64,000 nt of DNA, taken from contig CAZBLW010000002.1 of the NCBI GenBank assembly GCA_964493305.1, positions 76,677 through 140,676 of the forward strand. Direction: 5' to 3'. Within the stretch, counting starts at the first letter, position 1. Each line of letters begins with the position of its first letter. Both the position numbers and the translations under genes were made by a program. Under the pieces are notes generated by a model. It worked only from the letters and a program-made list of their open reading frames with translations, did no database searches and was not told the origin of the DNA. The stretch comes from an uncultured Gammaproteobacteria bacterium. GTDB lineage: Bacteria > Patescibacteriota > Patescibacteriia > S139-126. This document shows, piece by piece, positions 1-64,000 of this stretch.

Positions 1-1
1 G

Positions 2-280
2 CTAATTGTTAGTGGTAAGGTATATAATGTAACTAATTATATTAACCTTCACCCTGGTGGTAGCAACAGAATCATTCCTTATTGCGGACAGGACGCTACG
101 CAAGCATTCTTAACTCAAGGTGGCGGCGGTAGTCATTCTAGTTTGGCTTTTGCTGATCTAGCTCAACTTTATATAGGTGATGTTGGTACGCAAACTTCAG
201 CAACTAATTTACAGCCAAATCCTGCTCCGACTCCGACGGCTGTAAATTCCAGTGATGAGCATGAATACGAAGATGATTAA
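2..280 (+). CDS. Cytochrome b5-like heme-binding domain protein, 5'-truncated at the window edge
   Basis: Frame 2 translates to ...LIVSGKVYNVTNYINLHPGGSNRIIPYCGQDATQAF..., which carries the HPGG heme-binding signature of the cytochrome b5 family. Stop codon TAA at 278-280. Confidence 0.5.
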   Translation, partial: LIVSGKVYNVTNYINLHPGGSNRIIPYCGQDATQAFLTQGGGGSHSSLAFADLAQLYIGDVGTQTSATNLQPNPAPTPTAVNSSDEHEYEDD

Positions 281-286
281 TAAATT

Positions 287-574
287 ATGAAATCATATCT
301 ATTATCAAAAAAAATTCATCGTTACTTGGTAATTGTTATTGTATTTTTAACCATGTTAATGGCGACAACTGGTGGGATTTTGAAATATTCCAGTTTTTTT
401 AGTAGTTTTAGTTTTATCGATTTGGGACTTGTTCGTTATTTACACAATCAAATGAGCCCATTTTTTACTGTTGCACTATTGTTGATGGGTATCACTGGTT
501 TAGTAATGTATTTTTATCCCGCGGTAGTAGCTAGAAAAAGAAAAAAACAATCAGCAGAACTTCCCAAAGAATAA
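287..574 (+). CDS. Small hypothetical membrane protein (95 aa, two predicted TM helices)
   Basis: ORF with two hydrophobic helices and a basic C-terminus. It starts tightly after the upstream gene and is followed by a terminator hairpin. Confidence 0.4.
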   Translation: MKSYLLSKKIHRYLVIVIVFLTMLMATTGGILKYSSFFSSFSFIDLGLVRYLHNQMSPFFTVALLLMGITGLVMYFYPAVVARKRKKQSAELPKE

Positions 575-575
575 A

Positions 576-607
576 AACATCAAGATTTAAATCTTGATGT
601 TTTTTTG
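576..607. terminator. Bidirectional rho-independent terminator between convergent genes
   Basis: Perfect palindrome aacatcaagattt/aaatcttgatgtt followed by a T-run. It is A-rich on the 5' side, so it can act for the minus-strand NUDIX gene too. Confidence 0.55.
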
Positions 608-646
608 AGTTGCAACCTAATTATCCAGTACAAATAATTGGTTTAT

Positions 647-1066
647 TTAAAGACGTTTATTTAGATCTAGCAAAGCTAGTTTAGTAATCCTGGTTAAATT
701 TTTATTTTTAATTAATTCTGATATTTTTTTTACAATCATTTTTTCTCCCTCCTTTAGTTTAAGTTGCTTTACTTTTATATTTTCAACAAAAAAAATTTTA
801 ACTCCATAGCTCACCCCATCTTGTTTTTGGTTTTTGTAATAAGTTCCCAATTCATGGAGGATAGAACTATTTATTTTAATTTCTAATTCCTCGTCTAACT
901 CCCTGATCAAGGCAGCTATCACTTTTTCTTTTGGTTCGATTTTGCCACCAAACATACTAATTTTTCCTGGATTGGGTTTATAGTCTTGAGTTTTCTGTTG
1001 TAGGATTATTTTTTTATCAGGGGTAATTAGAATTGCATGTACACCCAAAATATTTTTTTTGTTCAT
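647..1066 (-). CDS. NUDIX hydrolase
   Basis: Contains GGKIEPKEKVIAALIRELDEELEI, an exact fit to the Nudix box Gx5Ex7REUxEExGU. Size 139 aa. Confidence 0.75.
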   Translation of the reverse strand: MNKKNILGVHAILITPDKKIILQQKTQDYKPNPGKISMFGGKIEPKEKVIAALIRELDEELEIKINSSILHELGTYYKNQKQDGVSYGVKIFFVENIKVKQLKLKEGEKMIVKKISELIKNKNLTRITKLALLDLNKRL

Positions 1067-1122
1067 AAATTAATATTAGCAAATAATTATTATTTACTGA
1101 ATTTATTTTTTATTTAAAGCAT

Positions 1123-1150
1123 TGACTTTTAGCAAAAATTATGCTATAAT
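1123..1150 (+). promoter_or_regulatory. Sigma70-like promoter for the 1201 gene
   Basis: TTGACT, 16-nt spacer, TATAAT. It shares the extended motif TTGACTTTT(A)GC(C)AAAAAT with the promoter at 16351. Confidence 0.45.
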
Positions 1151-1200
1151 TATTAAAGTTGAGTATAAAAAATTAAAAAATAAAAATTAAAATAAAATTT

Positions 1201-3354
1201 ATGAAAAAAATTAATATTATTTTACTTTTAGCTTTAATATTAGGTCTGACAGCACCTAATTTTTCTTTAGCTACAACCAGTACCCAAGCGGACTCTTTGA
1301 GTTCGCCTTATTTATTTGCTTTGGCTGGACAAAGTGATACTGAAGGTTCGGTAAATTTTGACATTTATGCTAGCTTCAACAGAGTCATTTCGGGTGCTTA
1401 TAGATCCGGTATTGGTTTGCAAAAAGCCATAATGACTTTTTATCCTTTCAATGGTAGCGAGGTAAAAGAGTGTACCTATGATCTATTGGCCAATACCAAT
1501 GATTGTAATTTACCGGATTATTTGACTACAGCGAGCGGACAGGTTAATAACCAAGCCGTAGTAAAAATAAATTTTGCCAGTAGTACCAATACTTTAGAGA
1601 AAGTTAAATTCCATCTATATTACGCAACCAGTACCAATCCAACGGGTTATACTTTCAACGTTGGTGATTCGATAAGTAATGACGGCTGGGGAGGTGATGC
1701 CAGTACACAAAGTAATGATGCGGAAATGCAAATTTATAACACCACTTTGGATGCTTATGGTAATGATCAAGCTAGTATTGATGGAGTAAATAGAAACATT
1801 GTTCACTTGTCCAATGTCATACATCAAGGTGCTTTTGTTGTTGTCACCGTAAAAAACAATTATCTTGGCTGGGAAATAGAAAATATTGGTTCCACAACTA
1901 CTGATATCCAAATTTCCAATCTTATGGCTTCAAATATAACTGCCAACGGAGCTAAATTTAGTTGGGATACCAACGTGCCAACAGCAATGGACTTTGGTTA
2001 TAAAAAATCCACTGACAGTCAATGGACATGGAGCGAAAATCAAATTCTAGAAACTCATCATGAAAAAACCTTTACCAACTTTGACCCCAATACAGCATAT
2101 AATTATCAAGTAAGAGTTAGAGATAATTTAGGTCAGTTAATCACTTCGTCGGAGATAAAAAGTTTTACTACTCTACCAGTTATAGCTGTAAACAAACCCG
2201 ATTTGATAATTGATAAAGTTACCTTACTGACGACTGGGGAAAGCAATAAATCAGACAATGCCAACCAAGACGTCAGTTTCAATGTTATTATAAAAAATAT
2301 TGGAGATACCACTACCACTAGTACTTTTTACGTATCAGGGGAAGTGCCTCCTTATACGAGCAATTCTTTTCAACATCGGCAGTCAAAGTCAGTTAGCGGT
2401 GTGCTATCAGCCAATGCTACAAAAGAAGTAGTAATAGGTCCTTTGCAATTACCACTGGGACAAATTGTAAAAGATCCAGCCAGATTTTATGTTGATAAGG
2501 ATTTATTAAATTCTGCCAACAATGATTTAGTCATAGAAAGCAGAGAAGATAATAATGCTTATGAATTTAATTTTTGTGAAGATGCCGATAGTCAATTTAA
2601 GTGTAAACCATCTATCTTTGTAACTGATGATGAAGCCACTAGTACCACTGATTCATCAGCTGAAGAAATCCAATCAGGAAATATAAAAGTTTTACGAGAT
2701 AAAATAAAAGAACAGGAAATGGAAATAAAATATTTAAAAAATATAAATAAAGATTTAAGTAAACTCAATGAATTGATGAAAGAAAAGTTGAGTCAATTCA
2801 TGGCTTACGGGGTAGATGATAATACTCAAAAATTGGGTGAGGGTGAGAGAGCGGCGGTATTGTATTCATACCAACAGGCATTTGGTAATTTGCCACAAAC
2901 TGATGCGGATTTAAATGATGTGGTAAGAATTGCCAATGGTCGTTGGCCCAGTATGAAGAATAAATCAGCAGAAGAAAAAGCCACTGCCAAGTTTAAAGAG
3001 ATTTACCAAAGAGATCCAAACTTAAACAATCCCAATGACAATGCAGCTGTTGTGATTATGGCTTATGGACTTCGTCAAAAAGCAGAAAATCGCAAGTTAA
3101 ATAGTGAGCAAAAAGGTCTCAAAATATTTGATGATTTATTTGGCAAAATACCTTCTTCAACTGAAGAGTGGAATACTTTACAAGCCATAACTTATTCGGG
3201 CGCAACTAGAGAAATTATAGATAGTGACAATGATGGTTTATCTGACAATATGGAAAAAAAATTTGGTACTGATCCCAATAACTCTGATACAGATGGTGAT
3301 GGTTATTTAGATGGACAGGAAGTGGTAAATAATTATAACCCTTTGAAAAAATAG
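1201..3354 (+). CDS. Secreted surface protein (717 aa) with CARDB/Fn3-like beta domains, a coiled-coil segment and C-terminal Ca-binding (thrombospondin-type-3-like) Asp repeats
   Basis: N-terminal signal peptide (MKKINIILLLALILGLTAPNFSLA). 'PDLIIDKVTLL...NVIIKNIGDTT' resembles a CARDB domain. C-terminal DSDNDGLSDNMEKKFGTDPNNSDTDGDGYLDGQE forms Asp-rich Ca-binding loops. Confidence 0.55.
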   Translation: MKKINIILLLALILGLTAPNFSLATTSTQADSLSSPYLFALAGQSDTEGSVNFDIYASFNRVISGAYRSGIGLQKAIMTFYPFNGSEVKECTYDLLANTNDCNLPDYLTTASGQVNNQAVVKINFASSTNTLEKVKFHLYYATSTNPTGYTFNVGDSISNDGWGGDASTQSNDAEMQIYNTTLDAYGNDQASIDGVNRNIVHLSNVIHQGAFVVVTVKNNYLGWEIENIGSTTTDIQISNLMASNITANGAKFSWDTNVPTAMDFGYKKSTDSQWTWSENQILETHHEKTFTNFDPNTAYNYQVRVRDNLGQLITSSEIKSFTTLPVIAVNKPDLIIDKVTLLTTGESNKSDNANQDVSFNVIIKNIGDTTTTSTFYVSGEVPPYTSNSFQHRQSKSVSGVLSANATKEVVIGPLQLPLGQIVKDPARFYVDKDLLNSANNDLVIESREDNNAYEFNFCEDADSQFKCKPSIFVTDDEATSTTDSSAEEIQSGNIKVLRDKIKEQEMEIKYLKNINKDLSKLNELMKEKLSQFMAYGVDDNTQKLGEGERAAVLYSYQQAFGNLPQTDADLNDVVRIANGRWPSMKNKSAEEKATAKFKEIYQRDPNLNNPNDNAAVVIMAYGLRQKAENRKLNSEQKGLKIFDDLFGKIPSSTEEWNTLQAITYSGATREIIDSDNDGLSDNMEKKFGTDPNNSDTDGDGYLDGQEVVNNYNPLKK

Positions 3355-3382
3355 CTCTTAATCAATTAGTAATCAGATTAAA

Positions 3383-3409
3383 AACCGCCCCATCTCGGAG
3401 CGGTTTTTC
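3383..3409 (+). terminator. Rho-independent terminator
   Basis: aaccgc...gcggtt stem followed by TTTTT, directly after the stop of the 1201 gene. Confidence 0.45.
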
Positions 3410-3536
3410 TTATGTCAAAATATGTAAAAATGGGGTGGCAATTCGTGGAATATGGCAAACTATTCTATATGGTATAAATCTTTACAAATTATCTATATTT
3501 AGCTAAACTTGTGGCGTCTTATTTTTAATAAAAATT

Positions 3537-4163
3537 ATGAAAAAACAAACCACAACCATTGTGTCGCTACTGGTACTGCTCCTGATTATTTTAGGAGGGT
3601 ATTGGATTTGGCAAGTCAATCAATCTAAACCAAATCAGGATCAAAATACACAACAGAATGTAGATCAAAATACTAATCAAACTCAAGAACCAGAGGTTAT
3701 TACTTCTGACATAGATACTTCTGATTGGTTGACATATAGAAATGAAGAATTAGGGTTTGAGTTTAGACATCCAGCCAATGTAACATTAGTCGAAGAAAGT
3801 GATGATCAAATATTTCAAAAAAAATTATTATTTAAATTTCCAGATAAAGAAGGGTATTTTTGGTTATCAGTAAAAGAAAATCCTCTACATTTAAATGCAG
3901 TCGAAATAAAAGATAAATTTTATAAAAATGATACTTACAGCTATCATTATGCAGAAAAATTTATTTCTATTGATGGTATAGAATCATATAAACAAGGACG
4001 TTATGATTTAGGGATTATAGAATATTATAGCATACCAACAAGTGATAAAATATTTGTATTTAATTTTGAATTTAATTTTGATAATAGTGATAAATCAATA
4101 TCTAAAAAGTACTCAGACTTAATTAATTTAATTATAAGTTCATTTTCTATAAAAAATAAATAA
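3537..4163 (+). CDS. Hypothetical membrane-anchored protein (208 aa)
   Basis: N-terminal TM anchor, then a Gln/Asn-rich linker and a soluble domain. No recognisable motif. Confidence 0.45.
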   Translation: MKKQTTTIVSLLVLLLIILGGYWIWQVNQSKPNQDQNTQQNVDQNTNQTQEPEVITSDIDTSDWLTYRNEELGFEFRHPANVTLVEESDDQIFQKKLLFKFPDKEGYFWLSVKENPLHLNAVEIKDKFYKNDTYSYHYAEKFISIDGIESYKQGRYDLGIIEYYSIPTSDKIFVFNFEFNFDNSDKSISKKYSDLINLIISSFSIKNK

Positions 4164-4255
4164 TAAAAATAAAATGTACTTTAAAAATTAAAAAAATGCA
4201 GTTGTAATATTGCATAAATAAATCAAAGTTATCACAAATAAAAAAGGAGTAAGAA

Positions 4256-7200
4256 ATGAAAAAGTTTCTTTTGTTTTCGTTTGGTTTGCTATTTCTGGTA
4301 TTTAACAGTTATTCACAAAGTCAGATGGATGGTTTTATATTACCAGCTGATGTAATGGAGAACGGTTGGCAATACTATTATAGTAGAAGTTTTTATTATG
4401 ATCAGAATCACTTGGGAGCTGATATTAATCTTGGTGAGGGAGTTCCTATCAAGGCGATAGCTACAGGTAAAATAGTTTTTTATGGTCCCGCATCAAGCTA
4501 TGGAGAATTGCTTGTAGCAATAGAGCATACTTTACCAGAAACAATTAATTTTTTGGATGCTAATGGTTCTATAAAAACAACAAACTCAATACTATCTATT
4601 TATGGTCATCTCCGTGCTAGTCAAATAAGGGGTGGTACACAACTTACTTGGAGTTACGGTCAGATTGTCCAGCAGGGAAGTATTATTGGTTATATTAATG
4701 ACGACGCACATAATGGTGATGGTGCCGAACATTTGCATTTAGGTATAAGATTATCTAACGAAGTTACGGCAAAAAGTGTAGATGGTTCAAAATGGCTTCG
4801 TGGTTATAAGATTAATGCTGATGGAACAAATTCAGGTATGCAAATATATTTTACAGATCCAATACCATGGATTTTAGGTCTAGCTCAATATCAATCTTCA
4901 CCATCCTGGCATTCTTATTCAAATAATCAACCATCTATTTCATTTGTCGATGCACATAATCGATATCCAAACAATATTATTGCCTATAATGTAAATAAAT
5001 TTATTGGTAATCCAAATGATAAGGGTGGTGGGAGATATGTGCACTATTGGTCATTTACTAATAATCCGATTAATAGTAATGGTGTCTGGGTTCAAGATTA
5101 TAAAAATACAAATGTAAATACCCGTTTTGGTATTGATGGCGAAACTGCGGTTATCCTAAATGAGCAAAATAAACAAGCTTATGTTGTTAAAGAAGGATTT
5201 TGGGGTTGGTATAAAAGACATGATGGGTATTATAATTTAGGTTCTCCTTTAACAGAAGAATATCAAGTAAATAGTAGTGGACATATGCGTCAAGATTTTA
5301 CTTTTGGGAAATTGTTATGGGCGCAACCTAGTACTGGAGGAGATTGGGAAATTATTCCTCTGTATAACAACATGTCTTACATGAATGAGTCTCGGATTAA
5401 TTTAGTATTTAACGAAGGTGGCGACAGACCTCTGCAGATAATTCCAAAGACAGTAAGAAACGAAGTTATTACCAAAGAAGGTGAACGTATTATTACTTAC
5501 TATCGCAACGGTGTACAGATACCTGCGCCACAGCCACAATCTTCAATCAGTGGCCAAGGTGGATATATTCCAGATAGCCCATTGTCAGGTGTAGAAATTT
5601 GGCATGGGAGTGAATATCTTGGAAATACCCCATTAGAAATCAATGGGTATGAAAGCTTTATTTACGAACTCACAGCTAAAGTGAATGGAGTGGATGTGCC
5701 TTTTTCTTTTGAAGCGCATGACGGCATGATAGTTGAAGTGCCAAGTAGCAATCCTTCAGGTGGTGGACTCGCAGTAGTGAATACTTTCACAATCACCCCA
5801 CCAAATCCAAATCCAGGTGGCGATAATGTAACGTTATCTGCAACACTTGGAAATACTTCTGGTAACTCAGCTTTTTATAACTATATTGAATTAGTAGTGT
5901 TGGATGCGAATTTTCAAAGCACTGGATTAAGAGAAGTAGCCTTTGATGTAACTATTCAAAATAGTAGTACCTATTCCATAAGCAGAACTTTTTCAATCAA
6001 TACTTCTGGAGAATATTATGCAGCAGTTCGTTACTCTATTGATAATCTGAACTGGAGTTATTTTGCTCCAGGAAGTGGGAACAATCCAGTATGGTTTCGC
6101 GTAGGTTCAGCACCAGCGCCAACAGGTGAATTAAAAGTAAGTTCATTTGTAGCTCAGAATGCGGATAACCTAGAACCAAACGAACCTCATTCGCTTGAAA
6201 TAACTCTTAATGAAACTTTAGGAGAACCAGTATTATATGATGTTAGTGTTGATCTTTTGGATGCACAGATGCAAATGGTTACCTATCAGCTTTCATATTG
6301 GGACAGCATAACAGTGAATGCAAATGGTAGTTGGGTGGGATTTGCGCCTAGTATTTCTATTGCGAATACTGGGCAATATTATTACCGAGTACGAGGATTT
6401 AACTATAGTACCAGTCAATGGTCTGTATTAAATACTACTGGTTCGGGAGTCAATCCTTTAGGAGTATCGGTAACAGAAGATAGTGTAGTACAAATACATC
6501 ACTGGGCATACATACCCGATACCTTAAAGGTGGATACTACTTTTACTGGATGGTGTAATTTAGAAATACCAGTTGGTAATGCAGTAGTGTATGACACTGT
6601 TGCATTTTGGATTTTAGATAGTCAGATGCAGAAAGTCGGAGAGGCAAACCAACGATTTACTAATGTAACATTTAATCCAAATGTAGGAGTCAATTTTCCT
6701 GTTGTGATGACCACTCCTTCAATTCCAGATCTATATTATGTCGAAGCAGTAGGTTATATGAGTGGTGGATGGAGCCAGTTTCAACCAATATGGAATTTAG
6801 CAAATCCGAAACCATTATTTGTATATTCTGAAGTAATCAGTGGCACTGTAGTCTTAGATCAATTCTCAGTTTTACAAACCCCTATTATTTGGTGTGATAG
6901 TCTCAGGGTAGTTGTACAATTGAAAGAGACAAATGGTTATCCATTGTATTTGGATTCAATAAAAGTTGCGTTGAAAAGTAATACAGGTACTTTTATACGG
7001 TATTGTGAATACAAATGGACGAATGTATTTATTGAGGCTAATGAAACATTTGACTTAGGTACATTTCGTGAATTGATTTACGATCCCATGGGTACTTTGA
7101 TGAGTAAAACATATCAATTGGAAATCTTTTATAGCAGCGGAAGTGGTAGTTTAGTACATATGGGAACAAGTTCAGGAATAAATAATCCTATTACCTTTGA

Positions 7201-8704
7201 AGTAGTTGTACCTTCTGCTATTCAATCAAAAATTATCGCCAGTGACCCTTATCCTAGCGATCAATTTGGTTGGTCAGTAGATATTGATGGTGATTATTGT
7301 GTCGTTGGTTCAGCTAAAGATGATGATAAAGGCGCTGATGCGGGTTCAGCATATGTATATCATTTGGTAAATAACGTGTGGACTCAGATAGCTAAAATTA
7401 CTGCCAGTGATGGAGCTGCTGGTGATTGGTTTGGCTCAGCAGTTGCGATAGATGGCAATTATATATTGGTTGGATCGCAATTTGATGATGATAGAGGTAC
7501 AAGTACAGGTGCAGCCTATCTATATTATATAAATAAGACTACTCAAGAAGTATTCCAAACCAACAAAATATGTCCATCATATCTATCAGGTGGCATGTTA
7601 TTTGGTGCCGCAGTGGATATATCTGGAGATAAAATAGTTATTGGTACTCCGTATTTTTATAACGGAGGTGCTGCTTATTTATTCTATCGCGAAGATGAAA
7701 GTGTTCGTAGTTATCAAAGAATCAATGAGTATAATGGCACAAATGGAGATATGTATGGGTATTCAGTTGCTATCAATGGCGATTATGTGGTAGTTGGAGC
7801 AAATTCAGATGCTAATACAGTATCTCGTGGTGGTGCTGCATATGTCTATTATTATAATCTTAATGATCTTTATGTAACTGAGTTAGGGAAAATAGTACCT
7901 AATGATGTAGCTATTGATGATTTTTTTGGGTATGATGTTGCAGTTGAATATCCTTATGTAGTGTCCTCAAGTCGTGGCGATGATGATAAAGGTTCAAATT
8001 CTGGTTCATTTTATGTATATAAATCTGATTCATCTGGGTTTTCCCAATTTGCAAAACTCACGGCATTTGATGGAGCTGCAAATGATCAATTTGGACATAG
8101 AGTAGATATTTGTTCTGAATATATTGTCAGTTCTGCATATTTTGATGTAGCTGGTTATTATCGTTCTGGTTCAGCTTACCTGTTCAGGGTTGTTGATGAT
8201 ACCGTATTCTATATGCGGAAAATTATACCTAGTGATGGTAGGAATAATGATAATTTTGGTTATTCTTTGGCAATAGATCAAGGTAGAATAATTGCCGGAT
8301 CATATTATGATGATCATAGTAATTTTGTTGATCCAGGTTCTGCATATATTTATACAGGATTTACTTCTGTTCCATTGGCTAAACAATCCATATTTGAACA
8401 GGAATTAGGTGAGTTTCAAATCCCAGAGCAGTACACATTAGAATCAAACTATCCAAATCCATTTAACCCGTCAACGACTATAAAGTATAGTCTGCCAACT
8501 ACAGAACAGGTATCACTGAAAGTATATAATATACTCGGTCAGGAAGTAATTACTTTAGTTGATGAACTGCAGGATGCTGGATATAAACAGATTGTGTGGA
8601 ATGGTAGAGATTCCTACGGTAGTCAAGTTGCTAGCGGTGTCTATATTTACCGTCTGCAAACAGATAAATTCGTACAAAGTAAAAAGATGATATTACTTAA
8701 ATAA
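4256..8704 (+). CDS. Large secreted multidomain protein (1482 aa): N-terminal M23-type metallopeptidase domain, about seven FG-GAP (integrin-alpha-like) repeats, and a C-terminal T9SS-type sorting domain (Por_Secre_tail-like)
   Basis: Strong Shine-Dalgarno (aaaaggagtaagaa) and a signal peptide. M23 motifs HLGAD...HLHLG. Repeats such as DQFGWSVDIDGDYCVVGS...GSAYVY occur about seven times. The C-terminus NYPNPFNPSTTIKYSLP...VSLKVYNILGQEV...WNGRD..G..VASGVYIYRLQ...KKMILLK fits the T9SS C-terminal-domain consensus. Confidence 0.7.
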   Translation: MKKFLLFSFGLLFLVFNSYSQSQMDGFILPADVMENGWQYYYSRSFYYDQNHLGADINLGEGVPIKAIATGKIVFYGPASSYGELLVAIEHTLPETINFLDANGSIKTTNSILSIYGHLRASQIRGGTQLTWSYGQIVQQGSIIGYINDDAHNGDGAEHLHLGIRLSNEVTAKSVDGSKWLRGYKINADGTNSGMQIYFTDPIPWILGLAQYQSSPSWHSYSNNQPSISFVDAHNRYPNNIIAYNVNKFIGNPNDKGGGRYVHYWSFTNNPINSNGVWVQDYKNTNVNTRFGIDGETAVILNEQNKQAYVVKEGFWGWYKRHDGYYNLGSPLTEEYQVNSSGHMRQDFTFGKLLWAQPSTGGDWEIIPLYNNMSYMNESRINLVFNEGGDRPLQIIPKTVRNEVITKEGERIITYYRNGVQIPAPQPQSSISGQGGYIPDSPLSGVEIWHGSEYLGNTPLEINGYESFIYELTAKVNGVDVPFSFEAHDGMIVEVPSSNPSGGGLAVVNTFTITPPNPNPGGDNVTLSATLGNTSGNSAFYNYIELVVLDANFQSTGLREVAFDVTIQNSSTYSISRTFSINTSGEYYAAVRYSIDNLNWSYFAPGSGNNPVWFRVGSAPAPTGELKVSSFVAQNADNLEPNEPHSLEITLNETLGEPVLYDVSVDLLDAQMQMVTYQLSYWDSITVNANGSWVGFAPSISIANTGQYYYRVRGFNYSTSQWSVLNTTGSGVNPLGVSVTEDSVVQIHHWAYIPDTLKVDTTFTGWCNLEIPVGNAVVYDTVAFWILDSQMQKVGEANQRFTNVTFNPNVGVNFPVVMTTPSIPDLYYVEAVGYMSGGWSQFQPIWNLANPKPLFVYSEVISGTVVLDQFSVLQTPIIWCDSLRVVVQLKETNGYPLYLDSIKVALKSNTGTFIRYCEYKWTNVFIEANETFDLGTFRELIYDPMGTLMSKTYQLEIFYSSGSGSLVHMGTSSGINNPITFEVVVPSAIQSKIIASDPYPSDQFGWSVDIDGDYCVVGSAKDDDKGADAGSAYVYHLVNNVWTQIAKITASDGAAGDWFGSAVAIDGNYILVGSQFDDDRGTSTGAAYLYYINKTTQEVFQTNKICPSYLSGGMLFGAAVDISGDKIVIGTPYFYNGGAAYLFYREDESVRSYQRINEYNGTNGDMYGYSVAINGDYVVVGANSDANTVSRGGAAYVYYYNLNDLYVTELGKIVPNDVAIDDFFGYDVAVEYPYVVSSSRGDDDKGSNSGSFYVYKSDSSGFSQFAKLTAFDGAANDQFGHRVDICSEYIVSSAYFDVAGYYRSGSAYLFRVVDDTVFYMRKIIPSDGRNNDNFGYSLAIDQGRIIAGSYYDDHSNFVDPGSAYIYTGFTSVPLAKQSIFEQELGEFQIPEQYTLESNYPNPFNPSTTIKYSLPTTEQVSLKVYNILGQEVITLVDELQDAGYKQIVWNGRDSYGSQVASGVYIYRLQTDKFVQSKKMILLK

Positions 8705-8715
8705 GTAATTTTTAT

Positions 8716-8746
8716 GAACTTGTCTAGAAATAGACAAGTTTTTTAA
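8716..8746 (+). terminator. Rho-independent terminator
   Basis: aacttgtcta gaaa tagacaagtt followed by TTTTT. Confidence 0.6.
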
Positions 8747-8797
8747 TTAGTTATTTTTGATACATAAAAAAATACCTGATTAAATCAGATATTTTTT

Positions 8798-8872
8798 TGG
8801 GGTGGCTAGAGGGAGTTGAACCCTCGCCAGCGGGACCACAACCCGCTGTTCTACCGTTAAACTATAGCCACC
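8798..8872 (-). tRNA. tRNA-His (anticodon GTG)
   Basis: The reverse complement folds as a cloverleaf: GGTGGCTATAGTTTAACGGTAGAAC...TTGTGGT anticodon loop...GAGGGTTCAACTCCCTCTAGCCACCCCA. It has G-1, discriminator C73, an encoded CCA and a GUG anticodon. Confidence 0.8.
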
Positions 8873-8907
8873 ATGATAAATTAGTATAAAGTATTAAGTG
8901 ACAAGTA

Positions 8908-9207
8908 TCAAGCAGGAGGAAGATTTTTTTGTTTTGGTTTTTTGTATGTTAGTTTACCAATGAGCAAAATTAGTAAGTAAATAATAATTGTTCCGATCAA
9001 GCCGGCTAGTGAGGCGGAAAGATATTGATTATTTATGCCCAAGATTTGATAATCAGTCATTAGGGAAGTGAAATTTGATTCTGGCCAATGTAGACCAGCC
9101 AACTGGGCACTTGCTTCTAAGCCATCAGGATTGTTTGAGGCCAGCAGTGATAAACCACCGGCAATTATTAATGAAAGTATAAAAACTTTTGTCCATTTAT
9201 TTTTCAT
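8908..9207 (-). CDS. cbiN: CbiN-like small membrane protein (cobalt/nickel ECF transporter accessory component)
   Basis: 99 aa with two TM segments flanking a periplasmic 'NPDGLEAS' region. It overlaps the 3' end of the upstream CbiM gene by 11 nt, which is the usual cbiMN arrangement. Confidence 0.45.
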   Translation of the reverse strand: MKNKWTKVFILSLIIAGGLSLLASNNPDGLEASAQLAGLHWPESNFTSLMTDYQILGINNQYLSASLAGLIGTIIIYLLILLIGKLTYKKPKQKNLPPA

Positions 9208-9901
9208 TGCTTCTGCTCCACAAGTTATAATTGTATTTTCTCAGTAAGAACAATATTAATAATGTGATTAATCCCTCAACCAAACCAATTAGTAAATGAT
9301 ATTTCAGCATAATAGGTGCAACCAAGGAAAATATTGTTACACCAGAAATTACCATTACCAAAGAGGTACCCAAGGCTGCTAGCAAAACTGATGTAAAAGA
9401 ACTGATAAATATTTTAATGTATAAATTTTTATTTTTAATTAAGTAAACACCATAAGCAGTTAAAACCGTAAGAACTCCCATATTGAAAATGTTTGCCCCC
9501 ATGGCCAATAACCCACCATCGGCAAAAACTATTGCTTGTACTGCAATTACCAAAGTCATCACAATTATTGCTGACCAAGGTCCAAGTATAAAAAAAGCCA
9601 AGGCTCCACCAACAAAGTGCCCGCTAGTGCCACCAGCTATAGGAAAGTTGACCATTTGTAAGGCAAAAATTAGAGCTGCAACTGAGGCAGCGGCATATAT
9701 TTTTTCTTTACCACTATCTGTGAAGCGAATTGTTTCTTGACTGGAAGTTTGTGGTTCCGTAGCCAATTGTCCAGAAAAAATTTTTACTTTTTTCAGTACC
9801 CCAGTTTTTACTTTGGCTAGAGCCAGTGAAAATGCGCCAATGGCTGCGCCAAACAGAGCTGAAGCTGTACCTGGGTTTAAAAAGTCATTTGGTAAGTGCA
9901 T
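9197..9901 (-). CDS. cbiM: CbiM family ECF transporter substrate-capture component
   Basis: The N-terminal 'MHLPNDFL' matches the CbiM/NikM MHIxDG signature start. A polytopic membrane protein of 234 aa. Confidence 0.65.
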   Translation of the reverse strand: MHLPNDFLNPGTASALFGAAIGAFSLALAKVKTGVLKKVKIFSGQLATEPQTSSQETIRFTDSGKEKIYAAASVAALIFALQMVNFPIAGGTSGHFVGGALAFFILGPWSAIIVMTLVIAVQAIVFADGGLLAMGANIFNMGVLTVLTAYGVYLIKNKNLYIKIFISSFTSVLLAALGTSLVMVISGVTIFSLVAPIMLKYHLLIGLVEGLITLLILFLLRKYNYNLWSRSNEK

Positions 9902-9950
9902 GAAATAAATTATTAATTACTAATGAATTTTTAATTCTAGATTCTTCACC

Positions 9951-9998
9951 CTGTTAAATTGCTACGCACCGCCTGAGGCGGATTTAACAGGGTCAATT
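9951..9998 (-). promoter_or_regulatory. Long hairpin in the cbiM 5' region / downstream of tRNA-Arg
   Basis: ccctgttaaat...(cgcc tga ggcg)...atttaacaggg: an 11-bp perfect outer stem with an inner GC stem. No U-run on the minus strand. Confidence 0.35.
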
Positions 9999-10007
9999 CT
10001 AATTATC

Positions 10008-10082
10008 TGGTACCCCCGAGAGGAATCGAACCTCTATATCCAGCTTAGAAGGCTGGTGTTCTATCCGTTGAACTACAGGGGC
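10008..10082 (-). tRNA. tRNA-Arg (anticodon TCT)
   Basis: Reverse complement GCCCCTGTAGTTCAACGGATAGAACACCAGCCTTCTAAGCTGGATATAGAGGTTCGATTCCTCTCGGGGGTACCA. Anticodon loop CTTCTAA, T-loop TTCGATT, CCA encoded. Confidence 0.75.
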
Positions 10083-10182
10083 AGGTTATTATAATTATTA
10101 TTTTTTTAAAGCTTAGTCCCGCCACCAGGGCGGGATGCTCAATTTTGTATCTCCTCGCTTTGACTCGGAGACAAAATTGGCA

Positions 10183-10216
10183 AAGGCTGGTGTTCTATCC
10201 GTTGAACTACAGGGGC
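10183..10216 (-). repeat. Exact 34-nt duplicate of the 5' half (nt 1-34) of tRNA-Arg(TCT)
   Basis: aaggctggtgttctatccgttgaactacaggggc is identical to 10049-10082. The copy ends inside the anticodon loop. Confidence 0.8.
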
Positions 10217-10221
10217 TAAAC

Positions 10222-10342
10222 CTTATAAAAATATCTAAAAAATTGAGAAAGGTCAAGATAAATAATTATAAATTTTCAATTATAAATTATAAATGGACTA
10301 ATCTTGTGTTTATAATTTACAATTTATAATTTAAAATTAATT
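10222..10342. repeat. AT-rich direct and inverted repeats 'ataaattataaat' adjacent to the recombinase gene (possible arm-type sites)
   Basis: aattataaattttcaattataaattataaatgg and tttataatttacaatttataattt are reiterated between the tRNA fragment and the recombinase stop. Confidence 0.4.
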
Positions 10343-11317
10343 TTACTTTTTCTTATGGTGAAAATTTTTGTGAATTTCTTTGAGTTGACGATTGGTAATG
10401 TGCGTATAAATTTGGGTAGTGGTGATGGAAGCATGTCCGAGCATAGCTTGGACCGATCTGATATCAGCCCCGTTTTGCAAAAGGTCCGTGGCAAAAGAAT
10501 GACGCATAGTGTGAGGAGTGACCTTTTTGGTGATGCCGGCAGCTTTACTATAAAACTTAATCAATCTTTCTACGCTTCTTGGTGTCAGGGCGTGAACCAC
10601 TTTATCATCCTTTTTCAATCTTTTTGTTTTGGCTCGATCATGTCCGACAAAAAGTGATGGATCCAGATCTTGTCTTTTTTCCAAATAAGCTCGCAAGGTT
10701 GTTTTAGCTTTGTCAGACAAAAATACTAAACGATTTTTTCCACCCTTACCCGTGACTGTAAATTCATCTTTTTTTAAATTGACCTGTTCTCTGGTCAAAG
10801 AGGTCAATTCAGAGACACGTAAACCAGTAGAAAAAAGCATTTCCAAAATCGCTTGATCGCGTAATTTAATAATCTCTCTTTGGGTTGTGGTATGAGGGGA
10901 GTTTAGTAATCTTTCCAAGTCATCATTTTCCAAAAAATCTACTTCTCTTTCTGGTTGTTTAGCCAATTCTATCTTTTCTGCCGCCAAAGTTTTGACATCT
11001 TGCTTGGCTAGATATTTTAAAAATGAACGCAAGGCAATAAGGTGATAATTTTGGGTAGATTTTTTCAAAGCTTTGCCCCGTTGGTCGGTTTGTCGGTTTA
11101 GCCAGAGACGAAATTGTTTTATTTTCGGCAAGGAAATATCAGTTGGTTTAAGATTTTTTTTATTCAACCAAGAAAAAAATCTTAGTAAGTAAAAACTATA
11201 GTTTCGTACTGTGCGCAACGACCTACCTTTTTCAATTTCCAAGTAATTCAAAAAATCATTGGCCCAGCGACCCAAAGAACCAAAATTGTCCAATTTTTTA
11301 CTGGTGTTATCTGACAT
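10343..11317 (-). CDS. Tyrosine recombinase (XerC/XerD/phage-integrase family)
   Basis: 324 aa. N-terminal SAM-like core-binding region. C-terminal HTMRHSFATDLLQNGADIRSVQAMLGHASITTTQIYTHI carries the R..H.R.Y catalytic signature. Confidence 0.8.
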   Translation of the reverse strand: MSDNTSKKLDNFGSLGRWANDFLNYLEIEKGRSLRTVRNYSFYLLRFFSWLNKKNLKPTDISLPKIKQFRLWLNRQTDQRGKALKKSTQNYHLIALRSFLKYLAKQDVKTLAAEKIELAKQPEREVDFLENDDLERLLNSPHTTTQREIIKLRDQAILEMLFSTGLRVSELTSLTREQVNLKKDEFTVTGKGGKNRLVFLSDKAKTTLRAYLEKRQDLDPSLFVGHDRAKTKRLKKDDKVVHALTPRSVERLIKFYSKAAGITKKVTPHTMRHSFATDLLQNGADIRSVQAMLGHASITTTQIYTHITNRQLKEIHKNFHHKKK

Positions 11318-11570
11318 AGAGTAAATTTATTTTACGACACCAAAATAAATAATGCAAATTTTTTATAATTTAGAATAAAGAATTATGAATAAAGAATTAA
11401 AAATTATTAATTGATTAGTAATTATCTTGATGCTTGTCAAAATATTATATTTGTGTTAGAGTAAGCCTGCCTTATTGATTTAAATAGGGCATATTAATTA
11501 ATATTAAATTACGATTTTCTTGGTTGTGGGAGCTTGCTCCCCTTACTATGAAAATCGCGAAAGGATTTAT

Positions 11571-11930
11571 ATGTTAGATAAAAAGAAAAAAGAGGATATT
11601 ATCAAAAAATATCGCACCCACAAAAGTGATACTGGTTCCAGTGAAGTCCAGATTGCTATTTTAACAGCAGAAATTGAAGATTTGACTAAGCATTTAAAAA
11701 AACACAAGAAAGACCATTCTTCGCGCCGGGGTTTAATTAAAAAAGTCATTCAAAGAAAAAGACTGCTTAGATATTTAGAAAAAGAAAATCAAGATAGTTT
11801 CAATAAGTTGTGTAAAAAATTGGGCATCAAAATGACCCCGCTGACTACTCCCGAAGAAGAAGAGGATTTTATCAGAGCGGAAAGTGAGGAAGAAGAAGTA
11901 GAAGAAGTAGGTCCCTCTGACGAAGAATAA
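11571..11930 (+). CDS. rpsO: 30S ribosomal protein S15 with an acidic C-terminal extension
   Basis: MLDKKKKEDIIKKYRTHKSDTGSSEVQIAILTAEIEDLTKHLKKHKKDHSSRRGL... matches S15. The likely start is the ATG at 11571 (RBS aaagga). An Asp/Glu-rich tail of about 35 aa follows. The track ORF from 11520 is an upstream overcall. Confidence 0.8.
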   Translation: MLDKKKKEDIIKKYRTHKSDTGSSEVQIAILTAEIEDLTKHLKKHKKDHSSRRGLIKKVIQRKRLLRYLEKENQDSFNKLCKKLGIKMTPLTTPEEEEDFIRAESEEEEVEEVGPSDEE

Positions 11931-11944
11931 ATATTGAAACATTT

Positions 11945-12454
11945 ATGATGACAAGCAAAGAGCAAAGAGTGGCGGTACTGGTTGATGTGGCCAATATGTA
12001 TCACTCGGCCAAGAGTTTATATAACAGCCGAGTGAATTTTCAAGAAATTTTGAAAGTAGCTGTGGCTGATCGAAAATTGGTCAGAGCTATAGCTTATGTT
12101 GTTCAATCTTACAGTTCTGAAGAAAAAGGTTTTTTTGAAGCCTTGGATAAACAAGGTTTTGCTATCAAAATCAAAGATTTGCAAGTTTTTCCTGGTGGAA
12201 TGAAAAAAGGTGATTGGGATGTAGGTTTGACGATTGATGCTGTCAAACTTTCTCCTCGAGTAGATGTGATTGTACTGGTGACTGGTGATGGTGATTATGA
12301 GCCCTTGATAGAATATTTACAAAATCAGGGTGTGCAAGTTGAGGTGGTGGCATTTGCTAAAAGTTGTTCCCAACGTTTGATTGATCGGGCTGATAATTTT
12401 TTTGATATTTCTTTTCAGAATAAAAAATATCTTATTCCCAGAAAAAAGAAATAA
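11945..12454 (+). CDS. NYN-domain protein (LabA/YacP-like putative RNase)
   Basis: VAVLVDVANMY...VVLVTGDGDYEPLIEYLQNQGVQVEVVAF is typical of the NYN/LabA fold. Confidence 0.6.
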   Translation: MMTSKEQRVAVLVDVANMYHSAKSLYNSRVNFQEILKVAVADRKLVRAIAYVVQSYSSEEKGFFEALDKQGFAIKIKDLQVFPGGMKKGDWDVGLTIDAVKLSPRVDVIVLVTGDGDYEPLIEYLQNQGVQVEVVAFAKSCSQRLIDRADNFFDISFQNKKYLIPRKKK

Positions 12455-12596
12455 TTTAACAAATAATAAAACAAAATTTTTGGGTTTTAGGTGAGGCATG
12501 TTATTTGAAGTATTGTGGAAATTTTTATTTTCAGAATAGTTCAAATAACTCAAAGTCCGACCTAAAATTTATTGATTTTGTGGAAAGGTAATTTTT

Positions 12597-14801
12597 ATGT
12601 ATCAATCTTTTGATACTGAATGGGCCGGTCGTAAACTTCAAGTCGAAGTAGGTAAATTGGCCGGACAAGCTCACGGCGCCTGTACTGTTAGGTACGGTGA
12701 TACTGTAGTTTTAGCTACGGTAGTGCGTGGTGCTCAACCGCGTGAAGGCGTGGATTATTTTCCTTTGATGGTTGATTATGAAGAAAAAATGTACGCCGCT
12801 GGCAAGATTAAAGGTTCACGTTTTATTAAACGAGAAGGACGCGCTTCCGATGAGGCTATTCTTACTGCTCGTTTAATTGATCGATCAGTCAGGCCTTTAT
12901 TTAAAGAAACCGAAAGAAAAGACGTTCAGGTAGTTTTGACTGTATTGTCAGTCGACAATGAAAACGATCCTGACGTACCTTCATTGATGGCGGCCTCAAT
13001 TGCTTTACATATTTCCAGTGTACCTTGGGGTGGTCCCATATCTGCTGTCCGAGTGGGTAGAATCAATAACGAATGGGTATTGAATCCGACTTATCAAGCA
13101 CGAGAAAAATCTGATTTAGATTTGGTATTAGTGGGTACTGCTGATGAAGCAGTTATGATTGAAGCTGGTGCCAAACAAATCAGCGAAGCTGATATGATTG
13201 AAGCTTTGGAATTTGGTCACAAACATCTAAAAAAAGTTTTTCCTTTTCTAAATGAGGTTAGGCAGGCAGTTGGTATACCAAAAGATGAGGAACCAACTTT
13301 GAGTGCTGAAGCTAAAAGTGAAGCTGAAGTGATTGACAAAAAATTAAAAGAATTTTTTGGTCAAGTAAAAATTAGTGATTTATTTCCTTATCAGTCCAAG
13401 AGTGAATACAAACAAAAAATTGTTGCTTGGGAAGAAAAATTAAACGATCTCTTAAAAGCTGACAATGAAGTTAGCAAAGAAATGCGTGGTAAGGCACTAG
13501 CAAAATTTTCTTTATATTTGGAAGAAGCGGCCAGAGATTTTGTTTTACGCACCAATCAGCGGGTTGATGGAAGAGCTTTGGATGAGATTAGGCCATTGCA
13601 AGTAGAAGTTGGGTTGTTACCCCGTACTCATGGTAGTGGTTTATTTACTCGCGGTGAGACTCAGGTTTTGTCAGTAGTAACTCTGGGAGCGCCAGGAGAT
13701 GAACAATTGCTTGATACCATGGAGGTTGAGGGAAAAAAACGTTATATGCATCATTATAATTTTCCTCCGTTTAGTGTAGGCGAAGTCTCTCCAATGCGTG
13801 GTCCGGGTAGACGGGAAATTGGTCACGGAGCACTGGCTGAGAAGGCCTTAGAACCAGTTATTCCTGCCAAAGAAGTATTTCCCTATACTATCAGGGTGGT
13901 ATCTGAAGTTTTGTCTTCCAACGGCTCCTCTTCGCAAGCCTCTGCCTGCGGTTCAACCCTAGCTTTGATGGATGCCGGTGTGCCGATTATTGCTCCAGTA
14001 GCCGGGGTAGCTATAGGTATGATGTCCAATTCCCAAGATAAAAATGATTATCGTATTTTAACTGATATTCAAGGTGTAGAAGATCATGCTGGTGATATGG
14101 ATTTTAAAGTAGCAGGTTCTAGTCAGGGTATTACGGCAATCCAAGTAGATATTAAATTGGGTGGAATTAGTTATCAGGTTTGTCGCGATGCTATTGCCGC
14201 TGCCAAGATAGCCAGAGAAAAAATATTACAAGCTATGTTAGCGGTATTGCCAACTGTTAGGGCGGAGTTATCACCTTATGCCCCTCGGATTGAGACTATT
14301 AGAATTAGTGTTGATAAGATCAGAGAAGTAATTGGCACCGGTGGAAAAGTGATCAATGAAATAATAGATAAAACTGGAACTACTATTGATATTGAACAAG
14401 ACGGCACCGTGATGGTAACTGGTACTGATCCAGTTCAAGTTAAAAAAGCAGTGGAATGGATAAACAATATTGTGCGTGAGGTAGAGGTAGGGGAAGTTTT
14501 CGAAGGCACGGTTACTAGGTTGATGGATTTTGGTGCTTTTGTACAAATTTTACCTGGCAAAGAAGGTATGGTTCATATTAGTGAATTAGAATGGCACCGA
14601 GTCAATACAGTTGAAGATGTTTTGCACGTCGGTGATCCAGTACAGGTCAAAGTTATTGAAATTGATGATTTGGGTAGAATAAATCTTTCCCGTAAAGCGT
14701 TATTGCCAAAACCAGAAGGTTTTGTTGAACAACCACCACGCTCCTATCGTCCCAGCCGGCCACCGCAACGCAACCATCATCGCGATAATAGACGACACTA
14801 A
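12597..14801 (+). CDS. pnp: Polyribonucleotide nucleotidyltransferase (PNPase)
   Basis: 734 aa with two RNase PH-like domains, then KH (GGKVINEI) and S1 domains. A basic Pro/Arg-rich C-terminal tail follows. Conserved rpsO-pnp gene order. Confidence 0.9.
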   Translation: MYQSFDTEWAGRKLQVEVGKLAGQAHGACTVRYGDTVVLATVVRGAQPREGVDYFPLMVDYEEKMYAAGKIKGSRFIKREGRASDEAILTARLIDRSVRPLFKETERKDVQVVLTVLSVDNENDPDVPSLMAASIALHISSVPWGGPISAVRVGRINNEWVLNPTYQAREKSDLDLVLVGTADEAVMIEAGAKQISEADMIEALEFGHKHLKKVFPFLNEVRQAVGIPKDEEPTLSAEAKSEAEVIDKKLKEFFGQVKISDLFPYQSKSEYKQKIVAWEEKLNDLLKADNEVSKEMRGKALAKFSLYLEEAARDFVLRTNQRVDGRALDEIRPLQVEVGLLPRTHGSGLFTRGETQVLSVVTLGAPGDEQLLDTMEVEGKKRYMHHYNFPPFSVGEVSPMRGPGRREIGHGALAEKALEPVIPAKEVFPYTIRVVSEVLSSNGSSSQASACGSTLALMDAGVPIIAPVAGVAIGMMSNSQDKNDYRILTDIQGVEDHAGDMDFKVAGSSQGITAIQVDIKLGGISYQVCRDAIAAAKIAREKILQAMLAVLPTVRAELSPYAPRIETIRISVDKIREVIGTGGKVINEIIDKTGTTIDIEQDGTVMVTGTDPVQVKKAVEWINNIVREVEVGEVFEGTVTRLMDFGAFVQILPGKEGMVHISELEWHRVNTVEDVLHVGDPVQVKVIEIDDLGRINLSRKALLPKPEGFVEQPPRSYRPSRPPQRNHHRDNRRH

Positions 14802-14814
14802 AGTCTAGCTAAAT

Positions 14815-14851
14815 AAAAAAACTGCTTATCATACTTTAAGCAGTTTTTTGT
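14815..14851 (+). terminator. Rho-independent terminator after pnp
   Basis: ctgctta ... taagcag stem followed by TTTTTTG. Confidence 0.55.
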
Positions 14852-14863
14852 TATAATTAAATT

Positions 14864-16204
14864 ATGTTAAATAATTTTTTATCTTCCCTAAAATATAAAC
14901 ACTATTTATTTGCTTTATTGATTGGATTGATTATTGTCTTTGGTATGTTTTCAGTTATTTACGAAGAATTGACTTTTAGCTCAGACAATATCAGTAGTGT
15001 CTTAAAAACCAGCCAAGTTGGTTTATATCTGCATTTTCCGCGATCAAGCAAAGCCGAGCCAAGTTGGACTTTGCTACCTAGTGAAGTAAAAAATAGCTTA
15101 ACTACCCTAGTTCCAGATTTTTTTCGCGAGCAAAACGTAATTGAAGGATTAAATCCCACCGAGTATGCCTATGTAACATTTACTGACAACCAAACTGTGG
15201 AACCAGCTTGGTTAATAGTTTGGTCACAACCGATACTGCCGTTACTACCCGACAATTTGACTGCCGCCACCAGCGGAAATTTGTTGGTTATTAGTCAGCA
15301 AGCAGAACAAATTAAAACAAAATATTTAACCAACAATTCGTTGGGAGAAACTTTGGCTGATAAAATTTGGAGTGGTTTATCTCGACCAGCCAATGCACCC
15401 TATCTTTATGTTGATTTTTCTCGCTGGCCGGCAACTTGGCCTTCAGTTGGTTTATTGGGTGAGTGGCGTTTGGTGTTAAATGATAGTTTTTTTGAAATTG
15501 TTGAATTAAGTACAAATAATTTTAAAGATTCAGATGAGTCAGACAAGGTTTGGTTGGATACTTTTAGTAGTGAGAATGTATTATTTTATAATTTGTCAGC
15601 TATTGAACTAAAGTGGTTATGGCAACACAATACCCAAGCCCAAGCTAGCTATTTGAATTTAGTTGAATGGCAAGCCATGACGGGTATTGATTTATTTACG
15701 GCATTGTCCAATTTGTCTACTAGTTTTAACTTTGTTCTTAATCCGTCCGGAGATGAGGAAAAGTTGCCGACTTGGTTGCTTAGTTTACCCAATGAGCAAA
15801 AATCTTATGATTTAATAATTAGCAATTTAACTAGCGGTTTAGGTTATTTAAAACCGAAAATAAAAGTTACCACTCTGCCTGACCAGAGTGTTATCAATGA
15901 ATTAGTAGCTGCTGATGAGAAATTGAATTTTCAACAGTATAACTTATCTGGACAAATAGTAAATATAGTTTACTTTACTGAAGAAAATTATGTTTTTTAT
16001 TTACCCTATAATAATCAATTATTGGTAGGAAACAGTTTAAAGTTATTGAATAGACTGATTACAGAATCAAAAGGTGGCAGCAGTTTGGGCGAGTGTTTTA
16101 AAAATCCGGATAAACTATACTCATTTAAGACAAACCCAGGTCAACAATTTAGTATTGGCTATTGGAATAACAAGAAACAGCCAGTTTATCGTCTTTGTTA
16201 TTAG
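14864..16204 (+). CDS. Hypothetical membrane-anchored protein (446 aa)
   Basis: N-terminal TM helix. TATAAT lies 6 nt upstream of the ATG, so the transcript looks leaderless. No recognisable domain. Confidence 0.4.
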   Translation: MLNNFLSSLKYKHYLFALLIGLIIVFGMFSVIYEELTFSSDNISSVLKTSQVGLYLHFPRSSKAEPSWTLLPSEVKNSLTTLVPDFFREQNVIEGLNPTEYAYVTFTDNQTVEPAWLIVWSQPILPLLPDNLTAATSGNLLVISQQAEQIKTKYLTNNSLGETLADKIWSGLSRPANAPYLYVDFSRWPATWPSVGLLGEWRLVLNDSFFEIVELSTNNFKDSDESDKVWLDTFSSENVLFYNLSAIELKWLWQHNTQAQASYLNLVEWQAMTGIDLFTALSNLSTSFNFVLNPSGDEEKLPTWLLSLPNEQKSYDLIISNLTSGLGYLKPKIKVTTLPDQSVINELVAADEKLNFQQYNLSGQIVNIVYFTEENYVFYLPYNNQLLVGNSLKLLNRLITESKGGSSLGECFKNPDKLYSFKTNPGQQFSIGYWNNKKQPVYRLCY

Positions 16205-16350
16205 TAGGGATGTTGATATGTGGATAAGTTGTTAATAAATTTGCTAAATTTGAACAATTAAATTGTTCATTTTTTTTATAAAATAACCATTATTTATCGA
16301 CATATTTTTAAATTTATTTAATATTAGCCAAAATTAATAGTATAAATATA

Positions 16351-16379
16351 TTGACTTTTGCCAAAAATGGTGATATAAT
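16351..16379 (+). promoter_or_regulatory. Near-consensus sigma70 promoter with no downstream ORF
   Basis: TTGACT, 17-nt spacer, TATAAT. It sits in a 636-bp ORF-free gap. Confidence 0.5.
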
Positions 16380-16385
16380 AAAGAT

Positions 16386-16722
16386 ATAAAGTACTTTGCC
16401 AAAAAATTATTCCAAACCAATAATTTTGGAGTAATTTTTTCTCCCTAACCGGATTTTATGATCCGACCATAAGACAAAACAAAAACAAAAATTGAAAAAG
16501 GGACCATTTTCTACAAAAGAAAAGGAAAACCCACCAAGGTTAGGAAGTAAAAGCCTCAAGTCGGAACAGGCGTAAAACTGCCATTTTAAAGAAAATACAA
16601 ATATTTACTTAATAATTTAAGTGAAAATTTGTTCAAGAAATGGCAATAAACGCCGGAGTTACTCAGCCACATAATATTTTTATATATCAAAGGGCGCCGG
16701 TAACCCCGGCGTCTTTTTTATT
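16386..16722 (+). ncRNA. Candidate small noncoding RNA of about 340 nt between the orphan promoter and an intrinsic terminator (identity unknown)
   Basis: No ORF on either strand. It contains several hairpins (cggat..atccg; tgccattt...aaatggca) and six A-rich GGA motifs. It ends with the terminator gcgccgg taacc ccggcg TTTTTT. Confidence 0.35.
16692..16722 (+). terminator. Rho-independent terminator
   Basis: GC-rich stem gcgccgg/ccggcgtc followed by a T6 run. Confidence 0.6.
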
Positions 16723-16840
16723 TAATTTTATTATTATAACATAAAATTTATATTTTGTCAATAATTATTACCTACCTTTCCTGTTTTTTATTTATTAATT
16801 TGCTATAATATAGCTAGGAGAGGTTTTTTTATTTCTATTT

Positions 16841-17203
16841 ATGGACCAAAATTTTTTACAACAAACTAAGGCTAGCTTAGTAAAAGAAAAAGAAAGGCTG
16901 GAAAAAGAGTTATTATCCATCGCCAATAAAAAGGAACAAGTCGAAGATGATTTTGATTCTCGTTATCCCAATTGGGGTGATGATATTGATTCCAATGCCG
17001 CTGAGGTTGATACTTACTCTTCGCGCTTGGGTATAGAAAAAAATTTAGAAAGTTTGTTACAATCAACAACCAAAGCTTTAGATAAAATAAACAATGGCAC
17101 TTACGGCCTTTGTGAACAATGCGGTCAGGAAATTCAACTGGCCAGATTGAAAGCTTATCCGGCCGCCACTTTTTGCATGAAGTGCCAAGCTGATAAATCT
17201 TAG
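16841..17203 (+). CDS. DksA/TraR-family C4 zinc-finger protein
   Basis: C-terminal NGTYGLCEQCGQEIQLARLKAYPAATFCMKCQ is a DksA/TraR C4 zinc finger. Shine-Dalgarno aggagagg. Confidence 0.7.
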   Translation: MDQNFLQQTKASLVKEKERLEKELLSIANKKEQVEDDFDSRYPNWGDDIDSNAAEVDTYSSRLGIEKNLESLLQSTTKALDKINNGTYGLCEQCGQEIQLARLKAYPAATFCMKCQADKS

Positions 17204-17219
17204 ATTTTTTTTAAATATA

Positions 17220-17666
17220 ATGAGGAGAAACAAAATAAACCAAGTGATTTTTTTTATCTTTGGTTTGTTTTTTTTAGATCGATTGATCAAACAGTTGATT
17301 TTTAGAAATTCTGAGCAGATATTTTTTTCTTATCCTTGGTTTAGTGTACAGTTTTGGCAAAATAAAAATTTTCTGTTTGGTTTAGTACCCAATCACAGTT
17401 GGTGGTTGGGTTTATTGTTGTTGATTTGGTTGAGCCTTTTTGTTTTAGGCTGGTATTGGTGGCGACAGCAGAAATTTTTTCTGGTTGGGTGGATTGGTTT
17501 GGTAATTGTCGGCGGTTTTAGTAATTTATGGGATAGATTTTTTTATCAAGGAGTGATTGATTATTTAGTGATTGGCCAGTGGCCGGTTTTCAATTTAGCC
17601 GATGTTTATATAGTTATTGGGGCAGCAGTCTTATTTTATTTTCATCTGATTAAAGCTAATAAGTAG
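17220..17666 (+). CDS. lspA: Lipoprotein signal peptidase (signal peptidase II)
   Basis: Four TM segments. Conserved NLWDRFF...VIDYL...FNLAD motifs. Confidence 0.7.
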   Translation: MRRNKINQVIFFIFGLFFLDRLIKQLIFRNSEQIFFSYPWFSVQFWQNKNFLFGLVPNHSWWLGLLLLIWLSLFVLGWYWWRQQKFFLVGWIGLVIVGGFSNLWDRFFYQGVIDYLVIGQWPVFNLADVYIVIGAAVLFYFHLIKANK

Positions 17667-17670
17667 TCTC

Positions 17671-19197
17671 ATGTCAGTAAACCTACTATCCGCTGCTTTA
17701 TTGGGATTGGATGGTATGTTGGTTGAAGTCGAAGCAGATATTACCGCTACTTCCTTGCCGGCATTTATTGTAGTGGGTTTACCGGATGCAGCTGTTCAAG
17801 AGTCACGGGAACGGATTAGAAGTGCTATAAAAAATTCTGGTTTTAAATTTCCACCCGCTAGAATCACTGTAAATTTAGCTCCGGCTGATATAAAAAAACA
17901 GGGACCTAGTTTTGATTTGCCAATTGCCTTGGCACTCCTGCGAGCCTCGGGTCAGTGTGAAGCGCAAAAAGACTTAAATTTGTTTATGGTTTGTGGAGAG
18001 TTGTCATTGGACGGTTCGCTACGACCGGTTACTGGTATTTTGCCGATGATTATCAGTTGCCAAGAAAAAGGTGTTCGTAAATTTATTGTGCCAGCTGCGA
18101 GTCAAGCTGAAGCCAAAATTGTTTCTGGTGTAGAAGTTTATGGGGTAGCCAATTTGCGCGAGGCAGTTGATTTTTTAACTGGGCAAAAAAATATTGAACC
18201 GGCTGTTTATGATCCCAATCCTCCAATTGGGGAAACTAAGTCAGTAGATTTTGCTGAGATTAAAGGTCAGGAAGTTGTTAAACGCGCTTTGGAAATTGCC
18301 GCTGCTGGCGGACATAATATTCTTTTATCAGGTCCGCCGGGTTCAGGTAAAACCTTGTTGGCCAGAGCTTTGGTGGGAATACTACCTGTGATGAATATAC
18401 CGGAAAGTTTAGAAGTAACAAAAATTCATTCAGTAGCTGGTTTGTTAACGGCTAACCACCCGTTGGTCAGGCAGAGAGTTTTTAGATCACCGCATCACAC
18501 TTCATCCTCTGTGGCTTTAGTAGGAGGCGGAGCAGCGATTAAGCCGGGAGAAATTAGCTTGGCTCATCGCGGAGTTTTGTTTTTGGATGAGTTTCCTGAA
18601 TTTCCCAGAAATGTACTGGATTCACTTCGTCAACCCTTGGAAGATGGTTTTGTCACTGTTTCTCGGGCCCATGGGAGTGTACAGTTTCCCGCCAAATTTA
18701 TGTTGGTGGCGGCTATGAACCCTTGTCCCTGTGGATTTTTTGGTGATCCAGTCAAAGCTTGCATTTGTACGCCGACGCAAATGTTGAATTATCAGAAAAA
18801 AATATCCGGACCTTTACTTGATCGAATCGATCTTCATATTGAAGTTACCCGAGTTGAATATGATAAATTAATCAGTTCAACCAAGAGTGAATCATCAACA
18901 CAAATATTGCAGCGGGTGACTGCTGCTAGACAAAAACAATCACAAAGATTTACTGGTAGTAAAATTTTTACCAATGCCGAAATGGGAATAAAAGATATAC
19001 AACGATATTGTGTAATGCCACCTGAGGGTAGTGAACTCTTAAAACAAGCAGTACAACAGATGCATTTGTCGGCCAGGTCATATCATCGTCTATTGAAGCT
19101 CGCTAGAACTATTGCTGATTTGGCCGGTGAAAAAAATATTGGATTTGCGCATATTGCCGAAAGTTTGCAATATAGACCAAAAGTAAGACAAATGTGA
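17671..19197 (+). CDS. comM: YifB/ComM family Mg-chelatase-like AAA+ ATPase
   Basis: N-terminal Lon-protease-like domain, Walker A GPPGSGKT, Walker B FLDEFPEF, and a C-terminal ChlI-like region. Confidence 0.85.
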   Translation: MSVNLLSAALLGLDGMLVEVEADITATSLPAFIVVGLPDAAVQESRERIRSAIKNSGFKFPPARITVNLAPADIKKQGPSFDLPIALALLRASGQCEAQKDLNLFMVCGELSLDGSLRPVTGILPMIISCQEKGVRKFIVPAASQAEAKIVSGVEVYGVANLREAVDFLTGQKNIEPAVYDPNPPIGETKSVDFAEIKGQEVVKRALEIAAAGGHNILLSGPPGSGKTLLARALVGILPVMNIPESLEVTKIHSVAGLLTANHPLVRQRVFRSPHHTSSSVALVGGGAAIKPGEISLAHRGVLFLDEFPEFPRNVLDSLRQPLEDGFVTVSRAHGSVQFPAKFMLVAAMNPCPCGFFGDPVKACICTPTQMLNYQKKISGPLLDRIDLHIEVTRVEYDKLISSTKSESSTQILQRVTAARQKQSQRFTGSKIFTNAEMGIKDIQRYCVMPPEGSELLKQAVQQMHLSARSYHRLLKLARTIADLAGEKNIGFAHIAESLQYRPKVRQM

Positions 19198-19264
19198 TGA
19201 TAGAGTCTGGAATTAAGAATAAAGAATCTAGAATCTTGAATAAATTAATTACAATAACTTAATC

Positions 19265-20587
19265 CTATTTGGTATAAGTAAATGGATTTACTTTGGTACC
19301 ATTGACGATAACTTCAAAGTGAATATGAGGTCCAGTAGACCAACCAGTTGAGCCGACTAAACCTACTACATCACCTCTTTCAACTGTATCACCAACTTCA
19401 ACCAAAACCTTTGAAAAGTGTCCCATAAGGGTTTTAATACCATTGCCGTGATTGATAACCACATTGTAACCGTAGCCATTACTCCAGCCAGCTCTTTCCA
19501 CCTTACCTGATTCTGGGGCATAAGCTGGATCGCCAGTATCACCATCTATATCTAGCCCGCGATGACGCCAACTGTAGTATTGGTTGATACGGCGAGATTT
19601 TCCCGGCCAAAGTAATTTATTTTCCATTTCCAAATCAGCTGCTCCTTCGGGAGTAGGAGTAGTGGGTGATAAAATATTTCTGATAGCTGTAACTGTGCTG
19701 GGTTTACTAGTAGGTATGGGTTTAGGTGCTGGTTTGACTCCGTCTGGAATAAAAATCTCACTACCAATAGCTAGAGCATTAGCATCCAAATTGGGATTAG
19801 CTTCCAAAATACTTAACTCATCAGCTTGATAAGTTTCAGCAATTTTTTTGATAGTATCATTTTTGGCAATAGTATAAACCAAACCATTTTGTGGTGGTAT
19901 TTTCAAAGTTTGACCAGGCTTGATAATTGAGTAAGTAGATAAATTGTTGGCCCACAAAATTGAAGAAACTGACAAGCCATAACTACTAGCAATCGAAGAG
20001 GCGGTATCTCCAGGTTGGACAACATAATCTTCAACCTCAGTTCTAGTGCGAGTTTGATCGGCAGCTATAATATTTTGCTGGACTAAAGCGCCACTGGGAG
20101 CAATAGCTAAATTGTTATCTGTTTGTTCGTCGGCTTCAGTTAGATTGTTACCGGATAGGGCAGTTTTTTCCAAATTGACATTGTCAGTGGCAATTTGTGG
20201 TTTTTGTTTGTCTTCAATAATTTCGTGACCACCAAATTCATCTTGAGCTAAAGTAAATAAAATACTTTGTCGGCCAAAATCTTCCCTGGTAGTTTCTTTG
20301 GCGGCTATGTTGTTGGTTACCACTGCCAGAGTCATCAGTAAAATGATAACTGGCGTGATCAATTTTTTGTTGAGAAAAATTGCCAGTTTATTATTGTGCC
20401 TTTGCAGCAGTTTAATTGTTTGGCGACTTAAGTAAACATAGACATGATATAGGTTGACTAGTAAATGTCGCCATAAAAAAATACCAAACCAAGTTATTGG
20501 TTTGTGCAACATTTTTTTGTATAGCCAAATAAAAATTTTTAGCAACCAAGAAAAAAATTTCAAGGTTTTAACCGAAGCTATAATCAA
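19265..20587 (-). CDS. Membrane-anchored LysM-domain M23 peptidase (peptidoglycan hydrolase)
   Basis: Two LysM repeats (YVVQPGDTASSIASSYGLS; YTIAKNDTIKKIAETY) and a C-terminal M23 domain (GLDIDGD...HFSKVLV...GPHIHFEV). Confidence 0.8.
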   Translation of the reverse strand: MIIASVKTLKFFSWLLKIFIWLYKKMLHKPITWFGIFLWRHLLVNLYHVYVYLSRQTIKLLQRHNNKLAIFLNKKLITPVIILLMTLAVVTNNIAAKETTREDFGRQSILFTLAQDEFGGHEIIEDKQKPQIATDNVNLEKTALSGNNLTEADEQTDNNLAIAPSGALVQQNIIAADQTRTRTEVEDYVVQPGDTASSIASSYGLSVSSILWANNLSTYSIIKPGQTLKIPPQNGLVYTIAKNDTIKKIAETYQADELSILEANPNLDANALAIGSEIFIPDGVKPAPKPIPTSKPSTVTAIRNILSPTTPTPEGAADLEMENKLLWPGKSRRINQYYSWRHRGLDIDGDTGDPAYAPESGKVERAGWSNGYGYNVVINHGNGIKTLMGHFSKVLVEVGDTVERGDVVGLVGSTGWSTGPHIHFEVIVNGTKVNPFTYTK

Positions 20588-20814
20588 TATATTTTTGAAT
20601 GACTGAGGTATATATTATGCCCCAAATCACGTTTTCAGACATATAATCAATACTAGTAGTAGCTTTTCCGGTCAGGCTTTTTTCAATATCCCTGAAACCA
20701 TGTTAATATTTTGACAATCAAAATATATCATAATTTATTTTGGCCATTTGGTCAATGGTCACGTGTTGAAAAAATAGTTTTTCAATGCTAGAGTGAAGTT
20801 GTTTTTATATACCA

Positions 20815-23283
20815 ATGAATAAGTATTATGATCACAAAAAAATAGAAGCCAAATGGCAACAGGCTTGGGAAAATTCCGCTGTGTTTACAGCTAGGGAAAA
20901 AAGTGACAAGCCAAAATATTATGCTTTGTGTATGTTTCCTTATCCTTCAGCTGCCGGACTTCACGTCGGTCATCCCGAAAGCTATACGGCTATTGATATC
21001 ATAGCTCGATTTAAACGACATAATGGTTACAATGTTTTGAATCCGATTGGCTGGGATGCTTTTGGTTTACCAGCGGAAAATTATGCTATCAAAGTGGGTA
21101 CTCCGCCTTGGCAAACTACTGCTGCTAGTATTGAAAATTTTCGGCGACAAATAAAATCTTTTGGTTTTTCTTATGATTGGTCGCGGGAGGTAAACACTTC
21201 GGATCCAAATTATTACCGTTGGACACAATGGATGTTTTTGCAAATGTACCATCATGGTTTGGCTTATAAAAAGCAAGCCAAGGTGAATTGGTGTGAAAAT
21301 TGTCAAACAGTACTAGCCAATGAGCAGGTGATAGATGGTCGTTGTGAACGTTGCCAGCACGAAGTACAACAAAAAGATTTAGCTCAATGGTTTTTCAAAA
21401 TTACAGACTATGCTGAAGAGTTATTGGCGGGACTTGATGATTTAGATTGGCCCGGACATATAAAAGTTGCCCAACGTAATTGGATAGGTAAAAGTGAAGG
21501 AGCGGAAATAGAATTTAGAATTCACCCTGTTAAATCCACCTTTGGTGGTGTAAAGCAATTTAACAGGGTAAAGAATGAAGAATTGAGTATCAAGGTATTC
21601 ACTACCAGACCGGATACTTTGTATGGAGCGACTTATATGGTTTTGGCACCGGAGCATGAGTTATTACAGAAGCTAGAATCAAGAATAAAGAATAAAGAGG
21701 AGGTCAATAAATATCTAGCTGCTACAAAGAAAAAATCTGATTTGGAAAGAACCAATTTAAATAAAGAAAAAACCGGAGTAGAATTGCAAGGTATCAAAGC
21801 AATCAACCCCGCCAACAATAAAGAGTTGCCAATTTTTATAGCTGATTATGTTTTAAGTACCTATGGTACCGGAGCAATCATGGCAGTCCCAGCTCATGAT
21901 AGTAGAGACTGGGAATTTGCCAAAAAATACAACTTGGAAATTATTGAGGTTATTAAATCAAAAAATAATTCCCCAGCTGATCAAACTGATTTATTTACTG
22001 GTCAAGGTGTTTTGATTAACTCCGGCGAGTTTACTGGTCTGGATAGTGAAGTGGCTAAAGAAAAAATTTCTCAACAGGTTGGTGGAATAATGCAAACTCA
22101 ATATCGACTCAGGGACTGGTTGGTTTCTCGGCAAAGGTATTGGGGAGCGCCAATTCCGATTATTTATTGTGATCATTGTGGCGAGGTAGCTGTGCCGGAA
22201 AAAGATTTGCCAGTACTACTTCCCCAGGATGTTGACTTTAAACCTACTGGCCAATCTCCTCTAGTTAGCTCTCAAGAGTTTCATCAAGTTGCTTGCCCAC
22301 AGTGTGGTAGTACAAAGAATGTCAGACGCGAGGTTGATACCATGGATACTTTTGTGTGTTCTAGTTGGTATTGGTTGCGTTATACTGATCCGACTAACTC
22401 TACCGCACCTTTTGCCAAAGACAAGACTGCTTACTGGTTGCCAGTTGATTTATATATAGGCGGAGCGGAGCATGCGGTATTGCATCTATTGTACGCTAGA
22501 TTTTTTACCAAGGCGTTGCGAGATTTTGGGTTTATCCAAATCAATGAACCATTTTTACGGTTACGCAACCAAGGTATGATTTTGGGCGAGGATAGTCAAA
22601 AAATGTCTAAATCGCGAGGCAATGTAATCAATCCTGATTCCGTGGTCGAGGAGTATGGTGCTGATACCATGCGTCTTTACGAAATGTTCATGGGCCCATT
22701 GGAAGATTCTAAACCTTGGTCAACTACAAGTATAATCGGTATGCGCCGATTTTTAGAAAAAATTTGGTTGGTGGTTGATGAGTGGATTGACAATGGTAAA
22801 CCCGCTACAGAATCAGTCAAACTAAATCGATTGTTTGCCCAAACTCTCAAGAAGGTAACTACTGATATTGAAAATATTAAATTCAATACTGCCATTGCAG
22901 CGATGATGATTTTGGTAAATCAAATGGCCAAAGCCAAATCTTTTTCGGTTGAAAATTTAAAAAGTTTTTTAATAGTTTTAAGTCCGTTTGCTCCTCATAT
23001 AGCTGAAGAGTTATGGGCTACAATTGGTCAGGCCGGTTTGATAAGTGAGCAAGTTTGGCCGAGTTGGGATGAAAAATTATTGCAAGTAGACAGTATTACC
23101 ATAGCCGTTCAGGTCAATGGTAAATTACGTGGTAATCTATTGGTTGCAACAAATACTAGCGAAGCAGAAATAAAGTCAGCCGCCAAAAATTTGGAAAATG
23201 TAGCAAAGCATATACAAGGCAAGCAGATTAAAAAAGAAATTTATATTCCCGGTAAGATTGTGAATATTGTGATTAAAGAATAG
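20815..23283 (+). CDS. leuS: Leucyl-tRNA synthetase
   Basis: HIGH motif (GLHVGHP), KMSKS (KMSKSRGN) and zinc-knuckle cysteines (CENCQT...CERCQH). 822 aa. Confidence 0.9.
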   Translation: MNKYYDHKKIEAKWQQAWENSAVFTAREKSDKPKYYALCMFPYPSAAGLHVGHPESYTAIDIIARFKRHNGYNVLNPIGWDAFGLPAENYAIKVGTPPWQTTAASIENFRRQIKSFGFSYDWSREVNTSDPNYYRWTQWMFLQMYHHGLAYKKQAKVNWCENCQTVLANEQVIDGRCERCQHEVQQKDLAQWFFKITDYAEELLAGLDDLDWPGHIKVAQRNWIGKSEGAEIEFRIHPVKSTFGGVKQFNRVKNEELSIKVFTTRPDTLYGATYMVLAPEHELLQKLESRIKNKEEVNKYLAATKKKSDLERTNLNKEKTGVELQGIKAINPANNKELPIFIADYVLSTYGTGAIMAVPAHDSRDWEFAKKYNLEIIEVIKSKNNSPADQTDLFTGQGVLINSGEFTGLDSEVAKEKISQQVGGIMQTQYRLRDWLVSRQRYWGAPIPIIYCDHCGEVAVPEKDLPVLLPQDVDFKPTGQSPLVSSQEFHQVACPQCGSTKNVRREVDTMDTFVCSSWYWLRYTDPTNSTAPFAKDKTAYWLPVDLYIGGAEHAVLHLLYARFFTKALRDFGFIQINEPFLRLRNQGMILGEDSQKMSKSRGNVINPDSVVEEYGADTMRLYEMFMGPLEDSKPWSTTSIIGMRRFLEKIWLVVDEWIDNGKPATESVKLNRLFAQTLKKVTTDIENIKFNTAIAAMMILVNQMAKAKSFSVENLKSFLIVLSPFAPHIAEELWATIGQAGLISEQVWPSWDEKLLQVDSITIAVQVNGKLRGNLLVATNTSEAEIKSAAKNLENVAKHIQGKQIKKEIYIPGKIVNIVIKE

Positions 23284-23485
23284 GATTATATTTATTAACC
23301 TAATTATTAATAGATGATTAACTGATGATATTAATTAGTTGTAAAATTTTCTAATTTTCTAATTTTTAATTTTTTAAATAAATCTAAATTTTTAAATTTT
23401 AAAATTAGAAATTATTTAAGAATTATAAAATTTAAAAATTAAAAATTCATTAGATATTAGTAATTAGTAATTTATAATTTTTATT
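23284..23485. repeat. AT-rich palindromic intergenic repeat cluster ('aattttctaatttt', 'aaaattagaaatt' family)
   Basis: Visible inverted and direct repeats of ctaatttt / aaaattag units with no coding potential. Confidence 0.5.
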
Positions 23486-24085
23486 TTGATGGAAATTATT
23501 GCTTTAAAAAAAGTTAATTTGAATGATTTGGTAAAAAGATTAAAAGCCGGCGAGGTGTTAGTTTTGCCCACAGAAACAGTTTATGGACTAGTGGCTGATG
23601 CTACCAATAAAAAAGCTGTTAAAAAAATTTATCAAATAAAGGGGAGAAATTTCAATAAACCACTGCCGGTTATTTGTTCCTCACTCGCTATGGTTAGGAA
23701 TTTTTTTTATTTGCCCAAGGTTTTAGCTCAATTGGCACGGGAGTATTGGCCGGGTGCTTTGGCTATTAGATTTACAGTCAAAAATAAGTTATTAAAAGTA
23801 AGCCCTGATAATACTGTAGTAGCTAGGGTGAGTAGTTTTACTTTGCTCACTAGCTTAGCTAAAAAGTTAGATCGTCCTCTGACGGCTACCAGTGCCAATT
23901 TAGCAGGAAATCCTGAGTGCTATAGTGCTCAAGCGGTCAGTAAACAATTTAAAACAAAAAAATATAAACCCGATTTGATTGTTGATGGTGGGGTGAGACC
24001 GGTTATTAAACCATCAACTATTGTCGCTTTAGAAAAAGATCAGGTGGTAGTACTGAGACAAGGAGAGATTAAAATAAATTTTTAA
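23486..24085 (+). CDS. tsaC: L-threonylcarbamoyladenylate synthase (YrdC/Sua5/TsaC family)
   Basis: VLVLPTETVYGLVADA and LTATSANLAG motifs of the YrdC fold. Confidence 0.75.
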   Translation: MMEIIALKKVNLNDLVKRLKAGEVLVLPTETVYGLVADATNKKAVKKIYQIKGRNFNKPLPVICSSLAMVRNFFYLPKVLAQLAREYWPGALAIRFTVKNKLLKVSPDNTVVARVSSFTLLTSLAKKLDRPLTATSANLAGNPECYSAQAVSKQFKTKKYKPDLIVDGGVRPVIKPSTIVALEKDQVVVLRQGEIKINF

Positions 24086-24157
24086 TTTTTAAATTTTATA
24101 ATTTTGTAAATAATTTTTAAAAATTCAAAAATTAGAAAATTACAAAATTGATAAATT
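24086..24157. repeat. AT-rich palindromic intergenic repeat (same family as 23284-23485)
   Basis: aatttttaaattttataattttg...caaaattgataaatt. Inverted-repeat architecture. Confidence 0.45.
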
Positions 24158-24979
24158 ATGGATATTTCCGCGGCTACAGCTTATTTATTAAAACAGTATA
24201 ATCTTAAACCCCAGCACAGTCGGGGACAAAATTTTTTAATAAGTGAAAAAGTTTATGAACAAATCATAATCGCGGCTGAGCTTACAAAAAATGACATTGT
24301 TTTAGAAATAGGACCAGGACTCGGATTTCTTACCAGTAAATTGTTGGATCAAGCAGGTCGAGTGATTGCTGTTGAATCTGATCAACGCTTACTGCCGATT
24401 TTAAAAAATTTACAGCCCTTGAGTCCACATTTAGAATTGATCAATCAAGATATTTTGCAGTTTGCAGAGCAATCATTACCTAAAAATTATAAATTGGTCG
24501 GTAATATACCATATTATATTACTGGTAAGATTATCAGAAAATTTTTAACAAGTGTAAATCGTCCTAGTCTAATTGTAATGTTATTACAAAAAGAAGTGGC
24601 GGAAAGAATTTGTGCTCAAGCAGGACAGCACAGTTTATTGTCTTTGTCGGTGCAATATTATGGCACGCCAAAAATAGTAGCCCGAGTAAAAAGGGGAAAA
24701 TTTTTTCCACCGCCTAAAGTGGATTCAGCAATTTTGAAAATTGTCATGGATAAAGATATTGACCAGGTGTTGGAAAAAAAATTCTGGCAATTGGCTAGAA
24801 TAGGTTTTTCCAGCAAACGTAAAACTTTAGCTCACAATTTAGTAGCCGGATTGAAAATAGAAAAAAATACGCTTGGAGAGATATTTAATAAATTAGAATT
24901 TAAACCCTTAGTTAGGGCGCAGGAATTGGATTTAAAACAGTGGCAGGAGTTGGTGAAAGAGTTGGGATATAGGAACTAG
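24158..24979 (+). CDS. rsmA: 16S rRNA (adenine1518/1519-N6)-dimethyltransferase RsmA/KsgA
   Basis: HSRGQNFL motif, SAM-binding LEIGPGLG, NIPYYIT motif. 273 aa. Confidence 0.85.
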   Translation: MDISAATAYLLKQYNLKPQHSRGQNFLISEKVYEQIIIAAELTKNDIVLEIGPGLGFLTSKLLDQAGRVIAVESDQRLLPILKNLQPLSPHLELINQDILQFAEQSLPKNYKLVGNIPYYITGKIIRKFLTSVNRPSLIVMLLQKEVAERICAQAGQHSLLSLSVQYYGTPKIVARVKRGKFFPPPKVDSAILKIVMDKDIDQVLEKKFWQLARIGFSSKRKTLAHNLVAGLKIEKNTLGEIFNKLEFKPLVRAQELDLKQWQELVKELGYRN

Positions 24980-25053
24980 GAGTTAGGGGTTAGGGATGGG
25001 GTAGTTTATTAATTATTTTTCTATATCCTAAATCCTATATTCTAGTTCCTAAT
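24967..25053. repeat. Long imperfect palindrome overlapping the rsmA stop codon
   Basis: ataggaactag...ctagttcctaat arms of at least 9 bp, with an internal gttaggg/cctaaatcc pair. The TAG stop of rsmA lies in the left arm. Confidence 0.5.
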
Positions 25054-25115
25054 TTTACTTTGACTATTTTGAAAAAATCTGTTATAATAAATATAAGAAA
25101 AAATATTTTTATCAT

Positions 25116-25889
25116 GTGGATAGAGCCAAAGAGTCGATTTTTGAAAAATTAAAAAAATATTTTGCAGTCCCTAAAAATCAAGGGAAGTTTTTTATTGTTT
25201 TTGGACTGATTGCTTTGATTTTTGGTGGTTGGCGGATAGTCAATACTATTCGCAGCCCATTTGTCATTGATCAAAATCAATTATTGGCCCAACAGCAAGT
25301 TCAGGATTCAGTGGAAAATCAAATTAAAGATTTAGCTGCATTGAGGGCCAAAGATACTGACAATGATGGTTTGTCTGATTATGATGAAATTTATATTTAC
25401 GGTACTTCGGCTTATTTGGAAGATACTGACTCAGATGGTTATGCTGATAAATTGGAAATTGAAACTGGCAATAACCCCACTTGTCCAGCTGGACAAAAGT
25501 GTTTAGTAGATAGCGCGGTTACGGCAACCTCCAGTGGTCAATCTATTAGTCCGACCAATTCCTTAGTGGATCCATATAATATTACGGCTGCTGAAATTAG
25601 ACAACTGTTACTTGCTAGCGGTTTGGATCAAGCCACTTTGGATGAGATAGATGACAATTCTCTACGCCAAATGTTTTTACAGGCCTATTTGGAAACAGAG
25701 AATCAAGTCGGTGCAGTTGGTGGTCAAAATGCCACCACTCCAGCTGAAAATTCAGATGTTATCATATCTTCCCCAGCTCAATTGCGCGAAATATTAATTG
25801 CCAATGGTGTGCCCGCTGAACAGGTCAATGCAGTTAGCGATCAAGAATTGATGGATTTGTATGAGGAAATTAGAGCCGAGGGTAATTAA
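25116..25889 (+). CDS. Membrane-anchored protein with Ca-binding Asp-repeat (thrombospondin-type-3-like) motifs (257 aa)
   Basis: N-terminal TM helix. DTDNDGLSDYDEIYIYGTSAYLEDTDSDGYADKLE repeats. First gene of the long + strand surface/T4SS-like block. Confidence 0.45.
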   Translation: MDRAKESIFEKLKKYFAVPKNQGKFFIVFGLIALIFGGWRIVNTIRSPFVIDQNQLLAQQQVQDSVENQIKDLAALRAKDTDNDGLSDYDEIYIYGTSAYLEDTDSDGYADKLEIETGNNPTCPAGQKCLVDSAVTATSSGQSISPTNSLVDPYNITAAEIRQLLLASGLDQATLDEIDDNSLRQMFLQAYLETENQVGAVGGQNATTPAENSDVIISSPAQLREILIANGVPAEQVNAVSDQELMDLYEEIRAEGN

Positions 25890-25906
25890 ATAAAATAAAT
25901 AAATAT

Positions 25907-28900
25907 ATGCCAAAAAATAAGCTAGCTAAACATCAGAAAAAATTTAAAGTCAGATCTTTGTTTTTAGTAATTAGCTTATTTTTTGTTTTGGCTGGATTTA
26001 GTTTACCGATTAAAAATATTTTTGCTATTGGTATTCCAGCACCAACTCCAACTATAGAGTTGGTTAGTAAACCACAAATTGAAGTATCAATCGGTGAGAA
26101 AATTTGGTTTTTTGTAGAGCGGGCGGCTAAGATAGTTTATAAAAATGCTTTGGATTATTTTTTGCAAAGAATGGCCTATGATACTGCTACTTGGTTAGCC
26201 ACTGGTGACAAAGGACAAAAACCGCTTTATTGGGAAGAAGGTATTGGTGCTTATATCAGAGGCATTGGCGATGAAGCCATTGGCAAGGGTTTAGATGAAC
26301 TTGCTCAAGGTACCTTTGGGGTGAGTTTGTGCGAACCATACAATGCCAATATAAAATTGCAGTTGATTTTACAAACCAAACAAGCTTTTGAACCGCAACG
26401 CGCCACTTGTACTTTCAATGATATTTTAAAAACCAAATTGTTGAATGTGAGTGTCAATGGCCAAAAGCCTGATTTGCGTTTATTGGATAGAGAAAACTTT
26501 CATCTTTTAGCTCAATATTTTAATCCCAACTCCAATGAATTGGGAGCGCAATTTATTTTGTATTCCAATATCAGTACCAAAAGAGCTGAGGATGAAAAAA
26601 TGGCTACTTTGATAAGATCAATTGAAGCTGATGTCAAAAGTTTAAAATCACCCATTGGTGATTTGGGATTTGAAGGTATTAAGACACCAGCACTTGATAT
26701 TAAAAATTGGTTGGGAGCAACAGCCGAAAAATCAGTTGATTCTGGTTGGACCACACTGACTGGTGATATTGCTGCTGATGCTTTGCGTACTTTTACCAAT
26801 ACTTTGGCCTCGAAATTCTTGCAACGTTTACAAAAGGGAGTGTTGTCAGGGAAAGGCGGTGCTACTGGTGGCGGACCGCGTGATTTTGCCAGTTCTTATG
26901 CAACCAGGGGAGCTGATACGAGTTACGCTGAATTTATTATTCCTTCTTTCCGGGGTGGGGGTAGTATTGACGTTTTGGGTAAACTGTCATCATGTCCACC
27001 AGAAAATCAAGCCCGGTTGTTTGATAATTGTATTATTGATAGCCGATTAGCCACCGCTATCGATCAAGGTTTGACTGTAAGACAAGCCATGGAACAGGGT
27101 TATTTGGATGCCAATAAACCTTTTGGTTTTTTGGCTGATGGTAGTGAACCTTCTTATACCAATGGTTACCCTTATCGCAGTTTGGTATTTATGAGAAAAT
27201 ACAGAATTATACCAGTGACTTGGGAATTAGCAGCTCTGTATATCAAAGACATAAACACTACCAATGATACTTTTACTCTAGCGCAAATCATGGGTACTCC
27301 GGGAGATAATTTTCAAGCTTTTAGTTCCTCGACTTCACCATTTTATCATTTGATTGATCCCAATTGGGTACTGAAATTACCAGAATACGAGTGTCGAATT
27401 GAAGGGCCAGGCCCGCAAGTAACACAAAGAATCAATGTCCAAGCTGAAGTGGCCGATGGTTTTGGTGGGACCATCACTGTCAATGAAGAATCTCTACAAA
27501 GATCTGATTATTGCGCTGACGAACAAACTTGTATTGCGCAAAACCCCAATGGTACTTGTCAAAAGTACGGTTATTGTACTAAAGAAAGAAGCACTTGGAA
27601 TTTTCAAGGACAAGCCTGTTCCCCGCAGTTTGCAACTTGTGAAACTTATGCCAATAGCAAAGGTGATAAGTCTTCTTATTTAGCTGCCACTTTGGAAACT
27701 TGTGATGCCTCACAGGTTGGTTGTCGTTGGTACAGTATGTACAAAACTCCGAGCGACTTTTGGGCCGATGATATTTGGAATCAAGTTGCCAATACTTTTG
27801 GAAGTGATAACCAAATTACTTTTGGTGATGTTTACAACCGGACAGATTTGGGTGATATAAGTTATGCCAGATATTTCAACAATCAAATTAAAACTTGTAC
27901 GGCCAAGGATGAAGGTTGTAATAAATTTATCGAACTAACCAATATCTCAGCACCGGATGGTTATGAAGCTACTACCCAATCAATTTTTCAATATGTCCAA
28001 AATAACCAAGGTGTTTATGCGGAAGCTGGTATTTTAAATTCGTATGGCGAGTGGGGTTTGGTACAAGAAAAAAATATGAAAGCTGCCCCCAGTTATCTCA
28101 ACTGCCCAACGGACATCAATGATCCCAATCGAGACTCTCGGTGTGACAATTACGCGCAAAGTTGTACCGCGGCTGAGGTTGGTTGTAGTTTATATACACC
28201 CATTAATGGTGATCCGCCCGTGCCAGCGGTATTGGGTAACAATGATTATTGTAGTGCATCTTGTGTTGGTTATGATCAATATTTGGAAGTACCAACTTAT
28301 TTTGAAAGGCGGGCTAACCCCGTAGCATCTCCAGTTATTGAAAATATTATCCCTGCTTCAGCTACCAGTTGTCGTTTGAGTGATGTGGGCTGTGAACAAT
28401 TTACCAATTTAGATGAAGTTGCTCAAGGCGGTGAAGGCATTCGCTATTTCAGTTTTATCAGAGAATGTATTTTGCCCAACGATCCGGCAGCCAAAGTTTT
28501 CTATACTTGGGAAGGTAGTGATACCTCTGGTTATCAGTTGAAGACTTGGCGCTTGCAATCTGCCGGTGGTGGAGCTCCCACGGGTGATAGTTGCGATCCG
28601 GCTGATGACCCACTAAATTGTCGGACTTTTATTGACGCCGAAGGTACCAGTTGGTCCAGAGATATTATGACCGTTACTTATGCCACTGATGATTGTCATC
28701 CGCTGAGACGAACAGTTGATTCCAGTGTTATTTATGGTATCGAGTCATTTAGTCGGTCCTGTCGGGCTGAAGCGGTGGGCTGTAAAGAATATCGGGGAAA
28801 TCAAGGCAATGTAGTGACCATTGTGGTAAATGATGATTTTGAATCAGGTACGAGTGAAGGTTGGATCAACGGCTTCAACTCCAGTGAATCGGTTTATGTG

Positions 28901-31900
28901 GGCGGACATTCTATGCAAGTTGTTGGTACTAGAACTCTAAAACAAGTAAACAACCTTATCACTAAAGATAAAAATTATACTATTTCTTTTTGGGCAAGAA
29001 GTTCAGGAGCCTCTGCCAATTTATCATTTGAAATTCAAGCCTATCAGAATAATAGCATTACAAAGACAGAGAATAAGATTTGGTCATTTATAGATGCAGC
29101 TCAAGCACAAGTTATTCAGTTTATAGATCTAGTACCTGTTGCTGGTTCGCAACGAAGTTTTGGTAGTGTCAGTTTGACTGATGAATGGCAGTATTACCGA
29201 TTGGGACCAGTAAATTTTGATCGGGCGGTTAATACTTATGAGTTTTTACAAACCAATGCCACCAATGTGTATCTCGACAATATCATTATGCGGGAAGTCA
29301 CTGATAGTTATTATTTGATTGCTGATTCTTGGGAAACGCCAGCTATTTGTAATCAGCCTTTTGTCGGTGCGCAACTGGGTTGTCAGGCTTATCGTGACAC
29401 AAGAGGCAATGAAATTGATTTACTTGGTTTCACCGCTTTGTGTAGTGATTCTAAGGTTGGTTGTAAAGCGATGATTGATACCAAAAATTCCAACTCACCC
29501 TTTAGCCAGAATTTCAATACCGGCAACAATGCTTTTTCTGATCCGCAGGGGCTTGATGATGTGACAGTACCAGCTGATAATATAGTTTATTTGGTTGATG
29601 ATCAGGATAAATATTGTTCCAGTCAGTTTGCTGGTTGTACCTTAGCTGGTGAAGCTATTTTGGACCGTCAATCAGATGGCACGGTAGTTGCTTTCAACGA
29701 TAAGTTTATTATTGATAGTCCGGAAAATTACAATACCACTATGTGTGGTGTGGGTGGACTTTATTGTGAACAATATACTAGCGAACGCACTGGCGCCACC
29801 ACTTACTTAATCAACCCCGGCAATCGTACTTGCGAATATAAATTGTTACCCGGTAGAACTTCAGCCAATTGGTACCAAAGCGGTACAGAAACTCTTTGTG
29901 AACAATTACAAGATTATCCCATACAACCAATTGCAGCCACTGATCCCAATTATGATGGTTGGGTAGGTATGTGCTCATCGGAAGCCATGGGTTGTAGTCA
30001 ATATGTTGATCCTGAAGGTGATCCGGATATTACCAAGAGTTCTTATTTCTACTTAGAACAATCAGTCAACACCGCTGCTTGTAATGGCTTGGTTGATCGG
30101 GAGCGCGGTTGTCGGTTATTCAACAAACTTGACGGCACACCGCAAGCCTTTACCGCCAACGCCTATACCCCAGCTACGCCCGATGGTAGTGTACCTCTAA
30201 GCAGTCCCAATGCCGCGGAAAATAGTGCCAATATAATTTTACAAGTACAAAAAGATCGAGCTTGTGATGAGTGGTTGTATTGTAAGACAAGGATAGAATC
30301 TTATGATACTGAGGGCAACCGCGATGATAAATGTTTTGATATCGGAATTTGCGATGGCTTAAATGATAGCGGTGAGTGTAATAGTTTCCCAGTACTTCCT
30401 AATACAGAAATTGTTGGTCAGCAAATTAGTGGAGCTACTGGTTATACTAATCCCTATACTGTAGAAGATTTACGACTTATGAGTGGTTATACCAAAGCGG
30501 GTATGAGTTGGTCAGGTTTTGCCAGTGGCAATGGTACTACTCCTGGTTATTTACCATATAACTTAATGACTCAAGTCGGCAATGAAGCTAATATTTTATA
30601 CAACCCAAGTTTTGAAGAAACTATTACTACCAATCAGCCCCTGCAATCACCATTTCCTTATTGGGATACTGCTGGTTCAAATTGTAATACCAATAGTACT
30701 TGTCGAGTAATGCCTGACAGTCAATCAATATCAGGTATAAGAGCAGCAAAAATTTCAATTAATCCCAATAATGCTAGTGCAGGTAATAGTAATGTTTTCT
30801 TGAATCAACCATTGTCATTGTCACCTTCGGAATATATTTTGTCAGGTTTAATTAGGTGGGAAAATATTACCACTGGGAATAATAGCGCTGGTGCTAATAT
30901 TAGAATTTTGCAAGGTAGTAACACATTAGCTGAATTTGGACCAAGACAAGATTATAGTACGGGAGGTTGGCAGTCATTTTCTATTAAGTTTAGCAATACA
31001 GCCAATAACGTGACTATCAGGGCCGAACTATTAAATATCAGAGAAGGATCTGTATTTGTTGACGGTTTGACTATCCTACCAGCTTTGCAGGTAATGAATG
31101 CGCCAGAAACATTAGTTAGTCAGCGTTGCCGTTTGTATCCGGAAAGTTCATCGCCTGAATGTAATTATGTAAAAGGCACAAAATCATATGTTGGTTGGCC
31201 AGGTTTTTGTGCCGAAGTAGACCCGAGAAACCCCAGCTATTGTGTGAATTGGTGGCCGATTGATATTATCAAAGGTTCAGTAGCTCAAATCAACGAGCGA
31301 CCTTTGGTGTTTGGAGAAAAAGTACCTCTTTATTTTTGCGAAGTTTCGTCTGGTAATGAAAGCTCTAATCCAAATTGGGGTTTTTATGCACACAATGATT
31401 ATAAACTAAATGCTGTCAGAGGTGCTTTTGTACCTTTTTATCCATCATATGTAGGACAAAGACCTTTTATATTTGAAAATAATAGTTGCGCAAATTGGTC
31501 CGGTATACAGAATGGGGTACAATTCACCATTGGTGGTTGTTCAAGGGGTGATGGTACTAGATATATGTTTGGCGATATAAACAATACACCTGAAAATAAA
31601 TATTTTGAATATGATATAGAAAAAATAATTTTGAGGAAAACTTCAACTCGCGGCGAGTATCCTGACCGTGTAACTCTGACTAATGCACATAGATTAACTA
31701 AAGCTCAGGTAGCAGCTACTATAGATACTGCTATGGCTAACGGTATGGCTGATAATGAGTTTGCCTGGGTAGCTGATTGTGGTTATAGAGATTCACAAGA
31801 AGATAAACCAGTTCCCAATTCTTGTAGTGGTTCTGATGATTATTTAAAGTTCGGAGTAATTTTTACAAATCAAGGTCAACCACGTGCATACTTTATTTTT

Positions 31901-32977
31901 ATGGATGATTATAGTGGTTCTGGTAGTGATGCAGCTGGTTACGCAGTAGATTATTATTTACGTGAATCGTGTACTGTTTTAGCTAAAGTGGGACAAGTTG
32001 AGCCAAATGGTGATATAAATACTTATCCTTATTGGACGAGAGTTGATCAATTTAGCGGTTACAATGTAACACCCCTTGATTATAATTATATAAAGGACAG
32101 TGTGCCTTTTGGCTCAGTTTACCAAAGTGGCTTATCTCGTTATTTCCAGGATGGTTCAAATCAGTTGCAAAATGAAAACAGTCCTTCTACTTGGGACTCA
32201 CGACCAACAGAACCAGGTAATCAGCCAATTTATGTAGAAGCTGAAAATACTTTGACTATAAATGATGGATCATTAAATCCCGGACCAAATATCAGAGCTG
32301 GTACACCTTATGCTTGTTACAATGGTAGTTGTGTTGGATCTGTTTGTGTGGGTGGATCTAGAGAGGGTACTTTATGTATTGATGATGAAACTGCTAAGAG
32401 TTGTTATATGGGCGATGGTTTGAATACTGGTATTTGTGTTGGTTCTTGGCAAACACCAAATCCAATGCCCAATACTGATACAGTATCGGCTAGAAATAGT
32501 TTGAGTCAATTGTTTATCAGGTCACTTGCTGAGTATCGATGGCAATTTGAAAATGGCGCTTGGCGTTATGTGGAAGTGGTTGGAGGGGGATGGAATAATA
32601 TTGGCGCCAGTGTGTTACCACAGATTGGAAATATTTTAATAAATAATACTTCCTCGACAGTCAGTTTGCCAGATGGTGGTACAGTCAAACTTAGTTTCAC
32701 TACCAATATCGCCAATGACCAACTGCCTTTGCGGAGTTACAACATCAATTGGGGCGATGGTTCAGCCAATACTACAGTTCAAGGTTATTTCAATGAACGA
32801 CCTAGTGCAGGTGATCCTCATATTTTGTATCATTCATATACTGGCACCACTAATCCATCGGTTAATTATAATATTACTATCCAAGTGATGGATAATTGGG
32901 GATATGGTGCTACGCCACAAAGATATGGTCAAGGTGTCTTCAATAACGCAGTTTGTGTTGGCGCCAGCTGTCCGTAA
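25907..32977 (+). CDS. Giant secreted Cys-rich surface protein (2356 aa) with reiterated 'GC(K/S/E)xY/F' modules and a C-terminal PKD-like domain
   Basis: N-terminal signal/TM segment. More than 70 cysteines in periodic motifs (GCRWYS, GCNKFI, GCSLYT, GCEQFT, GCKEYR, GCQAYR, GCKAMI, GCTLAG, GCSQYV, GCRLFN). C-terminal ...YNINWGDGSANTTVQGYF...HSYTGTTNPSVNYNITIQVMDNWG resembles PKD. Confidence 0.6.
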   Translation: MPKNKLAKHQKKFKVRSLFLVISLFFVLAGFSLPIKNIFAIGIPAPTPTIELVSKPQIEVSIGEKIWFFVERAAKIVYKNALDYFLQRMAYDTATWLATGDKGQKPLYWEEGIGAYIRGIGDEAIGKGLDELAQGTFGVSLCEPYNANIKLQLILQTKQAFEPQRATCTFNDILKTKLLNVSVNGQKPDLRLLDRENFHLLAQYFNPNSNELGAQFILYSNISTKRAEDEKMATLIRSIEADVKSLKSPIGDLGFEGIKTPALDIKNWLGATAEKSVDSGWTTLTGDIAADALRTFTNTLASKFLQRLQKGVLSGKGGATGGGPRDFASSYATRGADTSYAEFIIPSFRGGGSIDVLGKLSSCPPENQARLFDNCIIDSRLATAIDQGLTVRQAMEQGYLDANKPFGFLADGSEPSYTNGYPYRSLVFMRKYRIIPVTWELAALYIKDINTTNDTFTLAQIMGTPGDNFQAFSSSTSPFYHLIDPNWVLKLPEYECRIEGPGPQVTQRINVQAEVADGFGGTITVNEESLQRSDYCADEQTCIAQNPNGTCQKYGYCTKERSTWNFQGQACSPQFATCETYANSKGDKSSYLAATLETCDASQVGCRWYSMYKTPSDFWADDIWNQVANTFGSDNQITFGDVYNRTDLGDISYARYFNNQIKTCTAKDEGCNKFIELTNISAPDGYEATTQSIFQYVQNNQGVYAEAGILNSYGEWGLVQEKNMKAAPSYLNCPTDINDPNRDSRCDNYAQSCTAAEVGCSLYTPINGDPPVPAVLGNNDYCSASCVGYDQYLEVPTYFERRANPVASPVIENIIPASATSCRLSDVGCEQFTNLDEVAQGGEGIRYFSFIRECILPNDPAAKVFYTWEGSDTSGYQLKTWRLQSAGGGAPTGDSCDPADDPLNCRTFIDAEGTSWSRDIMTVTYATDDCHPLRRTVDSSVIYGIESFSRSCRAEAVGCKEYRGNQGNVVTIVVNDDFESGTSEGWINGFNSSESVYVGGHSMQVVGTRTLKQVNNLITKDKNYTISFWARSSGASANLSFEIQAYQNNSITKTENKIWSFIDAAQAQVIQFIDLVPVAGSQRSFGSVSLTDEWQYYRLGPVNFDRAVNTYEFLQTNATNVYLDNIIMREVTDSYYLIADSWETPAICNQPFVGAQLGCQAYRDTRGNEIDLLGFTALCSDSKVGCKAMIDTKNSNSPFSQNFNTGNNAFSDPQGLDDVTVPADNIVYLVDDQDKYCSSQFAGCTLAGEAILDRQSDGTVVAFNDKFIIDSPENYNTTMCGVGGLYCEQYTSERTGATTYLINPGNRTCEYKLLPGRTSANWYQSGTETLCEQLQDYPIQPIAATDPNYDGWVGMCSSEAMGCSQYVDPEGDPDITKSSYFYLEQSVNTAACNGLVDRERGCRLFNKLDGTPQAFTANAYTPATPDGSVPLSSPNAAENSANIILQVQKDRACDEWLYCKTRIESYDTEGNRDDKCFDIGICDGLNDSGECNSFPVLPNTEIVGQQISGATGYTNPYTVEDLRLMSGYTKAGMSWSGFASGNGTTPGYLPYNLMTQVGNEANILYNPSFEETITTNQPLQSPFPYWDTAGSNCNTNSTCRVMPDSQSISGIRAAKISINPNNASAGNSNVFLNQPLSLSPSEYILSGLIRWENITTGNNSAGANIRILQGSNTLAEFGPRQDYSTGGWQSFSIKFSNTANNVTIRAELLNIREGSVFVDGLTILPALQVMNAPETLVSQRCRLYPESSSPECNYVKGTKSYVGWPGFCAEVDPRNPSYCVNWWPIDIIKGSVAQINERPLVFGEKVPLYFCEVSSGNESSNPNWGFYAHNDYKLNAVRGAFVPFYPSYVGQRPFIFENNSCANWSGIQNGVQFTIGGCSRGDGTRYMFGDINNTPENKYFEYDIEKIILRKTSTRGEYPDRVTLTNAHRLTKAQVAATIDTAMANGMADNEFAWVADCGYRDSQEDKPVPNSCSGSDDYLKFGVIFTNQGQPRAYFIFMDDYSGSGSDAAGYAVDYYLRESCTVLAKVGQVEPNGDINTYPYWTRVDQFSGYNVTPLDYNYIKDSVPFGSVYQSGLSRYFQDGSNQLQNENSPSTWDSRPTEPGNQPIYVEAENTLTINDGSLNPGPNIRAGTPYACYNGSCVGSVCVGGSREGTLCIDDETAKSCYMGDGLNTGICVGSWQTPNPMPNTDTVSARNSLSQLFIRSLAEYRWQFENGAWRYVEVVGGGWNNIGASVLPQIGNILINNTSSTVSLPDGGTVKLSFTTNIANDQLPLRSYNINWGDGSANTTVQGYFNERPSAGDPHILYHSYTGTTNPSVNYNITIQVMDNWGYGATPQRYGQGVFNNAVCVGASCP

Positions 32978-33000
32978 AACTCCTTATATTATTTTGAAAT

Positions 33001-33038
33001 AACAGGTAAAAATTTAAATTTTTACCTGTTTTGTTTTT
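33001..33038 (+). terminator. Rho-independent terminator after the giant gene
   Basis: Perfect 15-bp palindrome aacaggtaaaaattt/aaatttttacctgtt followed by ttgttttt. Confidence 0.65.
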
Positions 33039-33063
33039 ATGGGTTTTTATGGTATAATTTATT

Positions 33064-35838
33064 ATGAAATATATTTTATTCATGCCCAAAAAATTTAGGC
33101 AATTGATAATAAATAAAACCACTTTTGTCAGCCTGACTTTGTTATTAATAACAGTAGGTGTGTTTTTTGTTTTTCAGGGTGCCAATGCATCTGATTTTTT
33201 TAGTGCTGTATTTGCTGGTGTTACTGATCCAATAGGTTTCTTGGGGAAACTTTTGTTGGGTTTATTTTTAATCATTATTCAGTTTTTAGGAGTACTTTTT
33301 GTGTTTTTCGTGGGCATAATGATTGATATTGCTCAGTTTAATACCTTCATCAATATGCCCATGGTAGTTACTGGTTGGGGCTTAGCCAGAGATGTGGCTA
33401 ATATGTTTTTTATTGTAGTTCTCTTGATAATCGCTTTTTCTACTGTACTTAAGATAAGTTCTTACCATTATCAAAAAACATTGACCAAGTTGTTGATCAT
33501 GGCAATTTTGGTAAATTTTTCCAAGCTCATTGCCGGATTTTTGATAGATTTTTTTCAAGTGGTAATGTTGACTTTCGTCAACGGATTTAAAGATGTAGCC
33601 GGAGGTAATTTAGCACAAGGTTTTGGTATTTATGAAATGCTATCCCAAGCACCTGGTATTACTGATTCCAGCTCTTTGCAAGGGGGTTTTGTAGTAGCTG
33701 GTGCTTTAGCAGTAGTGATGATATTAGTTGCTGATATGGTGATACTAGTAATGATCGCGGTGTTATTATGGCGTATTGCTATGTTGTGGGTATTGGTGAT
33801 CATTTCACCACTGGCTTATTTGTCTTATGCCTTTATGCCCAAATATTGGTCACAGTGGTGGCAAATGTTTTTTCAGCATTTAATTTCTGGCCCAGTAATA
33901 GCTTTCTTTTTATGGTTGGCATTACTTACGATGCAACAAGGAGAGGTAGCTAATCAATTTTCATCTAAAGGAACGGGCGAATTACAAAGTGAAATGTCTA
34001 GAATCATCCCTTCTAATGTTGACCAAAGCGTACTTTTAAATTATATGGTGGTCATGGCTTTATTGTTGGGAGGACTAGCAATTTCGCAAAAAGTAGCCGC
34101 TCAATCCGGTGGCGCAGTTGGCAATTTTGCTCAACGCGTGCAAAAAGTAGGTAACAAAGCAGCTTTGATTGGCACAGGTGTAGCCGCTGCTGGTTGGGCT
34201 TTGAAAAAAGCCCCAGGGTATTTAAACGAAAGGCAAGCTGCAATTACTGGCATTTCTTTGAATTACAAAGATTGGAAACAATCATATGATACATCCAGAA
34301 CAAGAACCAAACGGAAAAGAATGTCTAAGGCTTTGGGAAATATTGATGAAATTACCGAGCGAGGTATAGCCAATACGGTAATGGATAGGGTATTTTTACG
34401 TAGAACTAGATCTGGTTGGGCAGCTCGTGATGCATCAGATGCTAAAAAAGAGATAGAAGGTTTGGAAGCAAGAATAGCTACACCAAACTTAGGAAAACAA
34501 TACCGTCGTGAATTAGAAACAAATTTGGCGACCAATAAAACAGAATTGGAAAAAATAAATACAGAGCAAGGCGACTTTGAAAAAACGAGAAAAGAAGAAT
34601 GGGATAAGATTTATCAAGAAAATCAAAATCAGGGTGATTGGGACGAAAGAAAAGCCAAGACCGCATTTGATAGTGAAACAGACAATCAGAGTAGGGAGAG
34701 ATTAGATCGGAGAAATTTATTATCTGAAGAGAATAAAGAAATAGAAACACTATTGAGTGAAGACGATGAGACTTTGGCCAAAAGAAAACAAACTGAAATT
34801 AGAGAAAATATTACTGAGTTAGAAAAAGAATTAAAAGTAAAAATAAATGCCAAAGCCCCAGAAGCTGAGATAGACAAAATCAGAGACCAGATAGCTGGTT
34901 TGGAGGCAAATTTACAATTAAAACCTTTGAGTTCTGAAGATATTGCTACTATGAGAGAAAAGATTGATGAATTAAGAAGCTACAGTCTCCAACAAGATAT
35001 GAAAAAAACAAAATTAATGCCCGAGACTGGATATTGGCGAGCAGCCAGAGCTAGAGAAACAGCAGCTGAGGAATATAAAAAAGTGCAGTTTGAAGAAAAT
35101 TCTGATGTTTTGGTTGAATCTTTGAAAAAAGCAGTATTGGATAAAGATCGTCCACGCATCGAGGCTATTACTATGAAATTAGCTAAAGATGGAAATTTCA
35201 ATGAAGCTTTATTGAGTTATGGTTATGGAGACGGTAAGGATGGCATGGGTTCAACGAAGAAATTTTTTGAAGAAATTGTTAAAGGTAAAGCTGGTTTTAG
35301 TGATCAAGATATGCATCGTCTGGCTAGTGATGTTTCATATAATTGTGAAAGTGTAAATCATTGGAATCAAGCTAGAATTAATACTAAAGAAAACGGAAAG
35401 TATAAATGGTTTAGCGAAGCTGAACATTCATTGGCAGCTGTTACTGAAATGGAAAAGAAACACCAGCAAATGCAAGCGAGGAGTTTTGGTAGATTGGCAG
35501 TAGGAGGAGAAGAGTATAATCCAAAAACGGGTAAAATGGAATATGGTCTTAGTCCGTTGGGCGCTATGTATTATAAAAGAAATGGTATGGATTTATTTGC
35601 CAATGATCCAAAGAATATTCAAACTAGCACCATAGTCAATTTATATAAATCTGAGATTGAAAGAAATGAATTAAGTCAGATGGAAATGAGGGGTTTATTA
35701 CCAAATGGTTTTGTAGACAAACTTAAAGAATTGGTTAAAACGAGAAAGTTAGATAAATTAGATGATACAGTCAAGGCAAGCGTAGAAGATTACGAAAGAG
35801 CTGTCAGTGAAATGAATAATATGCGTAATATTTCATAA
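33064..35838 (+). CDS. VirB6/TrbL-like polytopic membrane protein with a long charged coiled-coil C-terminal domain (putative T4SS channel component)
   Basis: About eight TM helices in the first 330 aa, then Lys/Glu-rich coiled coil. TATAAT lies 5 nt before the ATG, so the transcript looks leaderless. It is located with VirB4 and PrgI-like genes. Confidence 0.45.
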   Translation: MKYILFMPKKFRQLIINKTTFVSLTLLLITVGVFFVFQGANASDFFSAVFAGVTDPIGFLGKLLLGLFLIIIQFLGVLFVFFVGIMIDIAQFNTFINMPMVVTGWGLARDVANMFFIVVLLIIAFSTVLKISSYHYQKTLTKLLIMAILVNFSKLIAGFLIDFFQVVMLTFVNGFKDVAGGNLAQGFGIYEMLSQAPGITDSSSLQGGFVVAGALAVVMILVADMVILVMIAVLLWRIAMLWVLVIISPLAYLSYAFMPKYWSQWWQMFFQHLISGPVIAFFLWLALLTMQQGEVANQFSSKGTGELQSEMSRIIPSNVDQSVLLNYMVVMALLLGGLAISQKVAAQSGGAVGNFAQRVQKVGNKAALIGTGVAAAGWALKKAPGYLNERQAAITGISLNYKDWKQSYDTSRTRTKRKRMSKALGNIDEITERGIANTVMDRVFLRRTRSGWAARDASDAKKEIEGLEARIATPNLGKQYRRELETNLATNKTELEKINTEQGDFEKTRKEEWDKIYQENQNQGDWDERKAKTAFDSETDNQSRERLDRRNLLSEENKEIETLLSEDDETLAKRKQTEIRENITELEKELKVKINAKAPEAEIDKIRDQIAGLEANLQLKPLSSEDIATMREKIDELRSYSLQQDMKKTKLMPETGYWRAARARETAAEEYKKVQFEENSDVLVESLKKAVLDKDRPRIEAITMKLAKDGNFNEALLSYGYGDGKDGMGSTKKFFEEIVKGKAGFSDQDMHRLASDVSYNCESVNHWNQARINTKENGKYKWFSEAEHSLAAVTEMEKKHQQMQARSFGRLAVGGEEYNPKTGKMEYGLSPLGAMYYKRNGMDLFANDPKNIQTSTIVNLYKSEIERNELSQMEMRGLLPNGFVDKLKELVKTRKLDKLDDTVKASVEDYERAVSEMNNMRNIS

Positions 35839-35843
35839 TTTTT

Positions 35844-37196
35844 ATGCCTGTAGAAAATAAATTAATCAACTTAGCAAGCACGGAAGTTTATCAAGCTCTT
35901 ACAATACATTTACAAAATGTAGTTGATGAGTGGCAGTTTGAAGAAGCAGAAAAATTTAGAATATTTTTTCAATTTTATCTAGAAAATAATCCAGATTTTG
36001 AAAAAAAATACCCCAATGAATTTAAAACCTACAATAATTTTTTTATTAAAACAAATTTTTTAACCTTAAATCAACTAGCTTTACCAGAGTTGGTAGTTTT
36101 TATGAAAGATCATTGGGTAGAGCAGTATGATATACCGTTTTATACCGACAGCCAAGCGACGATCTTTTTTGATTTATTTGATGCTTGTTTAATGGGCGAG
36201 TTGATATATGAAGAAAGGGATGAGTGGAAGAAAAAAATTGTTCAATCTTTAAGAAGTAATAGTCAAGTTTTTTTTGTAGCTAGTAAAGGAATAAATTTGC
36301 CAGATAATAGAGTGTCAGTAGCAGAATTAATGGTTAATTTTGAAAATCAACTAGTAAATAAAGATTTTGGTGTTGTTGCAATTACCAACTATCTTGATAA
36401 AGCCCAAAAAGAATTTGGTTTTGATGAATTGGTAAGAAATAAAATTGGTCATTTACTTAAATTTTATAAAGTACTAAATACTTCCTCCATGGATGCGGAA
36501 GGCGTAGAAGAAGTTATGCTGTATATTGATGAAGCTGACAATAAATTGAAAGTATTGAAAAAGGGTGTTATTGAAGAGATTAGAATGGATAAAATAAGCG
36601 AGTTTGAAAAAAGTATCAAGCAAATTTTTGAAATCAGAAATCAAACTGCAGATCAGCCCATCAAAGAGAAAGAATTTAGTTATCAAGCATTGATGCAGTC
36701 CTATAATTTAAATAAATTTTCCTGGCAGAAAATAGTATTGGAAGCGGATAATTTAATTGATTACAATAAAAAAACATTGGAGTTTAAAAATAGTTTTCAT
36801 CAAGCTATCAATGATAAAAATAATATAATATTAATCGCTCATTTATTGGTATTGGCCAGAAATGGATACTTAGATGAAATTTTTGAACGTGATGATAAGA
36901 TAAAAGAGATATTTAAAAAACATTTAGCTAAAAAGTTTACGGAAAAAATTGCTGATCATTTTGAAAAAAATTTACGCGAGCCGGTTTATTTATCTTATTT
37001 CTTACAGCACATTTTAAAAGATATTCTTAAACTTGATGAAAATGAATCAGCGGTATTGGCGATAAAATTGGTCAATGAGTTAAAACGCGCGGGTGATAAA
37101 CAGTATTTACCGATAGCTTATGGAGACATGAAATCAGGGATGTTTAAATGGAAAGGAATAATTGATAAAGGTGATAGGTTGGAGCTAGCGGATTAA
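35844..37196 (+). CDS. Hypothetical cytoplasmic protein (450 aa) in the T4SS-like locus
   Basis: No TM helices and no nucleotide-binding motif. Translationally coupled to the upstream gene (5-nt gap). Confidence 0.4.
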   Translation: MPVENKLINLASTEVYQALTIHLQNVVDEWQFEEAEKFRIFFQFYLENNPDFEKKYPNEFKTYNNFFIKTNFLTLNQLALPELVVFMKDHWVEQYDIPFYTDSQATIFFDLFDACLMGELIYEERDEWKKKIVQSLRSNSQVFFVASKGINLPDNRVSVAELMVNFENQLVNKDFGVVAITNYLDKAQKEFGFDELVRNKIGHLLKFYKVLNTSSMDAEGVEEVMLYIDEADNKLKVLKKGVIEEIRMDKISEFEKSIKQIFEIRNQTADQPIKEKEFSYQALMQSYNLNKFSWQKIVLEADNLIDYNKKTLEFKNSFHQAINDKNNIILIAHLLVLARNGYLDEIFERDDKIKEIFKKHLAKKFTEKIADHFEKNLREPVYLSYFLQHILKDILKLDENESAVLAIKLVNELKRAGDKQYLPIAYGDMKSGMFKWKGIIDKGDRLELAD

Positions 37197-37324
37197 AAAT
37201 AAAAATTATAAATTATCAATTTTAAATTTTAAATGAATTATAAAATTATTAAATTTTAAAATTGATTAATAATTGATAATTTAAAATTAATAATTATTTA
37301 AATTTATCTGCTATAATAACTAGT
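37197..37324. repeat. AT-rich palindromic intergenic repeat (ttatcaattttaaat / aaattttaaaattgattaataattgataa)
   Basis: Inverted repeats of attgataat/attatcaat and aattttaaatttt units. It ends in TATAAT, 7 nt before the next ATG. Confidence 0.5.
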
Positions 37325-38500
37325 ATGGAAGAACAAATACCAAAAAATATAAATGAAGAAAAATTAGATCTTGATGTTTCTGATGAAATTGTAGTCAAAG
37401 ATGAACAAGGTAATTTTCGAGTTTTAATCGGTGGTAGGTTGGAAGATTTACCAGCCGGTTTTGAAGTAGTAGAGAAAAAACCAACCGCGCCATCTAGTGA
37501 ATTATTTACCCAAGAAGGTTTAGTTAGCGAAGAAGAGTCAGCTGAACAATTAATGCCACCACCTCCGACTATTTGGCAAAAACAAGCTGGAGCGGCATTT
37601 TATTTTCATCCTGATGATGAAGAAGAAGTCAATCAAATTGCCGCAGACAAAGGTCTGGAAGCAAAAATTGATTTAGATCCAGCGGTTGATGAAATTATTA
37701 CCTTGAGTGGCGTCAGGCTTGCCAGTGAAAACAGCACAAAAAAAGTAAAAAATATCTTACTTGCCCGACTGAAACATGTTAGAGAGCAGGCAGAAACCAG
37801 AGATGCTCTGACTAGGTCAATGGCTGAAGGTGGAGCTGGTTTAAGTGAATCTGAAGCTGATGTTCTGATGTCTTTAGTGACGGAAAAAATTGAACAAATT
37901 GAAGCTGGTAAATATTCGCCACCAGCATCTTCGGAACTGGATAATTTAATAAAACAAGCTGACGATGTTTATAAATTCAATGAAGCAGATCAAGGACCGC
38001 ATGATAGATTGGCTGACACTTTAGCTCAAGTTAAACCAGAATTTACCCACCAACCCCAATGGCAAGAACCGGAGATAAAACAAGCTCCTAGTGAAATAAT
38101 AAATCCACCCCGTCCCAAAAGACCAATTCCAACAGATGTGAGACCAAGAGTGAGTGATGTTAGACCTATAGAAAGGGTGCGGGGACCGATTGAAGAGTTG
38201 AAATATATGAATTTAGCTGAGCTTCATCGTATCGGCACCAGTGCTTTGGATAATATTAGTCATATCAAGGATAAGATTGATGCACTAGAAGAAGAATCTT
38301 TCAACAAGAAAGTTGAAGGTATCAAAGCTTGGCGCCAATCACCACTTTATAATATGTATTTGGATATTGGCCGACAAAGTATGGAACAGGGAAAATCAAT
38401 CAGCCAAGTGATTAGAGAGCGAGAGCAGTTGGGCGAGGATATTTTATCAGTACAAGAGTTTGAAAAAATATCGGATTTGAATCAAGAGTTGAGGTATTAG
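37325..38500 (+). CDS. Acidic hypothetical protein (391 aa)
   Basis: Glu/Asp-rich with predicted coiled coil. Its stop codon is donated by the downstream palindromic repeat. Confidence 0.4.
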   Translation: MEEQIPKNINEEKLDLDVSDEIVVKDEQGNFRVLIGGRLEDLPAGFEVVEKKPTAPSSELFTQEGLVSEEESAEQLMPPPPTIWQKQAGAAFYFHPDDEEEVNQIAADKGLEAKIDLDPAVDEIITLSGVRLASENSTKKVKNILLARLKHVREQAETRDALTRSMAEGGAGLSESEADVLMSLVTEKIEQIEAGKYSPPASSELDNLIKQADDVYKFNEADQGPHDRLADTLAQVKPEFTHQPQWQEPEIKQAPSEIINPPRPKRPIPTDVRPRVSDVRPIERVRGPIEELKYMNLAELHRIGTSALDNISHIKDKIDALEEESFNKKVEGIKAWRQSPLYNMYLDIGRQSMEQGKSISQVIREREQLGEDILSVQEFEKISDLNQELRY

Positions 38501-38529
38501 CTTATGGCTTATGGCTTTTAGCTTTTAGG
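38497..38529. repeat. REP-like repeat, left-arm type (TTAGCTTATGGCTT...TTAGCTTTTAGG)
   Basis: A member of the 'agcttatagctt' family. It pairs with 38881-38917 on the other side of the four-helix-bundle gene. Confidence 0.55.
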
Positions 38530-38538
38530 TAGAAGAAA

Positions 38539-38901
38539 ATGGTAGAATCATATAAAGAATTGATAGTTTGGCAAAAAGGAATGGATTTAGTAGTTGCCAC
38601 ATATAAATTAATTGGTAAATTTCCTAAAGAAGAAATATTTGGATTGTCGATGCAGATGAAAAGGTCAGCAGTTTCAATCTCATCCAATATAGCTGAAGGC
38701 AGAAATAGAGGTACTAGAAAAGATTTTATTTATTTTTTAAGAATAGCATACGGATCTGGAGCTGAGTTGGAAACACAAATCGAGTTATCAAAAAGATTAT
38801 TTAATATAACATCAGAGAGTTATGCTGAAGTAGACGAGTTATTAATAGAAGTGATGAAAATGCTTAATAAAATGATAGCTAAGCTACAAGCTAATAACTA
38901 A
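38539..38901 (+). CDS. Four-helix-bundle protein ('23S rRNA intervening-sequence protein' family)
   Basis: MVESYKELIVWQKGMDLVVATYKLIGKFPKEE...SSNIAEG...FLRIAYGSGAELETQIELSKRL is characteristic of this family. The gene is embedded between inverted REP-like arms. Confidence 0.7.
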   Translation: MVESYKELIVWQKGMDLVVATYKLIGKFPKEEIFGLSMQMKRSAVSISSNIAEGRNRGTRKDFIYFLRIAYGSGAELETQIELSKRLFNITSESYAEVDELLIEVMKMLNKMIAKLQANN

Positions 38902-38917
38902 AAGCTATAAGCTAATT
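38881..38917. repeat. REP-like repeat, right-arm type (AAGCTACAAGCTAA...AAGCTATAAGCTAAT)
   Basis: Reverse complement of the left-arm motif. It ends ...taattacc immediately before the PrgI-like ATG. Confidence 0.55.
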
Positions 38918-38920
38918 ACC

Positions 38921-39364
38921 ATGCAACAATTTTTAGTCCCACAATTTATTGATGTTGAAAGTAAAATATTAGGCCCAATCACCGTCAGACAATTTGTGAT
39001 TATGATCGTAGTGATGGGAGCTTTGTTTACTTATTTTAAGACCTTGGATTTTTCCGGATTTTTACTGGCTTCAATTTTTACTGTTGCCCTGGGAGCAGCT
39101 TTTGGTTTTTTAAAAGTCAATGGTGCCCCTTTTCATATTTTTTTACTCAATGTTATCCAAACTATCATGCGCCCATCTTTACGGGTGTGGGCCAAAGACA
39201 ATGCTACTTTAGCAGATAAACAACCAGATACTGACAAAAAAGAAGATGATTTATTGAATACTGTAAAAGTTATCAAATCGCCTGTTAAACAAATAAATTC
39301 CACGCGACTATCGGAATTATCTTTAGTAGTAAATACAGGCGGTTATTATAAAGGAGAAAACTAA
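38921..39364 (+). CDS. PrgI/VirB3-like small membrane protein of Gram-positive-type T4SS
   Basis: MQQFLVPQFIDVESKILGPITVRQFVIMIV... matches the PrgI-family N-terminal signature (VPQ.ID.E.KI.GP.T.RQF). Two TM helices. Immediately upstream of VirB4. Confidence 0.5.
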   Translation: MQQFLVPQFIDVESKILGPITVRQFVIMIVVMGALFTYFKTLDFSGFLLASIFTVALGAAFGFLKVNGAPFHIFLLNVIQTIMRPSLRVWAKDNATLADKQPDTDKKEDDLLNTVKVIKSPVKQINSTRLSELSLVVNTGGYYKGEN

Positions 39365-39365
39365 A

Positions 39366-40043
39366 ATGAAATCAAAAAAATTGGCCAATAAAAAAGTTTC
39401 TATTTCAACTCAGCAGTATTTGGACATTGCTGAGATTAAAAATGATTCAGTAGTTTTGAAAGATGGCACCTTGCGAGCAGTGCTTTTGGTTTCTTCAATC
39501 AACTTTGCTTTAAAATCAGAGGATGAACAAAACGCTACTATCTCCGCTTATGTTAGTTTTTTAAATGCTTTGGATTTTCCTTTACAGATTGTTATTCAAT
39601 CAAGAAAACTAAATATTGATATTTATTTAGAGCAACTGGCCCAAAGAGAAAGAATGTTGACCAATGAGTTATTGCGTGCGCAAATTAGTGATTATCGCGA
39701 GTATGTTAAAGAATTGGTGGAATTGGGAGAGATTATGAGTAAGCGTTTTTATATTATTGTACCTTATGGTGGTACTGATATTGAAAAACCCAGTTTTTTA
39801 CAAAGATTGTCAGCGGTTTTTACCCCGGCCCGAGTTATTACCTTACAAAAGAAAAAATATGAACAGTATTTGGAGTTGTTGGATAAAAGAGTCGATTTTG
39901 TAATGTCCAATTTAGCTAGCATTGGTTTAACTTCAGTAAAACTTGATACCCAAAGTTTGATTGAGATGTATTACAATACCTACAATATTGATGTTTATGA
40001 ACAACAAAAATTAGCTGATGTTAATAAATTGAGAACCAATTAA
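39366..40043 (+). CDS. VirB4 N-terminal-domain-like protein (possibly the detached N-terminus of the downstream VirB4 ATPase)
   Basis: ...DIAEIKNDSVVLKDGTLRAVLLVSSINFALKSEDEQNATISAYVSFLNALDFPLQIVIQSRK... resembles the N-terminal region of Firmicutes VirB4/TcpF/Orf16 proteins. The gene ends 95 bp before the VirB4 ORF and is in a different frame. Confidence 0.45.
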   Translation: MKSKKLANKKVSISTQQYLDIAEIKNDSVVLKDGTLRAVLLVSSINFALKSEDEQNATISAYVSFLNALDFPLQIVIQSRKLNIDIYLEQLAQRERMLTNELLRAQISDYREYVKELVELGEIMSKRFYIIVPYGGTDIEKPSFLQRLSAVFTPARVITLQKKKYEQYLELLDKRVDFVMSNLASIGLTSVKLDTQSLIEMYYNTYNIDVYEQQKLADVNKLRTN

Positions 40044-40049
40044 TAAAGT

Positions 40050-40126
40050 TTTTAGTTGTTAGCTTTTAGCTTTTAGATAAATACAATTAAGAAGTCATAA
40101 GCTAAAAGCCAAAAGCTATAAGCTAA
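40050..40126. repeat. REP-like palindromic element (left arm ttagttgttagcttttagcttttag; right arm ctaaaagccaaaagctataagctaat)
   Basis: A long hairpin lying exactly between the two VirB4 pieces. It ends ccctaattacc before the ATG, the same junction as at 38921. Confidence 0.6.
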
Positions 40127-40138
40127 TCCCTAATTACC

Positions 40139-42031
40139 ATGTTTAACCCCAAACAAGCCTTACAAAAGAAGAGACCAGTCAAACAAATACTTTCTCGTCG
40201 TGAGCAGGCAGAAGTTGAGGTAGAAAAAACTTTGGATGAAAAACAGTTGTTGGAAGCAGAAAAAGTATTTCGTGAAGGCACCATAAAAATTCGGGATATT
40301 ATCGCCCCGGCTGCTTTCAAAGTCACTCCATCGTATTTGGAATTGGGATCAAAATTTGTCCGCAGTATTTTTGTGATTAATTATCCTCGATATATTTCAG
40401 TAGGTTGGTTTGCGCCAGTAATTAATTATTCTGCCACTATGGATATTGGAATGTTTTTTTATCCCATTCCAGCTGAAGTAGTTTTGAAGCAATTGAAAAA
40501 TAAAGTCGGTGTGTTGGAAGCACAACTTATTGCGGATGCCGAAAAAGGCGCTCCCCGTGATCCAATCCGAGAAACAGCTTTGCAGGATATTGAAAAATTG
40601 CGCGATGATCTTACTCAAGGTATAGAAAAATTTTTCCAATACGCATTGTATGTCACGATGTATGCCAACTCCAAAGATGAGCTGGATAATTTAACAGAAA
40701 AAATCGAATCATTATTTGGGGGTAAACTGGTCTATACCAAAAGAACATTGTATCAAGCCGAACAAGGATTCAATTCTACTTTACCTTTGGGTAATGACGA
40801 ATTGATGATTTCATTTAATATGAATTCTTCACCAGTGGCTTCTTCTTTTCCTTTTATATCTTCAGAGTTAACCAGTGATGAAGGTATACTTTATGGTATC
40901 AATCGTCATAATAACAGCCTGATTTTATTTGATCGATTTTCTTTACAAAATGCCAATTCGGTCGTATTTGCCACATCGGGTGCTGGTAAAAGTTATGCTA
41001 TCAAACTCGAGGTATTGCGCAGTTTGATGATGGGTACTGATGTAATAATTATTGATCCAGAAAAAGAGTATAAGCATTTGTCCGATGCGGTCGGGGGAAC
41101 TTATATTAACATTTCACTTTCTAGCGATAGTAAAATAAATCCCTTTGACCTACCGCGTAAAGTTGATGATATGAAGCCAGCAGACATTATCCGCAGTGCT
41201 GTTATAACCCTCAAGGGTTTAATGAGACTCATGCTTGGCAATCTTACCCATCAGGAAGATTCAATTATTGATCGGGCACTGCTGGAAACTTATGCCAAAA
41301 AAGACATTACTCCAAGTTCGGATTTATCTCAGGTTGAACCACCTTTGATGTCTGATTTTGAAGAAGTATTATCCGGTATGGAGGGGGGAGATGATTTGGT
41401 CTTGCGTTTGAAAAAATATACGGAAGGTACTTTTTCCGGTCTGTTCAATAGCCCTACCAATATCGATTTAGACAATCAATTAATCACTTTTTCCGTTAGG
41501 GATTTGGAAGACGAGTTAAGGCCAATAGCAATTTATACCATTGTCAATTATATTTGGAACATTGTCCGATCAGAGTTGAAAAAAAGAATTTTAGTTATTG
41601 ATGAAGCTTGGTGGCTGATGCAAAATGATGATAGCGCCAAATTTATTTATGCTTTGGTAAAACGTTGTCGTAAATATTATCTAGGTGTTACCACCATTAC
41701 CCAGGATGTAAATGACTTTTTACGCAGTCCTTATGGTCAAGCAATTGTAACCAATTCATCTTTGCAACTTTTACTTAAACAATCACCCGCTTCAATCGAT
41801 GTAGTTAAAAAGACTTTTATGTTGACTGAAGGTGAAAAATATTTGTTACTGGAGTGTGGTGTTGGTGAGGGTATATTTTTTGCCGGCTCTAAGCACGCAG
41901 CTATAAAAATTGTGGCTTCCTATACTGAGGATCAGTTGATTACCTCTGATCCTAAACAGTTATTGGAAATCGAAGAAGCTAAAAGAGAATTCAATCGTCA
42001 GCAAAAACAAGCTGAAGAGATGGAGATTTAA
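40139..42031 (+). CDS. virB4: VirB4/TraC/PrgJ-family T4SS ATPase
   Basis: IAPAAFKVTPSYLELGSKFVRSIFVINYPRYISVGW region. Walker A ATSGAGKS. Walker B ILVIDEAWW. 630 aa. Confidence 0.8.
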   Translation: MFNPKQALQKKRPVKQILSRREQAEVEVEKTLDEKQLLEAEKVFREGTIKIRDIIAPAAFKVTPSYLELGSKFVRSIFVINYPRYISVGWFAPVINYSATMDIGMFFYPIPAEVVLKQLKNKVGVLEAQLIADAEKGAPRDPIRETALQDIEKLRDDLTQGIEKFFQYALYVTMYANSKDELDNLTEKIESLFGGKLVYTKRTLYQAEQGFNSTLPLGNDELMISFNMNSSPVASSFPFISSELTSDEGILYGINRHNNSLILFDRFSLQNANSVVFATSGAGKSYAIKLEVLRSLMMGTDVIIIDPEKEYKHLSDAVGGTYINISLSSDSKINPFDLPRKVDDMKPADIIRSAVITLKGLMRLMLGNLTHQEDSIIDRALLETYAKKDITPSSDLSQVEPPLMSDFEEVLSGMEGGDDLVLRLKKYTEGTFSGLFNSPTNIDLDNQLITFSVRDLEDELRPIAIYTIVNYIWNIVRSELKKRILVIDEAWWLMQNDDSAKFIYALVKRCRKYYLGVTTITQDVNDFLRSPYGQAIVTNSSLQLLLKQSPASIDVVKKTFMLTEGEKYLLLECGVGEGIFFAGSKHAAIKIVASYTEDQLITSDPKQLLEIEEAKREFNRQQKQAEEMEI

Positions 42032-42036
42032 TAAAT

Positions 42037-42102
42037 CAGCTTTTAGCTTATAGCTTTTAGAAGGTTAAAACTACAAGCTATAAGCTACAAGCTATAAGCT
42101 AA
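42037..42102. repeat. REP-like palindromic element (cagcttttagcttatagcttttag ... ctacaagctataagctacaagctataagctaaaa)
   Basis: Same repeat family, forming a hairpin of at least 20 bp after VirB4. Confidence 0.6.
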
Positions 42103-42107
42103 AATAT

Positions 42108-42695
42108 ATGAACCCCCAAATAAAAAAATTACTCATTATATTGTTGGTACTAGTGGTACTTTTTGGATTATTTTTTGGTTGGTGGTGGTGGAAACAGAGA
42201 GAACAACCCGTAGTTAGTCAACCACCAATAACAAATCAACCATCAGCTACTACTACTGTGCCTGACGAGCAGGTGCAAGAAACTCTATCCCAACAGATTG
42301 TTGGCAAGTCAGAACAGGAAATTGGCGATTATGCTTCTATTGTCAATAACAGTAGATATTTTGTCGAACGATTTGGTAGTTTTTCCACTGGTGCCGCTTG
42401 GCAAAATATTGATGATATAAGATCAGTGGTAACTGAACAAGTTTACAATGATTTATCGAGTTTACGCGCCAGTACAGTTGGTGAGCAAATGGATTATTCA
42501 CTCAGTACCAAAAGTTTATCAGTCAGTGTAGAATCGCAAACAGAAAATTCTGCGGTTGTTTTGGTTAAGACCCAAAAAAGAGAGGTGAGTGAAGGCAATG
42601 AGCGCGTTTTTTATCAAGATATAGATTTACAATTGACTAAACAAGGAAATAGTTGGTTGGTATCAGATTTTAATTTAGGTCCAGAGAAAAAATAA
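42108..42695 (+). CDS. Bitopic membrane protein with an NTF2-like periplasmic domain (VirB8/TcpC-like, putative)
   Basis: N-terminal TM helix, Pro/Thr linker, then a domain of about 130 aa ending ...ERVFYQDIDLQLTKQGNSWLVSDFNL, typical of NTF2-fold conjugation proteins. Confidence 0.35.
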   Translation: MNPQIKKLLIILLVLVVLFGLFFGWWWWKQREQPVVSQPPITNQPSATTTVPDEQVQETLSQQIVGKSEQEIGDYASIVNNSRYFVERFGSFSTGAAWQNIDDIRSVVTEQVYNDLSSLRASTVGEQMDYSLSTKSLSVSVESQTENSAVVLVKTQKREVSEGNERVFYQDIDLQLTKQGNSWLVSDFNLGPEKK

Positions 42696-42696
42696 T

Positions 42697-43263
42697 ATGG
42701 TTGATAATGAAACTAATTATAAACGTGAATTAAATAGACAACGGATTAGCAGTTCACGTTCCCAGGGTATGAATGAAATGTTAGCTAGTAATAGATTTAA
42801 TAAACAAGTTGATAGTAATCAAGATCAAACAGGACTTTTAAAAAAAACTAGTGATTTAGAAAAAAGTGCTAAGAGAATTAGTAAGGGAGCAGCACAAGTT
42901 GCAGCGGGCAATAAAGTTGCAGGCGCAGTAAATATTGCCCGAGGAGCCAAAGATATTGGTGGAGAATTTTTAGCAGGTGGTTTTATGCGTGTTGGGGTGA
43001 TGTGGTATTTTATGATGTTAGTAGCTGGTGTAAAAGACGCTTTTGATGTTGCTTCGTTTGAACTTGTTTGGTGGCTAGATTGGATAATTGATATTGTGGT
43101 AGCAGGCCTCTTATGGACTTATTTATTTATGCACGATGCTGGTAAGAAAAAAGTGGTTGGTTTTATTGCTCCGATACTTGAGATATTACCATTTACTGGC
43201 ATTATACCTTGGTGGTCAATTAGCGTTTTGTATGTTGGTATAGGTAAAATGAATAAGAAATAA
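42697..43263 (+). CDS. Hypothetical polytopic membrane protein (188 aa)
   Basis: At least four hydrophobic helices. Translationally coupled to its neighbours. Confidence 0.4.
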   Translation: MVDNETNYKRELNRQRISSSRSQGMNEMLASNRFNKQVDSNQDQTGLLKKTSDLEKSAKRISKGAAQVAAGNKVAGAVNIARGAKDIGGEFLAGGFMRVGVMWYFMMLVAGVKDAFDVASFELVWWLDWIIDIVVAGLLWTYLFMHDAGKKKVVGFIAPILEILPFTGIIPWWSISVLYVGIGKMNKK

Positions 43264-44673
43264 ATGAAGAAAATAAAAATATACAAAAAATTATTTATAA
43301 TTATTTTTTTAACTTTACTTGGTTTTGGTGTGGTTGATTTTGTTTATGCACAAAATTTACCTGGTGATTGTTGGACACAAGAACAGTGTTTAGGGCAAGC
43401 TGGTAGTGACACAGCAAACTATTTTTTTAAAGAAGGTGATAGTGATTTTCAAAAGTATTGTAAGGCAAGCGATGGAGCTCAGTATGGTAAGTGTTATGTT
43501 AAACCTGATGAAGTAAATTTATCGGTTCCTATACCTGATGTGCAAAGCGGCGGATCCTTGCAAAAAGTTTCTCAGTTTCCTGAATATTTAAAAGTAATAT
43601 ATACCTATTTTATATATGTTATTGGTATTATTGCTGTTGCTTATATTGGTTGGGGTGGTTTTGAATGGATGATGGCAGCTGGTAGTGCAGAAAAAATTGC
43701 CAAAGCCAAGGATACTATCCAAGGTGCCTTTATTGGTTTGTTATTGGCCGTTGGTTCTTATGTGTTGTTAGGAACTATTAATTCTCGTTTAGTAAATTTT
43801 GATTATGTTAGAGTGGAAAGGATTAAACCTCATTTTCTCATGAATTATTGTGTTGATACCGAAAGTGTACAAAAATGGATAAAAGTAGGTGATGAGAGTA
43901 AAGTGAAAGTAAATAAAGAAGATACCTGGTGTAATTCTTCATATTATTCTGAAATAAATTCAAATAATACCTGTCAGGGGTTAAAATGTTCAGAAGGTTT
44001 ATATTGTTTACCTAAATTAAATACCGGCGGTTCATCAGATGCAGGTTTTGAGTGTGTTAATTTAAGTACAATTAGCTCTAGGTGTCAGTCTCAAGACACA
44101 GATACCTGTGAATTATTTGATCAATATTTACAAAATGTTCAAAAGACTGTGTTAAATTCTGATTTTTCTAGCAAAGCTTGTCGTTTACAAATTATTGTTA
44201 CCCAAGCGCTGATTGAAATAGGTGCAGGCAATGCAAATTCTTGTTATTTAGGCCAAATATATCAAGAATCTGATTATAGTTCGGTAGAAGTTTTAGATAA
44301 TAATAGTAATGTTACCGAGACTTATAGTATGACCAGGATTAATTGTAGCCAGGGTCAGGGTATATGTACTGAAAGTGGTGAACCGCGTGTACTTGAATGG
44401 TTTAAATTGCCAACCGTTCAAGTAGAAGTTAGTTGTACTGATTCAAATAGAGCGTCTAGAAATATGGATTCAATTTGTATAAGTTCAGAGCAATCAAAAT
44501 GTTCCGCCAATAAACCAAGTACCTCAGTATCTGATTATTTTTATGCAACAGGTGATAATATTTATTATGACTGGGTAGAAGTTAATTGTACCACGGTACC
44601 ACCTTTAGGTGGGTCATGTAGTAATAAATGTTGGGTTATGATTGCGAATTATTATGATTTCGATGCAGGTTAA
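43264..44673 (+). CDS. Secreted Cys-rich protein with a central pilin-like hydrophobic segment (469 aa), paralogous in that segment to the 47127 protein
   Basis: Signal peptide. Shared motif VAYIGWGGFEWMMAAGSAEKIAKAKDTIQGAFIGLLLAVGSY, compared with VAYMAFGGMQWLAAAGSAEGINKAKETIRDSFIGLLLVVSSY in 47127. More than 25 Cys. Confidence 0.5.
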   Translation: MKKIKIYKKLFIIIFLTLLGFGVVDFVYAQNLPGDCWTQEQCLGQAGSDTANYFFKEGDSDFQKYCKASDGAQYGKCYVKPDEVNLSVPIPDVQSGGSLQKVSQFPEYLKVIYTYFIYVIGIIAVAYIGWGGFEWMMAAGSAEKIAKAKDTIQGAFIGLLLAVGSYVLLGTINSRLVNFDYVRVERIKPHFLMNYCVDTESVQKWIKVGDESKVKVNKEDTWCNSSYYSEINSNNTCQGLKCSEGLYCLPKLNTGGSSDAGFECVNLSTISSRCQSQDTDTCELFDQYLQNVQKTVLNSDFSSKACRLQIIVTQALIEIGAGNANSCYLGQIYQESDYSSVEVLDNNSNVTETYSMTRINCSQGQGICTESGEPRVLEWFKLPTVQVEVSCTDSNRASRNMDSICISSEQSKCSANKPSTSVSDYFYATGDNIYYDWVEVNCTTVPPLGGSCSNKCWVMIANYYDFDAG

Positions 44674-44693
44674 AAAATTGAAGAAATTTACTT

Positions 44694-45965
44694 ATGAATA
44701 GAAAAAAAATTATACAAATTATTATTTTTGCAATCATTGTTGTTGGTTTGGCGTATTTACTTTGGTCAATGTTTTGGCAACCTGAAGGGCCAGTAACTCC
44801 TACTGATACTCCGCCTGGTCAAACCGGACAATTACCTGATATTGGTGAAGGTCCGCCTGCGGGAGTAGTAATTGATCCGATTACGGGATTACCTATTTCT
44901 GGTGAAGTAGTACAACCTGGCGGGCAAACATCTACTACTACTGGCCAACCTACTACCAATCAACCAACTATTAGTGATCGGGCGATTGGCGGTTTAACCA
45001 CAGCCAAAACGGTGGTGAATAAAGATATCTTAGGGATTAAACCAATTGGTGATGGTAAAAGTTTCAATTATTATGATACAGCTGACAATAAATTTTATCG
45101 TTTAACAGCCAGTGGCGAAGTCCAAGCTTTGTCAGATAAAAGGTTTTTCAATGTCGATTCTGTTGCCTGGTCGCCAGACGGCAATAAGGCAATTTTGGAA
45201 TACCCTGATAGTACCAATATTTTTTACGATTTTACTCAAGATAAGCAAGTTACCCTGCCACGACAAATGACCGAGTTTAATTTTTCTCGGGGTGGCGAAA
45301 ATATTGGTTTTAAGTGGCAGTCAGATTTACCCAATGATGACTGGCTAGGTATAGCTACTCCCGATGGTAGCGAAATAAAATTTATTGAACCTATGAACAA
45401 TGCCGAAGAAGATGTACAGGTTGCTTGGTCGCCGAATAATCAAGTAATTGCTTTTTACAGGGAGGGTAAAGGATTGAATCAGTCCGAAGTATACTTGATT
45501 GGACAATATGGTGAAAATTTTAAATCTTTAGCTGTTCAAGGGAGAGGTTTTGAAGGCGAGTGGTTGGCTGATGGTAAGAATGTATTGTATCAAATATATT
45601 CAGATGCTTCAGGTTCTAGACCGATGCTGTGGGTTACGCGGGCTGATGGGGATAATATTGGATTAAATAACAATTCTTTAGGTGTACAAACCTGGCTGGA
45701 TAAATGTGCTATTTCTGGTGCCAGTGCTTATTGTGCAGTGCCAGAATATTTACCGGAGGGAGCAGCTTATGTTCCTGAAGTAGCTGATACGATTCCTGAT
45801 TTGTTTTACCGGATCGATTTAACCACTGGTGCTAAAACGCTACTGGCTAAACCAGTTGGCGATTTATCACAGTACACCGCTAGTCAAGTGATGGTTTCGC
45901 AAGATGAAAGTGAACTTTATTTTGTCGACAAAGCCACTGGTGGACTTTATAGTATAAATCTTTAG
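44694..45965 (+). CDS. Membrane-anchored beta-propeller protein (TolB/WD40-like 'SPDG' repeats)
   Basis: N-terminal TM, Pro/Thr/Gly linker, repeated AWSPDGNKAILEY / AWSPNNQVIAFY blades. Confidence 0.45.
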   Translation: MNRKKIIQIIIFAIIVVGLAYLLWSMFWQPEGPVTPTDTPPGQTGQLPDIGEGPPAGVVIDPITGLPISGEVVQPGGQTSTTTGQPTTNQPTISDRAIGGLTTAKTVVNKDILGIKPIGDGKSFNYYDTADNKFYRLTASGEVQALSDKRFFNVDSVAWSPDGNKAILEYPDSTNIFYDFTQDKQVTLPRQMTEFNFSRGGENIGFKWQSDLPNDDWLGIATPDGSEIKFIEPMNNAEEDVQVAWSPNNQVIAFYREGKGLNQSEVYLIGQYGENFKSLAVQGRGFEGEWLADGKNVLYQIYSDASGSRPMLWVTRADGDNIGLNNNSLGVQTWLDKCAISGASAYCAVPEYLPEGAAYVPEVADTIPDLFYRIDLTTGAKTLLAKPVGDLSQYTASQVMVSQDESELYFVDKATGGLYSINL

Positions 45966-46023
45966 AATTTTTAATTTTTAATTTTATAATTTTTCAAATA
46001 ATTTTTAATTTTTAAATAATAAA
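45966..46023. repeat. AT-rich inverted repeat (ttttaatttttaatttt), left flank of the four-helix-bundle cassette
   Basis: Its reverse complement, aaaattaaaaatta, occurs on the other side of the 46024 gene. Confidence 0.45.
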
Positions 46024-46362
46024 ATGAAATATGACCTTGAGGAGAGGGTCGCTAAATTTGGAGAAGAAACTATTAAGTTTATAAGATTAGTACAAAAAGA
46101 TATAGTAGTTTCTCCAATTATTACCCAGTTAATAAAATCAAGTACTAGTATTGGAGCTAACTATATGGAAGCCAATCAAGCTAGTTCAAAAAAAGATTTT
46201 AAAAATAAAATAAGAATTTGTCAAAAAGAATCCAACGAAATAAAACATTGGCTGAGAATGCTAGCGGTTGCCACCCCAAATCATAAAGAAAAATGTAAAC
46301 AGTTATGGCAAGAAGCTCATGAATTAACTCTCATATTTGCCAAGATTTCTAAGAATATTTAA
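46024..46362 (+). CDS. Four-helix-bundle protein (23S rRNA IVS-protein family), second copy
   Basis: ...TSIGANYMEANQASSKKDFKNKIRICQKESNEIKHWLRML... is the family signature. 112 aa. Flanked by inverted AT-rich repeats. Confidence 0.65.
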   Translation: MKYDLEERVAKFGEETIKFIRLVQKDIVVSPIITQLIKSSTSIGANYMEANQASSKKDFKNKIRICQKESNEIKHWLRMLAVATPNHKEKCKQLWQEAHELTLIFAKISKNI

Positions 46363-46423
46363 GTTTAAAAATTTTGATTTATTTATAAAATTAAAAATTA
46401 CAAAATTATAAAATTTATTTATT
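46363..46423. repeat. AT-rich inverted repeat (aaaattaaaaattacaaaatt), right flank of the four-helix-bundle cassette
   Basis: Complementary to the 45966-46023 flank. Confidence 0.45.
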
Positions 46424-47152
46424 ATGTCTAAAAAATTAAATAAAAAACCAAACAAGACAAATAGCAAAGCATCCACTTCAATTTGGATTTTTTTTGGCGC
46501 TGGTGTTGTCTTGTTGTTTATTGGTATTATTTTGTTTGTTTTGGCAGAAGCAGCTGTAAATATTGATAATCGTCCAGCTACTGTTAAATATGCTGCTGGT
46601 CCAAAAATAGCCTATGGCGACCCCTTGATAAGAGATGCTAAGATTTTATACCCCAAAGTTTTACCCGATGATGTTAGAAAAGGCGCTGGCTCTGCCAAAG
46701 TTACGATTTTTTATTACTGTGATCTTTTTAGTCCGTTGTGTAAAGATCAACAAAATGAAATCTATAAGTTATGGGCGTTATATCCGGAAAACATTTTGCG
46801 TATTGTTTGGAAAGGAACCGCTTCAACCAACGAAGGTATGCTAGCTCAGCAAGCAGTATATTGCGCCAATGCGCAAGGTAAATTTTGGGAATATCAATAC
46901 GAGGTTTTAAAAAATCAAGCCAACATAAATTTAAAATTTTTAGAATCACTAGCCACTACTCTCAATTTATCTTTGGTAGAATTTAATACTTGTTTAAATG
47001 AGGGTCAGATGGAACAAAAAGTATATGAGAATAATATTGAGGCCACTGATTTGGAGATAGATGCCGTACCCTATTTTTTCATAGACAATACACCTTATCG
47101 AGGATATTTTTCTAGTGAAGAATTAAGTGAAATCATCAATGAGCAGTTATAA
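46424..47152 (+). CDS. Membrane-anchored DsbA-like thioredoxin-fold protein with an atypical active site
   Basis: N-terminal TM. TIFYYCDLFSPLCKD stands where DsbA has F..CP.C (here S-P-L-C). DsbA helical-insert signature VYCANAQGKFWEYQYEVLKNQ. Confidence 0.55.
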   Translation: MSKKLNKKPNKTNSKASTSIWIFFGAGVVLLFIGIILFVLAEAAVNIDNRPATVKYAAGPKIAYGDPLIRDAKILYPKVLPDDVRKGAGSAKVTIFYYCDLFSPLCKDQQNEIYKLWALYPENILRIVWKGTASTNEGMLAQQAVYCANAQGKFWEYQYEVLKNQANINLKFLESLATTLNLSLVEFNTCLNEGQMEQKVYENNIEATDLEIDAVPYFFIDNTPYRGYFSSEELSEIINEQL

Positions 47153-54922: not shown

Positions 54923-55095
54923 TATTATCTAGTGGCGGGACACTCGGGTTAAGTACCCCAGAATGTCGATATTATAAGAGTATTATAGGGCTTTTTTGGC
55001 TTTCTGAACAGAGGCGGACTTGAGGCATGTGGGTCGGGGTCTGATTTTTGCAAATGGGACAAATGGGACATTTTTTGTGGATGTTGTCCCGAGTC

Positions 55096-56223
55096 TCATT
55101 TGATCAGCTTCAACAGATCCTCCTCGCCCTCGTATCCCCTCAATCTTCCGGACAAAACTCCGAGCCGATAATTTACTCCGTCGGTCATCAGCCGCCAATT
55201 GGTATTCTCAAGAACTTTCTTGAGAATCTTTTTTAAATCGTATTCGCTTGTCCGGCTTTCGCGGCCGGTTTTTGAATCCTGAACAGTGAACGGCACGACT
55301 ACATTTCTGTCTATTTCGGGATTGGCCAACTGCAGATGAATATAGCTTTCTTTTTCCAATGCTGGCGCAAGCAGTTTTTCCAGCTCTATAACAGTTAGTT
55401 TCTTTATTTTGGCAACCTTGTCGTAAAGTCCTTTGTTCTTATCTCTTTCCTTCCATTCTTCTACGAGTTTTCCCATTTGTTCCATGTTGTAGAGTTCCTG
55501 TCTCCATTTTTCGCCCTCTTCCTTGGAAAGGCAGAATTTTGCGCGGTCGGCCTCAAAATCATGATCGGGTTTTTCTTCTTGGTTTGCCGTACGCTTTAAT
55601 TCGTCGGTTTTGGCATAACCGCAGGATAGACACTTAAAATTCGTAATAAACTTGGTTTTGGTTGTTTTATCTTTAACTTCTAGGGCCTTGCCACACTTAG
55701 GGCAAAGGTCGGGTTTAGATTTCCATTCCTCGCCATTGTCATAGAATGCTCGGCGCGGCAGACAGCCGTTCGGACAGTCAAACATAAAAAGAACTCGATC
55801 CGGCTCATTCAGTCCTCCTGTCCAAAGATCTTTATCAAGAAGCTTCATTATGCTTCGGCATTTCAAGCACCGGACTTCCGCCGGAGGCTGCGCCGATTCA
55901 TATAATCTATCTTTGGCTTCATCTCTGGTCATCCATTCCCGGATCGTTTCTTCCTTGTGCAGATATCTATCGCCTTTTTCAAACATCAAACTCCAATCAC
56001 GAGCCATGCTGGATACAACTTCTATCATTCTCTGCGACGGTTTCTTGCCCATAATAAGCGGGGAGTGCTTCATTGGCTGAGAATGAAGTTTTACAAGACG
56101 GCGGCACCTTTCAACAGTATGGCGATCGTATAAATCGCCATAGTAAGTTGCGTCTTTAAGATTTTTTGTTGGCTCGTTCATTAATGTTTTTGGTTCTTCT
56201 TTTGAACTCTTTTTGTATGTCAA
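55096..56223 (-). CDS. Hypothetical zinc-ribbon protein (375 aa), last gene of the five-gene minus-strand operon
   Basis: Two CxxC...CxxC clusters (RCLKCRS...FDCPNGC; CPKCGK...FKCLSCGY). No known catalytic motif. Its start overlaps the upstream gene. Confidence 0.45.
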   Translation of the reverse strand: MTYKKSSKEEPKTLMNEPTKNLKDATYYGDLYDRHTVERCRRLVKLHSQPMKHSPLIMGKKPSQRMIEVVSSMARDWSLMFEKGDRYLHKEETIREWMTRDEAKDRLYESAQPPAEVRCLKCRSIMKLLDKDLWTGGLNEPDRVLFMFDCPNGCLPRRAFYDNGEEWKSKPDLCPKCGKALEVKDKTTKTKFITNFKCLSCGYAKTDELKRTANQEEKPDHDFEADRAKFCLSKEEGEKWRQELYNMEQMGKLVEEWKERDKNKGLYDKVAKIKKLTVIELEKLLAPALEKESYIHLQLANPEIDRNVVVPFTVQDSKTGRESRTSEYDLKKILKKVLENTNWRLMTDGVNYRLGVLSGRLRGYEGEEDLLKLIK

Positions 56224-56899
56224 AAGAATTGATTGGCTTTCTGAAAAGGAAGCACTTATTCTGATTCTCTTTCGGCACTACATAATCAATCAAGCTTTTG
56301 CCGTCTGGTGTGCCGCAGTGAATCTGGTGAACGAATTCTTTGCCGTACTTCTGTGGATCATTGAAATCGCAGTAGTATAAATAGTCCTCGGTATTTAATT
56401 GGAAAACATGCGAAGTCCCGTGGCCGAAGAAATATACCTCTTTTATGCTTTTATCACTCATGATCTTTTCTATATCCTTGAAATTAGCGTCCGGATAAAA
56501 AGAAAAATCCTGTCCTTTTGCTTTTAAATATTTAACGAGTGATTCTATTTCGCTTTTGAGAAAATTGTGCTTAATCCAAGCCTCCATCTTAAACCAGTCA
56601 GACCGCCCTAAAACAACAACTGCTTCTGCCGGAACGTTTTGTTTAAAGCCTTTTAAATACTTTCTCAAAAGATAGTTCTGAATCGGGAAAACTATTGCTG
56701 TTATGGGCGAAAGAAAAAACAACAAGAAGTCTTCTCGGAAATAAATAATACCGTAAATGACCACAAAAAAGAGATGAAGAAAGACAACCGAAAGCCAGCC
56801 ATGCCCTGTTGCCAGCAGGTATATTAAAGCCCCGACATAAAAAAAGAATTGGATAAGACTTGTGTCTGTTCTTCTGAGAAATTTTTTGAGGTCATTCAT
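56156..56899 (-). CDS. Two-TM membrane protein with a soluble domain carrying a His...Cys dyad (speculative caspase/CHAT-like), 247 aa
   Basis: Two N-terminal TM helices, then ...VYFFGHGTSHVFQL...HQIHCGTPDG, reminiscent of HG / Q-x-x-C-G caspase-fold dyads. Low confidence. Confidence 0.35.
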   Translation of the reverse strand: MNDLKKFLRRTDTSLIQFFFYVGALIYLLATGHGWLSVVFLHLFFVVIYGIIYFREDFLLFFLSPITAIVFPIQNYLLRKYLKGFKQNVPAEAVVVLGRSDWFKMEAWIKHNFLKSEIESLVKYLKAKGQDFSFYPDANFKDIEKIMSDKSIKEVYFFGHGTSHVFQLNTEDYLYYCDFNDPQKYGKEFVHQIHCGTPDGKSLIDYVVPKENQNKCFLFRKPINSFDIQKEFKRRTKNINERANKKS

Positions 56900-56919
56900 G
56901 CAATTTGCAGTAAAAATTA

Positions 56920-59160
56920 TTATTCTAGGCCGCGCTTCATTAATTCAATTTCTTCGTCGGTTCGTTTCTGCTCATAGGCAATTCTCTGATCTAAATAGTC
57001 TTCATATTCCTTAACAAATTTCTTAACTCGCTTATCAGAATCCTTTTTAAGATCTTGAATTTCCTGTTTTTTTGACTGATACGCCCTCACAAAGCCATCT
57101 TCGCCGGAAACAACGCCTGTTTGCGATAAAAATCCAAATAAATGACCGCTAACCTCTTTATATTCTTTGGTGCCAGCATATTGCTGAACCAAAGCCTTAA
57201 CAATAGGCCACAAAAATTTTCCTCCTTGGTATTTGCCAAGAATAGAAAAAACAATATCTCTGCTGTTTTTAGTTCCTTTCTTTATAAGGATAACCAATGA
57301 TTGCTCGAGGGTGGGACTAAAGCCAGGAAATATTTCCTCAAAGAGATGACTTACCTCCCATTTAAACAGCCAATTGTGTTTTTTGCCGCCATCACCATAC
57401 CAACTTAGTAATATGGGTACTAATATTTTTTCGTGTTGCCTCAATACCTCTCCAAGCTTATGAAAATTAAACGGAACGCCATCGTATCTGTCATTAATAT
57501 CTCTTTTTCTTTTTGATTTTGTTTCAACCCTTTTATGAAAAAAATCGATAATCTTTTTTGGATATTTTTCGGCAATAGGCTTCAATATTTCTTCCGCCCG
57601 ATAATCTATATCTGGAAGCAATAATAAACCATCGAGAATTACATCAAATTCTTTTTGGGTAAGATCTGGAAAAATTGTTGCGCCTTTAAACCATAGGTTA
57701 TCAACCCACCACGTGTCTTTAAGTTTTGCCAGCTCTTTGATAATTTCTAAAAAAACAGGCTTAAGATTCTTATGTTTTGCGTAATGATGTAAAACAGATC
57801 GAAGGATATTATTTAAAGCGCGAGTATCTTTAATATCTTTCGCCTTTTTAACAATCTTATTAAAAAGTTTATCATCGATCTCATCCACTACCACGAATAT
57901 AAAAGCCAAGACATACAGATACTTTCCTTCGTCCATCCACTTAGAAATTATCTTTTTTGCTTGTTGTTTTTTGCTGCTTTTCCAGAGACCAGATAATAAG
58001 CTAAGCAGAAATGGCGCAAGCTCTTTCTCGTTTTTTTCGATTAAAAGTATTCCGAGATTTGGTTTTCTATTGCCGAGTTCCGACAAAAATGTTTCAAAAT
58101 ATCCATAACTACCGGGCTCTGCCGCTGAATAATTTTTTACTACTTTCAAAATTTTTTGCCGCCATTCTTCAAAGTTCTCGTCAGAGATACTGGAAACAAA
58201 CTCGTTAATTTTTTGAGTACGAGTTTCCCTGTCTCTATTGAAATCATAGTCTGGGTCAAGCCTTCCATCGTATCCCACAAATACTCTAAACATGCTGTAG
58301 GCGGAGTTTGATCGGATCGCTTCTTCAAGTTCATTTAATTTTTGGGGTGGTTCTTTTTTAAACCGCCTGACAAACCATATTTTTTGTTCTTCGATATCCT
58401 GGATTATTTCATTCTCTGCATTCGGTAAAATTTCAAGATAAAAAGCTATGATATTATTTGTATCTTCTAATACCATCTGTTCCATATCATCGCCATAAAC
58501 ATGACTATGGGGTGTTTGGGTAGCTCCCTGTAGAGTCTGAAGGGTTTTTGTTTTTTGACCCAGATTGCTTGAAAGTGAATAGATTTTCTTGAGCAACGAT
58601 ATAGTACGACTGCGTATTTTTTTAAGATTATCGGAAACAATTAATGGACCCGAATGCAAAGTAAAAGTTCTATAGTCAGGCATTGAATGTCCTTCAAATG
58701 TTGGTTCGAGTAATTCTTTTGCTATTACAAACAAAATTTCAAGATTTTTGCTTATTCTTTTATCGCTCCAGCTTTCTACCTCATCCATTATTAAATTTTG
58801 TATTTTATATTCTATCTGCTGTAAAACAAATAAATTATACTGCGACAAATGCTCAAATGTTTTTAAAACTTCGGACTGAATAGCTTTGTTACCAGTTTGA
58901 TATAAACGCTCAAGCAATCCGATAATCTTTTTGGTTTCCAAATATTTAATTTTCCCTAGTATTTTTACGCATTGGATTAAAATATCTTCGTGAGATTTTC
59001 CATACAATTTTCCAAACCCCTTTAAATATGAAGCCTTCGCTTTCATCGGCTTTCTACTCACAACCAATTGAACAGCCTTAAATGCTTTATCGGGAGTAAT
59101 ATGGGCATACTCCTCAAGAAGTTCCAAATTATTAAAAATTTCATCGTTATTTTTTGACAT
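56920..59160 (-). CDS. Large all-alpha (HEAT/ARM-like?) hypothetical protein (746 aa)
   Basis: No TM helices and no Walker motifs. The helical-repeat character is judged by eye. Confidence 0.4.
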   Translation of the reverse strand: MSKNNDEIFNNLELLEEYAHITPDKAFKAVQLVVSRKPMKAKASYLKGFGKLYGKSHEDILIQCVKILGKIKYLETKKIIGLLERLYQTGNKAIQSEVLKTFEHLSQYNLFVLQQIEYKIQNLIMDEVESWSDKRISKNLEILFVIAKELLEPTFEGHSMPDYRTFTLHSGPLIVSDNLKKIRSRTISLLKKIYSLSSNLGQKTKTLQTLQGATQTPHSHVYGDDMEQMVLEDTNNIIAFYLEILPNAENEIIQDIEEQKIWFVRRFKKEPPQKLNELEEAIRSNSAYSMFRVFVGYDGRLDPDYDFNRDRETRTQKINEFVSSISDENFEEWRQKILKVVKNYSAAEPGSYGYFETFLSELGNRKPNLGILLIEKNEKELAPFLLSLLSGLWKSSKKQQAKKIISKWMDEGKYLYVLAFIFVVVDEIDDKLFNKIVKKAKDIKDTRALNNILRSVLHHYAKHKNLKPVFLEIIKELAKLKDTWWVDNLWFKGATIFPDLTQKEFDVILDGLLLLPDIDYRAEEILKPIAEKYPKKIIDFFHKRVETKSKRKRDINDRYDGVPFNFHKLGEVLRQHEKILVPILLSWYGDGGKKHNWLFKWEVSHLFEEIFPGFSPTLEQSLVILIKKGTKNSRDIVFSILGKYQGGKFLWPIVKALVQQYAGTKEYKEVSGHLFGFLSQTGVVSGEDGFVRAYQSKKQEIQDLKKDSDKRVKKFVKEYEDYLDQRIAYEQKRTDEEIELMKRGLE

Positions 59161-60106
59161 AATGGAGTAGCTTATCTGCTTCTTTCTTTACATATTCAAA
59201 AACGACCGGATGCCGGACGTCGGCTAAATTCTTATAAATTTGTAATTTCTGTTTATGCTCGGGGAATAAACTTAATAACTTATCGAGGTCAATTTTATTG
59301 ATAGTTTCATACAGGATCAGTAATCCCACGTCCTGCTTAACCTCATCCTTCACTAACTTAAAAATGTAGGTGTCTTTGTCTTTATAAATTAATTGCTGTG
59401 CATGCAGGCTCGAGAGAATATCATTCATCTGGCGATCGGTTAACTTCAACATTTTTGCGATAGCTTTGCGTTCAGATTTTGTCACCCTGCCAACCAGATA
59501 AATAATGCTGGCAACAAGGAGTATCTTGTCTTTTAGTTCTACTGCGATATCCAATATTTCCTTCGGTAAATCCAAAAATTCATTTTTCTTCGCAAGGTTT
59601 TTAATATGAATATAAAATTGGTCGACGAAATCATTCTTCCCGATCTTTAATGGCCGGAGATTCGGAATACGAATATTATTGCTGTTTGGTTTATTTGTTT
59701 TATTTAATATTTCAACATTGACATTGCTAAAGTGATACCACCATATTTGCGAATCGTTTTGTTTTTCTGACTCTTCGGCAATATTAGCCACTACAAATAA
59801 AATTGTTGGGAGATTAATTTCTTTACAAAATTCAATTAATTTACGAGAGCTGACATAGGTGCTATTTTCAATTTTTTTCTCGGAACCTTTTAACTGGAAG
59901 AAAACCACATTATTTAAATACTTGCCTCGCATTTTCACATTTGGTTCGGGTTCCCTTAAGCGCAAGAATCCATCTGTGTCAGGAGTGTTATCTTTTATGC
60001 CGTGAAATTGTAAATCAAACTTATCTCCATGTTTATTCATGAAGTAATCACCAACGATAGATACCGCCTTTTCATCAAGCCGATTTTGTTTATTGTATTT
60101 ACTCAT
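59147..60106 (-). CDS. Hypothetical protein with an N-terminal PD-(D/E)xK-like (restriction-endonuclease-fold, DUF4365-like) region and a C-terminal wHTH-like region (319 aa)
   Basis: ...PDTDGFLRL...VVFFQLKGSEK... suggests a D...(Q/E)xK nuclease core. The C-terminus is helix-turn-helix-like. It overlaps its neighbours by 8-14 nt, which suggests an operon. Confidence 0.35.
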   Translation of the reverse strand: MSKYNKQNRLDEKAVSIVGDYFMNKHGDKFDLQFHGIKDNTPDTDGFLRLREPEPNVKMRGKYLNNVVFFQLKGSEKKIENSTYVSSRKLIEFCKEINLPTILFVVANIAEESEKQNDSQIWWYHFSNVNVEILNKTNKPNSNNIRIPNLRPLKIGKNDFVDQFYIHIKNLAKKNEFLDLPKEILDIAVELKDKILLVASIIYLVGRVTKSERKAIAKMLKLTDRQMNDILSSLHAQQLIYKDKDTYIFKLVKDEVKQDVGLLILYETINKIDLDKLLSLFPEHKQKLQIYKNLADVRHPVVFEYVKKEADKLLHYVKK

Positions 60107-60359
60107 CGCTTTTTAATTTTTCTGAAATAATTATTTGAATTTCTTTATCCATTTCTGGAGTTCTAGATATTTCTGTTTTTTCTCCGCATCCGAAACAAAC
60201 CCTGTATGTATGGGCGTTCAACATTCCTGCGCCGGGGTTCATAATAAAGATCTCCTCCCATTTGTGGGAATGTTCATGCTGTTCTGCAGATGGTTTGCCT
60301 GAAAAAGCCTTATTTATTTCGGATAACTTATTAAATTCTTGTGGGTATAAATATCGCAT
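60099..60359 (-). CDS. Small zinc-ribbon-like protein (86 aa), first gene of the operon
   Basis: ...HEHSHKWEE...RVCFGCGEK... Overlaps the next gene by 8 nt. Confidence 0.35.
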   Translation of the reverse strand: MRYLYPQEFNKLSEINKAFSGKPSAEQHEHSHKWEEIFIMNPGAGMLNAHTYRVCFGCGEKTEISRTPEMDKEIQIIISEKLKSDE

Positions 60360-60451
60360 ATTATTTAGAGGTTTTATTCCGCAATATTAGCGGTAATCAT
60401 TGGCTGGGGATAACTAAGACTTGCTGTTTAGGTTATCTTTAGGTATTATAT

Positions 60452-61084
60452 ATGTGTATGGTAAATAAATCAAGTGTATGGACAAATAAACCATCCAAAC
60501 GGCAGGCTGAAATTCTTGAGTTCATCTCTAAATTCCAGAAAGATAAGAACTATTCCCCGTCGCTCGCTGAGATAGCCGAGCATTTTGACGTTTCCATACC
60601 AACCATCCATCAACATGTTTCTTATCTTCAGAAAAAGAAATTACTCACCGCCCACAAAGGAAAGAAACGATCAATACAACCATTTAATGATCATAAACAG
60701 TATCTGGTTGAAATCCCGCTTATGGGAGTTATCTCCGCAGGGGGTCCTATTGAAGCTATCAGCAACCCCGAACCAATCGAGATTCCGCGCAGTATGCTTT
60801 CAAAGGGCGCGAATCATTATGCTTTAAAAGTTTCCGGCGTGAGCATGATTGAAGAAGGAATTTCAGATGGAGACATAGTCATAGTCCGCGAACAACCTTA
60901 CGTTGATGACGGCGAAAAAGCAGTCGCTTATCTTCCGGACGAGAATAAGGTCACCCTCAAAAAACTATATCGAGAAAAAAATCGAGTAAAGTTAGTTCCC
61001 GCAAATAAAACCATGAAGCCATTCTATGAAAAGAATGTCGAGGTGCAGGGAAAGGTTATTGGAGTTTTAAGAAAAGAGGTTTAA
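60452..61084 (+). CDS. lexA: LexA-family repressor (wHTH plus S24 peptidase)
   Basis: N-terminal ...KRQAEILEFI...GYSPSLAEIAEHFDVS wHTH. Ala-Gly cleavage site (ISAGGPIEA). Ser/Lys dyad (VSGVSMIEEG ... KVTLKKL). Divergent from the 60359 operon. Confidence 0.75.
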   Translation: MCMVNKSSVWTNKPSKRQAEILEFISKFQKDKNYSPSLAEIAEHFDVSIPTIHQHVSYLQKKKLLTAHKGKKRSIQPFNDHKQYLVEIPLMGVISAGGPIEAISNPEPIEIPRSMLSKGANHYALKVSGVSMIEEGISDGDIVIVREQPYVDDGEKAVAYLPDENKVTLKKLYREKNRVKLVPANKTMKPFYEKNVEVQGKVIGVLRKEV

Positions 61085-61108
61085 AAACTGGTATAATTAA
61101 AGTAGTAT

Positions 61109-62986
61109 ATGGACGAAATTTTCAAAATATACAATTCACTCTGCACTTCATATGCTGATAAAAAGGCTCTTATCAAGAAGCTTTATAGTTTTTTTACGAC
61201 GAAACCAGAAATTGAAGATTCTAGAGATGACTTCCTGTACAAGAATTTAAAAACCGGAAATAATATAGACCCTTTAAAAATCTTCCAGTTGATTGGGCTT
61301 GTTCACCAGAAAAGCAAAGAAACAGAAAAAATAGTTAACACTGACAAAAGAAAACATTTCGGAATTTACTACACGGATTATTCCATAGCTCGATTGATAG
61401 CTAAGGAAAGTTTAAGCGGATCGGAAATTGATAAGATTGCAGAATATAAATTTCTTGAGCCGTGTGTTGGGGTAGGAATTTTTATTATTGCCTATTTAGA
61501 CGAGGTATTAGACAGGTTGAAAACGATTAACAAAAAAGTCGTACAAAAAATAATTAATCAGATATATTTTGCAGATATAGACGATGAAGCGATTGATATT
61601 CTTATAAACATAATTCCTCACTATATAAGGTCTAAATACGGTATTAAGATTACTGTACTATCGGAAAATTATTACAAGGGCGATGTCCTTTTCGAGGGTA
61701 AAGACAACGAAATTAGTAAGGTTAATTTGAAAGAAGTATTCGGGATTAACGATGGTTTCGATGTTGTTTTAACCAATCCACCATACAAGCTTTTAAAGGC
61801 AAATGGAAATAAATATAGAAATGAACTAAATGAGAACAAATATGCGCTTGATATAAAAAAGGTTATCGACTTTGTTAAGAAAAATAAAGTATATCAATTC
61901 AACCAAGGCACTCTTAATTATTACAAGATTTTTCTTGAGGAGATACTTGAACAATATACCCATTCTAATAGTAAAATCGGGGCTATTATTCCGATAACTC
62001 TTTTAAATGATAAGCAGAGTGAACTTTTGAGAAAAAGGATAATAAATAAATATAAATTACTGAAGATTTATATTATTCCGGAGAAAAATGAGTTTTTCCC
62101 AGATATTTCACAAGCTTTTTGTTTCTTTGCTCTTGATAAAAGTAATCCCGGAAATGTTATTAAAATAAACCCCCGAGTAGTTAGCTCCCAGGACTTTAAA
62201 AATGAAGGGGTTGAGGTTAGTGTTAGCCATATTGAAAAGATCAGCGATACGGCACCTATTGTTATTGAAAATGAGATCGGTTGGAGGATTCTAAAAAAGT
62301 TGAGTGTATTACCGAAATTAGGCACACTAAACTCAATTTGCAATGCAAGGGGTGAACTTGACTTAACACTCGACAAAGATTTTGTAACGAAGAAAAAAAC
62401 GTCCCTTCCGCTTCTTAGAGGAAACAACGTCAGTGAATTTTCTTACTCTGCTGGCGAGTACTACACTAACGAAAAGTTCATATCAAAATTAAGTGAAAAA
62501 CAAAAATACATTCTCAGAGAGAGAATCGTATGCCAACAAATCTCTAATATTCACCTGGAGAAACGTCTGAAATTTACAAAGATTCCCGGAAATGTAATTT
62601 TAGGAAACTCTTGCAACTTTTTAACTTTTGAAGAATCTCTATTTAAAAATCAGGACGTTAGCTTAGATTATCTGTTGGGTGTGCTGAATTCTTTGCTGTT
62701 AAATTGGAGGTTTAAAGTCACAAACTCTAATAACCACATCAGCAATTATGAACTTGCCGAGCTTCCGATTGCAATCCCATCAAAAAACGACAAAAGGGAG
62801 ATTGAAAAACTCGTACATTCAATAAAAGATAAAGGAAGGACTGAAGACATATATAAATTGAACCAGAAAGTTTTTGATTTATATGGTTTGGATAAAGAGG
62901 AGGTCGATTATATTCTCGGCAAGCACAAAAAGGCGTTGGAATCGTTTTTAAGCGTTCGAAGTCCACAATTAGTTTATGGTGCATAA
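61109..62986 (+). CDS. N6-adenine (or N4-C) DNA methyltransferase, gamma-class (Eco57I-like), with a C-terminal target-recognition region
   Basis: Motif X HFGIYYTDYSIARLIA, motif I LEPCVGVGIF, motif IV VVLTNPPYKLL. 625 aa. No nuclease domain was recognised. Confidence 0.7.
   Translation: MDEIFKIYNSLCTSYADKKALIKKLYSFFTTKPEIEDSRDDFLYKNLKTGNNIDPLKIFQLIGLVHQKSKETEKIVNTDKRKHFGIYYTDYSIARLIAKESLSGSEIDKIAEYKFLEPCVGVGIFIIAYLDEVLDRLKTINKKVVQKIINQIYFADIDDEAIDILINIIPHYIRSKYGIKITVLSENYYKGDVLFEGKDNEISKVNLKEVFGINDGFDVVLTNPPYKLLKANGNKYRNELNENKYALDIKKVIDFVKKNKVYQFNQGTLNYYKIFLEEILEQYTHSNSKIGAIIPITLLNDKQSELLRKRIINKYKLLKIYIIPEKNEFFPDISQAFCFFALDKSNPGNVIKINPRVVSSQDFKNEGVEVSVSHIEKISDTAPIVIENEIGWRILKKLSVLPKLGTLNSICNARGELDLTLDKDFVTKKKTSLPLLRGNNVSEFSYSAGEYYTNEKFISKLSEKQKYILRERIVCQQISNIHLEKRLKFTKIPGNVILGNSCNFLTFEESLFKNQDVSLDYLLGVLNSLLLNWRFKVTNSNNHISNYELAELPIAIPSKNDKREIEKLVHSIKDKGRTEDIYKLNQKVFDLYGLDKEEVDYILGKHKKALESFLSVRSPQLVYGA

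Positions 62987-64000: not shown

Follow-up and report, generated by a model that had tools for sequence, protein, structure and literature searches.

Several described systems bear on the locus analysed here. Type A C-terminal domains (CTDs) are the type IX secretion (T9SS) tags of double-membraned, Bacteroidota-type bacteria; they display characteristic motifs (a glycine/aromatic motif 'D', and the lysines of motif 'E' within the last 13 residues), a PorU cleavage motif (T/E/D/N before the cut, G/A/S after it) lies upstream of them, and the proteins that bear them are, as a rule, strictly confined to genomes with T9SS core genes (PMC10202324). Their carriers include PorU, PorZ and RgpB of P. 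gingivalis, the CTD structures of which have been solved, and, in Ca. Marinimicrobia, KSB1 and Calditrichota of the FCB group, T9SS cargo proteins of ~500 residues that consist of an FG-GAP propeller and a Por_Secre_tail domain. The phylum Patescibacteria (CPR), on the other hand, has been described as monoderm, and its members as epibionts that depend on a host and possess numerous surface proteins (PMC11665869).

Architecture of the gene and identity of its C-terminal domain

The window (that is, the whole stretch of 64 kb that was analysed) contains an open reading frame, with boundaries exactly where a sequence-only reading of this DNA had placed them, whose product combines an M23 peptidase module with a propeller and a CTD. 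The gene and its surroundings are organized as follows.

3377 to 3439, + strand: conserved intergenic element that delimits the variable cargo region on its left, made up of a terminator-like hairpin (AAAAACCGCCCCATCTCGGAGCGGTTTTT) and a further ~35 nt
3537 to 4163, + strand: partner gene, the product of which (~200 aa) has a TM segment at its N-terminus and weakly resembles PsbP_2
4256 to 8704, + strand: whole ORF, 1482 aa (signal peptide, M23 peptidase module, beta-rich repeats, FG-GAP propeller, type A CTD)
4256 to 5341, + strand: N-terminal module, residues 1 to ~362 (signal peptide, M23 domain, conserved extension)
5696 to 7210, + strand: beta-rich region, residues ~481 to 985, presumed Ig-like stalk
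7211 to 8359, + strand: seven-bladed FG-GAP (integrin-alpha-like) beta-propeller, residues ~986 to 1368
8360 to 8443, + strand: flexible linker, residues 1369 to 1396
8444 to 8701, + strand: type A T9SS-class CTD, residues 1397 to 1482
8716 to 8741, + strand: intrinsic terminator (hairpin) that follows the gene
8798 to 8871, - strand: tRNA-His, a synteny anchor in common with a related locus (L067, below)
8908 to 9901, - strand: PDGLE and CbiM transporter genes (Pfam), used as synteny anchors and as rate comparators for the CTD

The predicted N-terminus, MKKFLLFSFGLLFLVFNSYSQ, reads as a hydrophobic, Sec-type signal peptide of the kind expected of a T9SS substrate. Behind it, Pfam Peptidase_M23 matches residues 51-168 (41.1 bits against a gathering threshold, GA, of 28.7), and the zinc ligands and catalytic histidines of LytM/lysostaphin-type endopeptidases (HxxxD at H52/D56, H118, and HxH at H159/H161) are complete, with no variation in the family of related modules (alignment A2). 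The module departs from those enzymes in an insertion of ~25 residues within the domain, in a conserved extension of ~200 residues, and in its pairing with a PsbP-like partner gene. The beta-rich region, which appears on reading to comprise about four repeats of ~115-125 residues each, matched no family in a Pfam search. The propeller, in turn, is recognized by FG-GAP_2 in seven stretches (285 bits), and an AlphaFold2 (AF2) model of it (pLDDT 87.9, ~90 for the blades) displays seven predicted four-stranded blades, with integrin alpha headpieces as its top Foldseek matches. Thus, the earlier description of an M23-peptidase/FG-GAP beta-propeller protein was accurate.

The identity of the C-terminal domain, which that reading had assigned to the T9SS type and proposed for a profile search, is equally clear: both curated profiles score above their cut-offs (NCBIfam TIGR04183, 'T9SS type A sorting domain', 42.4 bits against 23, E 5e-11; Pfam Por_Secre_tail, PF18962, 30.3 bits against a GA of 27 at residues 1399-1479). 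An HMM made solely from the CTDs of other proteins also matches the last 85 residues (E 1e-34), and no other ORF of the window. The sequence carries the motifs NYPNPFNP...GVYIYRL...KKMILLK, motifs D and E among them, and every position that is invariant (P, N, P, G, G, Y) or nearly so (F, N, K87, K92) in alignment A6. Its AF2 model (pLDDT 93.4) predicts an Ig-like beta-sandwich of six long strands plus short bridges, consistent with the seven-stranded fold found at the extreme C-terminus of T9SS substrates, and the stop codon follows directly on the domain. In the PDB, the model comes closest to the P. gingivalis PorU CTD (6za2, TMq 0.72), with PorZ (5m11), FlgD and ScpA next in order. The likeness to the PorU, PorZ and RgpB domains therefore extends to predicted fold, terminal position and terminal lysines, although sequence identity is only ~20% and the present locus offers no evidence of PorV, PorU or A-LPS.

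The fold alone is no proof of T9SS biology, because the FlgD Ig-like family (FlgD_ig, PF13860) scores an equal 30.3 bits on the same residues, and because comparable fold matches are found among the Ig/Fn3-like C-terminal domains of Gram-positive surface proteases (ScpA, Vpr), which also indicates that such a fold is able to work in monoderm envelopes. In contrast to FlgD, however, the NYPNPFNP ... GxY ... KKMxLLK motifs and the TIGR04183 score place the domain in the T9SS type A class, of which it is a genuine member.

Host genome and mosaic ancestry

The earlier impression of a CPR-like genome is borne out by the leucyl-tRNA synthetase (LeuS) encoded in it. Among the best 120 matches of this single marker, every named one belongs to Patescibacteria (Parcubacteria, Uhr-, Kuenen-, Falkow-, Magasanik-, Kerfeld-, Komeili- and Sungbacteria), the others being unclassified 'bacterium' or metagenome entries; identity is 56-61% to the named lineages and up to 76% to unnamed matches. 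On this basis the genome is assigned to Patescibacteria, and the nature of its envelope is taken from the phylum. The secretion genes of the window are, as had been stated, of the PrgI/VirB4 type (PrgI, a VirB4/TraG-like ATPase and T4SS pilin-like genes, that is, a monoderm-type conjugation T4SS). The report of no T9SS machinery in the window likewise holds: no ORF of the 64 kb matches a T9SS family in Pfam or NCBIfam, nor do the Pfam tables of related CPR loci (~100 kb) contain such a match.

The two ends of the protein point to different origins. Over 362 residues, the N-terminal module is 47% identical to a protein annotated as Patescibacteria (P0007, from a metagenome-assembled genome, or MAG), the gene of which sits amid ribosomal genes. 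The corresponding family is found at 54 loci in GTDB, with Patescibacteria or Uhrbacteria accounting for many of these (L005 and L006 are labelled Patescibacteria); most of its Patescibacteria members are 450-780 residues long with C-termini of other kinds, and a CTD is present in only 2 of the 54. The partner gene belongs to the same context: its product is 30-34% identical to those of the ORFs that immediately precede P0007 and P0010, and its family also precedes a CTD-less member in L007 (the Pfam PsbP_2 match is weak here, and 27.3 bits for the copy in L003). Judged by these comparisons, the M23 module belongs natively to a family rich in Patescibacteria, the members of which usually bear other C-termini, and the gene at 3537-4163 is its conserved upstream partner.

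As for the last 503 residues, 98% of their length can be aligned, with 38-42% identity, to FG-GAP_2 plus Por_Secre_tail proteins of ~500 residues, the named ones being T9SS type A proteins of Marinimicrobia, KSB1 and Calditrichota. The order of propeller, linker and CTD and the motifs of the latter are common to both; unlike in those small proteins, the cassette here stands behind a CPR-type M23 and repeat region of ~980 residues, in a host of a monoderm phylum with no T9SS visible in the window. Sequence comparison thus describes the gene as a mosaic of a Patescibacteria-type N-terminal part and an FCB-type C-terminal cassette, and the equivalence of the latter to an entire FCB cargo protein suggests that it was acquired horizontally and joined to the native module. 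The proposal that the cargo protein had been acquired horizontally therefore stands for the cassette, and fails for the protein as a whole, since its M23 module is native. GC and GC3 are even along the entire gene, and there is therefore no sign of recent foreign origin.

The domain at the same locus in related genomes

Among 1.84 billion representatives, only two further sequences are more than 66% identical to the CTD of the window. One, in L067 (MAG GCA_964540695.1), is 85% identical in amino acid sequence and is attached to an unrelated cargo, a cohesin protein of 483 residues (P0286), directly ahead of the same terminator and upstream of the same tRNA-His, PDGLE and CbiM genes. The CTD, stop codon and terminator together are 78.6-80.1% identical in nucleotide sequence between the two loci, which differ in the cargo itself and in four extra genes between the P0286 gene and tRNA-His. 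The left edge of the variable region is also conserved: the element at 3377-3439, present in a single copy within the window, is 89-90% identical to positions 9480-9540 of L067, at the analogous site upstream of the cohesin-CTD gene. That gene (in L063 and L067) adjoins genes whose exact products NCBI calls Patescibacteria (MDE1975004.1, MDE1975006.1). The other copy, in L059, is 5'-truncated, with a CTD that is 92% identical to that of the window; L059 is counted only as CPR-linked. The taxon labels of the MAGs are the submitters' own. The terminator at 8716-8741 is kept together with the CTD in both relatives, with compensatory changes in its stem, and the C-terminal sequence YIYRLQTDKFVQ[ST]KKMILLK is the same in all three copies save at the one S/T position. 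In total, at least four Patescibacteria genomes carry type A CTDs.

Comparison of the window CTD with those of L059 and L067 yielded dN values of 0.05-0.08, dS of at least 0.8 and omega of about 0.04-0.06 (Fisher's test, p = 4e-14), an estimate that derives from three sequences and 86 codons with dS partly saturated. The neighbouring PDGLE and CbiM genes, which are 69% and 70% identical in amino acid sequence between the window and L067, have dN values of 0.20 and 0.21, more than twice the 0.08 of the CTD. By these rates, the domain is under strong purifying selection. The linker ahead of it is poorly conserved (dN 0.42 against L059) and predicted to be flexible (model pLDDT below 50 at fragment residues 396-409); its end in the window, LE-SN at residues 1396/1397, fits the PorU cleavage pattern, and the corresponding ends in L059 (LYYN) and L067 (LQQN) contain no such site.

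Explanations for the presence of the domain

The identity of the domain, the mosaic ancestry of the protein, the synteny and the selection are best accounted for, with a probability of roughly 0.6, by the domestication of an FCB-derived CTD as a functional C-terminal module in Patescibacteria, fused to a native M23 part. The product would then be a protein of several domains, exported by Sec and located outside the cell or on its surface, with a native zinc endopeptidase module at its N-terminus that may cleave peptidoglycan and that is always paired with a small, presumably membrane-anchored, PsbP-like partner. The propeller and CTD would have been gained horizontally as one cassette, then fused behind that module, and the CTD would thereafter have been maintained inside Patescibacteria as a portable 3' module, probably with a conserved role in recognition or retention, by which the enzyme would, for instance, be kept at the cell surface or bound to a putative conserved partner. 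In a monoderm phylum, and with no T9SS genes seen, it most likely serves as no outer-membrane translocation signal here. The conservation of the domain could also reflect a purely structural role, in folding or stability, as opposed to partner recognition.

An orphaned signal, as the sequence-only reading had suggested, would be a relic that arrived with a horizontally gained FCB gene and is functionless in its CPR host, merely undegraded so far. The FCB-like cassette, the absence of T9SS genes from the window, the rarity of CTDs within the M23-module family and the truncated copy in L059 are all in keeping with this view, which is nonetheless unlikely: omega is very low despite diverged synonymous sites, the CTD has changed less than half as fast in dN as the transporter genes beside it, the same CTD and terminator have been kept at a syntenic locus on unrelated cargo, and the composition of the gene is fully ameliorated. 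Somewhat less probable still is a tag directed at an FCB-group host, in which the CTD of the Sec-exported enzyme would dock to the surface-exposed shuttle and attachment components (PorV, PorU and PorZ) of that host's T9SS and thereby tether, or even covalently attach, peptidase and adhesin to its surface. The conserved T9SS-critical motifs (the last 13 residues included), the PorU-type site between E and S ahead of the window CTD, cargo types that lend themselves to contact with a host (M23 peptidase, integrin-like propeller, cohesin) and the epibiotic habit of the phylum (PMC11665869) would agree with such docking. The scheme is, however, pure inference, the PorU-type site is lacking in both relatives, and the current model has CTDs passed to PorV from inside the translocon and not from the cell exterior (PMC10202324).

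A T9SS, or a derived version of one, encoded beyond the window would make the protein ordinary cargo. The strict co-occurrence of CTD proteins with T9SS core genes elsewhere (PMC10202324) and the occurrence of such CTDs in several Patescibacteria genomes argue in this direction, but the description of the phylum as monoderm (PMC11665869) renders it very unlikely, and the window and the Pfam tables of related loci lack any T9SS family match; moreover, given the small size of CPR genomes, the 348-kb contig by itself amounts to much of such a genome. An FCB gene placed on a CPR contig by mis-assembly or mis-binning, such as may arise in metagenome-derived sequence, is effectively refuted. The identical gene with the same neighbours is found in two independent Logan assemblies, which excludes an assembly chimera; the contig itself carries core CPR genes, independent Patescibacteria MAG contigs present a like phenomenon, the N-terminal third of the protein is itself a CPR-type module, and GC3 is homogeneous along the gene.

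With domestication of the FCB-derived domain as the preferred reading, strong selection and reuse on other proteins in related CPR genomes indicate that the CTD probably has a job in these bacteria. A more specific version is tentative: Patescibacteria may have domesticated the type A CTD as a portable tag that operates without a T9SS, serving either an anchoring or processing system of their own or docking on PorV/PorU of an FCB host, at a locus that would exchange its cargo before a fixed CTD-terminator module. What this gene presents is a tiny bacterium of a single-membrane phylum, the large and presumably secreted enzyme of which ends in the type IX secretion tag of double-membraned, Bacteroidota-type bacteria.

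The gene and its C-terminal domain

The open reading frame (ORF) that a sequence-only reading had placed at window positions 4256-8704 was recovered at exactly that position, on the plus strand, with a product of 1482 amino acids. The protein carries a Peptidase_M23 domain (residues 51-168, 41 bits) and seven FG-GAP_2 repeats (285 bits), both as scored by Pfam, and it ends in a C-terminal domain (CTD, residues 1397-1482) that the same reading had assigned to the Por type. That assignment holds: Por_Secre_tail matches residues 1399-1479 at 30.3 bits (gathering threshold 27; Pfam FlgD_ig also scores 30.3 bits), and the NCBIfam model for the type A T9SS sorting domain, TIGR04183, which had been proposed as a check, reaches 42.4 bits (cut-off 23). 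An HMM constructed only from the CTDs of other proteins matched the last 85 residues with an E-value of 1e-34, and found no further CTD among all ORFs of the window. Alignment of 29 CTDs shows no variation at PNP, G and GxY, and hardly any at F, N and the terminal lysines; the CTD in the window carries all of these residues. The same gene and the same neighbours, identical in sequence, are present on two independent Logan assemblies, which rules out a chimera.

Because a sequence search of the PDB with the CTD returned weak matches (FlgD, E 0.03; PorU, E 0.43), the domain was compared by fold. Modelled by itself with AF2 (pLDDT 93.4), the domain most closely matches the CTD of Porphyromonas gingivalis PorU (6za2, TMq 0.72), followed by PorZ, FlgD and streptococcal ScpA; thus the fold is also found in proteins unrelated to type IX secretion. 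Several proteins of 1250-2460 residues (P0320-P0328) carry 9-15 tandem CTD or FlgD_ig-like domains, indicating that the fold serves as an internal repeat as well.

The host genome and a mosaic gene

The gene content of the window includes S15, PNPase, LeuS, RecG, RadA, ComM, LspA, KsgA and Sua5. Among the best 120 homologs of LeuS, every match with a named lineage belongs to Patescibacteria, at 56-61% identity (Patescibacteria group, Parcubacteria, and Kuenen-, Uhr-, Falkow-, Magasanik-, Kerfeld-, Komeili- and Sungbacteria); a few are labelled only ‘bacterium’ or metagenome, and unnamed ones reach 76% identity. The taxon labels of metagenome-assembled genomes (MAGs) were given by their submitters, and among the ‘binchicken’ titles some can clearly not be relied on. 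Many such GTDB records are titled ‘uncultured Gammaproteobacteria’ (L007, L014, L023, L025, L027, L028, L033-L035 and others), titles that look unreliable; their contigs carry a Patescibacteria-type M23 family, with S15, NYN and PNPase 50-58% identical to those of the window.

The sequence-only reading had also reported PrgI/VirB4-type secretion genes and no T9SS machinery. Both observations stand: PrgI, a VirB4/TraG-like ATPase and T4SS pilin-like proteins are present, and searches of Pfam and NCBIfam matched none of the ORFs in the 64-kb window to a T9SS family. The secretion genes belong to the monoderm type of conjugation system, in agreement with the description for Patescibacteria (bioRxiv 10.1101/2025.01.22.634366).

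Secretion, probable surface and other genes of the window
25116-32977: region of a giant 2356-residue ORF with CBM_4_9 as sole family match, with a TSP3-repeat protein in front of it; probably additional CPR surface machinery
After that ORF: three ORFs (924, 450 and 391 residues) without any family match
38539-48485: monoderm-type T4SS cluster
38539-38901 and 46024-46362: two 23S-rRNA-intervening-sequence (S23p) proteins embedded in the cluster
38921-39364: PrgI
39366-40043: VirB4 N-terminal-like ORF
40139-42031: separate TraG/VirB4 P-loop ORF, which with the preceding ORF may represent a split VirB4
43264-44673 and 47127-48485: two large T4SS_pilin-like proteins
46424-47152: DsbA-like thioredoxin, in the cluster
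59147-62986: DUF4365 protein, LexA-like repressor and restriction-modification methylase
60452-61084: LexA-like repressor
61109-62986: Eco57I/TaqI-type restriction-modification methylase

LexA and LeuS genes also lie near M23-family genes in several other Patescibacteria loci (L009, L026, L050).

The N-terminal 360 or so residues share 47-49% identity with P0007 and similar proteins; P0007 bears the NCBI label Patescibacteria, and its gene lies among those for L25, RF-1, L31, S2 and EF-Ts. An alignment-based scan of GTDB species representatives found this M23 module at 54 loci, many titled Patescibacteria, Uhrbacteria or Parcubacteria, mostly in proteins of 450-780 residues with other domains at the C-terminus; the CTD occurs only in the two closest family members (L005 and L006). 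The catalytic residues H52, D56, H118, H159 and H161 are invariant. The closest M23-module genes are always preceded, directly 5', by a gene for an N-terminally membrane-anchored PsbP_2-like protein of approximately 200 residues (window 3537-4163; L003 6457-9858, with up to three tandem copies; L004 9100-9741; L007 9106-9714). As a partner of the CTD this gene was ruled out, since it is found in front of the L007 member too, which lacks a CTD, and so travels with the M23 module; its product could inhibit the peptidase, confer immunity to it or serve as its cofactor.

Over 98% of their length, the last 503 residues can be aligned, at 38-42% identity, to a large family of stand-alone ‘FG-GAP_2 + Por_Secre_tail’ proteins of about 500 residues, and those of its members that are named are T9SS type A proteins from Ca. 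Marinimicrobia, KSB1 and Calditrichota. The AF2 model of the C-terminal part (pLDDT 87.9) displays a propeller of seven blades and a beta-sandwich, together with a disordered linker; it matches integrin alpha headpieces in the PDB, with PorZ only at rank 41, and it was because the propeller dominated these matches that the CTD was modelled separately. The gene is thus a mosaic: a native CPR enzyme to whose end a cargo cassette of FCB type has been fused. No compositional signal of recent transfer was found, GC and GC3 being uniform along the gene and typical of the genome, so that the fusion is not a recent event.

Related copies and selection on the domain

At E<=1e-3, 304,429 CTD matches were found among 1.84 billion representatives, and only two copies, at loci L059 and L067, exceed 66% identity. 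With the window copy they thus make up a close-knit clade, of which at least the window and L067 members are CPR. The closest relative of the cassette, P0167 on L059, is 92% identical in its CTD and just 26-68% identical in its propeller blades. It is a 5'-truncated propeller ORF overlapping the 3' end of a DUF4238 gene (L059 6983-9072), and in the same sample the contig of a sister strain stops precisely at the point of truncation (L061 1-60), indicating a site that is variable or rearranged between strains. No named cluster members were found for L059; the sole hint to its taxon is that it has a mobile-element gene in common with a Patescibacteria MAG, at 55% identity.

When metagenomes were scanned for DNA coding for VDELQDAGYK, a 483-residue cohesin+CTD protein (L063) was found; the products of its adjoining genes are exact matches to NCBI entries that bear the name Patescibacteria (MDE1975004.1, MDE1975006.1). 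This gene, adjoining a type IV pilus operon, is unchanged in the MAG GCA_964540695.1 (L067) and in three Logan runs. Between the window and L067 the tRNA-His, PDGLE and CbiM genes share 76% nucleotide identity (69-70% for the proteins), and the CTD, stop codon and terminator hairpin share 79-80%, with compensatory changes in the stem; the cargo between these conserved flanks is unrelated. A 63-nt intergenic element 5' of the cargo (a terminator hairpin plus about 35 nt; window 3377-3439, L067 9480-9540), single-copy in the window, is approximately 90% identical between these two Patescibacteria genomes, against a difference of about 30% at the protein level, and may be a regulatory site or the recombination boundary of a cargo-swapping locus. 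An 82-residue ORF 5' of the L067 gene was rejected as a partner, being a fragment of a VWA gene. In the window, tRNA-His directly follows the CTD gene, and tRNA-Arg(TCT) has next to it the gene of a tyrosine recombinase of XerC/D type (10343-11317, minus strand; region 10008-11317). The surface-protein cluster at window 1201-8704 may be a variable island.

Two further loci, L064 (2-4623) and L062 (1-1308), contain two tandem CTD-bearing ORFs, one with an SBBP propeller, immediately 5' of a LeuS gene of HVGHPEGYTATD type. The N-terminal LeuS fragment is 66-70% identical to Patescibacteria LeuS; LeuS of Mycoplasma mobile scores 208 bits (roughly 60% identity, judged by eye from the alignment). 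These genes may be further CPR examples and were left out of the CPR count.

Substitution rates (Nei-Gojobori estimates; three short CTD sequences, dS saturated in part)
CTD, window vs L059: dN 0.047-0.052, dS 0.79-0.82, omega 0.06
CTD, window vs L067: dN 0.083, dS saturated, omega ~0.04
PDGLE, window vs L067: dN 0.20, dS 0.65, omega 0.31
CbiM (partial), window vs L067: dN 0.21, dS saturated, omega ~0.07
Linker, window vs L059: dN 0.42, dS saturated, no omega given
Propeller blades 1-2, window vs L059: dN 0.27, dS 1.49, omega 0.18

Synonymous change in the CTD exceeds non-synonymous change (p = 4e-14). The domain is the best-conserved part of the protein, is held more tightly than neighbouring housekeeping genes, and outlasts its cargo, being carried on differing proteins. 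That it is kept and selected inside Patescibacteria is the main new result.

A sorting domain probably without its secretion system

According to reviews, the T9SS and its CTDs are confined to the FCB group or Bacteroidota (PMC11205867, PMC10202324), and the distribution of the domain follows the core machinery in strict co-occurrence (PMC10202324, PMC11205867); in the literature searched, no report of a T9SS CTD in CPR/Patescibacteria was found. The sequence-only reading had offered two explanations. That the signal of a horizontally acquired cargo is now orphaned is contradicted by a domain that is the most conserved portion of its protein and persists while the cargo changes. A T9SS hidden elsewhere in the genome would accord with that co-occurrence, but is unlikely, because the phylum is described as monoderm (PMC11665869) and its genomes are small. 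Given that conservation, and with a hidden T9SS improbable, the favoured reading is domestication: the CTD has been kept as a functional C-terminal module without canonical outer-membrane machinery. Most plausibly, enzymes and adhesins exported by Sec would be held or presented on the cell surface by the CTD, or the CTD would bind a conserved partner; as a more speculative alternative, it could dock to an FCB host by way of that host's T9SS attachment complex. The cargo itself, with its intact M23 active site, repeats and integrin-like propeller, would fit attack on and adhesion to a host surface by an epibiont.

A bona fide type A CTD in a phylum described as monoderm contrasts with the restriction to FCB or Bacteroidota given in reviews (PMC10202324, PMC11205867). 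If domestication is correct, the gene clearly exemplifies how a domain is acquired across phyla and then domesticated in a streamlined genome; CTD matches would no longer be proof of a T9SS in genome annotation, and a T9SS-independent function would be implied for a very abundant domain (304,429 representatives at E<=1e-3). It would also provide a concrete, testable handle on the surface biology and host attachment of CPR bacteria, both of which are largely obscure.

Follow-up and report, generated by a model that had tools for sequence, protein, structure and literature searches.

A 34-nt Half Copy of tRNA-Arg(UCU) as the Probable Stump of a Displaced tRNA Gene in a Patescibacteria Genome

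The 34-nt half copy located upstream of the intact tRNA-Arg(UCU) gene in the window, by which we mean the whole 64,000-nt stretch of DNA analysed here, is the front part of a tRNA-Arg(UCU) gene that previously resided there and was cut between nucleotides 34 and 35, immediately after the wobble base. The DNA that interrupts it consists of a hairpin-rich insert of ~100 nt, termed S, and a complete tRNA-Arg(UCU) gene, and the old 3′ half has been lost, while the ancestral promoter has been retained by the stump. The full reading, in which incoming S and a whole tRNA gene displaced the resident and the stump was later homogenised into an exact copy of the newcomer, is the one that we favour with moderate confidence.

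The tRNA-Arg locus and its exact half copy

The features of the locus are listed below in descending coordinates, with the basis of each in brackets; L165 is a relative with the same layout.

10343-11317, minus strand: gene of an Xer-family tyrosine recombinase of 324 aa (NCBIfam, Pfam, structure matches, and synteny)
10257-10342, no strand assigned: AT-rich spacer with direct and inverted 11-mers, following the xer stop codon (variable)
10217-10256, minus strand: ancestral tRNA promoter block and short leader (conserved in relatives; consensus scan)
10183-10216, minus strand: stump, i.e., repeat copy R1, corresponding to tRNA nucleotides 1-34 (exact match to R2)
10083-10182, minus strand: insert S, 100 nt (absent from six relatives; homologue only in L165)
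10136-10182, minus strand: hairpin 1 of S (fold prediction)
10117-10135, minus strand: GC hairpin 2 of S, TCCCGCC-N5-GGCGGGA (fold prediction)
10108-10116, minus strand: conserved CTAAGCTTT in S (window versus L165)
10083-10107, minus strand: AT-rich, poorly conserved tail of S with a TATAAT-like box (window versus L165)
10008-10082, minus strand: intact tRNA-Arg(UCU) gene, allele A, with encoded CCA (ARAGORN call tRNA-Arg(tct); Rfam, 70.6 bits)
10049-10082, minus strand: repeat copy R2, nucleotides 1-34 of the intact tRNA-Arg (34-mer)

The intact tRNA-Arg gene at 10008-10082 is presumably functional, and a tRNA-Arg(UCU) is needed because AGA and AGG together account for 39% of the arginine codons in the six open reading frames counted. 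The half copy lies 100 bp upstream of this gene, which gives a repeat period of 134 bp. The 34-mer has only two matches in the 64 kb with up to three mismatches allowed, compared to none expected from shuffled sequences. The repeat ends at the wobble base U34, and the identity ceases at both edges of the 34-mer. Since the stump has nucleotides 1-34 alone, it is without the parts required for a cloverleaf, and neither ARAGORN, intron mode included, nor Rfam calls a tRNA at 10183-10216. An exact copy of tRNA nucleotides 1-34 at this place had been reported in the preliminary description, and it is borne out by the 34-mer search, the shuffles, ARAGORN, and Rfam.

An assembly artefact as the source of the repeat is ruled out by two kinds of data. 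Three independent Logan assemblies stop inside the repeat at a k-1 = 30 nt overlap, at either the first or the last 30 nt of it, as a genuine repeat with a length of 31 nt or more would make them do. In L165, whose two copies differ in sequence, the same architecture is assembled straight through on a contiguous contig. Together with such an artefact, a group I intron at 34/35, either degenerate or reduced to a remnant, makes up an explanation that is hardly credible. Group I introns are common in the tRNA genes of Patescibacteria, and one Bacillota genome is listed with an intron at 34/35 of its tRNA-Arg(TCT) (PMC13011429). However, no Rfam intron match is obtained even at E ≤ 10, the 134 nt are too short by the criterion of ~200 nt or more and would end in U rather than in G, and the intron mode of ARAGORN calls the intact gene only.

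The promoter is composed of TTGACC at 10256-10251 and TATTTT at 10233-10228, separated by a 17-nt spacer. This block is conserved in L005, L006, L007, L085, L086, L168, and L169 and is identical at 41/41 positions in L165. In the window it adjoins the half copy and not the intact gene, whereas in relatives it abuts the intact tRNA directly. On the minus strand inside S, the consensus scan predicts no terminator-like site and no second sigma-70-like promoter. As far as these scans allow, transcription would start at the ancestral promoter and read through the stump and S, and RNase P could then cut away a structured leader of ~140 nt to free the intact tRNA. The TATAAT-like box in the tail of S may also allow some initiation.

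Two tRNA-Arg alleles and the displacement of the resident gene

The preliminary description had proposed a search of related genomes for an uninterrupted tRNA-Arg locus, and such loci do exist. The 134-bp insertion is absent from six relatives (L005, L006, L007, L085, L168, and L169), in which the promoter abuts nucleotide 1 of the tRNA gene. The uninterrupted gene is present in two forms that differ at 17/75 positions, namely allele A in L005, L085, L007, and L169 and allele B in L006 and L168.

The relative L165, whose Xer shows 91.7% protein identity to that of the window, has the layout of the window, consisting of promoter, stump, S, and an intact allele-A tRNA (74/75), and its break falls at the same phosphodiester bond. 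Its stump is identical to allele B, which is functional in L006 and L168, at 33/34 positions, compared to 28/34 for its own downstream tRNA, or allele A. Since the half copy of L165 thus matches another allele, one that is still functional in two sister genomes, the half copy can be identified as what is left of a displaced gene; this relic stump allele is documented by L165 as the one relative. The intact gene of L165 is allele A over all 75 nt and is not a hybrid, which means that the incoming DNA carried a whole tRNA, since a 134-bp circle entering at nucleotide 34 would result in a chimeric, mispaired tRNA. The downstream flank of the tRNA is ancestral, as GATAATTAGAATT is common to the window and L006. 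A search of the window for a remnant of the former allele-B 3′ half found none.

The stumps of the window and L165 differ at six positions, and at all six the window stump equals the intact gene of the window, which argues for conversion rather than drift. In the lineage of the window, the intact neighbour would have overwritten the stump by short-tract gene conversion, and this later conversion could account for the exactness of the repeat. Gene conversion is inefficient over a tract of 34 nt that contains six mismatches, and the state observed in the window would equally result if the insertion had occurred independently in a resident gene of allele A. Identical 34-bp direct repeats located 100 bp apart are likely to be prone to deletion, and such a deletion would yield the clean layout of promoter plus allele A adopted by other relatives. 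In this respect, the window may have captured a single-copy tRNA gene partway through its replacement.

The alleles also bear on a local origin of the repeat, in which the promoter-proximal region and the 5′ half would have been duplicated in tandem through slippage or microhomology, with the spacer diverging afterwards. The exactness of the repeat, its 134-bp period, a TTATAA equally distant from both copies, and a direct match of 12/14 between the start of S and the promoter (D17, CCTTTGCCAATTTT versus CCTTTCTCAATTTT) are in line with such a duplication. However, matches of this kind are at chance level for an AT-rich region, where many of equal quality are found, and S is otherwise unrelated to the local sequence apart from this weak resemblance to the promoter. 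The duplication is effectively refuted by L165, in which the stump allele differs from that of the intact gene, and we regard it as highly improbable. A 22-nt inverted match between S and the promoter (I9) was likewise rejected as being at chance level for the AT-rich region.

The neighbouring Xer gene and the AT-rich spacer

The recombinase gene is situated 126 bp from the repeat and outside both copies. Its translation shows the catalytic R, K, HxxR, H, and Y residues and the motifs GLRVSEL, GKGGKNR, HTMRH, and LGH...IYTH. Pfam assigns to it a Phage_integrase domain (PF00589, 137.8 bits) and an N-terminal SAM-like core-binding domain (PF02899), and its best solved-structure matches are XerA (4a8e) and XerD (1a0p). 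Among the NCBIfam models, only the cutoff of XerA (NF040815) is exceeded, with 227.9 bits against 220, whereas XerD (253 bits, cutoff 329.6) and XerC (246 bits, cutoff 335) both stay below theirs. The gene is similar to the chromosomal Xer genes (XerA, XerD, and XerC) in domain architecture, catalytic residues, database and structure matches, and conserved synteny across the phylum, and it differs from them by its scores below the XerC and XerD equivalog cutoffs.

Homologues of the recombinase at E ≤ 1e-100 number 2583. In 160 loci, xer homologues of 57-90% identity are found in the order rpsO-pnp, xer, tRNA-Arg, and tRNA-His, and xer also stands beside the uninterrupted tRNA-Arg in the six relatives without the insertion. 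Because tRNA-Arg(TCT) follows xer in 100 of the 143 informative Patescibacteria loci, the recombinase is a neighbour and not cargo. No second recombinase or integrase gene and no xer paralogue was found in the window. A loose dif-like pattern gave 22 matches compared to 15 expected, with no convincing site among them, and the GC skew shows no switch at the locus (10 kb). The Xer tree is poorly resolved and does not tell one ancestral event apart from transfer between lineages.

Direct and inverted AT-rich repeats are indeed present at 10255-10354, as described before, but their interpretation as arm-type sites does not stand. They are of low complexity and are not conserved in relatives, the length and sequence of the spacer differ in every relative, and in L086 the spacer is 9 nt only and the repeats are absent. 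The repeats of the window are unalignable even with those of the closest relative, L165. The spacer is thus a bystander. Closer relatives were also sought via the protein cluster, but the contigs for P0129 (L167) and a second contig with P0125 (L166) end in the AT-rich spacer and are uninformative on the tRNA locus. Collectively, we can conclude that the recombinase is a conserved chromosomal Xer gene and a bystander, and that it and the AT-rich repeats have no demonstrable part in the tRNA rearrangement.

These data bear directly on the classical integrase scar, for which an element encoding the adjacent tyrosine recombinase would have crossed over in the anticodon loop and then lost its cargo, so that only 100 bp now separate attL from attR. 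In its favour, integrated elements usually leave partial tRNA genes as their footprint (PMC9897764), the 100 nt are flanked by directly repeated tRNA sequence whose end falls in the anticodon loop, and a gene for a tyrosine recombinase is close by. However, this recombinase lies outside the repeats, is Xer-like and conserved across Patescibacteria, and is present at empty sites, and the putative arm sites are not conserved. The duplicated part is the 5′ half and the native promoter is on the truncated copy, which is the reverse of the classical geometry. Moreover, the stump and the intact gene of L165 are different alleles with no hybrid, a state that a 134-bp attP circle cannot yield. In L100, a locus with the same breakpoint that is described below, the junctions share too few nucleotides for an overlap region. 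Such a scar is accordingly improbable. Of the integrative element proposed in the preliminary description, it holds that foreign DNA once entered the gene at its anticodon loop, whereas the classical integrase geometry, the arm sites, and the recombinase as part of the element do not, the latter being of Xer type, outside the repeats, and in phylum-wide synteny with tRNA-Arg(TCT) and tRNA-His. For annotation, this calls for caution, as an exact repeat of a tRNA half beside a tyrosine recombinase gene resembles an att scar, but here it reflects a housekeeping neighbour and a repeat with a different history.

Insert S, the recurrent break at 34|35, and known systems

Between the window and L165, the hairpin part of S is identical at 71/76 positions (93%) and the tail at 14/27. 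The stems of hairpins 1 and 2 are kept, while the loops vary. The locus-wide DNA identity of the two, taken over xer and the downstream region, is ~80.5% and thus below the 93% of the hairpin part. This high conservation could be due to recent horizontal transfer and not to function. S is single-copy in the window and recurs, among the fetched loci, in L165 only. No other donor or homologue was found in the window, all fetched related loci, two viral-contig scans, one JGI metagenome scan, the phage and plasmid collections, or Rfam at gathering and lax thresholds. There are no evident terminal repeats or target duplication, and S does not show the multiple copies of MITE/RPE-like elements.

A multi-copy palindromic element adjoins the locus at 9941-10000 and is also found inside the LeuRS gene. 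The element at 9941-10000 is MITE/RPE-like, having dispersed copies with terminal repeats or target duplication.

The breakpoint recurs in other Patescibacteria, where layouts of a stump plus an intact gene broken at 34|35 are found for tRNA-His in L012, L095, L100, and L033. In L100, a complete new tRNA lies between both retained old halves. This is a clean insertion with inverted-repeat-like ends, CCTGCCCAA...TTGGGCTCGG, and its junctions share at most 1 nt. Candidate agents for the break at 34|35 are a recombinase, a nuclease that targets tRNA genes and whose cut is followed by capture of foreign DNA, and a palindromic, hairpin-forming element that inserts where the anticodon hairpin has its tip.

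The recurrence raises the possibility, to which we give limited credence, that S is a targeted mobile cassette. Alone or with a tRNA, S would be non-autonomous, insert at 34|35 of the cognate tRNA gene, and spread between lineages, driven by a trans-acting nuclease or recombinase such as the GIY-YIG genes at these loci or Xer, and it would be tolerated by virtue of the replacement copy. The break at 34|35 is found in at least three independent contexts, namely Arg (window and L165), His (L012, L095, and L100), and His (L033). The cassettes of L012 and L100 are 95.7% identical over 184 nt compared to ~76% for coding DNA, and the excess identity of the S hairpin part over its locus as well as the clean insertion in L100 also favour such a cassette. 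In addition, GIY-YIG open reading frames adjoin these tRNAs in nine loci, and L008 consists of a 5′ fragment, a GIY-YIG gene, and an intact tRNA-Arg. On the other hand, the S sequences of different lineages are unrelated, no second copy of S occurs in the 64 kb or in the fetched loci except L165, no nuclease is encoded in the window, the fragment in L008 is broken at about nucleotide 41 and not at nucleotide 34, and an intact target site persists in the new tRNA.

A likeness of S to GIY-YIG genes is also not significant. A family profile and tblastn on S found no GIY-YIG open reading frame or remnant between the fragment and the intact gene. The idea that S is a decayed GIY-YIG gene, based on the frame QFCLRVKARRYKIEH versus EFCDNMARRYKEH of the L008 nuclease, was rejected as evidence and serves as a lead only; the profile and tblastn gave no match. 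Nucleotide alignment of S with GIY-YIG genes is at shuffle level, and its single match, to L055, is an A/T run. At the protein level, L008 alone of seven proteins gives p = 0.034 before correction for the seven tests.

A broader and still more tentative proposal, which we consider unlikely, is that Patescibacteria harbour a small hairpin-led insertion of an undescribed kind that enters tRNA genes at 34|35 and survives because it brings along either a whole tRNA or a 5′ half as replacement. If true, it would be a DNA-level alternative to an intron, moving between lineages via the conserved homology arms of tRNA genes. Its trigger might be a tRNA-gene-targeting nuclease or the ever-present neighbouring Xer, and the conserved hairpins of S would be functional as processing or recombination signals.

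Considering the displacement that we favour, an essential single-copy tRNA gene in a reduced genome could be exchanged for another allele without its loss at any time. The route would lead through an insertion-plus-stump intermediate that is then homogenised and can collapse by repeat deletion. Moreover, the recurrence at 34|35, the hairpins abutting the fragments, and the GIY-YIG genes all suggest that DNA is actively turned over at specific positions of tRNA genes in Patescibacteria, which appears not to have been described previously.

Several known systems share features with this locus. Homology-facilitated illegitimate recombination replaces genes by foreign DNA in naturally competent bacteria. 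Similar to that process, a foreign allele has been joined here at one non-homologous point, the downstream flank is ancestral, and a piece of the old gene is left; the differences are that the junction is not random, as 34|35 recurs in other tRNA genes, and that L100 keeps both halves. Rickettsia palindromic elements and other miniature palindromic insertions are short hairpin-forming inserts tolerated inside genes. S differs from the Rickettsia elements in being single-copy except for L165 and in having no evident terminal repeats or target duplication.

Group I introns interrupt tRNA genes of Patescibacteria in their anticodon loops (Nakagawa et al. 2026, PMC13011429), and they resemble the present case in that, within one phylum, a single-copy tRNA gene has foreign sequence in its anticodon loop, with 34/35 a known intron site for tRNA-Arg(TCT) elsewhere. 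Here, in contrast, there is no ribozyme or splicing, and it is the DNA itself that regains function, through a whole gene or a second 5′ half. The integration of mobile elements also leaves partial tRNA genes, with attL/attR repeats (reviewed in van der Gulik et al. 2023, PMC9897764), and these have the break in the anticodon loop in common with the window. In those cases, however, the insert is 9-23 kb, the 3′ half is repeated, and the native promoter is on the intact copy, whereas the insert here measures 100 bp, the repeat is of the 5′ half, and the native promoter is on the truncated copy. Integration systems differ further in that no integrase lies within the repeats here, and the copies in L165 are different alleles whose intact member is not a hybrid. 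The locus is an unusual variant of the known theme of tRNA gene fragments.

The half copy beside tRNA-Arg(TCT)

The locus belongs to a Patescibacteria genome of low GC content (35.8%), with best relatives that carry the label Candidatus Paceibacter. Read along the tRNA strand, its components are arranged in the following order:

11317-10343, minus strand: xer, a tyrosine recombinase gene of the Xer family
10257-10342: AT-rich spacer, with reiterated 11-mers at 10255-10354
10217-10256: promoter-like block
10183-10216: half copy of the tRNA gene (the stump)
10083-10182: 100-nt insert, S
10008-10082, minus strand: intact tRNA-Arg(TCT) (ARAGORN; Rfam, 70.6 bits)
9941-10000: 60-nt palindromic element
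Beyond this element: cbiM-like gene

The plus-strand 34-mer at 10049-10082 represents nucleotides 1-34 of the tRNA, the last base being the wobble U34, and an exact second copy is present at 10183-10216, with the intact gene lying 100 nt beyond it. This confirms the repeat noticed in the preliminary description, including its break in the anticodon loop. The two copies are the only matches to the 34-mer in the 64 kb at up to 3 mismatches (expected, 0), and the identity between them ends sharply at either side. Neither Rfam nor ARAGORN, the latter also in intron mode, recognises the half copy as a tRNA.

An identical recombinase gene was found in three Logan assemblies from different runs, each of which stops 30 nt into the repeat, and the contig with the cbiM-like gene opens with the repeat's last 30 nt. 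Breaks at these points are expected of a k = 31 assembler that meets a genuine repeat longer than k. In addition, the same layout is assembled without interruption in a relative having two non-identical copies (Logan contig L165). The repeat structure at tRNA-Arg is real.

Two other genes of the window may be recorded here. A 1482-aa protein at 4256-8704 combines an M23 peptidase domain with FG-GAP repeats and, at its C terminus, a weak sorting tail of the Por/T9SS type, which is unexpected for a Patescibacteria genome, and the ribosomal protein S15 at 11571-11930 carries an extra, strongly acidic C-terminal tail of ~30 residues (...EEEEDFIRAESEEEEVEEVGPSDEE).

Relatives of the locus and the origin of the half copy

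A conserved block, TTGACC - 17 nt - TATTTT - TATAA(A/G)GTTTA, touches nucleotide 1 of the intact tRNA in six relatives, which thereby supply the uninterrupted tRNA-Arg locus proposed earlier for comparison. In the window, the same block, also picked up by the consensus scan, adjoins the half copy and not the intact gene, which follows 100 nt on; the window therefore has a lineage-specific 134-bp insertion. The half copy occupies the ancestral position. In the relatives without the insert, the gene is so near to the orthologues of the block (10217-10256 in the window) that the predicted leader is ~5-6 nt.

The recombinase of the window falls in a cluster of 12 members at 90% identity, the closest of which, P0125 (91.7% protein identity), is encoded on L165. 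The two loci share ~80.5% DNA identity over xer and the downstream region, and the same bond is broken in both. Identical positions amount to 41/41 in the promoter block, 28/34 in the half copy, 71/76 in the hairpin part of S, 14/27 in its AT-rich tail, and 74/75 in the intact tRNA-Arg. The value for the hairpin part (93%), compared to that for the whole locus, suggests either hairpin constraint or recent transfer, as far as two sequences can indicate.

The L165 half copy, GCCCCAATAGTTCAAGGGATAGAATAGGAGCCTT, differs at 6/34 positions from its own intact tRNA (allele A) and at 1/34 from the functional, uninterrupted tRNA-Arg(TCT) allele of the related loci L006 and L168 (allele B). Alleles A and B differ at 17/75 positions, paired stems among them. 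It follows that the half copy is what remains of a displaced allele-B resident gene, that the incoming DNA comprised S and a complete allele-A tRNA, and that the perfect repeat of the window is secondary. The incoming tRNA would have been whole because a 134-bp circle crossing at nucleotide 34 would give a mispaired hybrid. Both alleles are also seen at one syntenic site (L005, L085, L007, and L169 versus L006 and L168), with Xer proteins 88-92% identical, and this shared site implies allele replacement inside the clade.

At all six positions at which the window stump differs from the L165 stump, it matches the window's own intact gene, a signature of gene conversion or, possibly, of an independent insertion into a resident gene of allele A. 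The best-supported reading is that of a displaced tRNA gene's stump, a hairpin-rich insert, and a replacement gene, with the stump homogenised later. No relic of the allele-B 3′ half was found in the window. The sequence directly 3′ of the intact gene, GATAATTAGAATT, is common to L006, which places the right side in its ancestral context.

The stump and S are predicted to fold into a four-way junction (-42 kcal/mol, z = -4.0) consisting of a closing stem (GGUUUAG/CUAAGCU), the stump D-arm, and two hairpins, one of them long and the other a 7-bp GC hairpin. L165 is predicted to fold in the same way (z = -3.1); between the two sequences the stems are kept, the loops differ, and the AT-rich tail changes freely. 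AGA and AGG together account for 39% of the Arg codons in six ORFs, indicating that the tRNA-Arg is needed. A scan of the minus strand within S predicted neither a terminator nor a second sigma-70-like promoter. In the simplest model, transcription from the ancestral promoter would read through and RNase P would then free the tRNA, while a TATAAT box 5 nt 5′ of the intact gene might add transcription. The proposed route would begin with a resident allele-B gene, into which S and allele A would enter after nucleotide 34 (the L165 state); the stump would then be homogenised (the window state), and the identical 34-bp repeats could finally recombine out to leave the promoter and allele A (the state of L005, L007, and L169). 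The Xer tree is weakly resolved and gives no order for these steps.

The recombinase and the AT-rich spacer

The recombinase combines a Phage_integrase catalytic domain with a SAM-like domain at the N terminus, and its translation shows the catalytic R, K, HxxR, H, and Y residues. It scores 253 bits with XerD, 246 with XerC, and 228 with XerA, the last being above that model's own cutoff, and far lower with the integron integrase model; its closest solved structures are Pyrococcus XerA and E. coli XerD. Homologues with 57-90% identity are found all over Patescibacteria. Where there is enough flank, xer is followed within 2.5 kb by a same-strand tRNA-Arg(TCT) in 100/143 loci, and tRNA-His is also next in 66 of these 100. 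Moreover, xer lies outside the repeat pair, and no other tyrosine recombinase was found in the 64-kb window. The recombinase, being Xer-like, syntenic, and external to the repeats, is a bystander and not, as had been supposed, part of an element.

The reiterated 11-mers at 10255-10354 are present and AT-rich, but the view that they are arm-type sites fares no better, since the stretch varies in length and sequence among L005, L006, L007, L085, L165, and L169 and is just 9 nt long in L086. Even with L165, the window's nearest relative, no alignment of the stretch is possible. These repeats are a variable spacer. The integrative-element reading, with the recombinase and arm sites as components, is not supported; its narrower form, inserted DNA that left a remnant at the anticodon loop, is supported.

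No convincing dif-like site was found. At ~50000-60000, GC skew is negative and gene orientation is reversed for ~10 kb before turning back, which fits a local inverted block or a lagging-strand operon better than a terminus.

tRNA fragments and repeat elements in Patescibacteria

A scan of 224 tRNA genes from 165 sources for partial copies revealed many close to tRNA-Arg and tRNA-His. At three tRNA-His cassettes (L012 5486-5668, L095 3976-4171, and L100 3114-3351), 5′ copies (nucleotides -1 to 34) stop exactly at nucleotide 34, 74-78 nt upstream of the gene, the identity extending into the leader in L095; in a fourth (L033 6314-6494), a 3′ copy (nucleotides 35-75) begins exactly at nucleotide 35, 65 nt downstream. 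L100 retains two old halves around an inserted complete tRNA-His, with at most 1 nt in common at the junctions. The 184-nt cassette is 95.7% identical between L012 and L100, compared to ~76% for coding DNA, and the L012 stump, together with the flank before it, is homologous to the normal sequence upstream of tRNA-His in L010. Other breakpoints are concentrated in the D- and T-loop regions.

At many tRNA-His loci (e.g., L010, L115, L012, L095, and L033), the leader and trailer are complementary and lengthen the acceptor stem by ~8-10 bp, and (C/T)ATG or CGTG precedes nearly all tRNA-His genes. At L081 5007-5352 (the same as L164), 5′ and matching 3′ fragments of one allele enclose a complete tRNA-Pro(CGG); next to it is a further tRNA-Pro copy with nucleotides 33-42 swapped for a 33-nt hairpin, and GAGGGAGT stands at the start of both insert junctions.

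In 161 Patescibacteria loci, CCGCC-N3-7-GGCGG hairpins are 12 times as dense within 300 nt of tRNAs (0.328 versus 0.027 per kb), and they often directly touch tRNA fragments, as in L024, L115, and L120. The window has two in 64 kb (9969-9981 and 10119-10133; expected, 0.08), both beside tRNA-Arg; the second, ATCCCGCC-N5-GGCGGGAC, shares its stem and flanks with an L115 hairpin. Furthermore, nine loci (L008 5145-5546, L031, L119, L086, L042, L043, L055, L124, and L025) carry small GIY-YIG nuclease ORFs (PF01541, 85-92 aa) immediately beside tRNA-Arg(TCT) or tRNA-His. The order in L008 is promoter, 5′ fragment of another tRNA-Arg allele whose D loop holds an inserted GC hairpin, GIY-YIG, and intact tRNA-Arg. 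Collectively, the breakpoints, the hairpins, and the GIY-YIG genes point to position-specific DNA turnover at Patescibacteria tRNA genes.

A ~60-nt palindromic repeat element (ACCCTGTTAAAT...CCRCC-N-GGYGG...ATTTAACAGGGT) occurs in the window (9941-10000 and 21517-21580), L165 (94-158), L166/L167 (1-36), and L007 (3849-3947), and copies lie upstream of xer in relatives. The first window copy, just 3′ of tRNA-Arg, has AGAATT on either flank and is missing from L005 and L006. The second, ~85% identical, is in frame within a LeuRS-like ORF (20815-23283), adding ~20 residues where the editing domain begins. In this behaviour, the element resembles the Rickettsia palindromic elements.

Integrating elements of 9-23 kb are known to leave partial tRNA genes as their footprint (PMC9897764). 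Patescibacteria tRNA genes frequently contain group I introns, and a Bacillota genome has an intron site at position 34/35 of its tRNA-Arg(TCT) (PMC13011429); S, considered as an intron, was rejected as having no intron signature. Neither paper describes 5′-half stumps with ~100-nt inserts. The locus varies a known theme in an unusual way, and it would gain weight if the specificity for the bond between nucleotides 34 and 35 were general.

Follow-up and report, generated by a model that had tools for sequence, protein, structure and literature searches.

Two four-helix-bundle genes and their flanks

The window, i.e. the whole 64,000-nt stretch of DNA analysed here, carries two small genes for four-helix-bundle (4HB, "23S rRNA IVS") proteins, both on the forward strand and each enclosed by inverted arrays of short tandem repeats. 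The first (copy 1) is a 120-aa ORF at 38539-38901. Its 5' arm (38496-38528) is made of ~4.6 tandem heptamers, GCTTATG GCTTATG GCTTTTA GCTTTTA G, and holds the TAG stop codon (38498-38500) of the upstream 391-aa gene; its 3' arm (38884-38916) consists of (YAWAAGC)n heptamers, the reverse complement of the 5' arm type, and overlaps the final five codons and the stop codon of the 4HB ORF. The two arms are 33 nt each, complementary at 27 of the 33 positions and separated by 355 nt, and the start codon of PrgI (38921) follows the end of the 3' arm by 4 nt. The GCTTWTR pattern has 26 matches in the window vs 3.0 expected, a number reached by none of 100 shuffles.

The second gene (copy 2) encodes 112 aa at 46024-46362. 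Its 5' arm and leader (45966-46023), built of (AATTTTT)n-type heptamers, begin directly past the TAG stop codon (45963-45965) of a PD40-repeat gene, and its 3' arm occupies 46363-46419; the start codon of a DsbA-like gene (46424) follows, by 4 nt, position 46419, which is also the end of a block of 93% identity with the related genome L170. The best inverted-repeat segments, 45968-46016 and 46364-46412, are 49 nt long and complementary at 38 of the 49 positions, and the two 14-mers quoted in the initial annotation are found exactly at 45999-46012 and 46387-46400 within these arms. The claim made there that both genes lie inside inverted-repeat brackets is thus borne out by the arms of both copies. 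Its description of the arms as "REP-like" needs one correction, in that they are arrays of tandem heptamers and no classical REPs.

Folded singly, the flanks of copy 2 give poor hairpins (-2.3 and -8.4 kcal/mol). When this element is folded as a whole, its two arms pair into one stem (z = -4.3, equalled by 0 of 100 shuffles), and in both the minimum-free-energy and the centroid RNA folds the two elements are closed by such a stem. On a common score of flank complementarity copy 1 has 15 and copy 2 has 19; 4HB genes have a median of 13-14, compared with 7 in 188 other genes as well as in mispaired flanks, and in the genome sample of 76 4HB genes the Mann-Whitney p is ~1e-25 against other genes as well as against mispaired flanks. 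Almost every base of the copy 2 arms is A or T, and the G+C content of the genome is 36%, a composition that would favour chance complementarity of low-complexity AT-rich spacers; against the fold z score, the lower score of mispaired flanks and other genes, and arm sequences that are kept across genomes and contexts, the probability of this explanation is negligible.

Protein family, fold and motif

Both ORFs encode true PF05635/TIGR02436 proteins. Matches to PF05635 (Pfam cut-off 33.8 bits) reach 125 bits with E 1.9e-36 for copy 1 and 49.8 bits with E 4.5e-13 for copy 2, and those to TIGR02436 (cut-off 24) reach 122.7 and 63.7 bits, respectively. The two proteins are 23% identical, and no third copy of the family was found within the 64-kb window. 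The AF2 model of copy 1, computed as a single chain (pLDDT 93), has four helices at residues 5-25, 36-57, 60-87 and 92-118 that are predicted to form an up-down bundle like those of XCC0516 (2gsc) and BT_0352 (2rld), PDB entries of five chains each; Foldseek aligned the model to 2gsc with a TM of 0.84 and an rmsd of 1.1 Å, and to 2rld with a TM of 0.80. The helix-2 motif given for the family as GxxRxxxSxxxNxxE (PMC3936711) is found in the form R/KxxxSxxxNxxE as R42-S46-N50-E53 in copy 1 (KRSAVSISSNIAEG) and as KSSTSIGANYME in copy 2. Residues S49, N50, E53 and R57 (copy 1 numbering) are invariant in alignment A1.

A defence-system identity of the 4HB gene was rejected because PADLOC gave no match to these genes, and carriage by phages because tblastn found no match among 50,697 phage records. 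The family is large, with more than 4000 relatives among the matches listed in every family search. To our knowledge it is near-ubiquitous and includes proteins of solved structure, with a function known nowhere outside DGRs.

Heptamer hairpins without a gene

The two gene-loaded cassettes share the window with nine ORF-less heptad hairpins, listed here without strand. Those of the copy 1 (GCTTWTR) type lie between the TraC-like and VirB4 genes (40052-40126; arms of 25 nt, 21/25 complementary, loop of 25 nt), between VirB4 and the next gene (42038-42093, with heptamers extending to ~42103; arms of 23 nt, 21/23 complementary, loop of 10 nt) and at the 3' end of radA (49825-49929; arms of 38 nt, 31/38 complementary, loop of 29 nt), where the radA stop codon (49839-49841) is within the 5' arm. 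The hairpin next to the TraC-like gene has kept its arms in the related genomes L088 and L170, its loop having diverged. AT-rich heptamers form the hairpin between the 450-aa and 391-aa genes (37201-37298; arms of 47 nt, 37/47 complementary), a junction that in L170 is the site of a copy-2-type cassette, and that directly 3' of the tyrosine recombinase stop codon (10260-10342; arms of 34 nt, 29/34 complementary). Further AT-rich repeat hairpins separate the LeuRS and Sua5 genes (23348-23445) and the Sua5 and KsgA genes (24074-24159). The hairpin at 24970-25051 has G-rich units (GAGTTAG GGGTTAG / CCTAAAT CCTATAT) and the KsgA stop codon in its 5' arm, and that at 53279-53358, of AATTACT / TCATTAG units, adjoins a tRNA gene. 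Across genomes the arms of ORF-less hairpins are kept, indels are of whole 7-nt units and loops diverge; ORF-less hairpins with the same arms as the cassettes exist, as do truncated intermediates.

The position of the hairpins at gene ends, in a genome many of whose genes have one downstream, is what would be expected if they were ordinary terminators or attenuators and the 4HB genes merely lay between two of them. This is highly improbable, since no terminator-like call (a G+C-rich stem with a T-run) was obtained at any heptad hairpin and none has a T-run, the hairpins lie inside tightly packed co-directional operons, and each of the two 4HB genes has flanks that pair with one another, not each with itself. 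A known RNA family was likewise rejected because Rfam at the gathering threshold had no match at the hairpins, its only matches in the window being tRNAs.

Flanks of the family in other genomes

Mapping of the flanks across the family, which the initial annotation had put forward as a check, gives a clear separation: complementary flanks (score of at least 12) are found for 62% of 90 family members, taken from fetched loci of many phyla, vs 1.3% of 1966 other ORFs of 70-220 aa. About 38% of the 90 are without clear complementary flanks within 100 nt. Of 64 strong arrays, 56 have units repeating every 7 or 14 nt, and none of the 40 family loci scanned (of 80 fetched) is in rRNA. TAG is strongly favoured in the 5' arm, with 125 TAG vs 24 CTA; the GGGAATC units of Xanthomonas and some AT-rich units contain no stop codon, and TAG-bearing units are a tendency and not a rule.

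Cultured bacteria provide independent confirmation of the cassette layout. Orthologues of XCC0516 in Xanthomonas lie between accB and accC with inverted GGGAATC-type heptads on both sides, and the family member whose structure was solved as 2gsc, XCC0516 of Xanthomonas, is itself in a heptad cassette. A 4HB copy on an Anabaena plasmid has cas6 and cas4 as its neighbours and is accompanied by (GGTGACA)n and (CTGTCAC)n arrays. Other contexts include dprA and ahcY. Outside rRNA, members of the PF05635 family from many phyla usually reside in such an inverted-array cassette. No paper in the full-text literature covered ties non-rRNA 4HB copies to inverted heptamer arrays; most subscription journals are outside that coverage, and a prior description is possible.

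Cassettes in related genomes

The copy 2 cassette of the window, arms plus ORF (45966-46419, 454 nt), is the block that is 93% identical to L170 (9943-10396), where it occupies a different junction; the regions that flank the cassette are 70-77% identical between the two genomes in BLAST alignments, the high identity ends abruptly on both sides of the cassette, and ~4 of 115 arm positions differ. At the window's copy 2 site L170 has a hairpin and no cassette. The ORF has a dS of 0.35 and an omega of 0.10 in this comparison, vs a dS of 1.03 for the TraC-like gene and 1.40 for VirB4. At the same junction in L173 the copy 2 ORF differs by a dS of 0.10, with flanks at ~1.0, and the last 240 nt of copy 1 differ from L088 by a dS of 0.40 (omega 0.18), with neighbouring genes at 0.99-1.08. 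These values indicate that both ORFs are kept by purifying selection, with omega 0.1-0.2. Each cassette arrangement was found again in independent assemblies. In L104 and L109, whose flanks share 98-99% identity for 9 kb and 5 kb, the cassettes are non-homologous, one of them intact and the other truncated.

Among 80 related T4SS-like clusters, sampled by their TraC-like gene, few have a 4HB gene, and these have it at three different junctions; such junctions lack the gene in most clusters and hold nothing but an ORF-less hairpin in some. The empty sites that the initial annotation suggested looking for are thus the common condition. A vertically inherited 4HB-PrgI operon pair was rejected because 4HB genes are so few in these clusters and scattered over three junctions; PrgI lies directly downstream of the 4HB gene in 7 of 80 family loci from genome contigs. 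Copy-2-type genes have the same arm sequences in four unrelated contexts, a result that answers the same annotation's comparison of proteins with flanks, and the arms are more conserved than the synonymous sites of the ORF. The arms belong to the element, being kept together with the ORF at unrelated insertion sites. "House repeats", i.e. arms set by the host genome, were rejected because two elements with differing arms occur in one genome, in the window and also in L091, and because the arms of one subfamily are kept across hosts. The annotation had also named flanks unrelated between copies as evidence against its proposal. The arms of the two window copies are indeed unrelated, yet each 4HB subfamily carries its own arms, so that this clause does not discriminate; the proposal of a protein that moves along with a small palindromic element gains support from the family flanks, the empty sites and the arms that accompany the protein.

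These comparisons show that cassettes have, in the course of evolution, appeared and disappeared, taken one another's place and shifted from one junction or genome to another. Multi-copy mobility of two exact 4HB proteins found on 35-37 contigs was rejected because these contigs represent one locus each across dozens of samples. The elements are fixed within populations; movement is therefore rare, and homologous exchange among related genomes might account for it. As for an enzyme of movement, no reverse transcriptase, IS200/RAYT or DDE transposase was found in the window, which has one Xer-like tyrosine recombinase only, and no target-site duplication is visible at the ends of five copy-2-type insertions.

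The heptad hairpins might instead form a REP- or MITE-like repeat that is mobile by means of an enzyme elsewhere in the genome, such as a RAYT/IS200-type enzyme or a tyrosine recombinase with folded hairpins as its substrate, the 4HB gene being tolerated cargo. Hairpins without an ORF outnumber the loaded ones (9 to 2 in the window), a tyrosine recombinase gene is present in the window, an IS200-like ORF with inverted-repeat flanks occurs in L105, and in L130 a hairpin of this kind, located at the same junction, carries a GxxExxY (PD-(D/E)XK-like) gene, the only such cargo found in the fetched loci. A mere passenger is nonetheless quite improbable, given a cargo that is overwhelmingly of one family (the 62% of 4HB genes vs 1.3% of other small ORFs), arms that each 4HB subfamily keeps as its own across hosts, an ORF under purifying selection, and a window without RAYT or target-site duplications.

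Relationship to rRNA intervening sequences and other repeats

Intervening sequences of 23S rRNA that carry an S23p ORF are known from Leptospira, Coxiella burnetii, Brucella and Xanthomonas. The elements described here resemble them in the protein family, in an ORF enclosed by a long stem of terminal inverted repeats, in tandem heptamers in the 5' part (GACAGAT in Coxiella) and in a size of ~430 nt. Of the features of an IVS, the stem around the ORF and the tandem heptamers are present and the insertion in a 23S (or 16S) rRNA helix is not: the elements are in spacers between protein-coding genes, and there is no rRNA in the window. They differ also in that relocation, replacement and horizontal spread are documented by genome comparison, and in that their ORFs are under purifying selection whereas that of Coxiella is reported to be decaying. 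[quoted passage not shown]

The arms also qualify as heptamer repeats of the STRR/GGGAATC type. Such heptanucleotide repeats are described as cyanobacterial STRR, Xanthomonas GGGAATC and Nostoc GGGGA(C/T)T (PMC4692102) and as TAACTGA in Beggiatoa (PMC4679880). X. campestris has 70 convergent (inverted) heptamer pairs, and heptamer repeats keep their position between species. The likeness lies in intergenic tandem 7-nt units, often in convergent pairs, and the flanks of the Xanthomonas 4HB gene are exactly of the GGGAATC type. Tandem heptanucleotides have been on record for cyanobacteria since 1990, and Xanthomonas and Beggiatoa were added later. Studies of them discuss the repeats in terms of G-quadruplexes or regulation, with no link to a mobile element or to 4HB proteins, whereas here they are the arms of a cassette.

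Similarities to REP/RAYT systems (REPtrons) and MITEs are that the repeats are short, abundant, intergenic and palindromic, that gene-less copies far outnumber gene-bearing ones and, for MITEs, that the inverted repeats are terminal. Unlike REP sequences, the arms are built of tandem units whose number varies, instead of a fixed palindrome, and the enclosed gene encodes a four-helix bundle in place of a Y1 or DDE transposase. No PF01797-type protein is found among the window ORFs, and the terminal inverted repeats of a MITE or insertion sequence are present at the five copy-2-type insertions with no target-site duplication. An integron cassette is not indicated either, for the flanks pair mutually and do not form a self-folding attC, and the sole tyrosine recombinase is 27 kb away. 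The DGR accessory protein Avd, a pentamer that acts in a nucleic-acid-protein complex, has the same fold (TM ~0.77 to 4dwl and 8ub7) and a distant sequence relation, with matches to PF22296 at 28.5 bits and to a PHROG Avd family. The Avd equivalog NF033474 is reached at 26.4 bits vs a cut-off of 80, however, and in contrast to a DGR there is no RT domain in the window and no reverse transcriptase, template repeat or variable repeat nearby.

A cassette model and a regulatory alternative

In our judgement each copy is probably an IVS-type hairpin cassette that resides in operon spacers rather than in rRNA. The cassette, of ~420-455 bp, consists of a 5' array of ~7-nt repeats, a short leader, the 4HB ORF and a 3' reverse-complement array; it fills the spacer between two co-directional genes, starting 0-3 nt past the upstream stop codon and ending a few nt before the next start codon. 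The cassette would be co-transcribed with the operon, and the arms would pair in the transcript and close the ORF in a loop. By analogy with the Coxiella 23S rRNA IVS, the 25-50 bp stem may be cut by RNase III, and stems of this length are in principle long enough for such excision; RNase III processing, we propose, would make the insertion tolerable in rRNA helices and operon spacers alike. With a repeat period that is not a multiple of 3, a TAG-bearing array would offer a stop codon in every frame, and the upstream gene would end cleanly at any landing site of the cassette. A pentameric, Avd-like 4HB protein may bind the repeat arrays and serve maintenance or copying of the element. Mismatches within the arms number 59 G.T vs 94 A.C on the sense strand, i.e. 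with no G-U-compatible excess, and so give no support for a selected RNA stem and leave a DNA-level hairpin open.

The 4HB protein could alternatively be a resident RNA- or DNA-binding regulator, with the heptad arrays as its operators, those at its own gene being autoregulatory, and the ORF-less hairpins as a regulon for processing or translational coupling of, e.g., the T4SS-like cluster; mobility would then be incidental. A ring protein of this kind is known in TRAP, which binds spaced GAG triplets. Consistent with regulation are the strong purifying selection on the ORFs (omega 0.10-0.18), the fixed loci across many samples, the clustering near a loaded copy of ORF-less hairpins of the same unit, with arms kept and loops drifting, and the exact fit of hairpins into the gap that separates one stop codon from the following start codon. 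The relatives of solved structure form homopentameric rings, moreover, and Avd acts within a ribonucleoprotein (PMC4990558). The preference of the 5' arm for TAG, and not for any stop codon, suggests motif recognition. Regulation is on balance unlikely all the same: the same cassette lies at different junctions in related genomes with a dS far below that of host genes, non-homologous cassettes occupy one site in near-identical strains, and the contexts (accBC, cas operons, dprA, ahcY) are unrelated. At these junctions the majority of related clusters lack the gene and the hairpin alike, and the operon therefore does not need them. A regulatory function is nevertheless compatible with the IVS-type cassette, as the protein's role for the element.

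More speculatively, the heptad-hairpin cassettes could represent an unrecognised and very widespread transposase-less mobile element. Its pentameric 4HB ring would bind its own 7-nt arrays and copy the cassette, with host recombination or polymerase functions, into further spacers and rRNA helices, and decayed copies would be the source of the unexplained bacterial STRR, GGGAATC and TAACTGA repeats and of the reported "association" of the 4HB family with cas operons. We offer this extension of the IVS-type cassette tentatively, as a possibility.

Implications

In annotation, the ends of neighbouring ORFs include translated arm sequence, and long arrays may be mistaken for other repeat classes. 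In Xanthomonas the crystal structure and the repeats come together with genetics in a single organism, which makes the cassette testable there. Three puzzles are joined by the finding, namely the ORF-bearing IVS of rRNA, the heptanucleotide repeats, and the 4HB genes scattered inside essential (accBC) and cas operons. The PF05635/TIGR02436 family is thereby given a defined genetic context, that of a moving cassette with its own repeat arms.

The two genes and their flanks

The window has a G+C content of 36% and carries housekeeping genes (S15, PNPase, LeuRS, KsgA, Sua5, RadA, RecG, LexA) as well as a type-IV-secretion-like cluster (PrgI, TraC-like, VirB4 and T4SS-pilin genes), and its proteins have their closest relatives in Patescibacteria/CPR metagenomes. 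The genes at 38539-38901 (copy 1, 120 aa) and 46024-46362 (copy 2, 112 aa) encode true members of the four-helix-bundle (4HB) PF05635/TIGR02436 family; the two proteins are 23% identical, and no third copy is present in the window. AlphaFold models copy 1 as a four-helix bundle (pLDDT 93) that superposes on XCC0516 (2gsc, TM 0.84) and on BT_0352 (2rld), whereas the DGR protein Avd is a more distant structural match.

The initial annotation placed both genes between hairpin-forming inverted repeats, AT-rich in the case of copy 2, and this is borne out. Copy 1 lies between 33-nt arms at 38496-38528 and 38884-38916 (27/33 complementary), copy 2 between heptamer arrays at 45968-46016 and 46364-46412 (38/49 complementary), and the predicted RNA folds of both elements close by an arm-to-arm stem that is found in the minimum-free-energy and centroid structures alike (z = -2.1 and -4.3); each flank of copy 2 folds poorly alone. 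The copy 1 arms are tandem heptamers, GCTTATG and GCTTTTA and their complements. The upstream gene takes its TAG stop from the first unit of the 5' arm. The final five codons of the 4HB gene and its stop lie in the 3' arm, which leaves 4 nt to the start codon of PrgI.

For the heptamer pattern GCTTWTR the window has 26 matches where 3 are expected, the additional copies forming three short-loop hairpins that contain no gene: at 40052-40126 between TraC-like and VirB4, at 42038-42093 between VirB4 and the following gene, and at 49825-49929, where radA ends with its stop codon inside the arm. Six more repeat hairpins with other units occur elsewhere in the window, one at 37201-37298, and none of the window's repeat hairpins looks like an intrinsic terminator. 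The same sequence, AAGCTATAAGCTAAT(...)TACCATG, lies between 3' arm and next start codon at 38905-38923 and 40109-40141, preceding both PrgI and VirB4. The downstream gene thus seems to receive its translation-initiation region from the hairpin.

Other features of the window deserve mention. A 2356-aa ORF (weak CBM_4_9 match) and a 924-aa ORF (25907-32977) lie directly upstream of the T4SS-like cluster, an order kept in related loci. Two long gene-free stretches, 16205-16840 and 54091-54542, have strong folds (-151 and -165 kcal/mol) and terminator-like ends. Rfam gives no convincing hit to either, even at E <= 1, and they may be non-coding RNAs, divergent or novel. Read by eye, a ~32-nt stretch (GGCTGGTGTTCTATCCGTTGAACTACAGGGGC) of a minus-strand tRNA gene (10011-10082) seems to be repeated ~150 nt along the plus strand within 9902-10342, adjoining a tyrosine recombinase gene, and may be an integration scar.

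Flanking arrays across the 4HB family

Inverted flanking arrays are a property of the 4HB family that extends beyond this genome. Among 80 loci carrying relatives of copy 1 (44-71% identical, one genome per species) from Patescibacteria, Bacteroidota, Clostridia, Gammaproteobacteria, Acidobacteriota, Planctomycetota, Nitrospirota and others, inspection by eye finds inverted tandem arrays around nearly all, with a repeat unit that varies by genome while both arms remain complementary. The median inverted-repeat score of the flanks is 13 for 4HB genes, against 7 for 188 other genes and 7 for mispaired flanks (Mann-Whitney p ~1e-25), and over all fetched loci a score >=12 is reached by 62% of 90 4HB genes and 1.3% of 1966 other ORFs of 70-220 aa. 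The best tandem period in 64 strong arrays is 7 or 14 in 56, 8 in six and 9 in two. The 5' arms are G/T-rich, with TAG 125 times and CTA 24 times, and the 3' arms are their mirror image; in 39% of cases the 3' arm starts within the ORF or at its stop codon, which accounts for the variable C-termini of the family (e.g. ...KLQAKS*). An Rfam scan of 40 of the 80 loci placed none in an rRNA gene.

Relocation and replacement of cassettes

Occupancy was followed in 80 related T4SS-like clusters fetched via the TraC-like protein (54-94% identical). The 4HB gene is present in only ~9, at three different junctions; 18-32% of junctions, depending on the junction, have a repeat hairpin that lacks an ORF and whose unit is specific to the lineage, and most junctions, the empty sites that the initial annotation had proposed to look for, have neither. 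Orthologous hairpins have near-identical arms that differ by whole 7-nt units and loops that cannot be aligned. Hairpins are also gained and lost, as at PrgI|TraC, where a ~47-nt hairpin in one relative (L088) corresponds to a 1-nt spacer in the window.

The same annotation suggested that the protein travels with a small palindromic element, and the sporadic occupancy and three further kinds of comparison support this. First, the related genome L170 (GCA_964620905.1) has the gene order of the window, but its copy-2-type cassette lies between the 450-aa and 391-aa genes rather than between the PD40-repeat and DsbA-like genes, and where one of the two genomes has its cassette, the other has nothing but an ORF-less AT-rich hairpin. 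The 454-nt cassette (window 45966-46419) is 93% identical, BLAST alignments of the flanking regions 70-77%; homology starts and stops at the outer ends of the arms, which differ at ~4 of 115 positions. The copy 2 ORF has dS 0.35 (omega 0.10), against 1.03 for TraC-like and 1.40 for VirB4. For a second genome, represented by L088 and L173, dS is 0.10 for the copy 2 ORF at the same junction (L173), and in L088 0.40 (omega 0.18) for the last 240 nt of copy 1, 1.07 for PrgI, 0.99 for TraC-like and 1.08 for VirB4. Second, the metagenome strains L104 and L109 share 98-99% identity across 9 kb on the upstream side of the cassette site and 5 kb on its downstream side, yet the cassettes that separate the upstream stop from the start of PrgI are non-homologous (L104:9270-9506, L109:9082-9506), one with an intact copy-1-type gene and GAATAAC arms, the other with a 237-nt internally deleted 4HB remnant of another subtype and AT-rich arms. 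Third, copy-2-type genes (70-97% protein identity) occur in four unrelated contexts (PD40|DsbA, 450-aa|391-aa, dprA|comM-like, pfkB|ahcY) and share their arm sequences, AATTTTTAATTTTTAATTTTATAATTTT and TTATTTATAAAATTAAAAATTA. The left end lies 0-3 nt past the upstream stop codon in 5/5 cases, and no target-site duplication is visible at the five cassettes. The arrangements in the window and in related genomes were each seen again in independent assemblies, and these sequence comparisons indicate that cassettes move between junctions and genomes. Movement is rare: of two exact 4HB proteins, each recurs on dozens of contigs but always at one and the same locus.

Population variants of one locus (L175 and L178, ~2842-2912) differ in that most of the 3' arm is lost in one of them, which shifts the start called for the comM-like gene that follows (506 vs 513 aa).

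Relation to the Coxiella IVS and possible mechanism

The nearest studied relative of these cassettes is the Coxiella 23S rRNA IVS, which is 428 nt long and has a terminal stem of 28 bp; in this element tandem GACAGAT heptamers precede the S23p ORF and RNase III cleaves at the first heptamer (PMC4990558); its site is rRNA, whereas here operon spacers are occupied. 4HB ORFs also lie at scattered sites within CPR rRNA genes (bioRxiv 10.1101/2024.02.27.582315). From this layout and these occurrences the window elements are read as the same kind, set in operon spacers. The cassette would be co-transcribed with its operon, and the long stem closing it would probably be a substrate of RNase III. Repeats whose period is not divisible by 3 would present a stop codon in every frame, limiting harm to the upstream gene. 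On the sense strand, G-U-compatible pairs are not in excess among the arm mismatches, so selection could act on an RNA stem or on a DNA hairpin.

The ORF is under strong constraint, which argues that the protein does something for element or host. The pentameric ring of solved relatives and the relationship to Avd make it simplest to suppose that the protein binds the repeat arrays; it may instead be purely regulatory. It is also possible that the 4HB gene is a passenger, its hairpin being moved by some enzyme encoded elsewhere in the genome. The window has no transposase, reverse transcriptase or RAYT, its sole recombinase being the Xer-like tyrosine recombinase at 10343-11317, and the family has no match in the phage collection searched or among defence-system models. 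In favor of a passenger, one locus (L130:9034-9460) has a GxxExxY gene (TIGR04256, PF13366, PD-(D/E)XK-like) in the same type of hairpin between the 391-aa homologue and PrgI, the junction held by a 4HB gene in the window; this gene may be an alternative cargo. An ORF-less hairpin at TraC|VirB4 of L130 has the same units.

Complementary flanks are also seen around a 154-aa ORF (L105:3517-3982, score 19) with an IS200/RAYT-like HxH motif (NHLHIVMQ), which may, by motif alone, be a REPtron-like element of a related genome, and around a ~187-190-aa ORF family (motif ...WxxVIFDIP/VxExR..., scores 15-22; L104:3316-3880, L109:3108-3672, L116:19366-19939).

Cultured bacteria and implications for the family

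The cassette setting was predicted for the crystallized XCC0516 and then found for its orthologues in X. citri (L196:1430-1875) and X. campestris (L197:1430-1875), which lie between accB and accC with GGGAATC GGGAGTG GAGAATG GGGAATC on one side and the reverse complement on the other. The orthologue's N-terminus (MENGESAKRP, GTG start) is apparently encoded by the 5' array. A published study describes the GGGAATC heptamers as quadruplex-forming and counts 70 convergent pairs of them per genome; it found no mobile-element link and does not mention the XCC0516 gene (PMC4692102). In Anabaena sp. 90 plasmid pANA02 (L169:1130-1960), a 4HB gene with ~300 nt of (GGTGACA/GGGAACA)n upstream and (CTGTCAC)n downstream is inserted between cas6 and cas4, and the 3' array is annotated as the Cas4 N-terminus. 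The "association" of 23S_rRNA_IVP with cas loci in the literature (PMC3936711, PMC10910872) may be due to insertions of this kind.

Earlier work had already described IVSs that carry an ORF and inverted repeats and are suspected to be mobile, as well as 4HB genes outside rRNA and heptamer repeat families. Four points were not found in the searchable literature, which includes few subscription journals, so that earlier description is possible: inverted heptad arrays as the family's general setting across phyla, arms and ORF as one relocating unit exchanged between genomes, ORF-less heptad hairpins as putative derivatives or targets of 4HB cassettes, and GGGAATC repeats flanking XCC0516 in Xanthomonas.

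Follow-up and report, generated by a model that had tools for sequence, protein, structure and literature searches.

In Gram-positive conjugative plasmids of the pGO1/pSK41/pIP501 type, TrsD/TraD and TrsE/TraE (VirB4) are encoded as a pair in which a homolog of the VirB4 N-terminus (~200–230 aa) lies directly 5΄ of a DUF87/P-loop VirB4 (~630–660 aa) and 3΄ of a VirB3/PrgI-like gene, and the same pair is found in the chromosomal type IV secretion systems (T4SS) of Patescibacteria, in an operon with a pilin-domain gene (Quiñonero-Coronel et al. 2025, PMC12102498). TrsD is remotely homologous to the N-terminus of VirB4, the pair is known for both pGO1-type plasmids and Patescibacteria, and 2,272 TrsD homologs have been reported in the latter (PMC12102498). 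For Ca. S. epibionticum ML1, the genes listed as essential include those of the T4SS, among them a TrsD homolog (PMC12102498). Full-length monoderm VirB4 (conju_CD1110, Mycoplasma ICE VirB4 and the Colwellbacteria-type protein of ~790 aa) differs from the locus described here, in which two polypeptides are encoded. With regard to palindromic elements, the 23S rRNA intervening sequences (IVS) of Leptospira and Coxiella have inverted repeats at their termini and heptameric repeats, and their loop can contain an S23p/IVP ORF (Warrier et al. 2016, PMC4990558). REP/BIME palindromes and the heptamer direct repeats (TAACTGA) of Beggiatoaceae and cyanobacteria (PMC4679880) are likewise multi-copy and extragenic.

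The locus studied here lies in a 64-kb stretch of DNA, the whole of which we call the window, from a Patescibacteria (CPR) bacterium, and is that organism's normal chromosomal operon for type IV secretion (Table 1). VirB4 is encoded with other T4SS components (PrgI and T4SS_pilin), the operon is syntenic in relatives, and the order prgI–trsD–virB4 is common to all related loci examined. ORF1 (trsD-like, 225 aa) and ORF2 (virB4, 630 aa) are 95 nt apart, and because their start positions are out of phase, their reading frames differ. The translation of ORF1 includes KDGTLRAV...DFPLQIVIQSRK, and that of ORF2 includes IIAPAAFKVTPSYLELG, a Walker A motif (SGAGKS) and a Walker B motif (ILVIDEAW). 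The sequence-only reading of this locus had described two ORFs in different frames, 95 nt apart, with a REP-like hairpin in the spacer; the ORFs, their frames and a strong spacer hairpin were borne out. Compared with the known TrsD/VirB4 pairs, nothing essential differs; ORF1 scores below the NCBIfam cut-off for TrsD, and the spacers of the operon have gained hairpins.

Table 1. Features of the type IV secretion operon and its palindromic spacers (positions in the window)
Feature	Position	Strand	Description
ORF-less AT-class palindromic spacer	37197–37324	+	Inverted repeats I2, I6 and I12; fold alone weak (z = –1.2)
AGCT-class hairpin with 23S_rRNA_IVP gene in loop	38492–38920	+	Left arm 38492–38528, right arm 38880–38916; tail TAATTACC before prgI ATG
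prgI (VirB3-like)	38921–39364	+	Pfam PF12666 PrgI, E = 2.8e-7, above curated cut-off; immediately 5΄ of trsD
trsD-like gene (ORF1)	39366–40043	+	Free-standing counterpart of full-length VirB4 up to residue ~215
ORF-less heptamer-repeat hairpin in trsD–virB4 spacer	40044–40138	+	95 nt; arms ~40047–40076 and ~40099–40126; loop ~22 nt
Unpaired tail of trsD–virB4 spacer	40127–40138	+	Ends TAATTACC directly before virB4 ATG
virB4 (ORF2)	40139–42031	+	Remaining N-terminal region and P-loop ATPase domain; Pfam P-loop_TraG, AAA_10, DUF87
Second ORF-less AGCT-class hairpin, virB4 to next gene	42032–42107	+	Arms 42038–42060 and 42071–42093, 91% complementary
T4SS pilin-domain protein, same operon	43264–44673	+	Pfam PF18895 T4SS_pilin, E = 3.1e-7
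AT-class (AATTTTW heptamer) hairpin	45966–46423	+	Second IVP gene 46024–46362 in loop; IVP HMM match, flank pairing
Fourth AGCT-class hairpin, between convergent genes	49833–49921	.	Right-end tail AAGCTAATTTCTAATCAC, no start codon after; –33.4 kcal/mol, z = –3.86

Because the Pfam scan of ORF1 detected no family and a PDB sequence search with it returned a chance match only, its homology was established through NCBIfam models, a fused homolog and the predicted fold. ORF1 matched the N-terminal parts of the NCBIfam models VirB4_plasma and conju_CD1110 as well as TrsD/TraD; the match to the last (NF041427; E = 1.9e-5, 24.6 bits; cut-off 200 bits) covered residues 5–68 only. Residues 15–214 aligned to residues 8–215 of the fused homolog P0226 (797 aa) with 44% identity, and PF26593 TraC-like is annotated on every close homolog of ORF1. 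When the AF2 model of ORF1 (pLDDT 75.5) was compared with the PDB, the top 14 matches were all TrwK/VirB4, and only TrwK/VirB4 chains matched confidently (probability 1.0). Since ORF1 falls below the TrsD cut-off and has no Pfam match, its family assignment draws on the PF26593 labels of its homologs, the tiling described below and the fold. ORF1 nevertheless has the size (~200–230 aa), the homology to the VirB4 N-terminus and the position, directly 5΄ of a virB4 without that segment, that are characteristic of TrsD, and membership in an unrelated family is contradicted by its alignment to the VirB4 N-terminus and by structural matches confined to TrwK/VirB4.

ORF2 residues 244–602 matched the VirB4 C-terminal domain (PDB 4AG5, E = 5.7e-48), and its Pfam P-loop_TraG match had E = 5e-30. 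Against NCBIfam conju_CD1110, ORF2 scored 362.6 bits (cut-off 325) over model positions 178–730 of 752. Its domain, motifs and gene neighbourhood place ORF2 in the VirB4 ATPase family, for which ATP hydrolysis, a hexameric form and a role in secretion are predicted.

ORF1 and ORF2, which show no similarity to each other, are collinear with full-length monoderm VirB4 and jointly cover it without overlap, both in P0226 and in the NCBIfam models. ORF2 residues 47–613 aligned to P0226 residues 226–793 (53% identity), and conju_CD1110 was covered from position 2 to 121 by ORF1 and over the ORF2 range given above. Joined, the two ORFs gave a single alignment to TIGR00929 VirB4_CagE positions 7–726, of which ORF2 alone covered 239–726. 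ORF2 therefore begins at TIGR00929 position 239, or P0226 residue 226, and does not contain a complete N-terminal domain of its own; the VirB4-type N-terminal domain is present but shared between the polypeptides, with P0226 residues 8–215 in ORF1 and residues 226–~420 in ORF2 (residues 47–243). At the junction, where a variable ~15-residue linker is found in the fused proteins, ORF2 has ~45 extra residues at its N-terminus and ORF1 ~10 at its C-terminus. The division falls at a linker that is poorly conserved in the fused protein, and TrsD strictly complements the short VirB4, the two tiling without overlap and breaking at this variable linker. The AF2 prediction for the fused protein was of moderate confidence (pLDDT 69.6), and pLDDT dipped to 58–59 at the junction, with no clear disordered linker. 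The proposal of a functional two-piece VirB4 is supported by the tiling, the NCBIfam models and the TrwK/VirB4 fold match, and the TrsD and VirB4 products presumably assemble non-covalently, with PrgI/VirB3, into a VirB4-like motor.

We compared the locus with those of relatives. All of the best 120 ORF1 homologs (57–95% identity) were 216–242 aa long, and of the top 150 cluster representatives, 149 were short ORF1-like proteins. At every assessable GTDB species locus (79/79), a stop codon was followed by a separate virB4 ORF. The spacer was ≤30 nt in 55 of the 79, several with –1 or –4 overlaps, and most had no hairpin; overall, spacers ranged from overlaps to 192 nt, the most negative value (nominally ~–29 nt) coming from a first-start-codon heuristic, and frame differences of 0, 1 and 2 were all seen. 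Lengths were kept at 225–227 aa for ORF1 and 628–632 aa for ORF2, and dN/dS was 0.03–0.06 for trsD and 0.02–0.04 for virB4, with a near-saturated dS of ~0.9–2. By these values, both trsD and virB4 are under strong purifying selection. The prgI/trsD-like/DUF87 triplet was also present on plasmids of Clostridium perfringens, Peribacillus and Miltoncostaea, with trsD annotated in Peribacillus. The two-gene TrsD and VirB4 arrangement appears to be ancient and to extend over a large clade, and the arrangement itself is already published and ordinary.

A fused form of ~790 aa characterizes the sister clade (Colwellbacteria-like), in which 118 of the best 120 P0226 matches were 775–807 aa long. The presence of fused and split clades within Patescibacteria provides a natural system for studying the function of the VirB4 N-terminal module. 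P0289 and P0385, short VirB4s of ~600 aa in the fused clade that were considered as recent fissions, were traced to 100-N gaps in the scaffolds and are artefacts.

These comparisons bear on two explanations in which the locus would descend from, or still produce, a single protein. The sequence-only reading had raised the possibility that a once-intact virB4 was broken by the 95-bp palindromic element, leaving one or both pieces to decay as a pseudogene. The differing frames, the recurrence of the intervening repeat in the window and the joint tiling of VirB4 would fit such a disruption; however, an intact single ORF was found at none of the 79 orthologous loci, all of which are split at the same place, mostly without a hairpin and with spacers of ≤30 nt. 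The low dN/dS of both pieces (0.02–0.06) at near-saturated dS, their conserved lengths, and the publication of the TrsD/VirB4 pair, with TrsD listed as essential in a cultivated relative, also argue against disruption, which we consider exceedingly improbable. The locus illustrates that adjacent ORFs that tile a known protein with a repeat between them do not necessarily represent a disrupted gene. It is equally hard to credit that recoding, by bypass of or frameshifting over the spacer, yields a single full-length VirB4. The tiling of the full-length protein by the two ORFs is the one point in its favor, but with TAA or TAG recurring every 7 nt the spacer is closed in all three frames, relatives differ freely in spacer length and frame offset, and ORF2 has its own conserved start.

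The trsD–virB4 spacer folds into a long hairpin. The RNA of positions 40044–40138 had a minimum free energy of –24 kcal/mol (z = –3.9), none of 200 dinucleotide shuffles was as stable, and inverted repeats I11–I14 lie within it. At permissive thresholds, Rfam gave only sub-threshold miRNA-precursor-like (generic hairpin) matches, and no family at gathering thresholds. Among relatives, an orthologous AGCT hairpin with conserved arms and diverged loops is carried by L001 (91% identity) and L011 (80%). L013 (68%) has a trsD–virB4 spacer of 4 nt, and that of L004 (63%) is 32 nt long and hairpin-less. The closest relative, L009 (95%), has a different-armed hairpin with an IVP gene at the same spacer. 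On this comparison, the 95-nt hairpin is a later, lineage-specific occupant of a spacer between already separate genes and not the cause of the split.

Another possibility was that the repeat brings its own translation start, the right end of the element (…CTAATTACC-ATG) giving a start codon or initiation region to virB4 and prgI. Indeed, an identical TAATTACCATG is found at 38913–38923 (prgI start) and 40131–40141 (virB4 start), neither gene has a Shine-Dalgarno (SD) sequence, and the tail and AUG are unpaired in all predicted folds. However, the ORF2 frame opens only 12 nt before its ATG, ATGTTTAA(C/A)CC is conserved without the element, and the virB4 ATG and MFNP N-terminus are kept in L004, L009, L011 and L013, whose spacers differ or are missing. 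The same tail is also present at 49921–49936, beside a convergent stop and with no start codon, and the copy at 42032 ends differently (…AAGCTAAAATAT-ATG). Because about 40 of the 47 window genes lack an SD sequence, its absence from virB4 and prgI is unremarkable. We therefore consider that the virB4 start codon is most plausibly native and not hairpin-supplied, and that provision of the start by the repeat is highly unlikely. As for the claim that the same element precedes the prgI start, the shared tail was confirmed, but not a second compact hairpin; the copy there is the right arm of the IVP-gene-bearing hairpin at 38492–38920.

The trsD–virB4 hairpin is one copy of a multi-copy intergenic palindrome family. 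The heptamer motif AGCTTWTAGCTTWTAG (≤2 mismatches) occurred 22 times in the window, compared with 0.41 expected, in clusters at 38499–38528/38891–38913, 40054–40124, 42038–42107 and 49833–49921, and the arms of the AGCT-class hairpins are tandem heptamers (AGCTTWT). At least four AGCT-class copies, plus AT-class copies, were counted in 64 kb, as in other multi-copy extragenic imperfect palindromes. The hairpin downstream of virB4 folded at –25 kcal/mol (z = –4.55) and has an ortholog at L001 8658–8744. In the hairpin upstream of prgI, which contains an inverted repeat I2 of 33 nt (82%), the loop gene (38539–38901) encodes a 120-aa 23S_rRNA_IVP (Pfam PF05635, E = 1.9e-36). Because AT-class elements are of low complexity, their alignments are unreliable, and trust can be placed only in the conserved anchors at gene ends and in whether an IVP ORF is present; by these, L001 has an ORF-less AT-class hairpin at the spacer orthologous to 45966–46423 and an IVP-bearing element at that orthologous to 37197–37324. 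The flank pairing of IVP genes differed from that of controls (Mann–Whitney test, p = 4e-6), yet only 4/15 fell below the control 5th percentile, in a test limited by the weak energies of A/T-rich stems and by control genes that also adjoin hairpins.

These hairpins resemble the 23S rRNA IVS in having a long stem from terminal inverted repeats, tandem heptamers of variable copy number and, at 38492–38920, 45966–46423 and the L009 trsD–virB4 site, an IVP (PF05635) ORF in the loop. The copy at 40044–40138 differs from ORF-bearing IVSs in its short, ORF-less loop; ORF-less IVSs also exist. Whereas the rRNA elements lie in helix 25 or 45, the window hairpins are all between protein-coding genes, and no rRNA was found in the window. 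Like the TAACTGA-type repeats (PMC4679880), they are built of 7-nt units with stop codons, which yield stops in three frames, and often lie just 5΄ of SD-less starts. In contrast to REP/BIME palindromes and TAACTGA repeats, however, the arms are arrays in inverted orientation that together make a single long hairpin, the heptamer unit varies between genomes and between copies, and there is an association with IVP genes; no RAYT-type or other transposase was found among 10 Pfam-scanned window proteins. The spacer hairpin belongs to a widespread class of tandem-heptamer palindromes that share the rRNA IVS architecture and often carry an S23p/IVP gene.

Because the hairpins share this architecture, the RNA level is their most likely mode of action. 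Our overall explanation, to which we assign a probability of roughly 0.88, is a normal TrsD/VirB4 system of two separate genes, transcribed together, with a secondary, IVS-like spacer hairpin that probably acts at the RNA level. A family of heptamer palindromes has colonized several spacers of the T4SS operon in this genus-level lineage, and in the polycistronic transcript its members would fold into long stems of double-stranded RNA. Such stems may be targets of RNase III and/or shield the 3΄ end upstream of them, and the last ~12 nt and the virB4 AUG would remain unpaired. The hairpins would be selfish, fast-turning-over elements that the operon tolerates. Conservation of the arms could also result from processes acting on the DNA, such as homogenisation of the repeats or binding of a protein. 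A competing explanation is that the hairpin is not a selfish or processing element but serves regulation, as an attenuator or terminator that keeps virB4 expression below that of trsD and thereby sets subunit stoichiometry. A stable stem does sit between the two cistrons, and its arms are conserved among the window, L001 and L011, with diverged loops, despite a dS of ~1 or more in the flanking genes. However, the A/U-rich stems are followed by AAUCCCUAAUUACC without a U-tract, and no terminator-like site or T-run was found in 40044–40138 or 42032–42107, neither of which has the form of an intrinsic terminator. A promoter and terminator scan over 32800–50100 revealed neither enrichment nor any site within the hairpins, whereas canonical terminators with a stem and T-run occur elsewhere (e.g. 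33001–33030). Most relatives have overlapping or very short spacers, and the different IVP-bearing element at this spacer in L009 argues against a site-specific regulatory requirement. Attenuation is accordingly an unlikely role, although less so than provision of the virB4 start.

Beyond this IVS-like, probably RNA-level role, a more specific account can be advanced tentatively, as a possibility that we would not favor at present. Both ORF-less and IVP-bearing heptamer hairpins might constitute one mobile IVS-like family in spacers of Patescibacteria and, according to a metagenome scan, of much GC-richer bacteria. RNase III would cut the stems, so that operons with tight coupling would give processed transcripts, the four-helix-bundle IVP would recognize its own heptamer arms, and ORF-less copies such as 40044–40138 would be deletion derivatives of the IVP cassette or landing pads for it. 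This account is suggested because IVP-bearing and empty states are reciprocal at the window and L001 spacers and because the element has been replaced in L009. In the metagenome scan, TAGCTTNTAGCTTTTAG was found at at least 120 loci with GC contents of 0.34–0.69, and a compact palindrome was present in 34 of the matches listed. Among these matches, TAGCTTNTAGCTTTTAG had no IVP gene within 1.9 kb, which suggests that the AGCT class is mostly ORF-less outside this lineage and that the link to IVP does not hold everywhere. The hairpin family is a side observation of modest interest; if the IVS/IVP link is true, it would offer a way to learn what IVP proteins do and how operon RNA is processed in CPR bacteria.

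We compared the two ORFs at the virB4 locus with full-length VirB4 proteins. As the sequence-only reading had stated, they lie in different frames of the forward strand, separated by a 95-nt gap, and the residue strings that it quoted are present in the upstream, TrsD-like ORF (ORF1; see the table). ORF1 is preceded by a PrgI/VirB3-like gene (PF12666). The downstream ORF (ORF2) matched P-loop_TraG, AAA_10 and DUF87 in Pfam, its residues 244–602 matched the crystal structure of the C-terminal domain of VirB4 (4AG5, E = 5.7e-48), and a gene with a T4SS pilin domain (Pfam) lies downstream.

We searched ORF1 against 1.84 billion cluster representatives and inspected the best 150, of which 149 were short and P0226 (797 aa) was the sole long protein. 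Residues 8–215 of P0226 aligned with residues 15–214 of ORF1 (44% identity) and residues 226–793 with residues 47–613 of ORF2 (53% identity), without overlap between the matched segments. In the NCBIfam full-length model conju_CD1110, positions 2–121 corresponded to ORF1 and 178–730 to ORF2, and the concatenated ORFs spanned positions 7–726 of TIGR00929 (VirB4_CagE) in one stretch; the match of ORF2 by itself began at model position 239. No similarity was found between ORF1 and ORF2. For the AlphaFold2 model of ORF1 (pLDDT 75.5), the 14 best PDB matches were exclusively TrwK/VirB4 chains from the T4SS of R388 (probability 0.95–1.00, TM 0.37–0.49), and the matches ranked below them had probabilities of at most 0.38. 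A two-piece VirB4, one of the possibilities raised from the sequence alone, is thus supported by P0226, the NCBIfam and TIGR00929 models and the fold, by which the two ORFs tile the full-length protein without overlap; ORF1 is not from an unrelated family, and ORF2 does not carry the same N-terminal residues.

Another possibility raised was that a repeat had disrupted virB4, leaving a pseudogene, in which case related genomes might hold an intact single ORF. All of the best 120 homologs of ORF1 (57–95% identity) were 216–242 aa long. We retrieved 80 loci from species-representative genomes and identified the two genes in every one. In all 79 loci whose contigs were long enough to assess, a stop codon ends the TrsD-like ORF and virB4 comes next as an ORF of its own; none was fused. 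The spacer between the genes was ≤30 nt in 55 of the 79 loci, several of which had overlaps of –1 or –4, as is typical of translationally coupled genes, and ≥85 nt in 17. The dN/dS values relative to three relatives were 0.03–0.06 for ORF1 and 0.02–0.04 for ORF2 (dS approximately 0.9–2), which, together with the uniformly split state, argues against disruption. Clostridium perfringens and Miltoncostaea plasmids also carry the triplet of prgI, a small protein gene and a DUF87-ATPase gene, and in its Peribacillus version the small gene is annotated as trsD. A recent study treated TrsD as remotely homologous to the N-terminus of VirB4, counted 2,272 TrsD homologs in Patescibacteria, mostly adjoining virB4, and noted that the homolog of Ca. 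S. epibionticum ML1 is listed as essential (Quiñonero-Coronel et al., PMC12102498). The arrangement is the known two-gene form, TrsD plus VirB4, of the Patescibacteria T4SS ATPase, is strongly selected, and is neither a pseudogene nor the product of a repeat; the split pair is already covered by that study. The title 'uncultured Gammaproteobacteria bacterium', which many of the related MAG records bear (L014, L019, L020 and others), is a placeholder mislabel: by gene content, and by the closest relatives that have names (Falkowbacteria, Uhrbacteria, Buchananbacteria and Parcubacteria), these genomes are Patescibacteria.

When P0226 was used as the query, 118 of its best 120 matches were proteins of 775–807 aa with both PF26593 and a P-loop domain, and many of the 120 were labeled Candidatus Colwellbacteria. 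The P0226 gene is chromosomal and follows prgI in a dnaA-proximal operon. The other two of the 120, 'short' VirB4s of ~600 aa in this fused clade (L095, ~1545–1647; L096, ~1802–2008), were artefacts of 100-N scaffold gaps and not real fissions. In the aligned fused proteins, ~15 non-conserved residues separate the parts equivalent to ORF1 and ORF2, and the confidence of the P0226 AF2 model dips to 58–59 at the junction, between a helix (196–207) and a strand (238–241). Both features point to a linker, to which the position of the split appears to correspond.

Coordinates of the ORFs and hairpin elements (window positions unless a related locus is named)
Feature	Location	Strand	Details
ORF1 (TrsD-like)	39366–40043	+	225 aa
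ORF2 (virB4)	40139–42031	+	630 aa; Walker A and B motifs
AGCT-class hairpin before prgI	38492–38920		encloses IVP gene 38539–38901
AT-class (AATTTTW) hairpin	45966–46423		encloses second IVP gene 46024–46362
Reciprocal pair 1	37197–37324; L001 3707–4192		AT-class
Reciprocal pair 2	45966–46423; L001 12491–12580		AT-class
trsD–virB4 spacers with tandem heptamer/octamer arms	L048, L051, L052, L054, L056, L066, L068, L069, L091		

In fold predictions, the 95-nt spacer gave a long hairpin with its stem at 40047–40126 (–24 kcal/mol, z = –3.9; none of 200 dinucleotide shuffles folded as well). Each arm is built of tandem heptamers (AGCT-class), with AGCTTWT as the unit of the left arm and its complement in the right arm. 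A further stem lies at 42035–42104, downstream of ORF2. The motif AGCTTWTAGCTTWTAG (≤2 mismatches) occurred 22 times in the window, compared with 0.41 expected, at four places (38.5/38.9, 40.05–40.13, 42.03–42.11 and 49.83–49.92 kb), and TAATTACC-ATG precedes both prgI and virB4, as had been noted. No family was matched in an Rfam search of the heptamer hairpins, and they are not terminator-like, though canonical terminators with a stem and T-run are present elsewhere in the window.

The spacer differs greatly among relatives. The AGCT-class hairpin of the window's spacer is also present in L001–L003 (91% identity) and L011 (80%), with nearly identical arms, a heptamer-unit indel and unrelated loops. 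The closest relative (L009/L010, 95%) has a different hairpin at exactly this site (L009 719–1153), with TTTTGCA/TTTTAAT-type arms and a loop carrying a 124-aa gene for a 23S rRNA intervening-sequence (IVS) protein (IVP). The spacer is only 4 nt in L013 (68%) and 32 nt, without a palindrome, in L004 (63%). By these comparisons, the hairpin is secondary to the split. Among the 17 long spacers of other species, 11 folded significantly (z ≤ –3.3); in most of the 11, the arms clearly consist of heptamer or octamer repeats with differing units, and in L087 the long stem shows no obvious repeat. The arm units are species-specific (e.g. CGCATAA ×13, CTCGTAA, ACGAATG and GAAATAAC), and nearly all contain a stop codon, so that each of the three frames is interrupted. 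The window and L001 showed reciprocal states at two orthologous spacers, an IVP-bearing AT-class element in one genome and an ORF-less AT-class hairpin in the other. These states suggest that IVP cassettes were gained or lost inside pre-existing hairpins, or that the elements turned over.

The proposal that the repeat brings its own start for virB4 was not borne out, in that the ATG and next codons (MFNP/MFKP) are kept in relatives whose spacer holds another element or no element. The ORF2 frame opens just 12 nt 5' of this ATG. The right-end tail of the hairpin recurs at 49921–49936, where it adjoins a convergent stop codon, and the copy at 42032 has a different right end. In every predicted fold of the spacer, the last 12–14 nt and the AUG were unpaired, so the element would not be expected to obstruct initiation. 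A Shine-Dalgarno (SD) motif is absent from approximately 40 of the window's 47 genes and present in only ~7. TATAAT-like hexamers lie only 6–10 nt upstream of the ATG of several genes, at 33064, 37325 and 61109 (33040–33066, 37300–37327 and 61085–61111); these hexamers and the few SDs suggest that initiation in this genome is frequently SD-independent, on leaderless or short-leader transcripts.

In the fetched loci, 13–14 of 15 IVP genes were bracketed by tandem-heptamer inverted arms, with units that vary from copy to copy (GTGAGTA, CGCATAA, CAGAAGT, TTCCAAA and others), and flank pairing was stronger for IVP genes than for other genes (Mann–Whitney, P = 4e-6). IVP genes (PF05635, a four-helix bundle) also lie in intergenic hairpin loops in L012 (3400–4000), L001 (3707–4192), L069 and L086 (several). 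In an exact-pattern scan of metagenomes for the AGCT-class arm motif TAGCTTNTAGCTTTTAG (L097–L216), compact palindromes were found, among the matches listed, in contigs with a GC content of 0.34–0.69, which places the class well outside CPR too; no IVP gene was found near TAGCTTNTAGCTTTTAG among these matches. The Coxiella 23S rRNA IVS has a stem of terminal inverted repeats, variable-number tandem heptamers and an S23p/IVP ORF in its loop, and is excised by RNase III within the stem (PMC4990558). The hairpins described here share the terminal inverted repeats, the heptamer arrays and, in some loops, the IVP ORF; however, they lie in mRNA spacers between protein-coding genes of operons. In Beggiatoaceae and cyanobacteria, intergenic heptamer direct repeats with stops in three frames precede SD-less start codons (PMC4679880). 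Unlike REP or these TAACTGA repeats, the present hairpins are inverted arrays associated with IVP genes. The spacer hairpin is lineage-specific and belongs to a broad class of IVS-like palindromes that lie between genes and have heptamer arms. Such hairpins probably function in RNA, as double-stranded elements for processing or stability, and in other respects would behave as selfish, fast-turning-over DNA. Only this class, with its link to IVP genes in the spacers of operons, may merit further study.

Two other regions of the window were noted. A 636-nt gene-free region (16205–16840) is predicted to be strongly structured, with an MFE of –149 kcal/mol (z about –7.9, mononucleotide shuffles); Rfam gave nothing above threshold for it, only weak sub-threshold sRNA matches, and it may contain an undescribed structured RNA or leader. 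The region 9902–10342 contains a tRNA (10011–10082, – strand) and a second, partial copy of ~33 nt of its sequence (…GGCTGGTGTTCTATCCGTTGAACTACAGGGGC…), with small G+C-rich hairpins between the two; the partial copy could have been left by an integration, as an att-like duplication, or could be a tRNA copy that has degraded.
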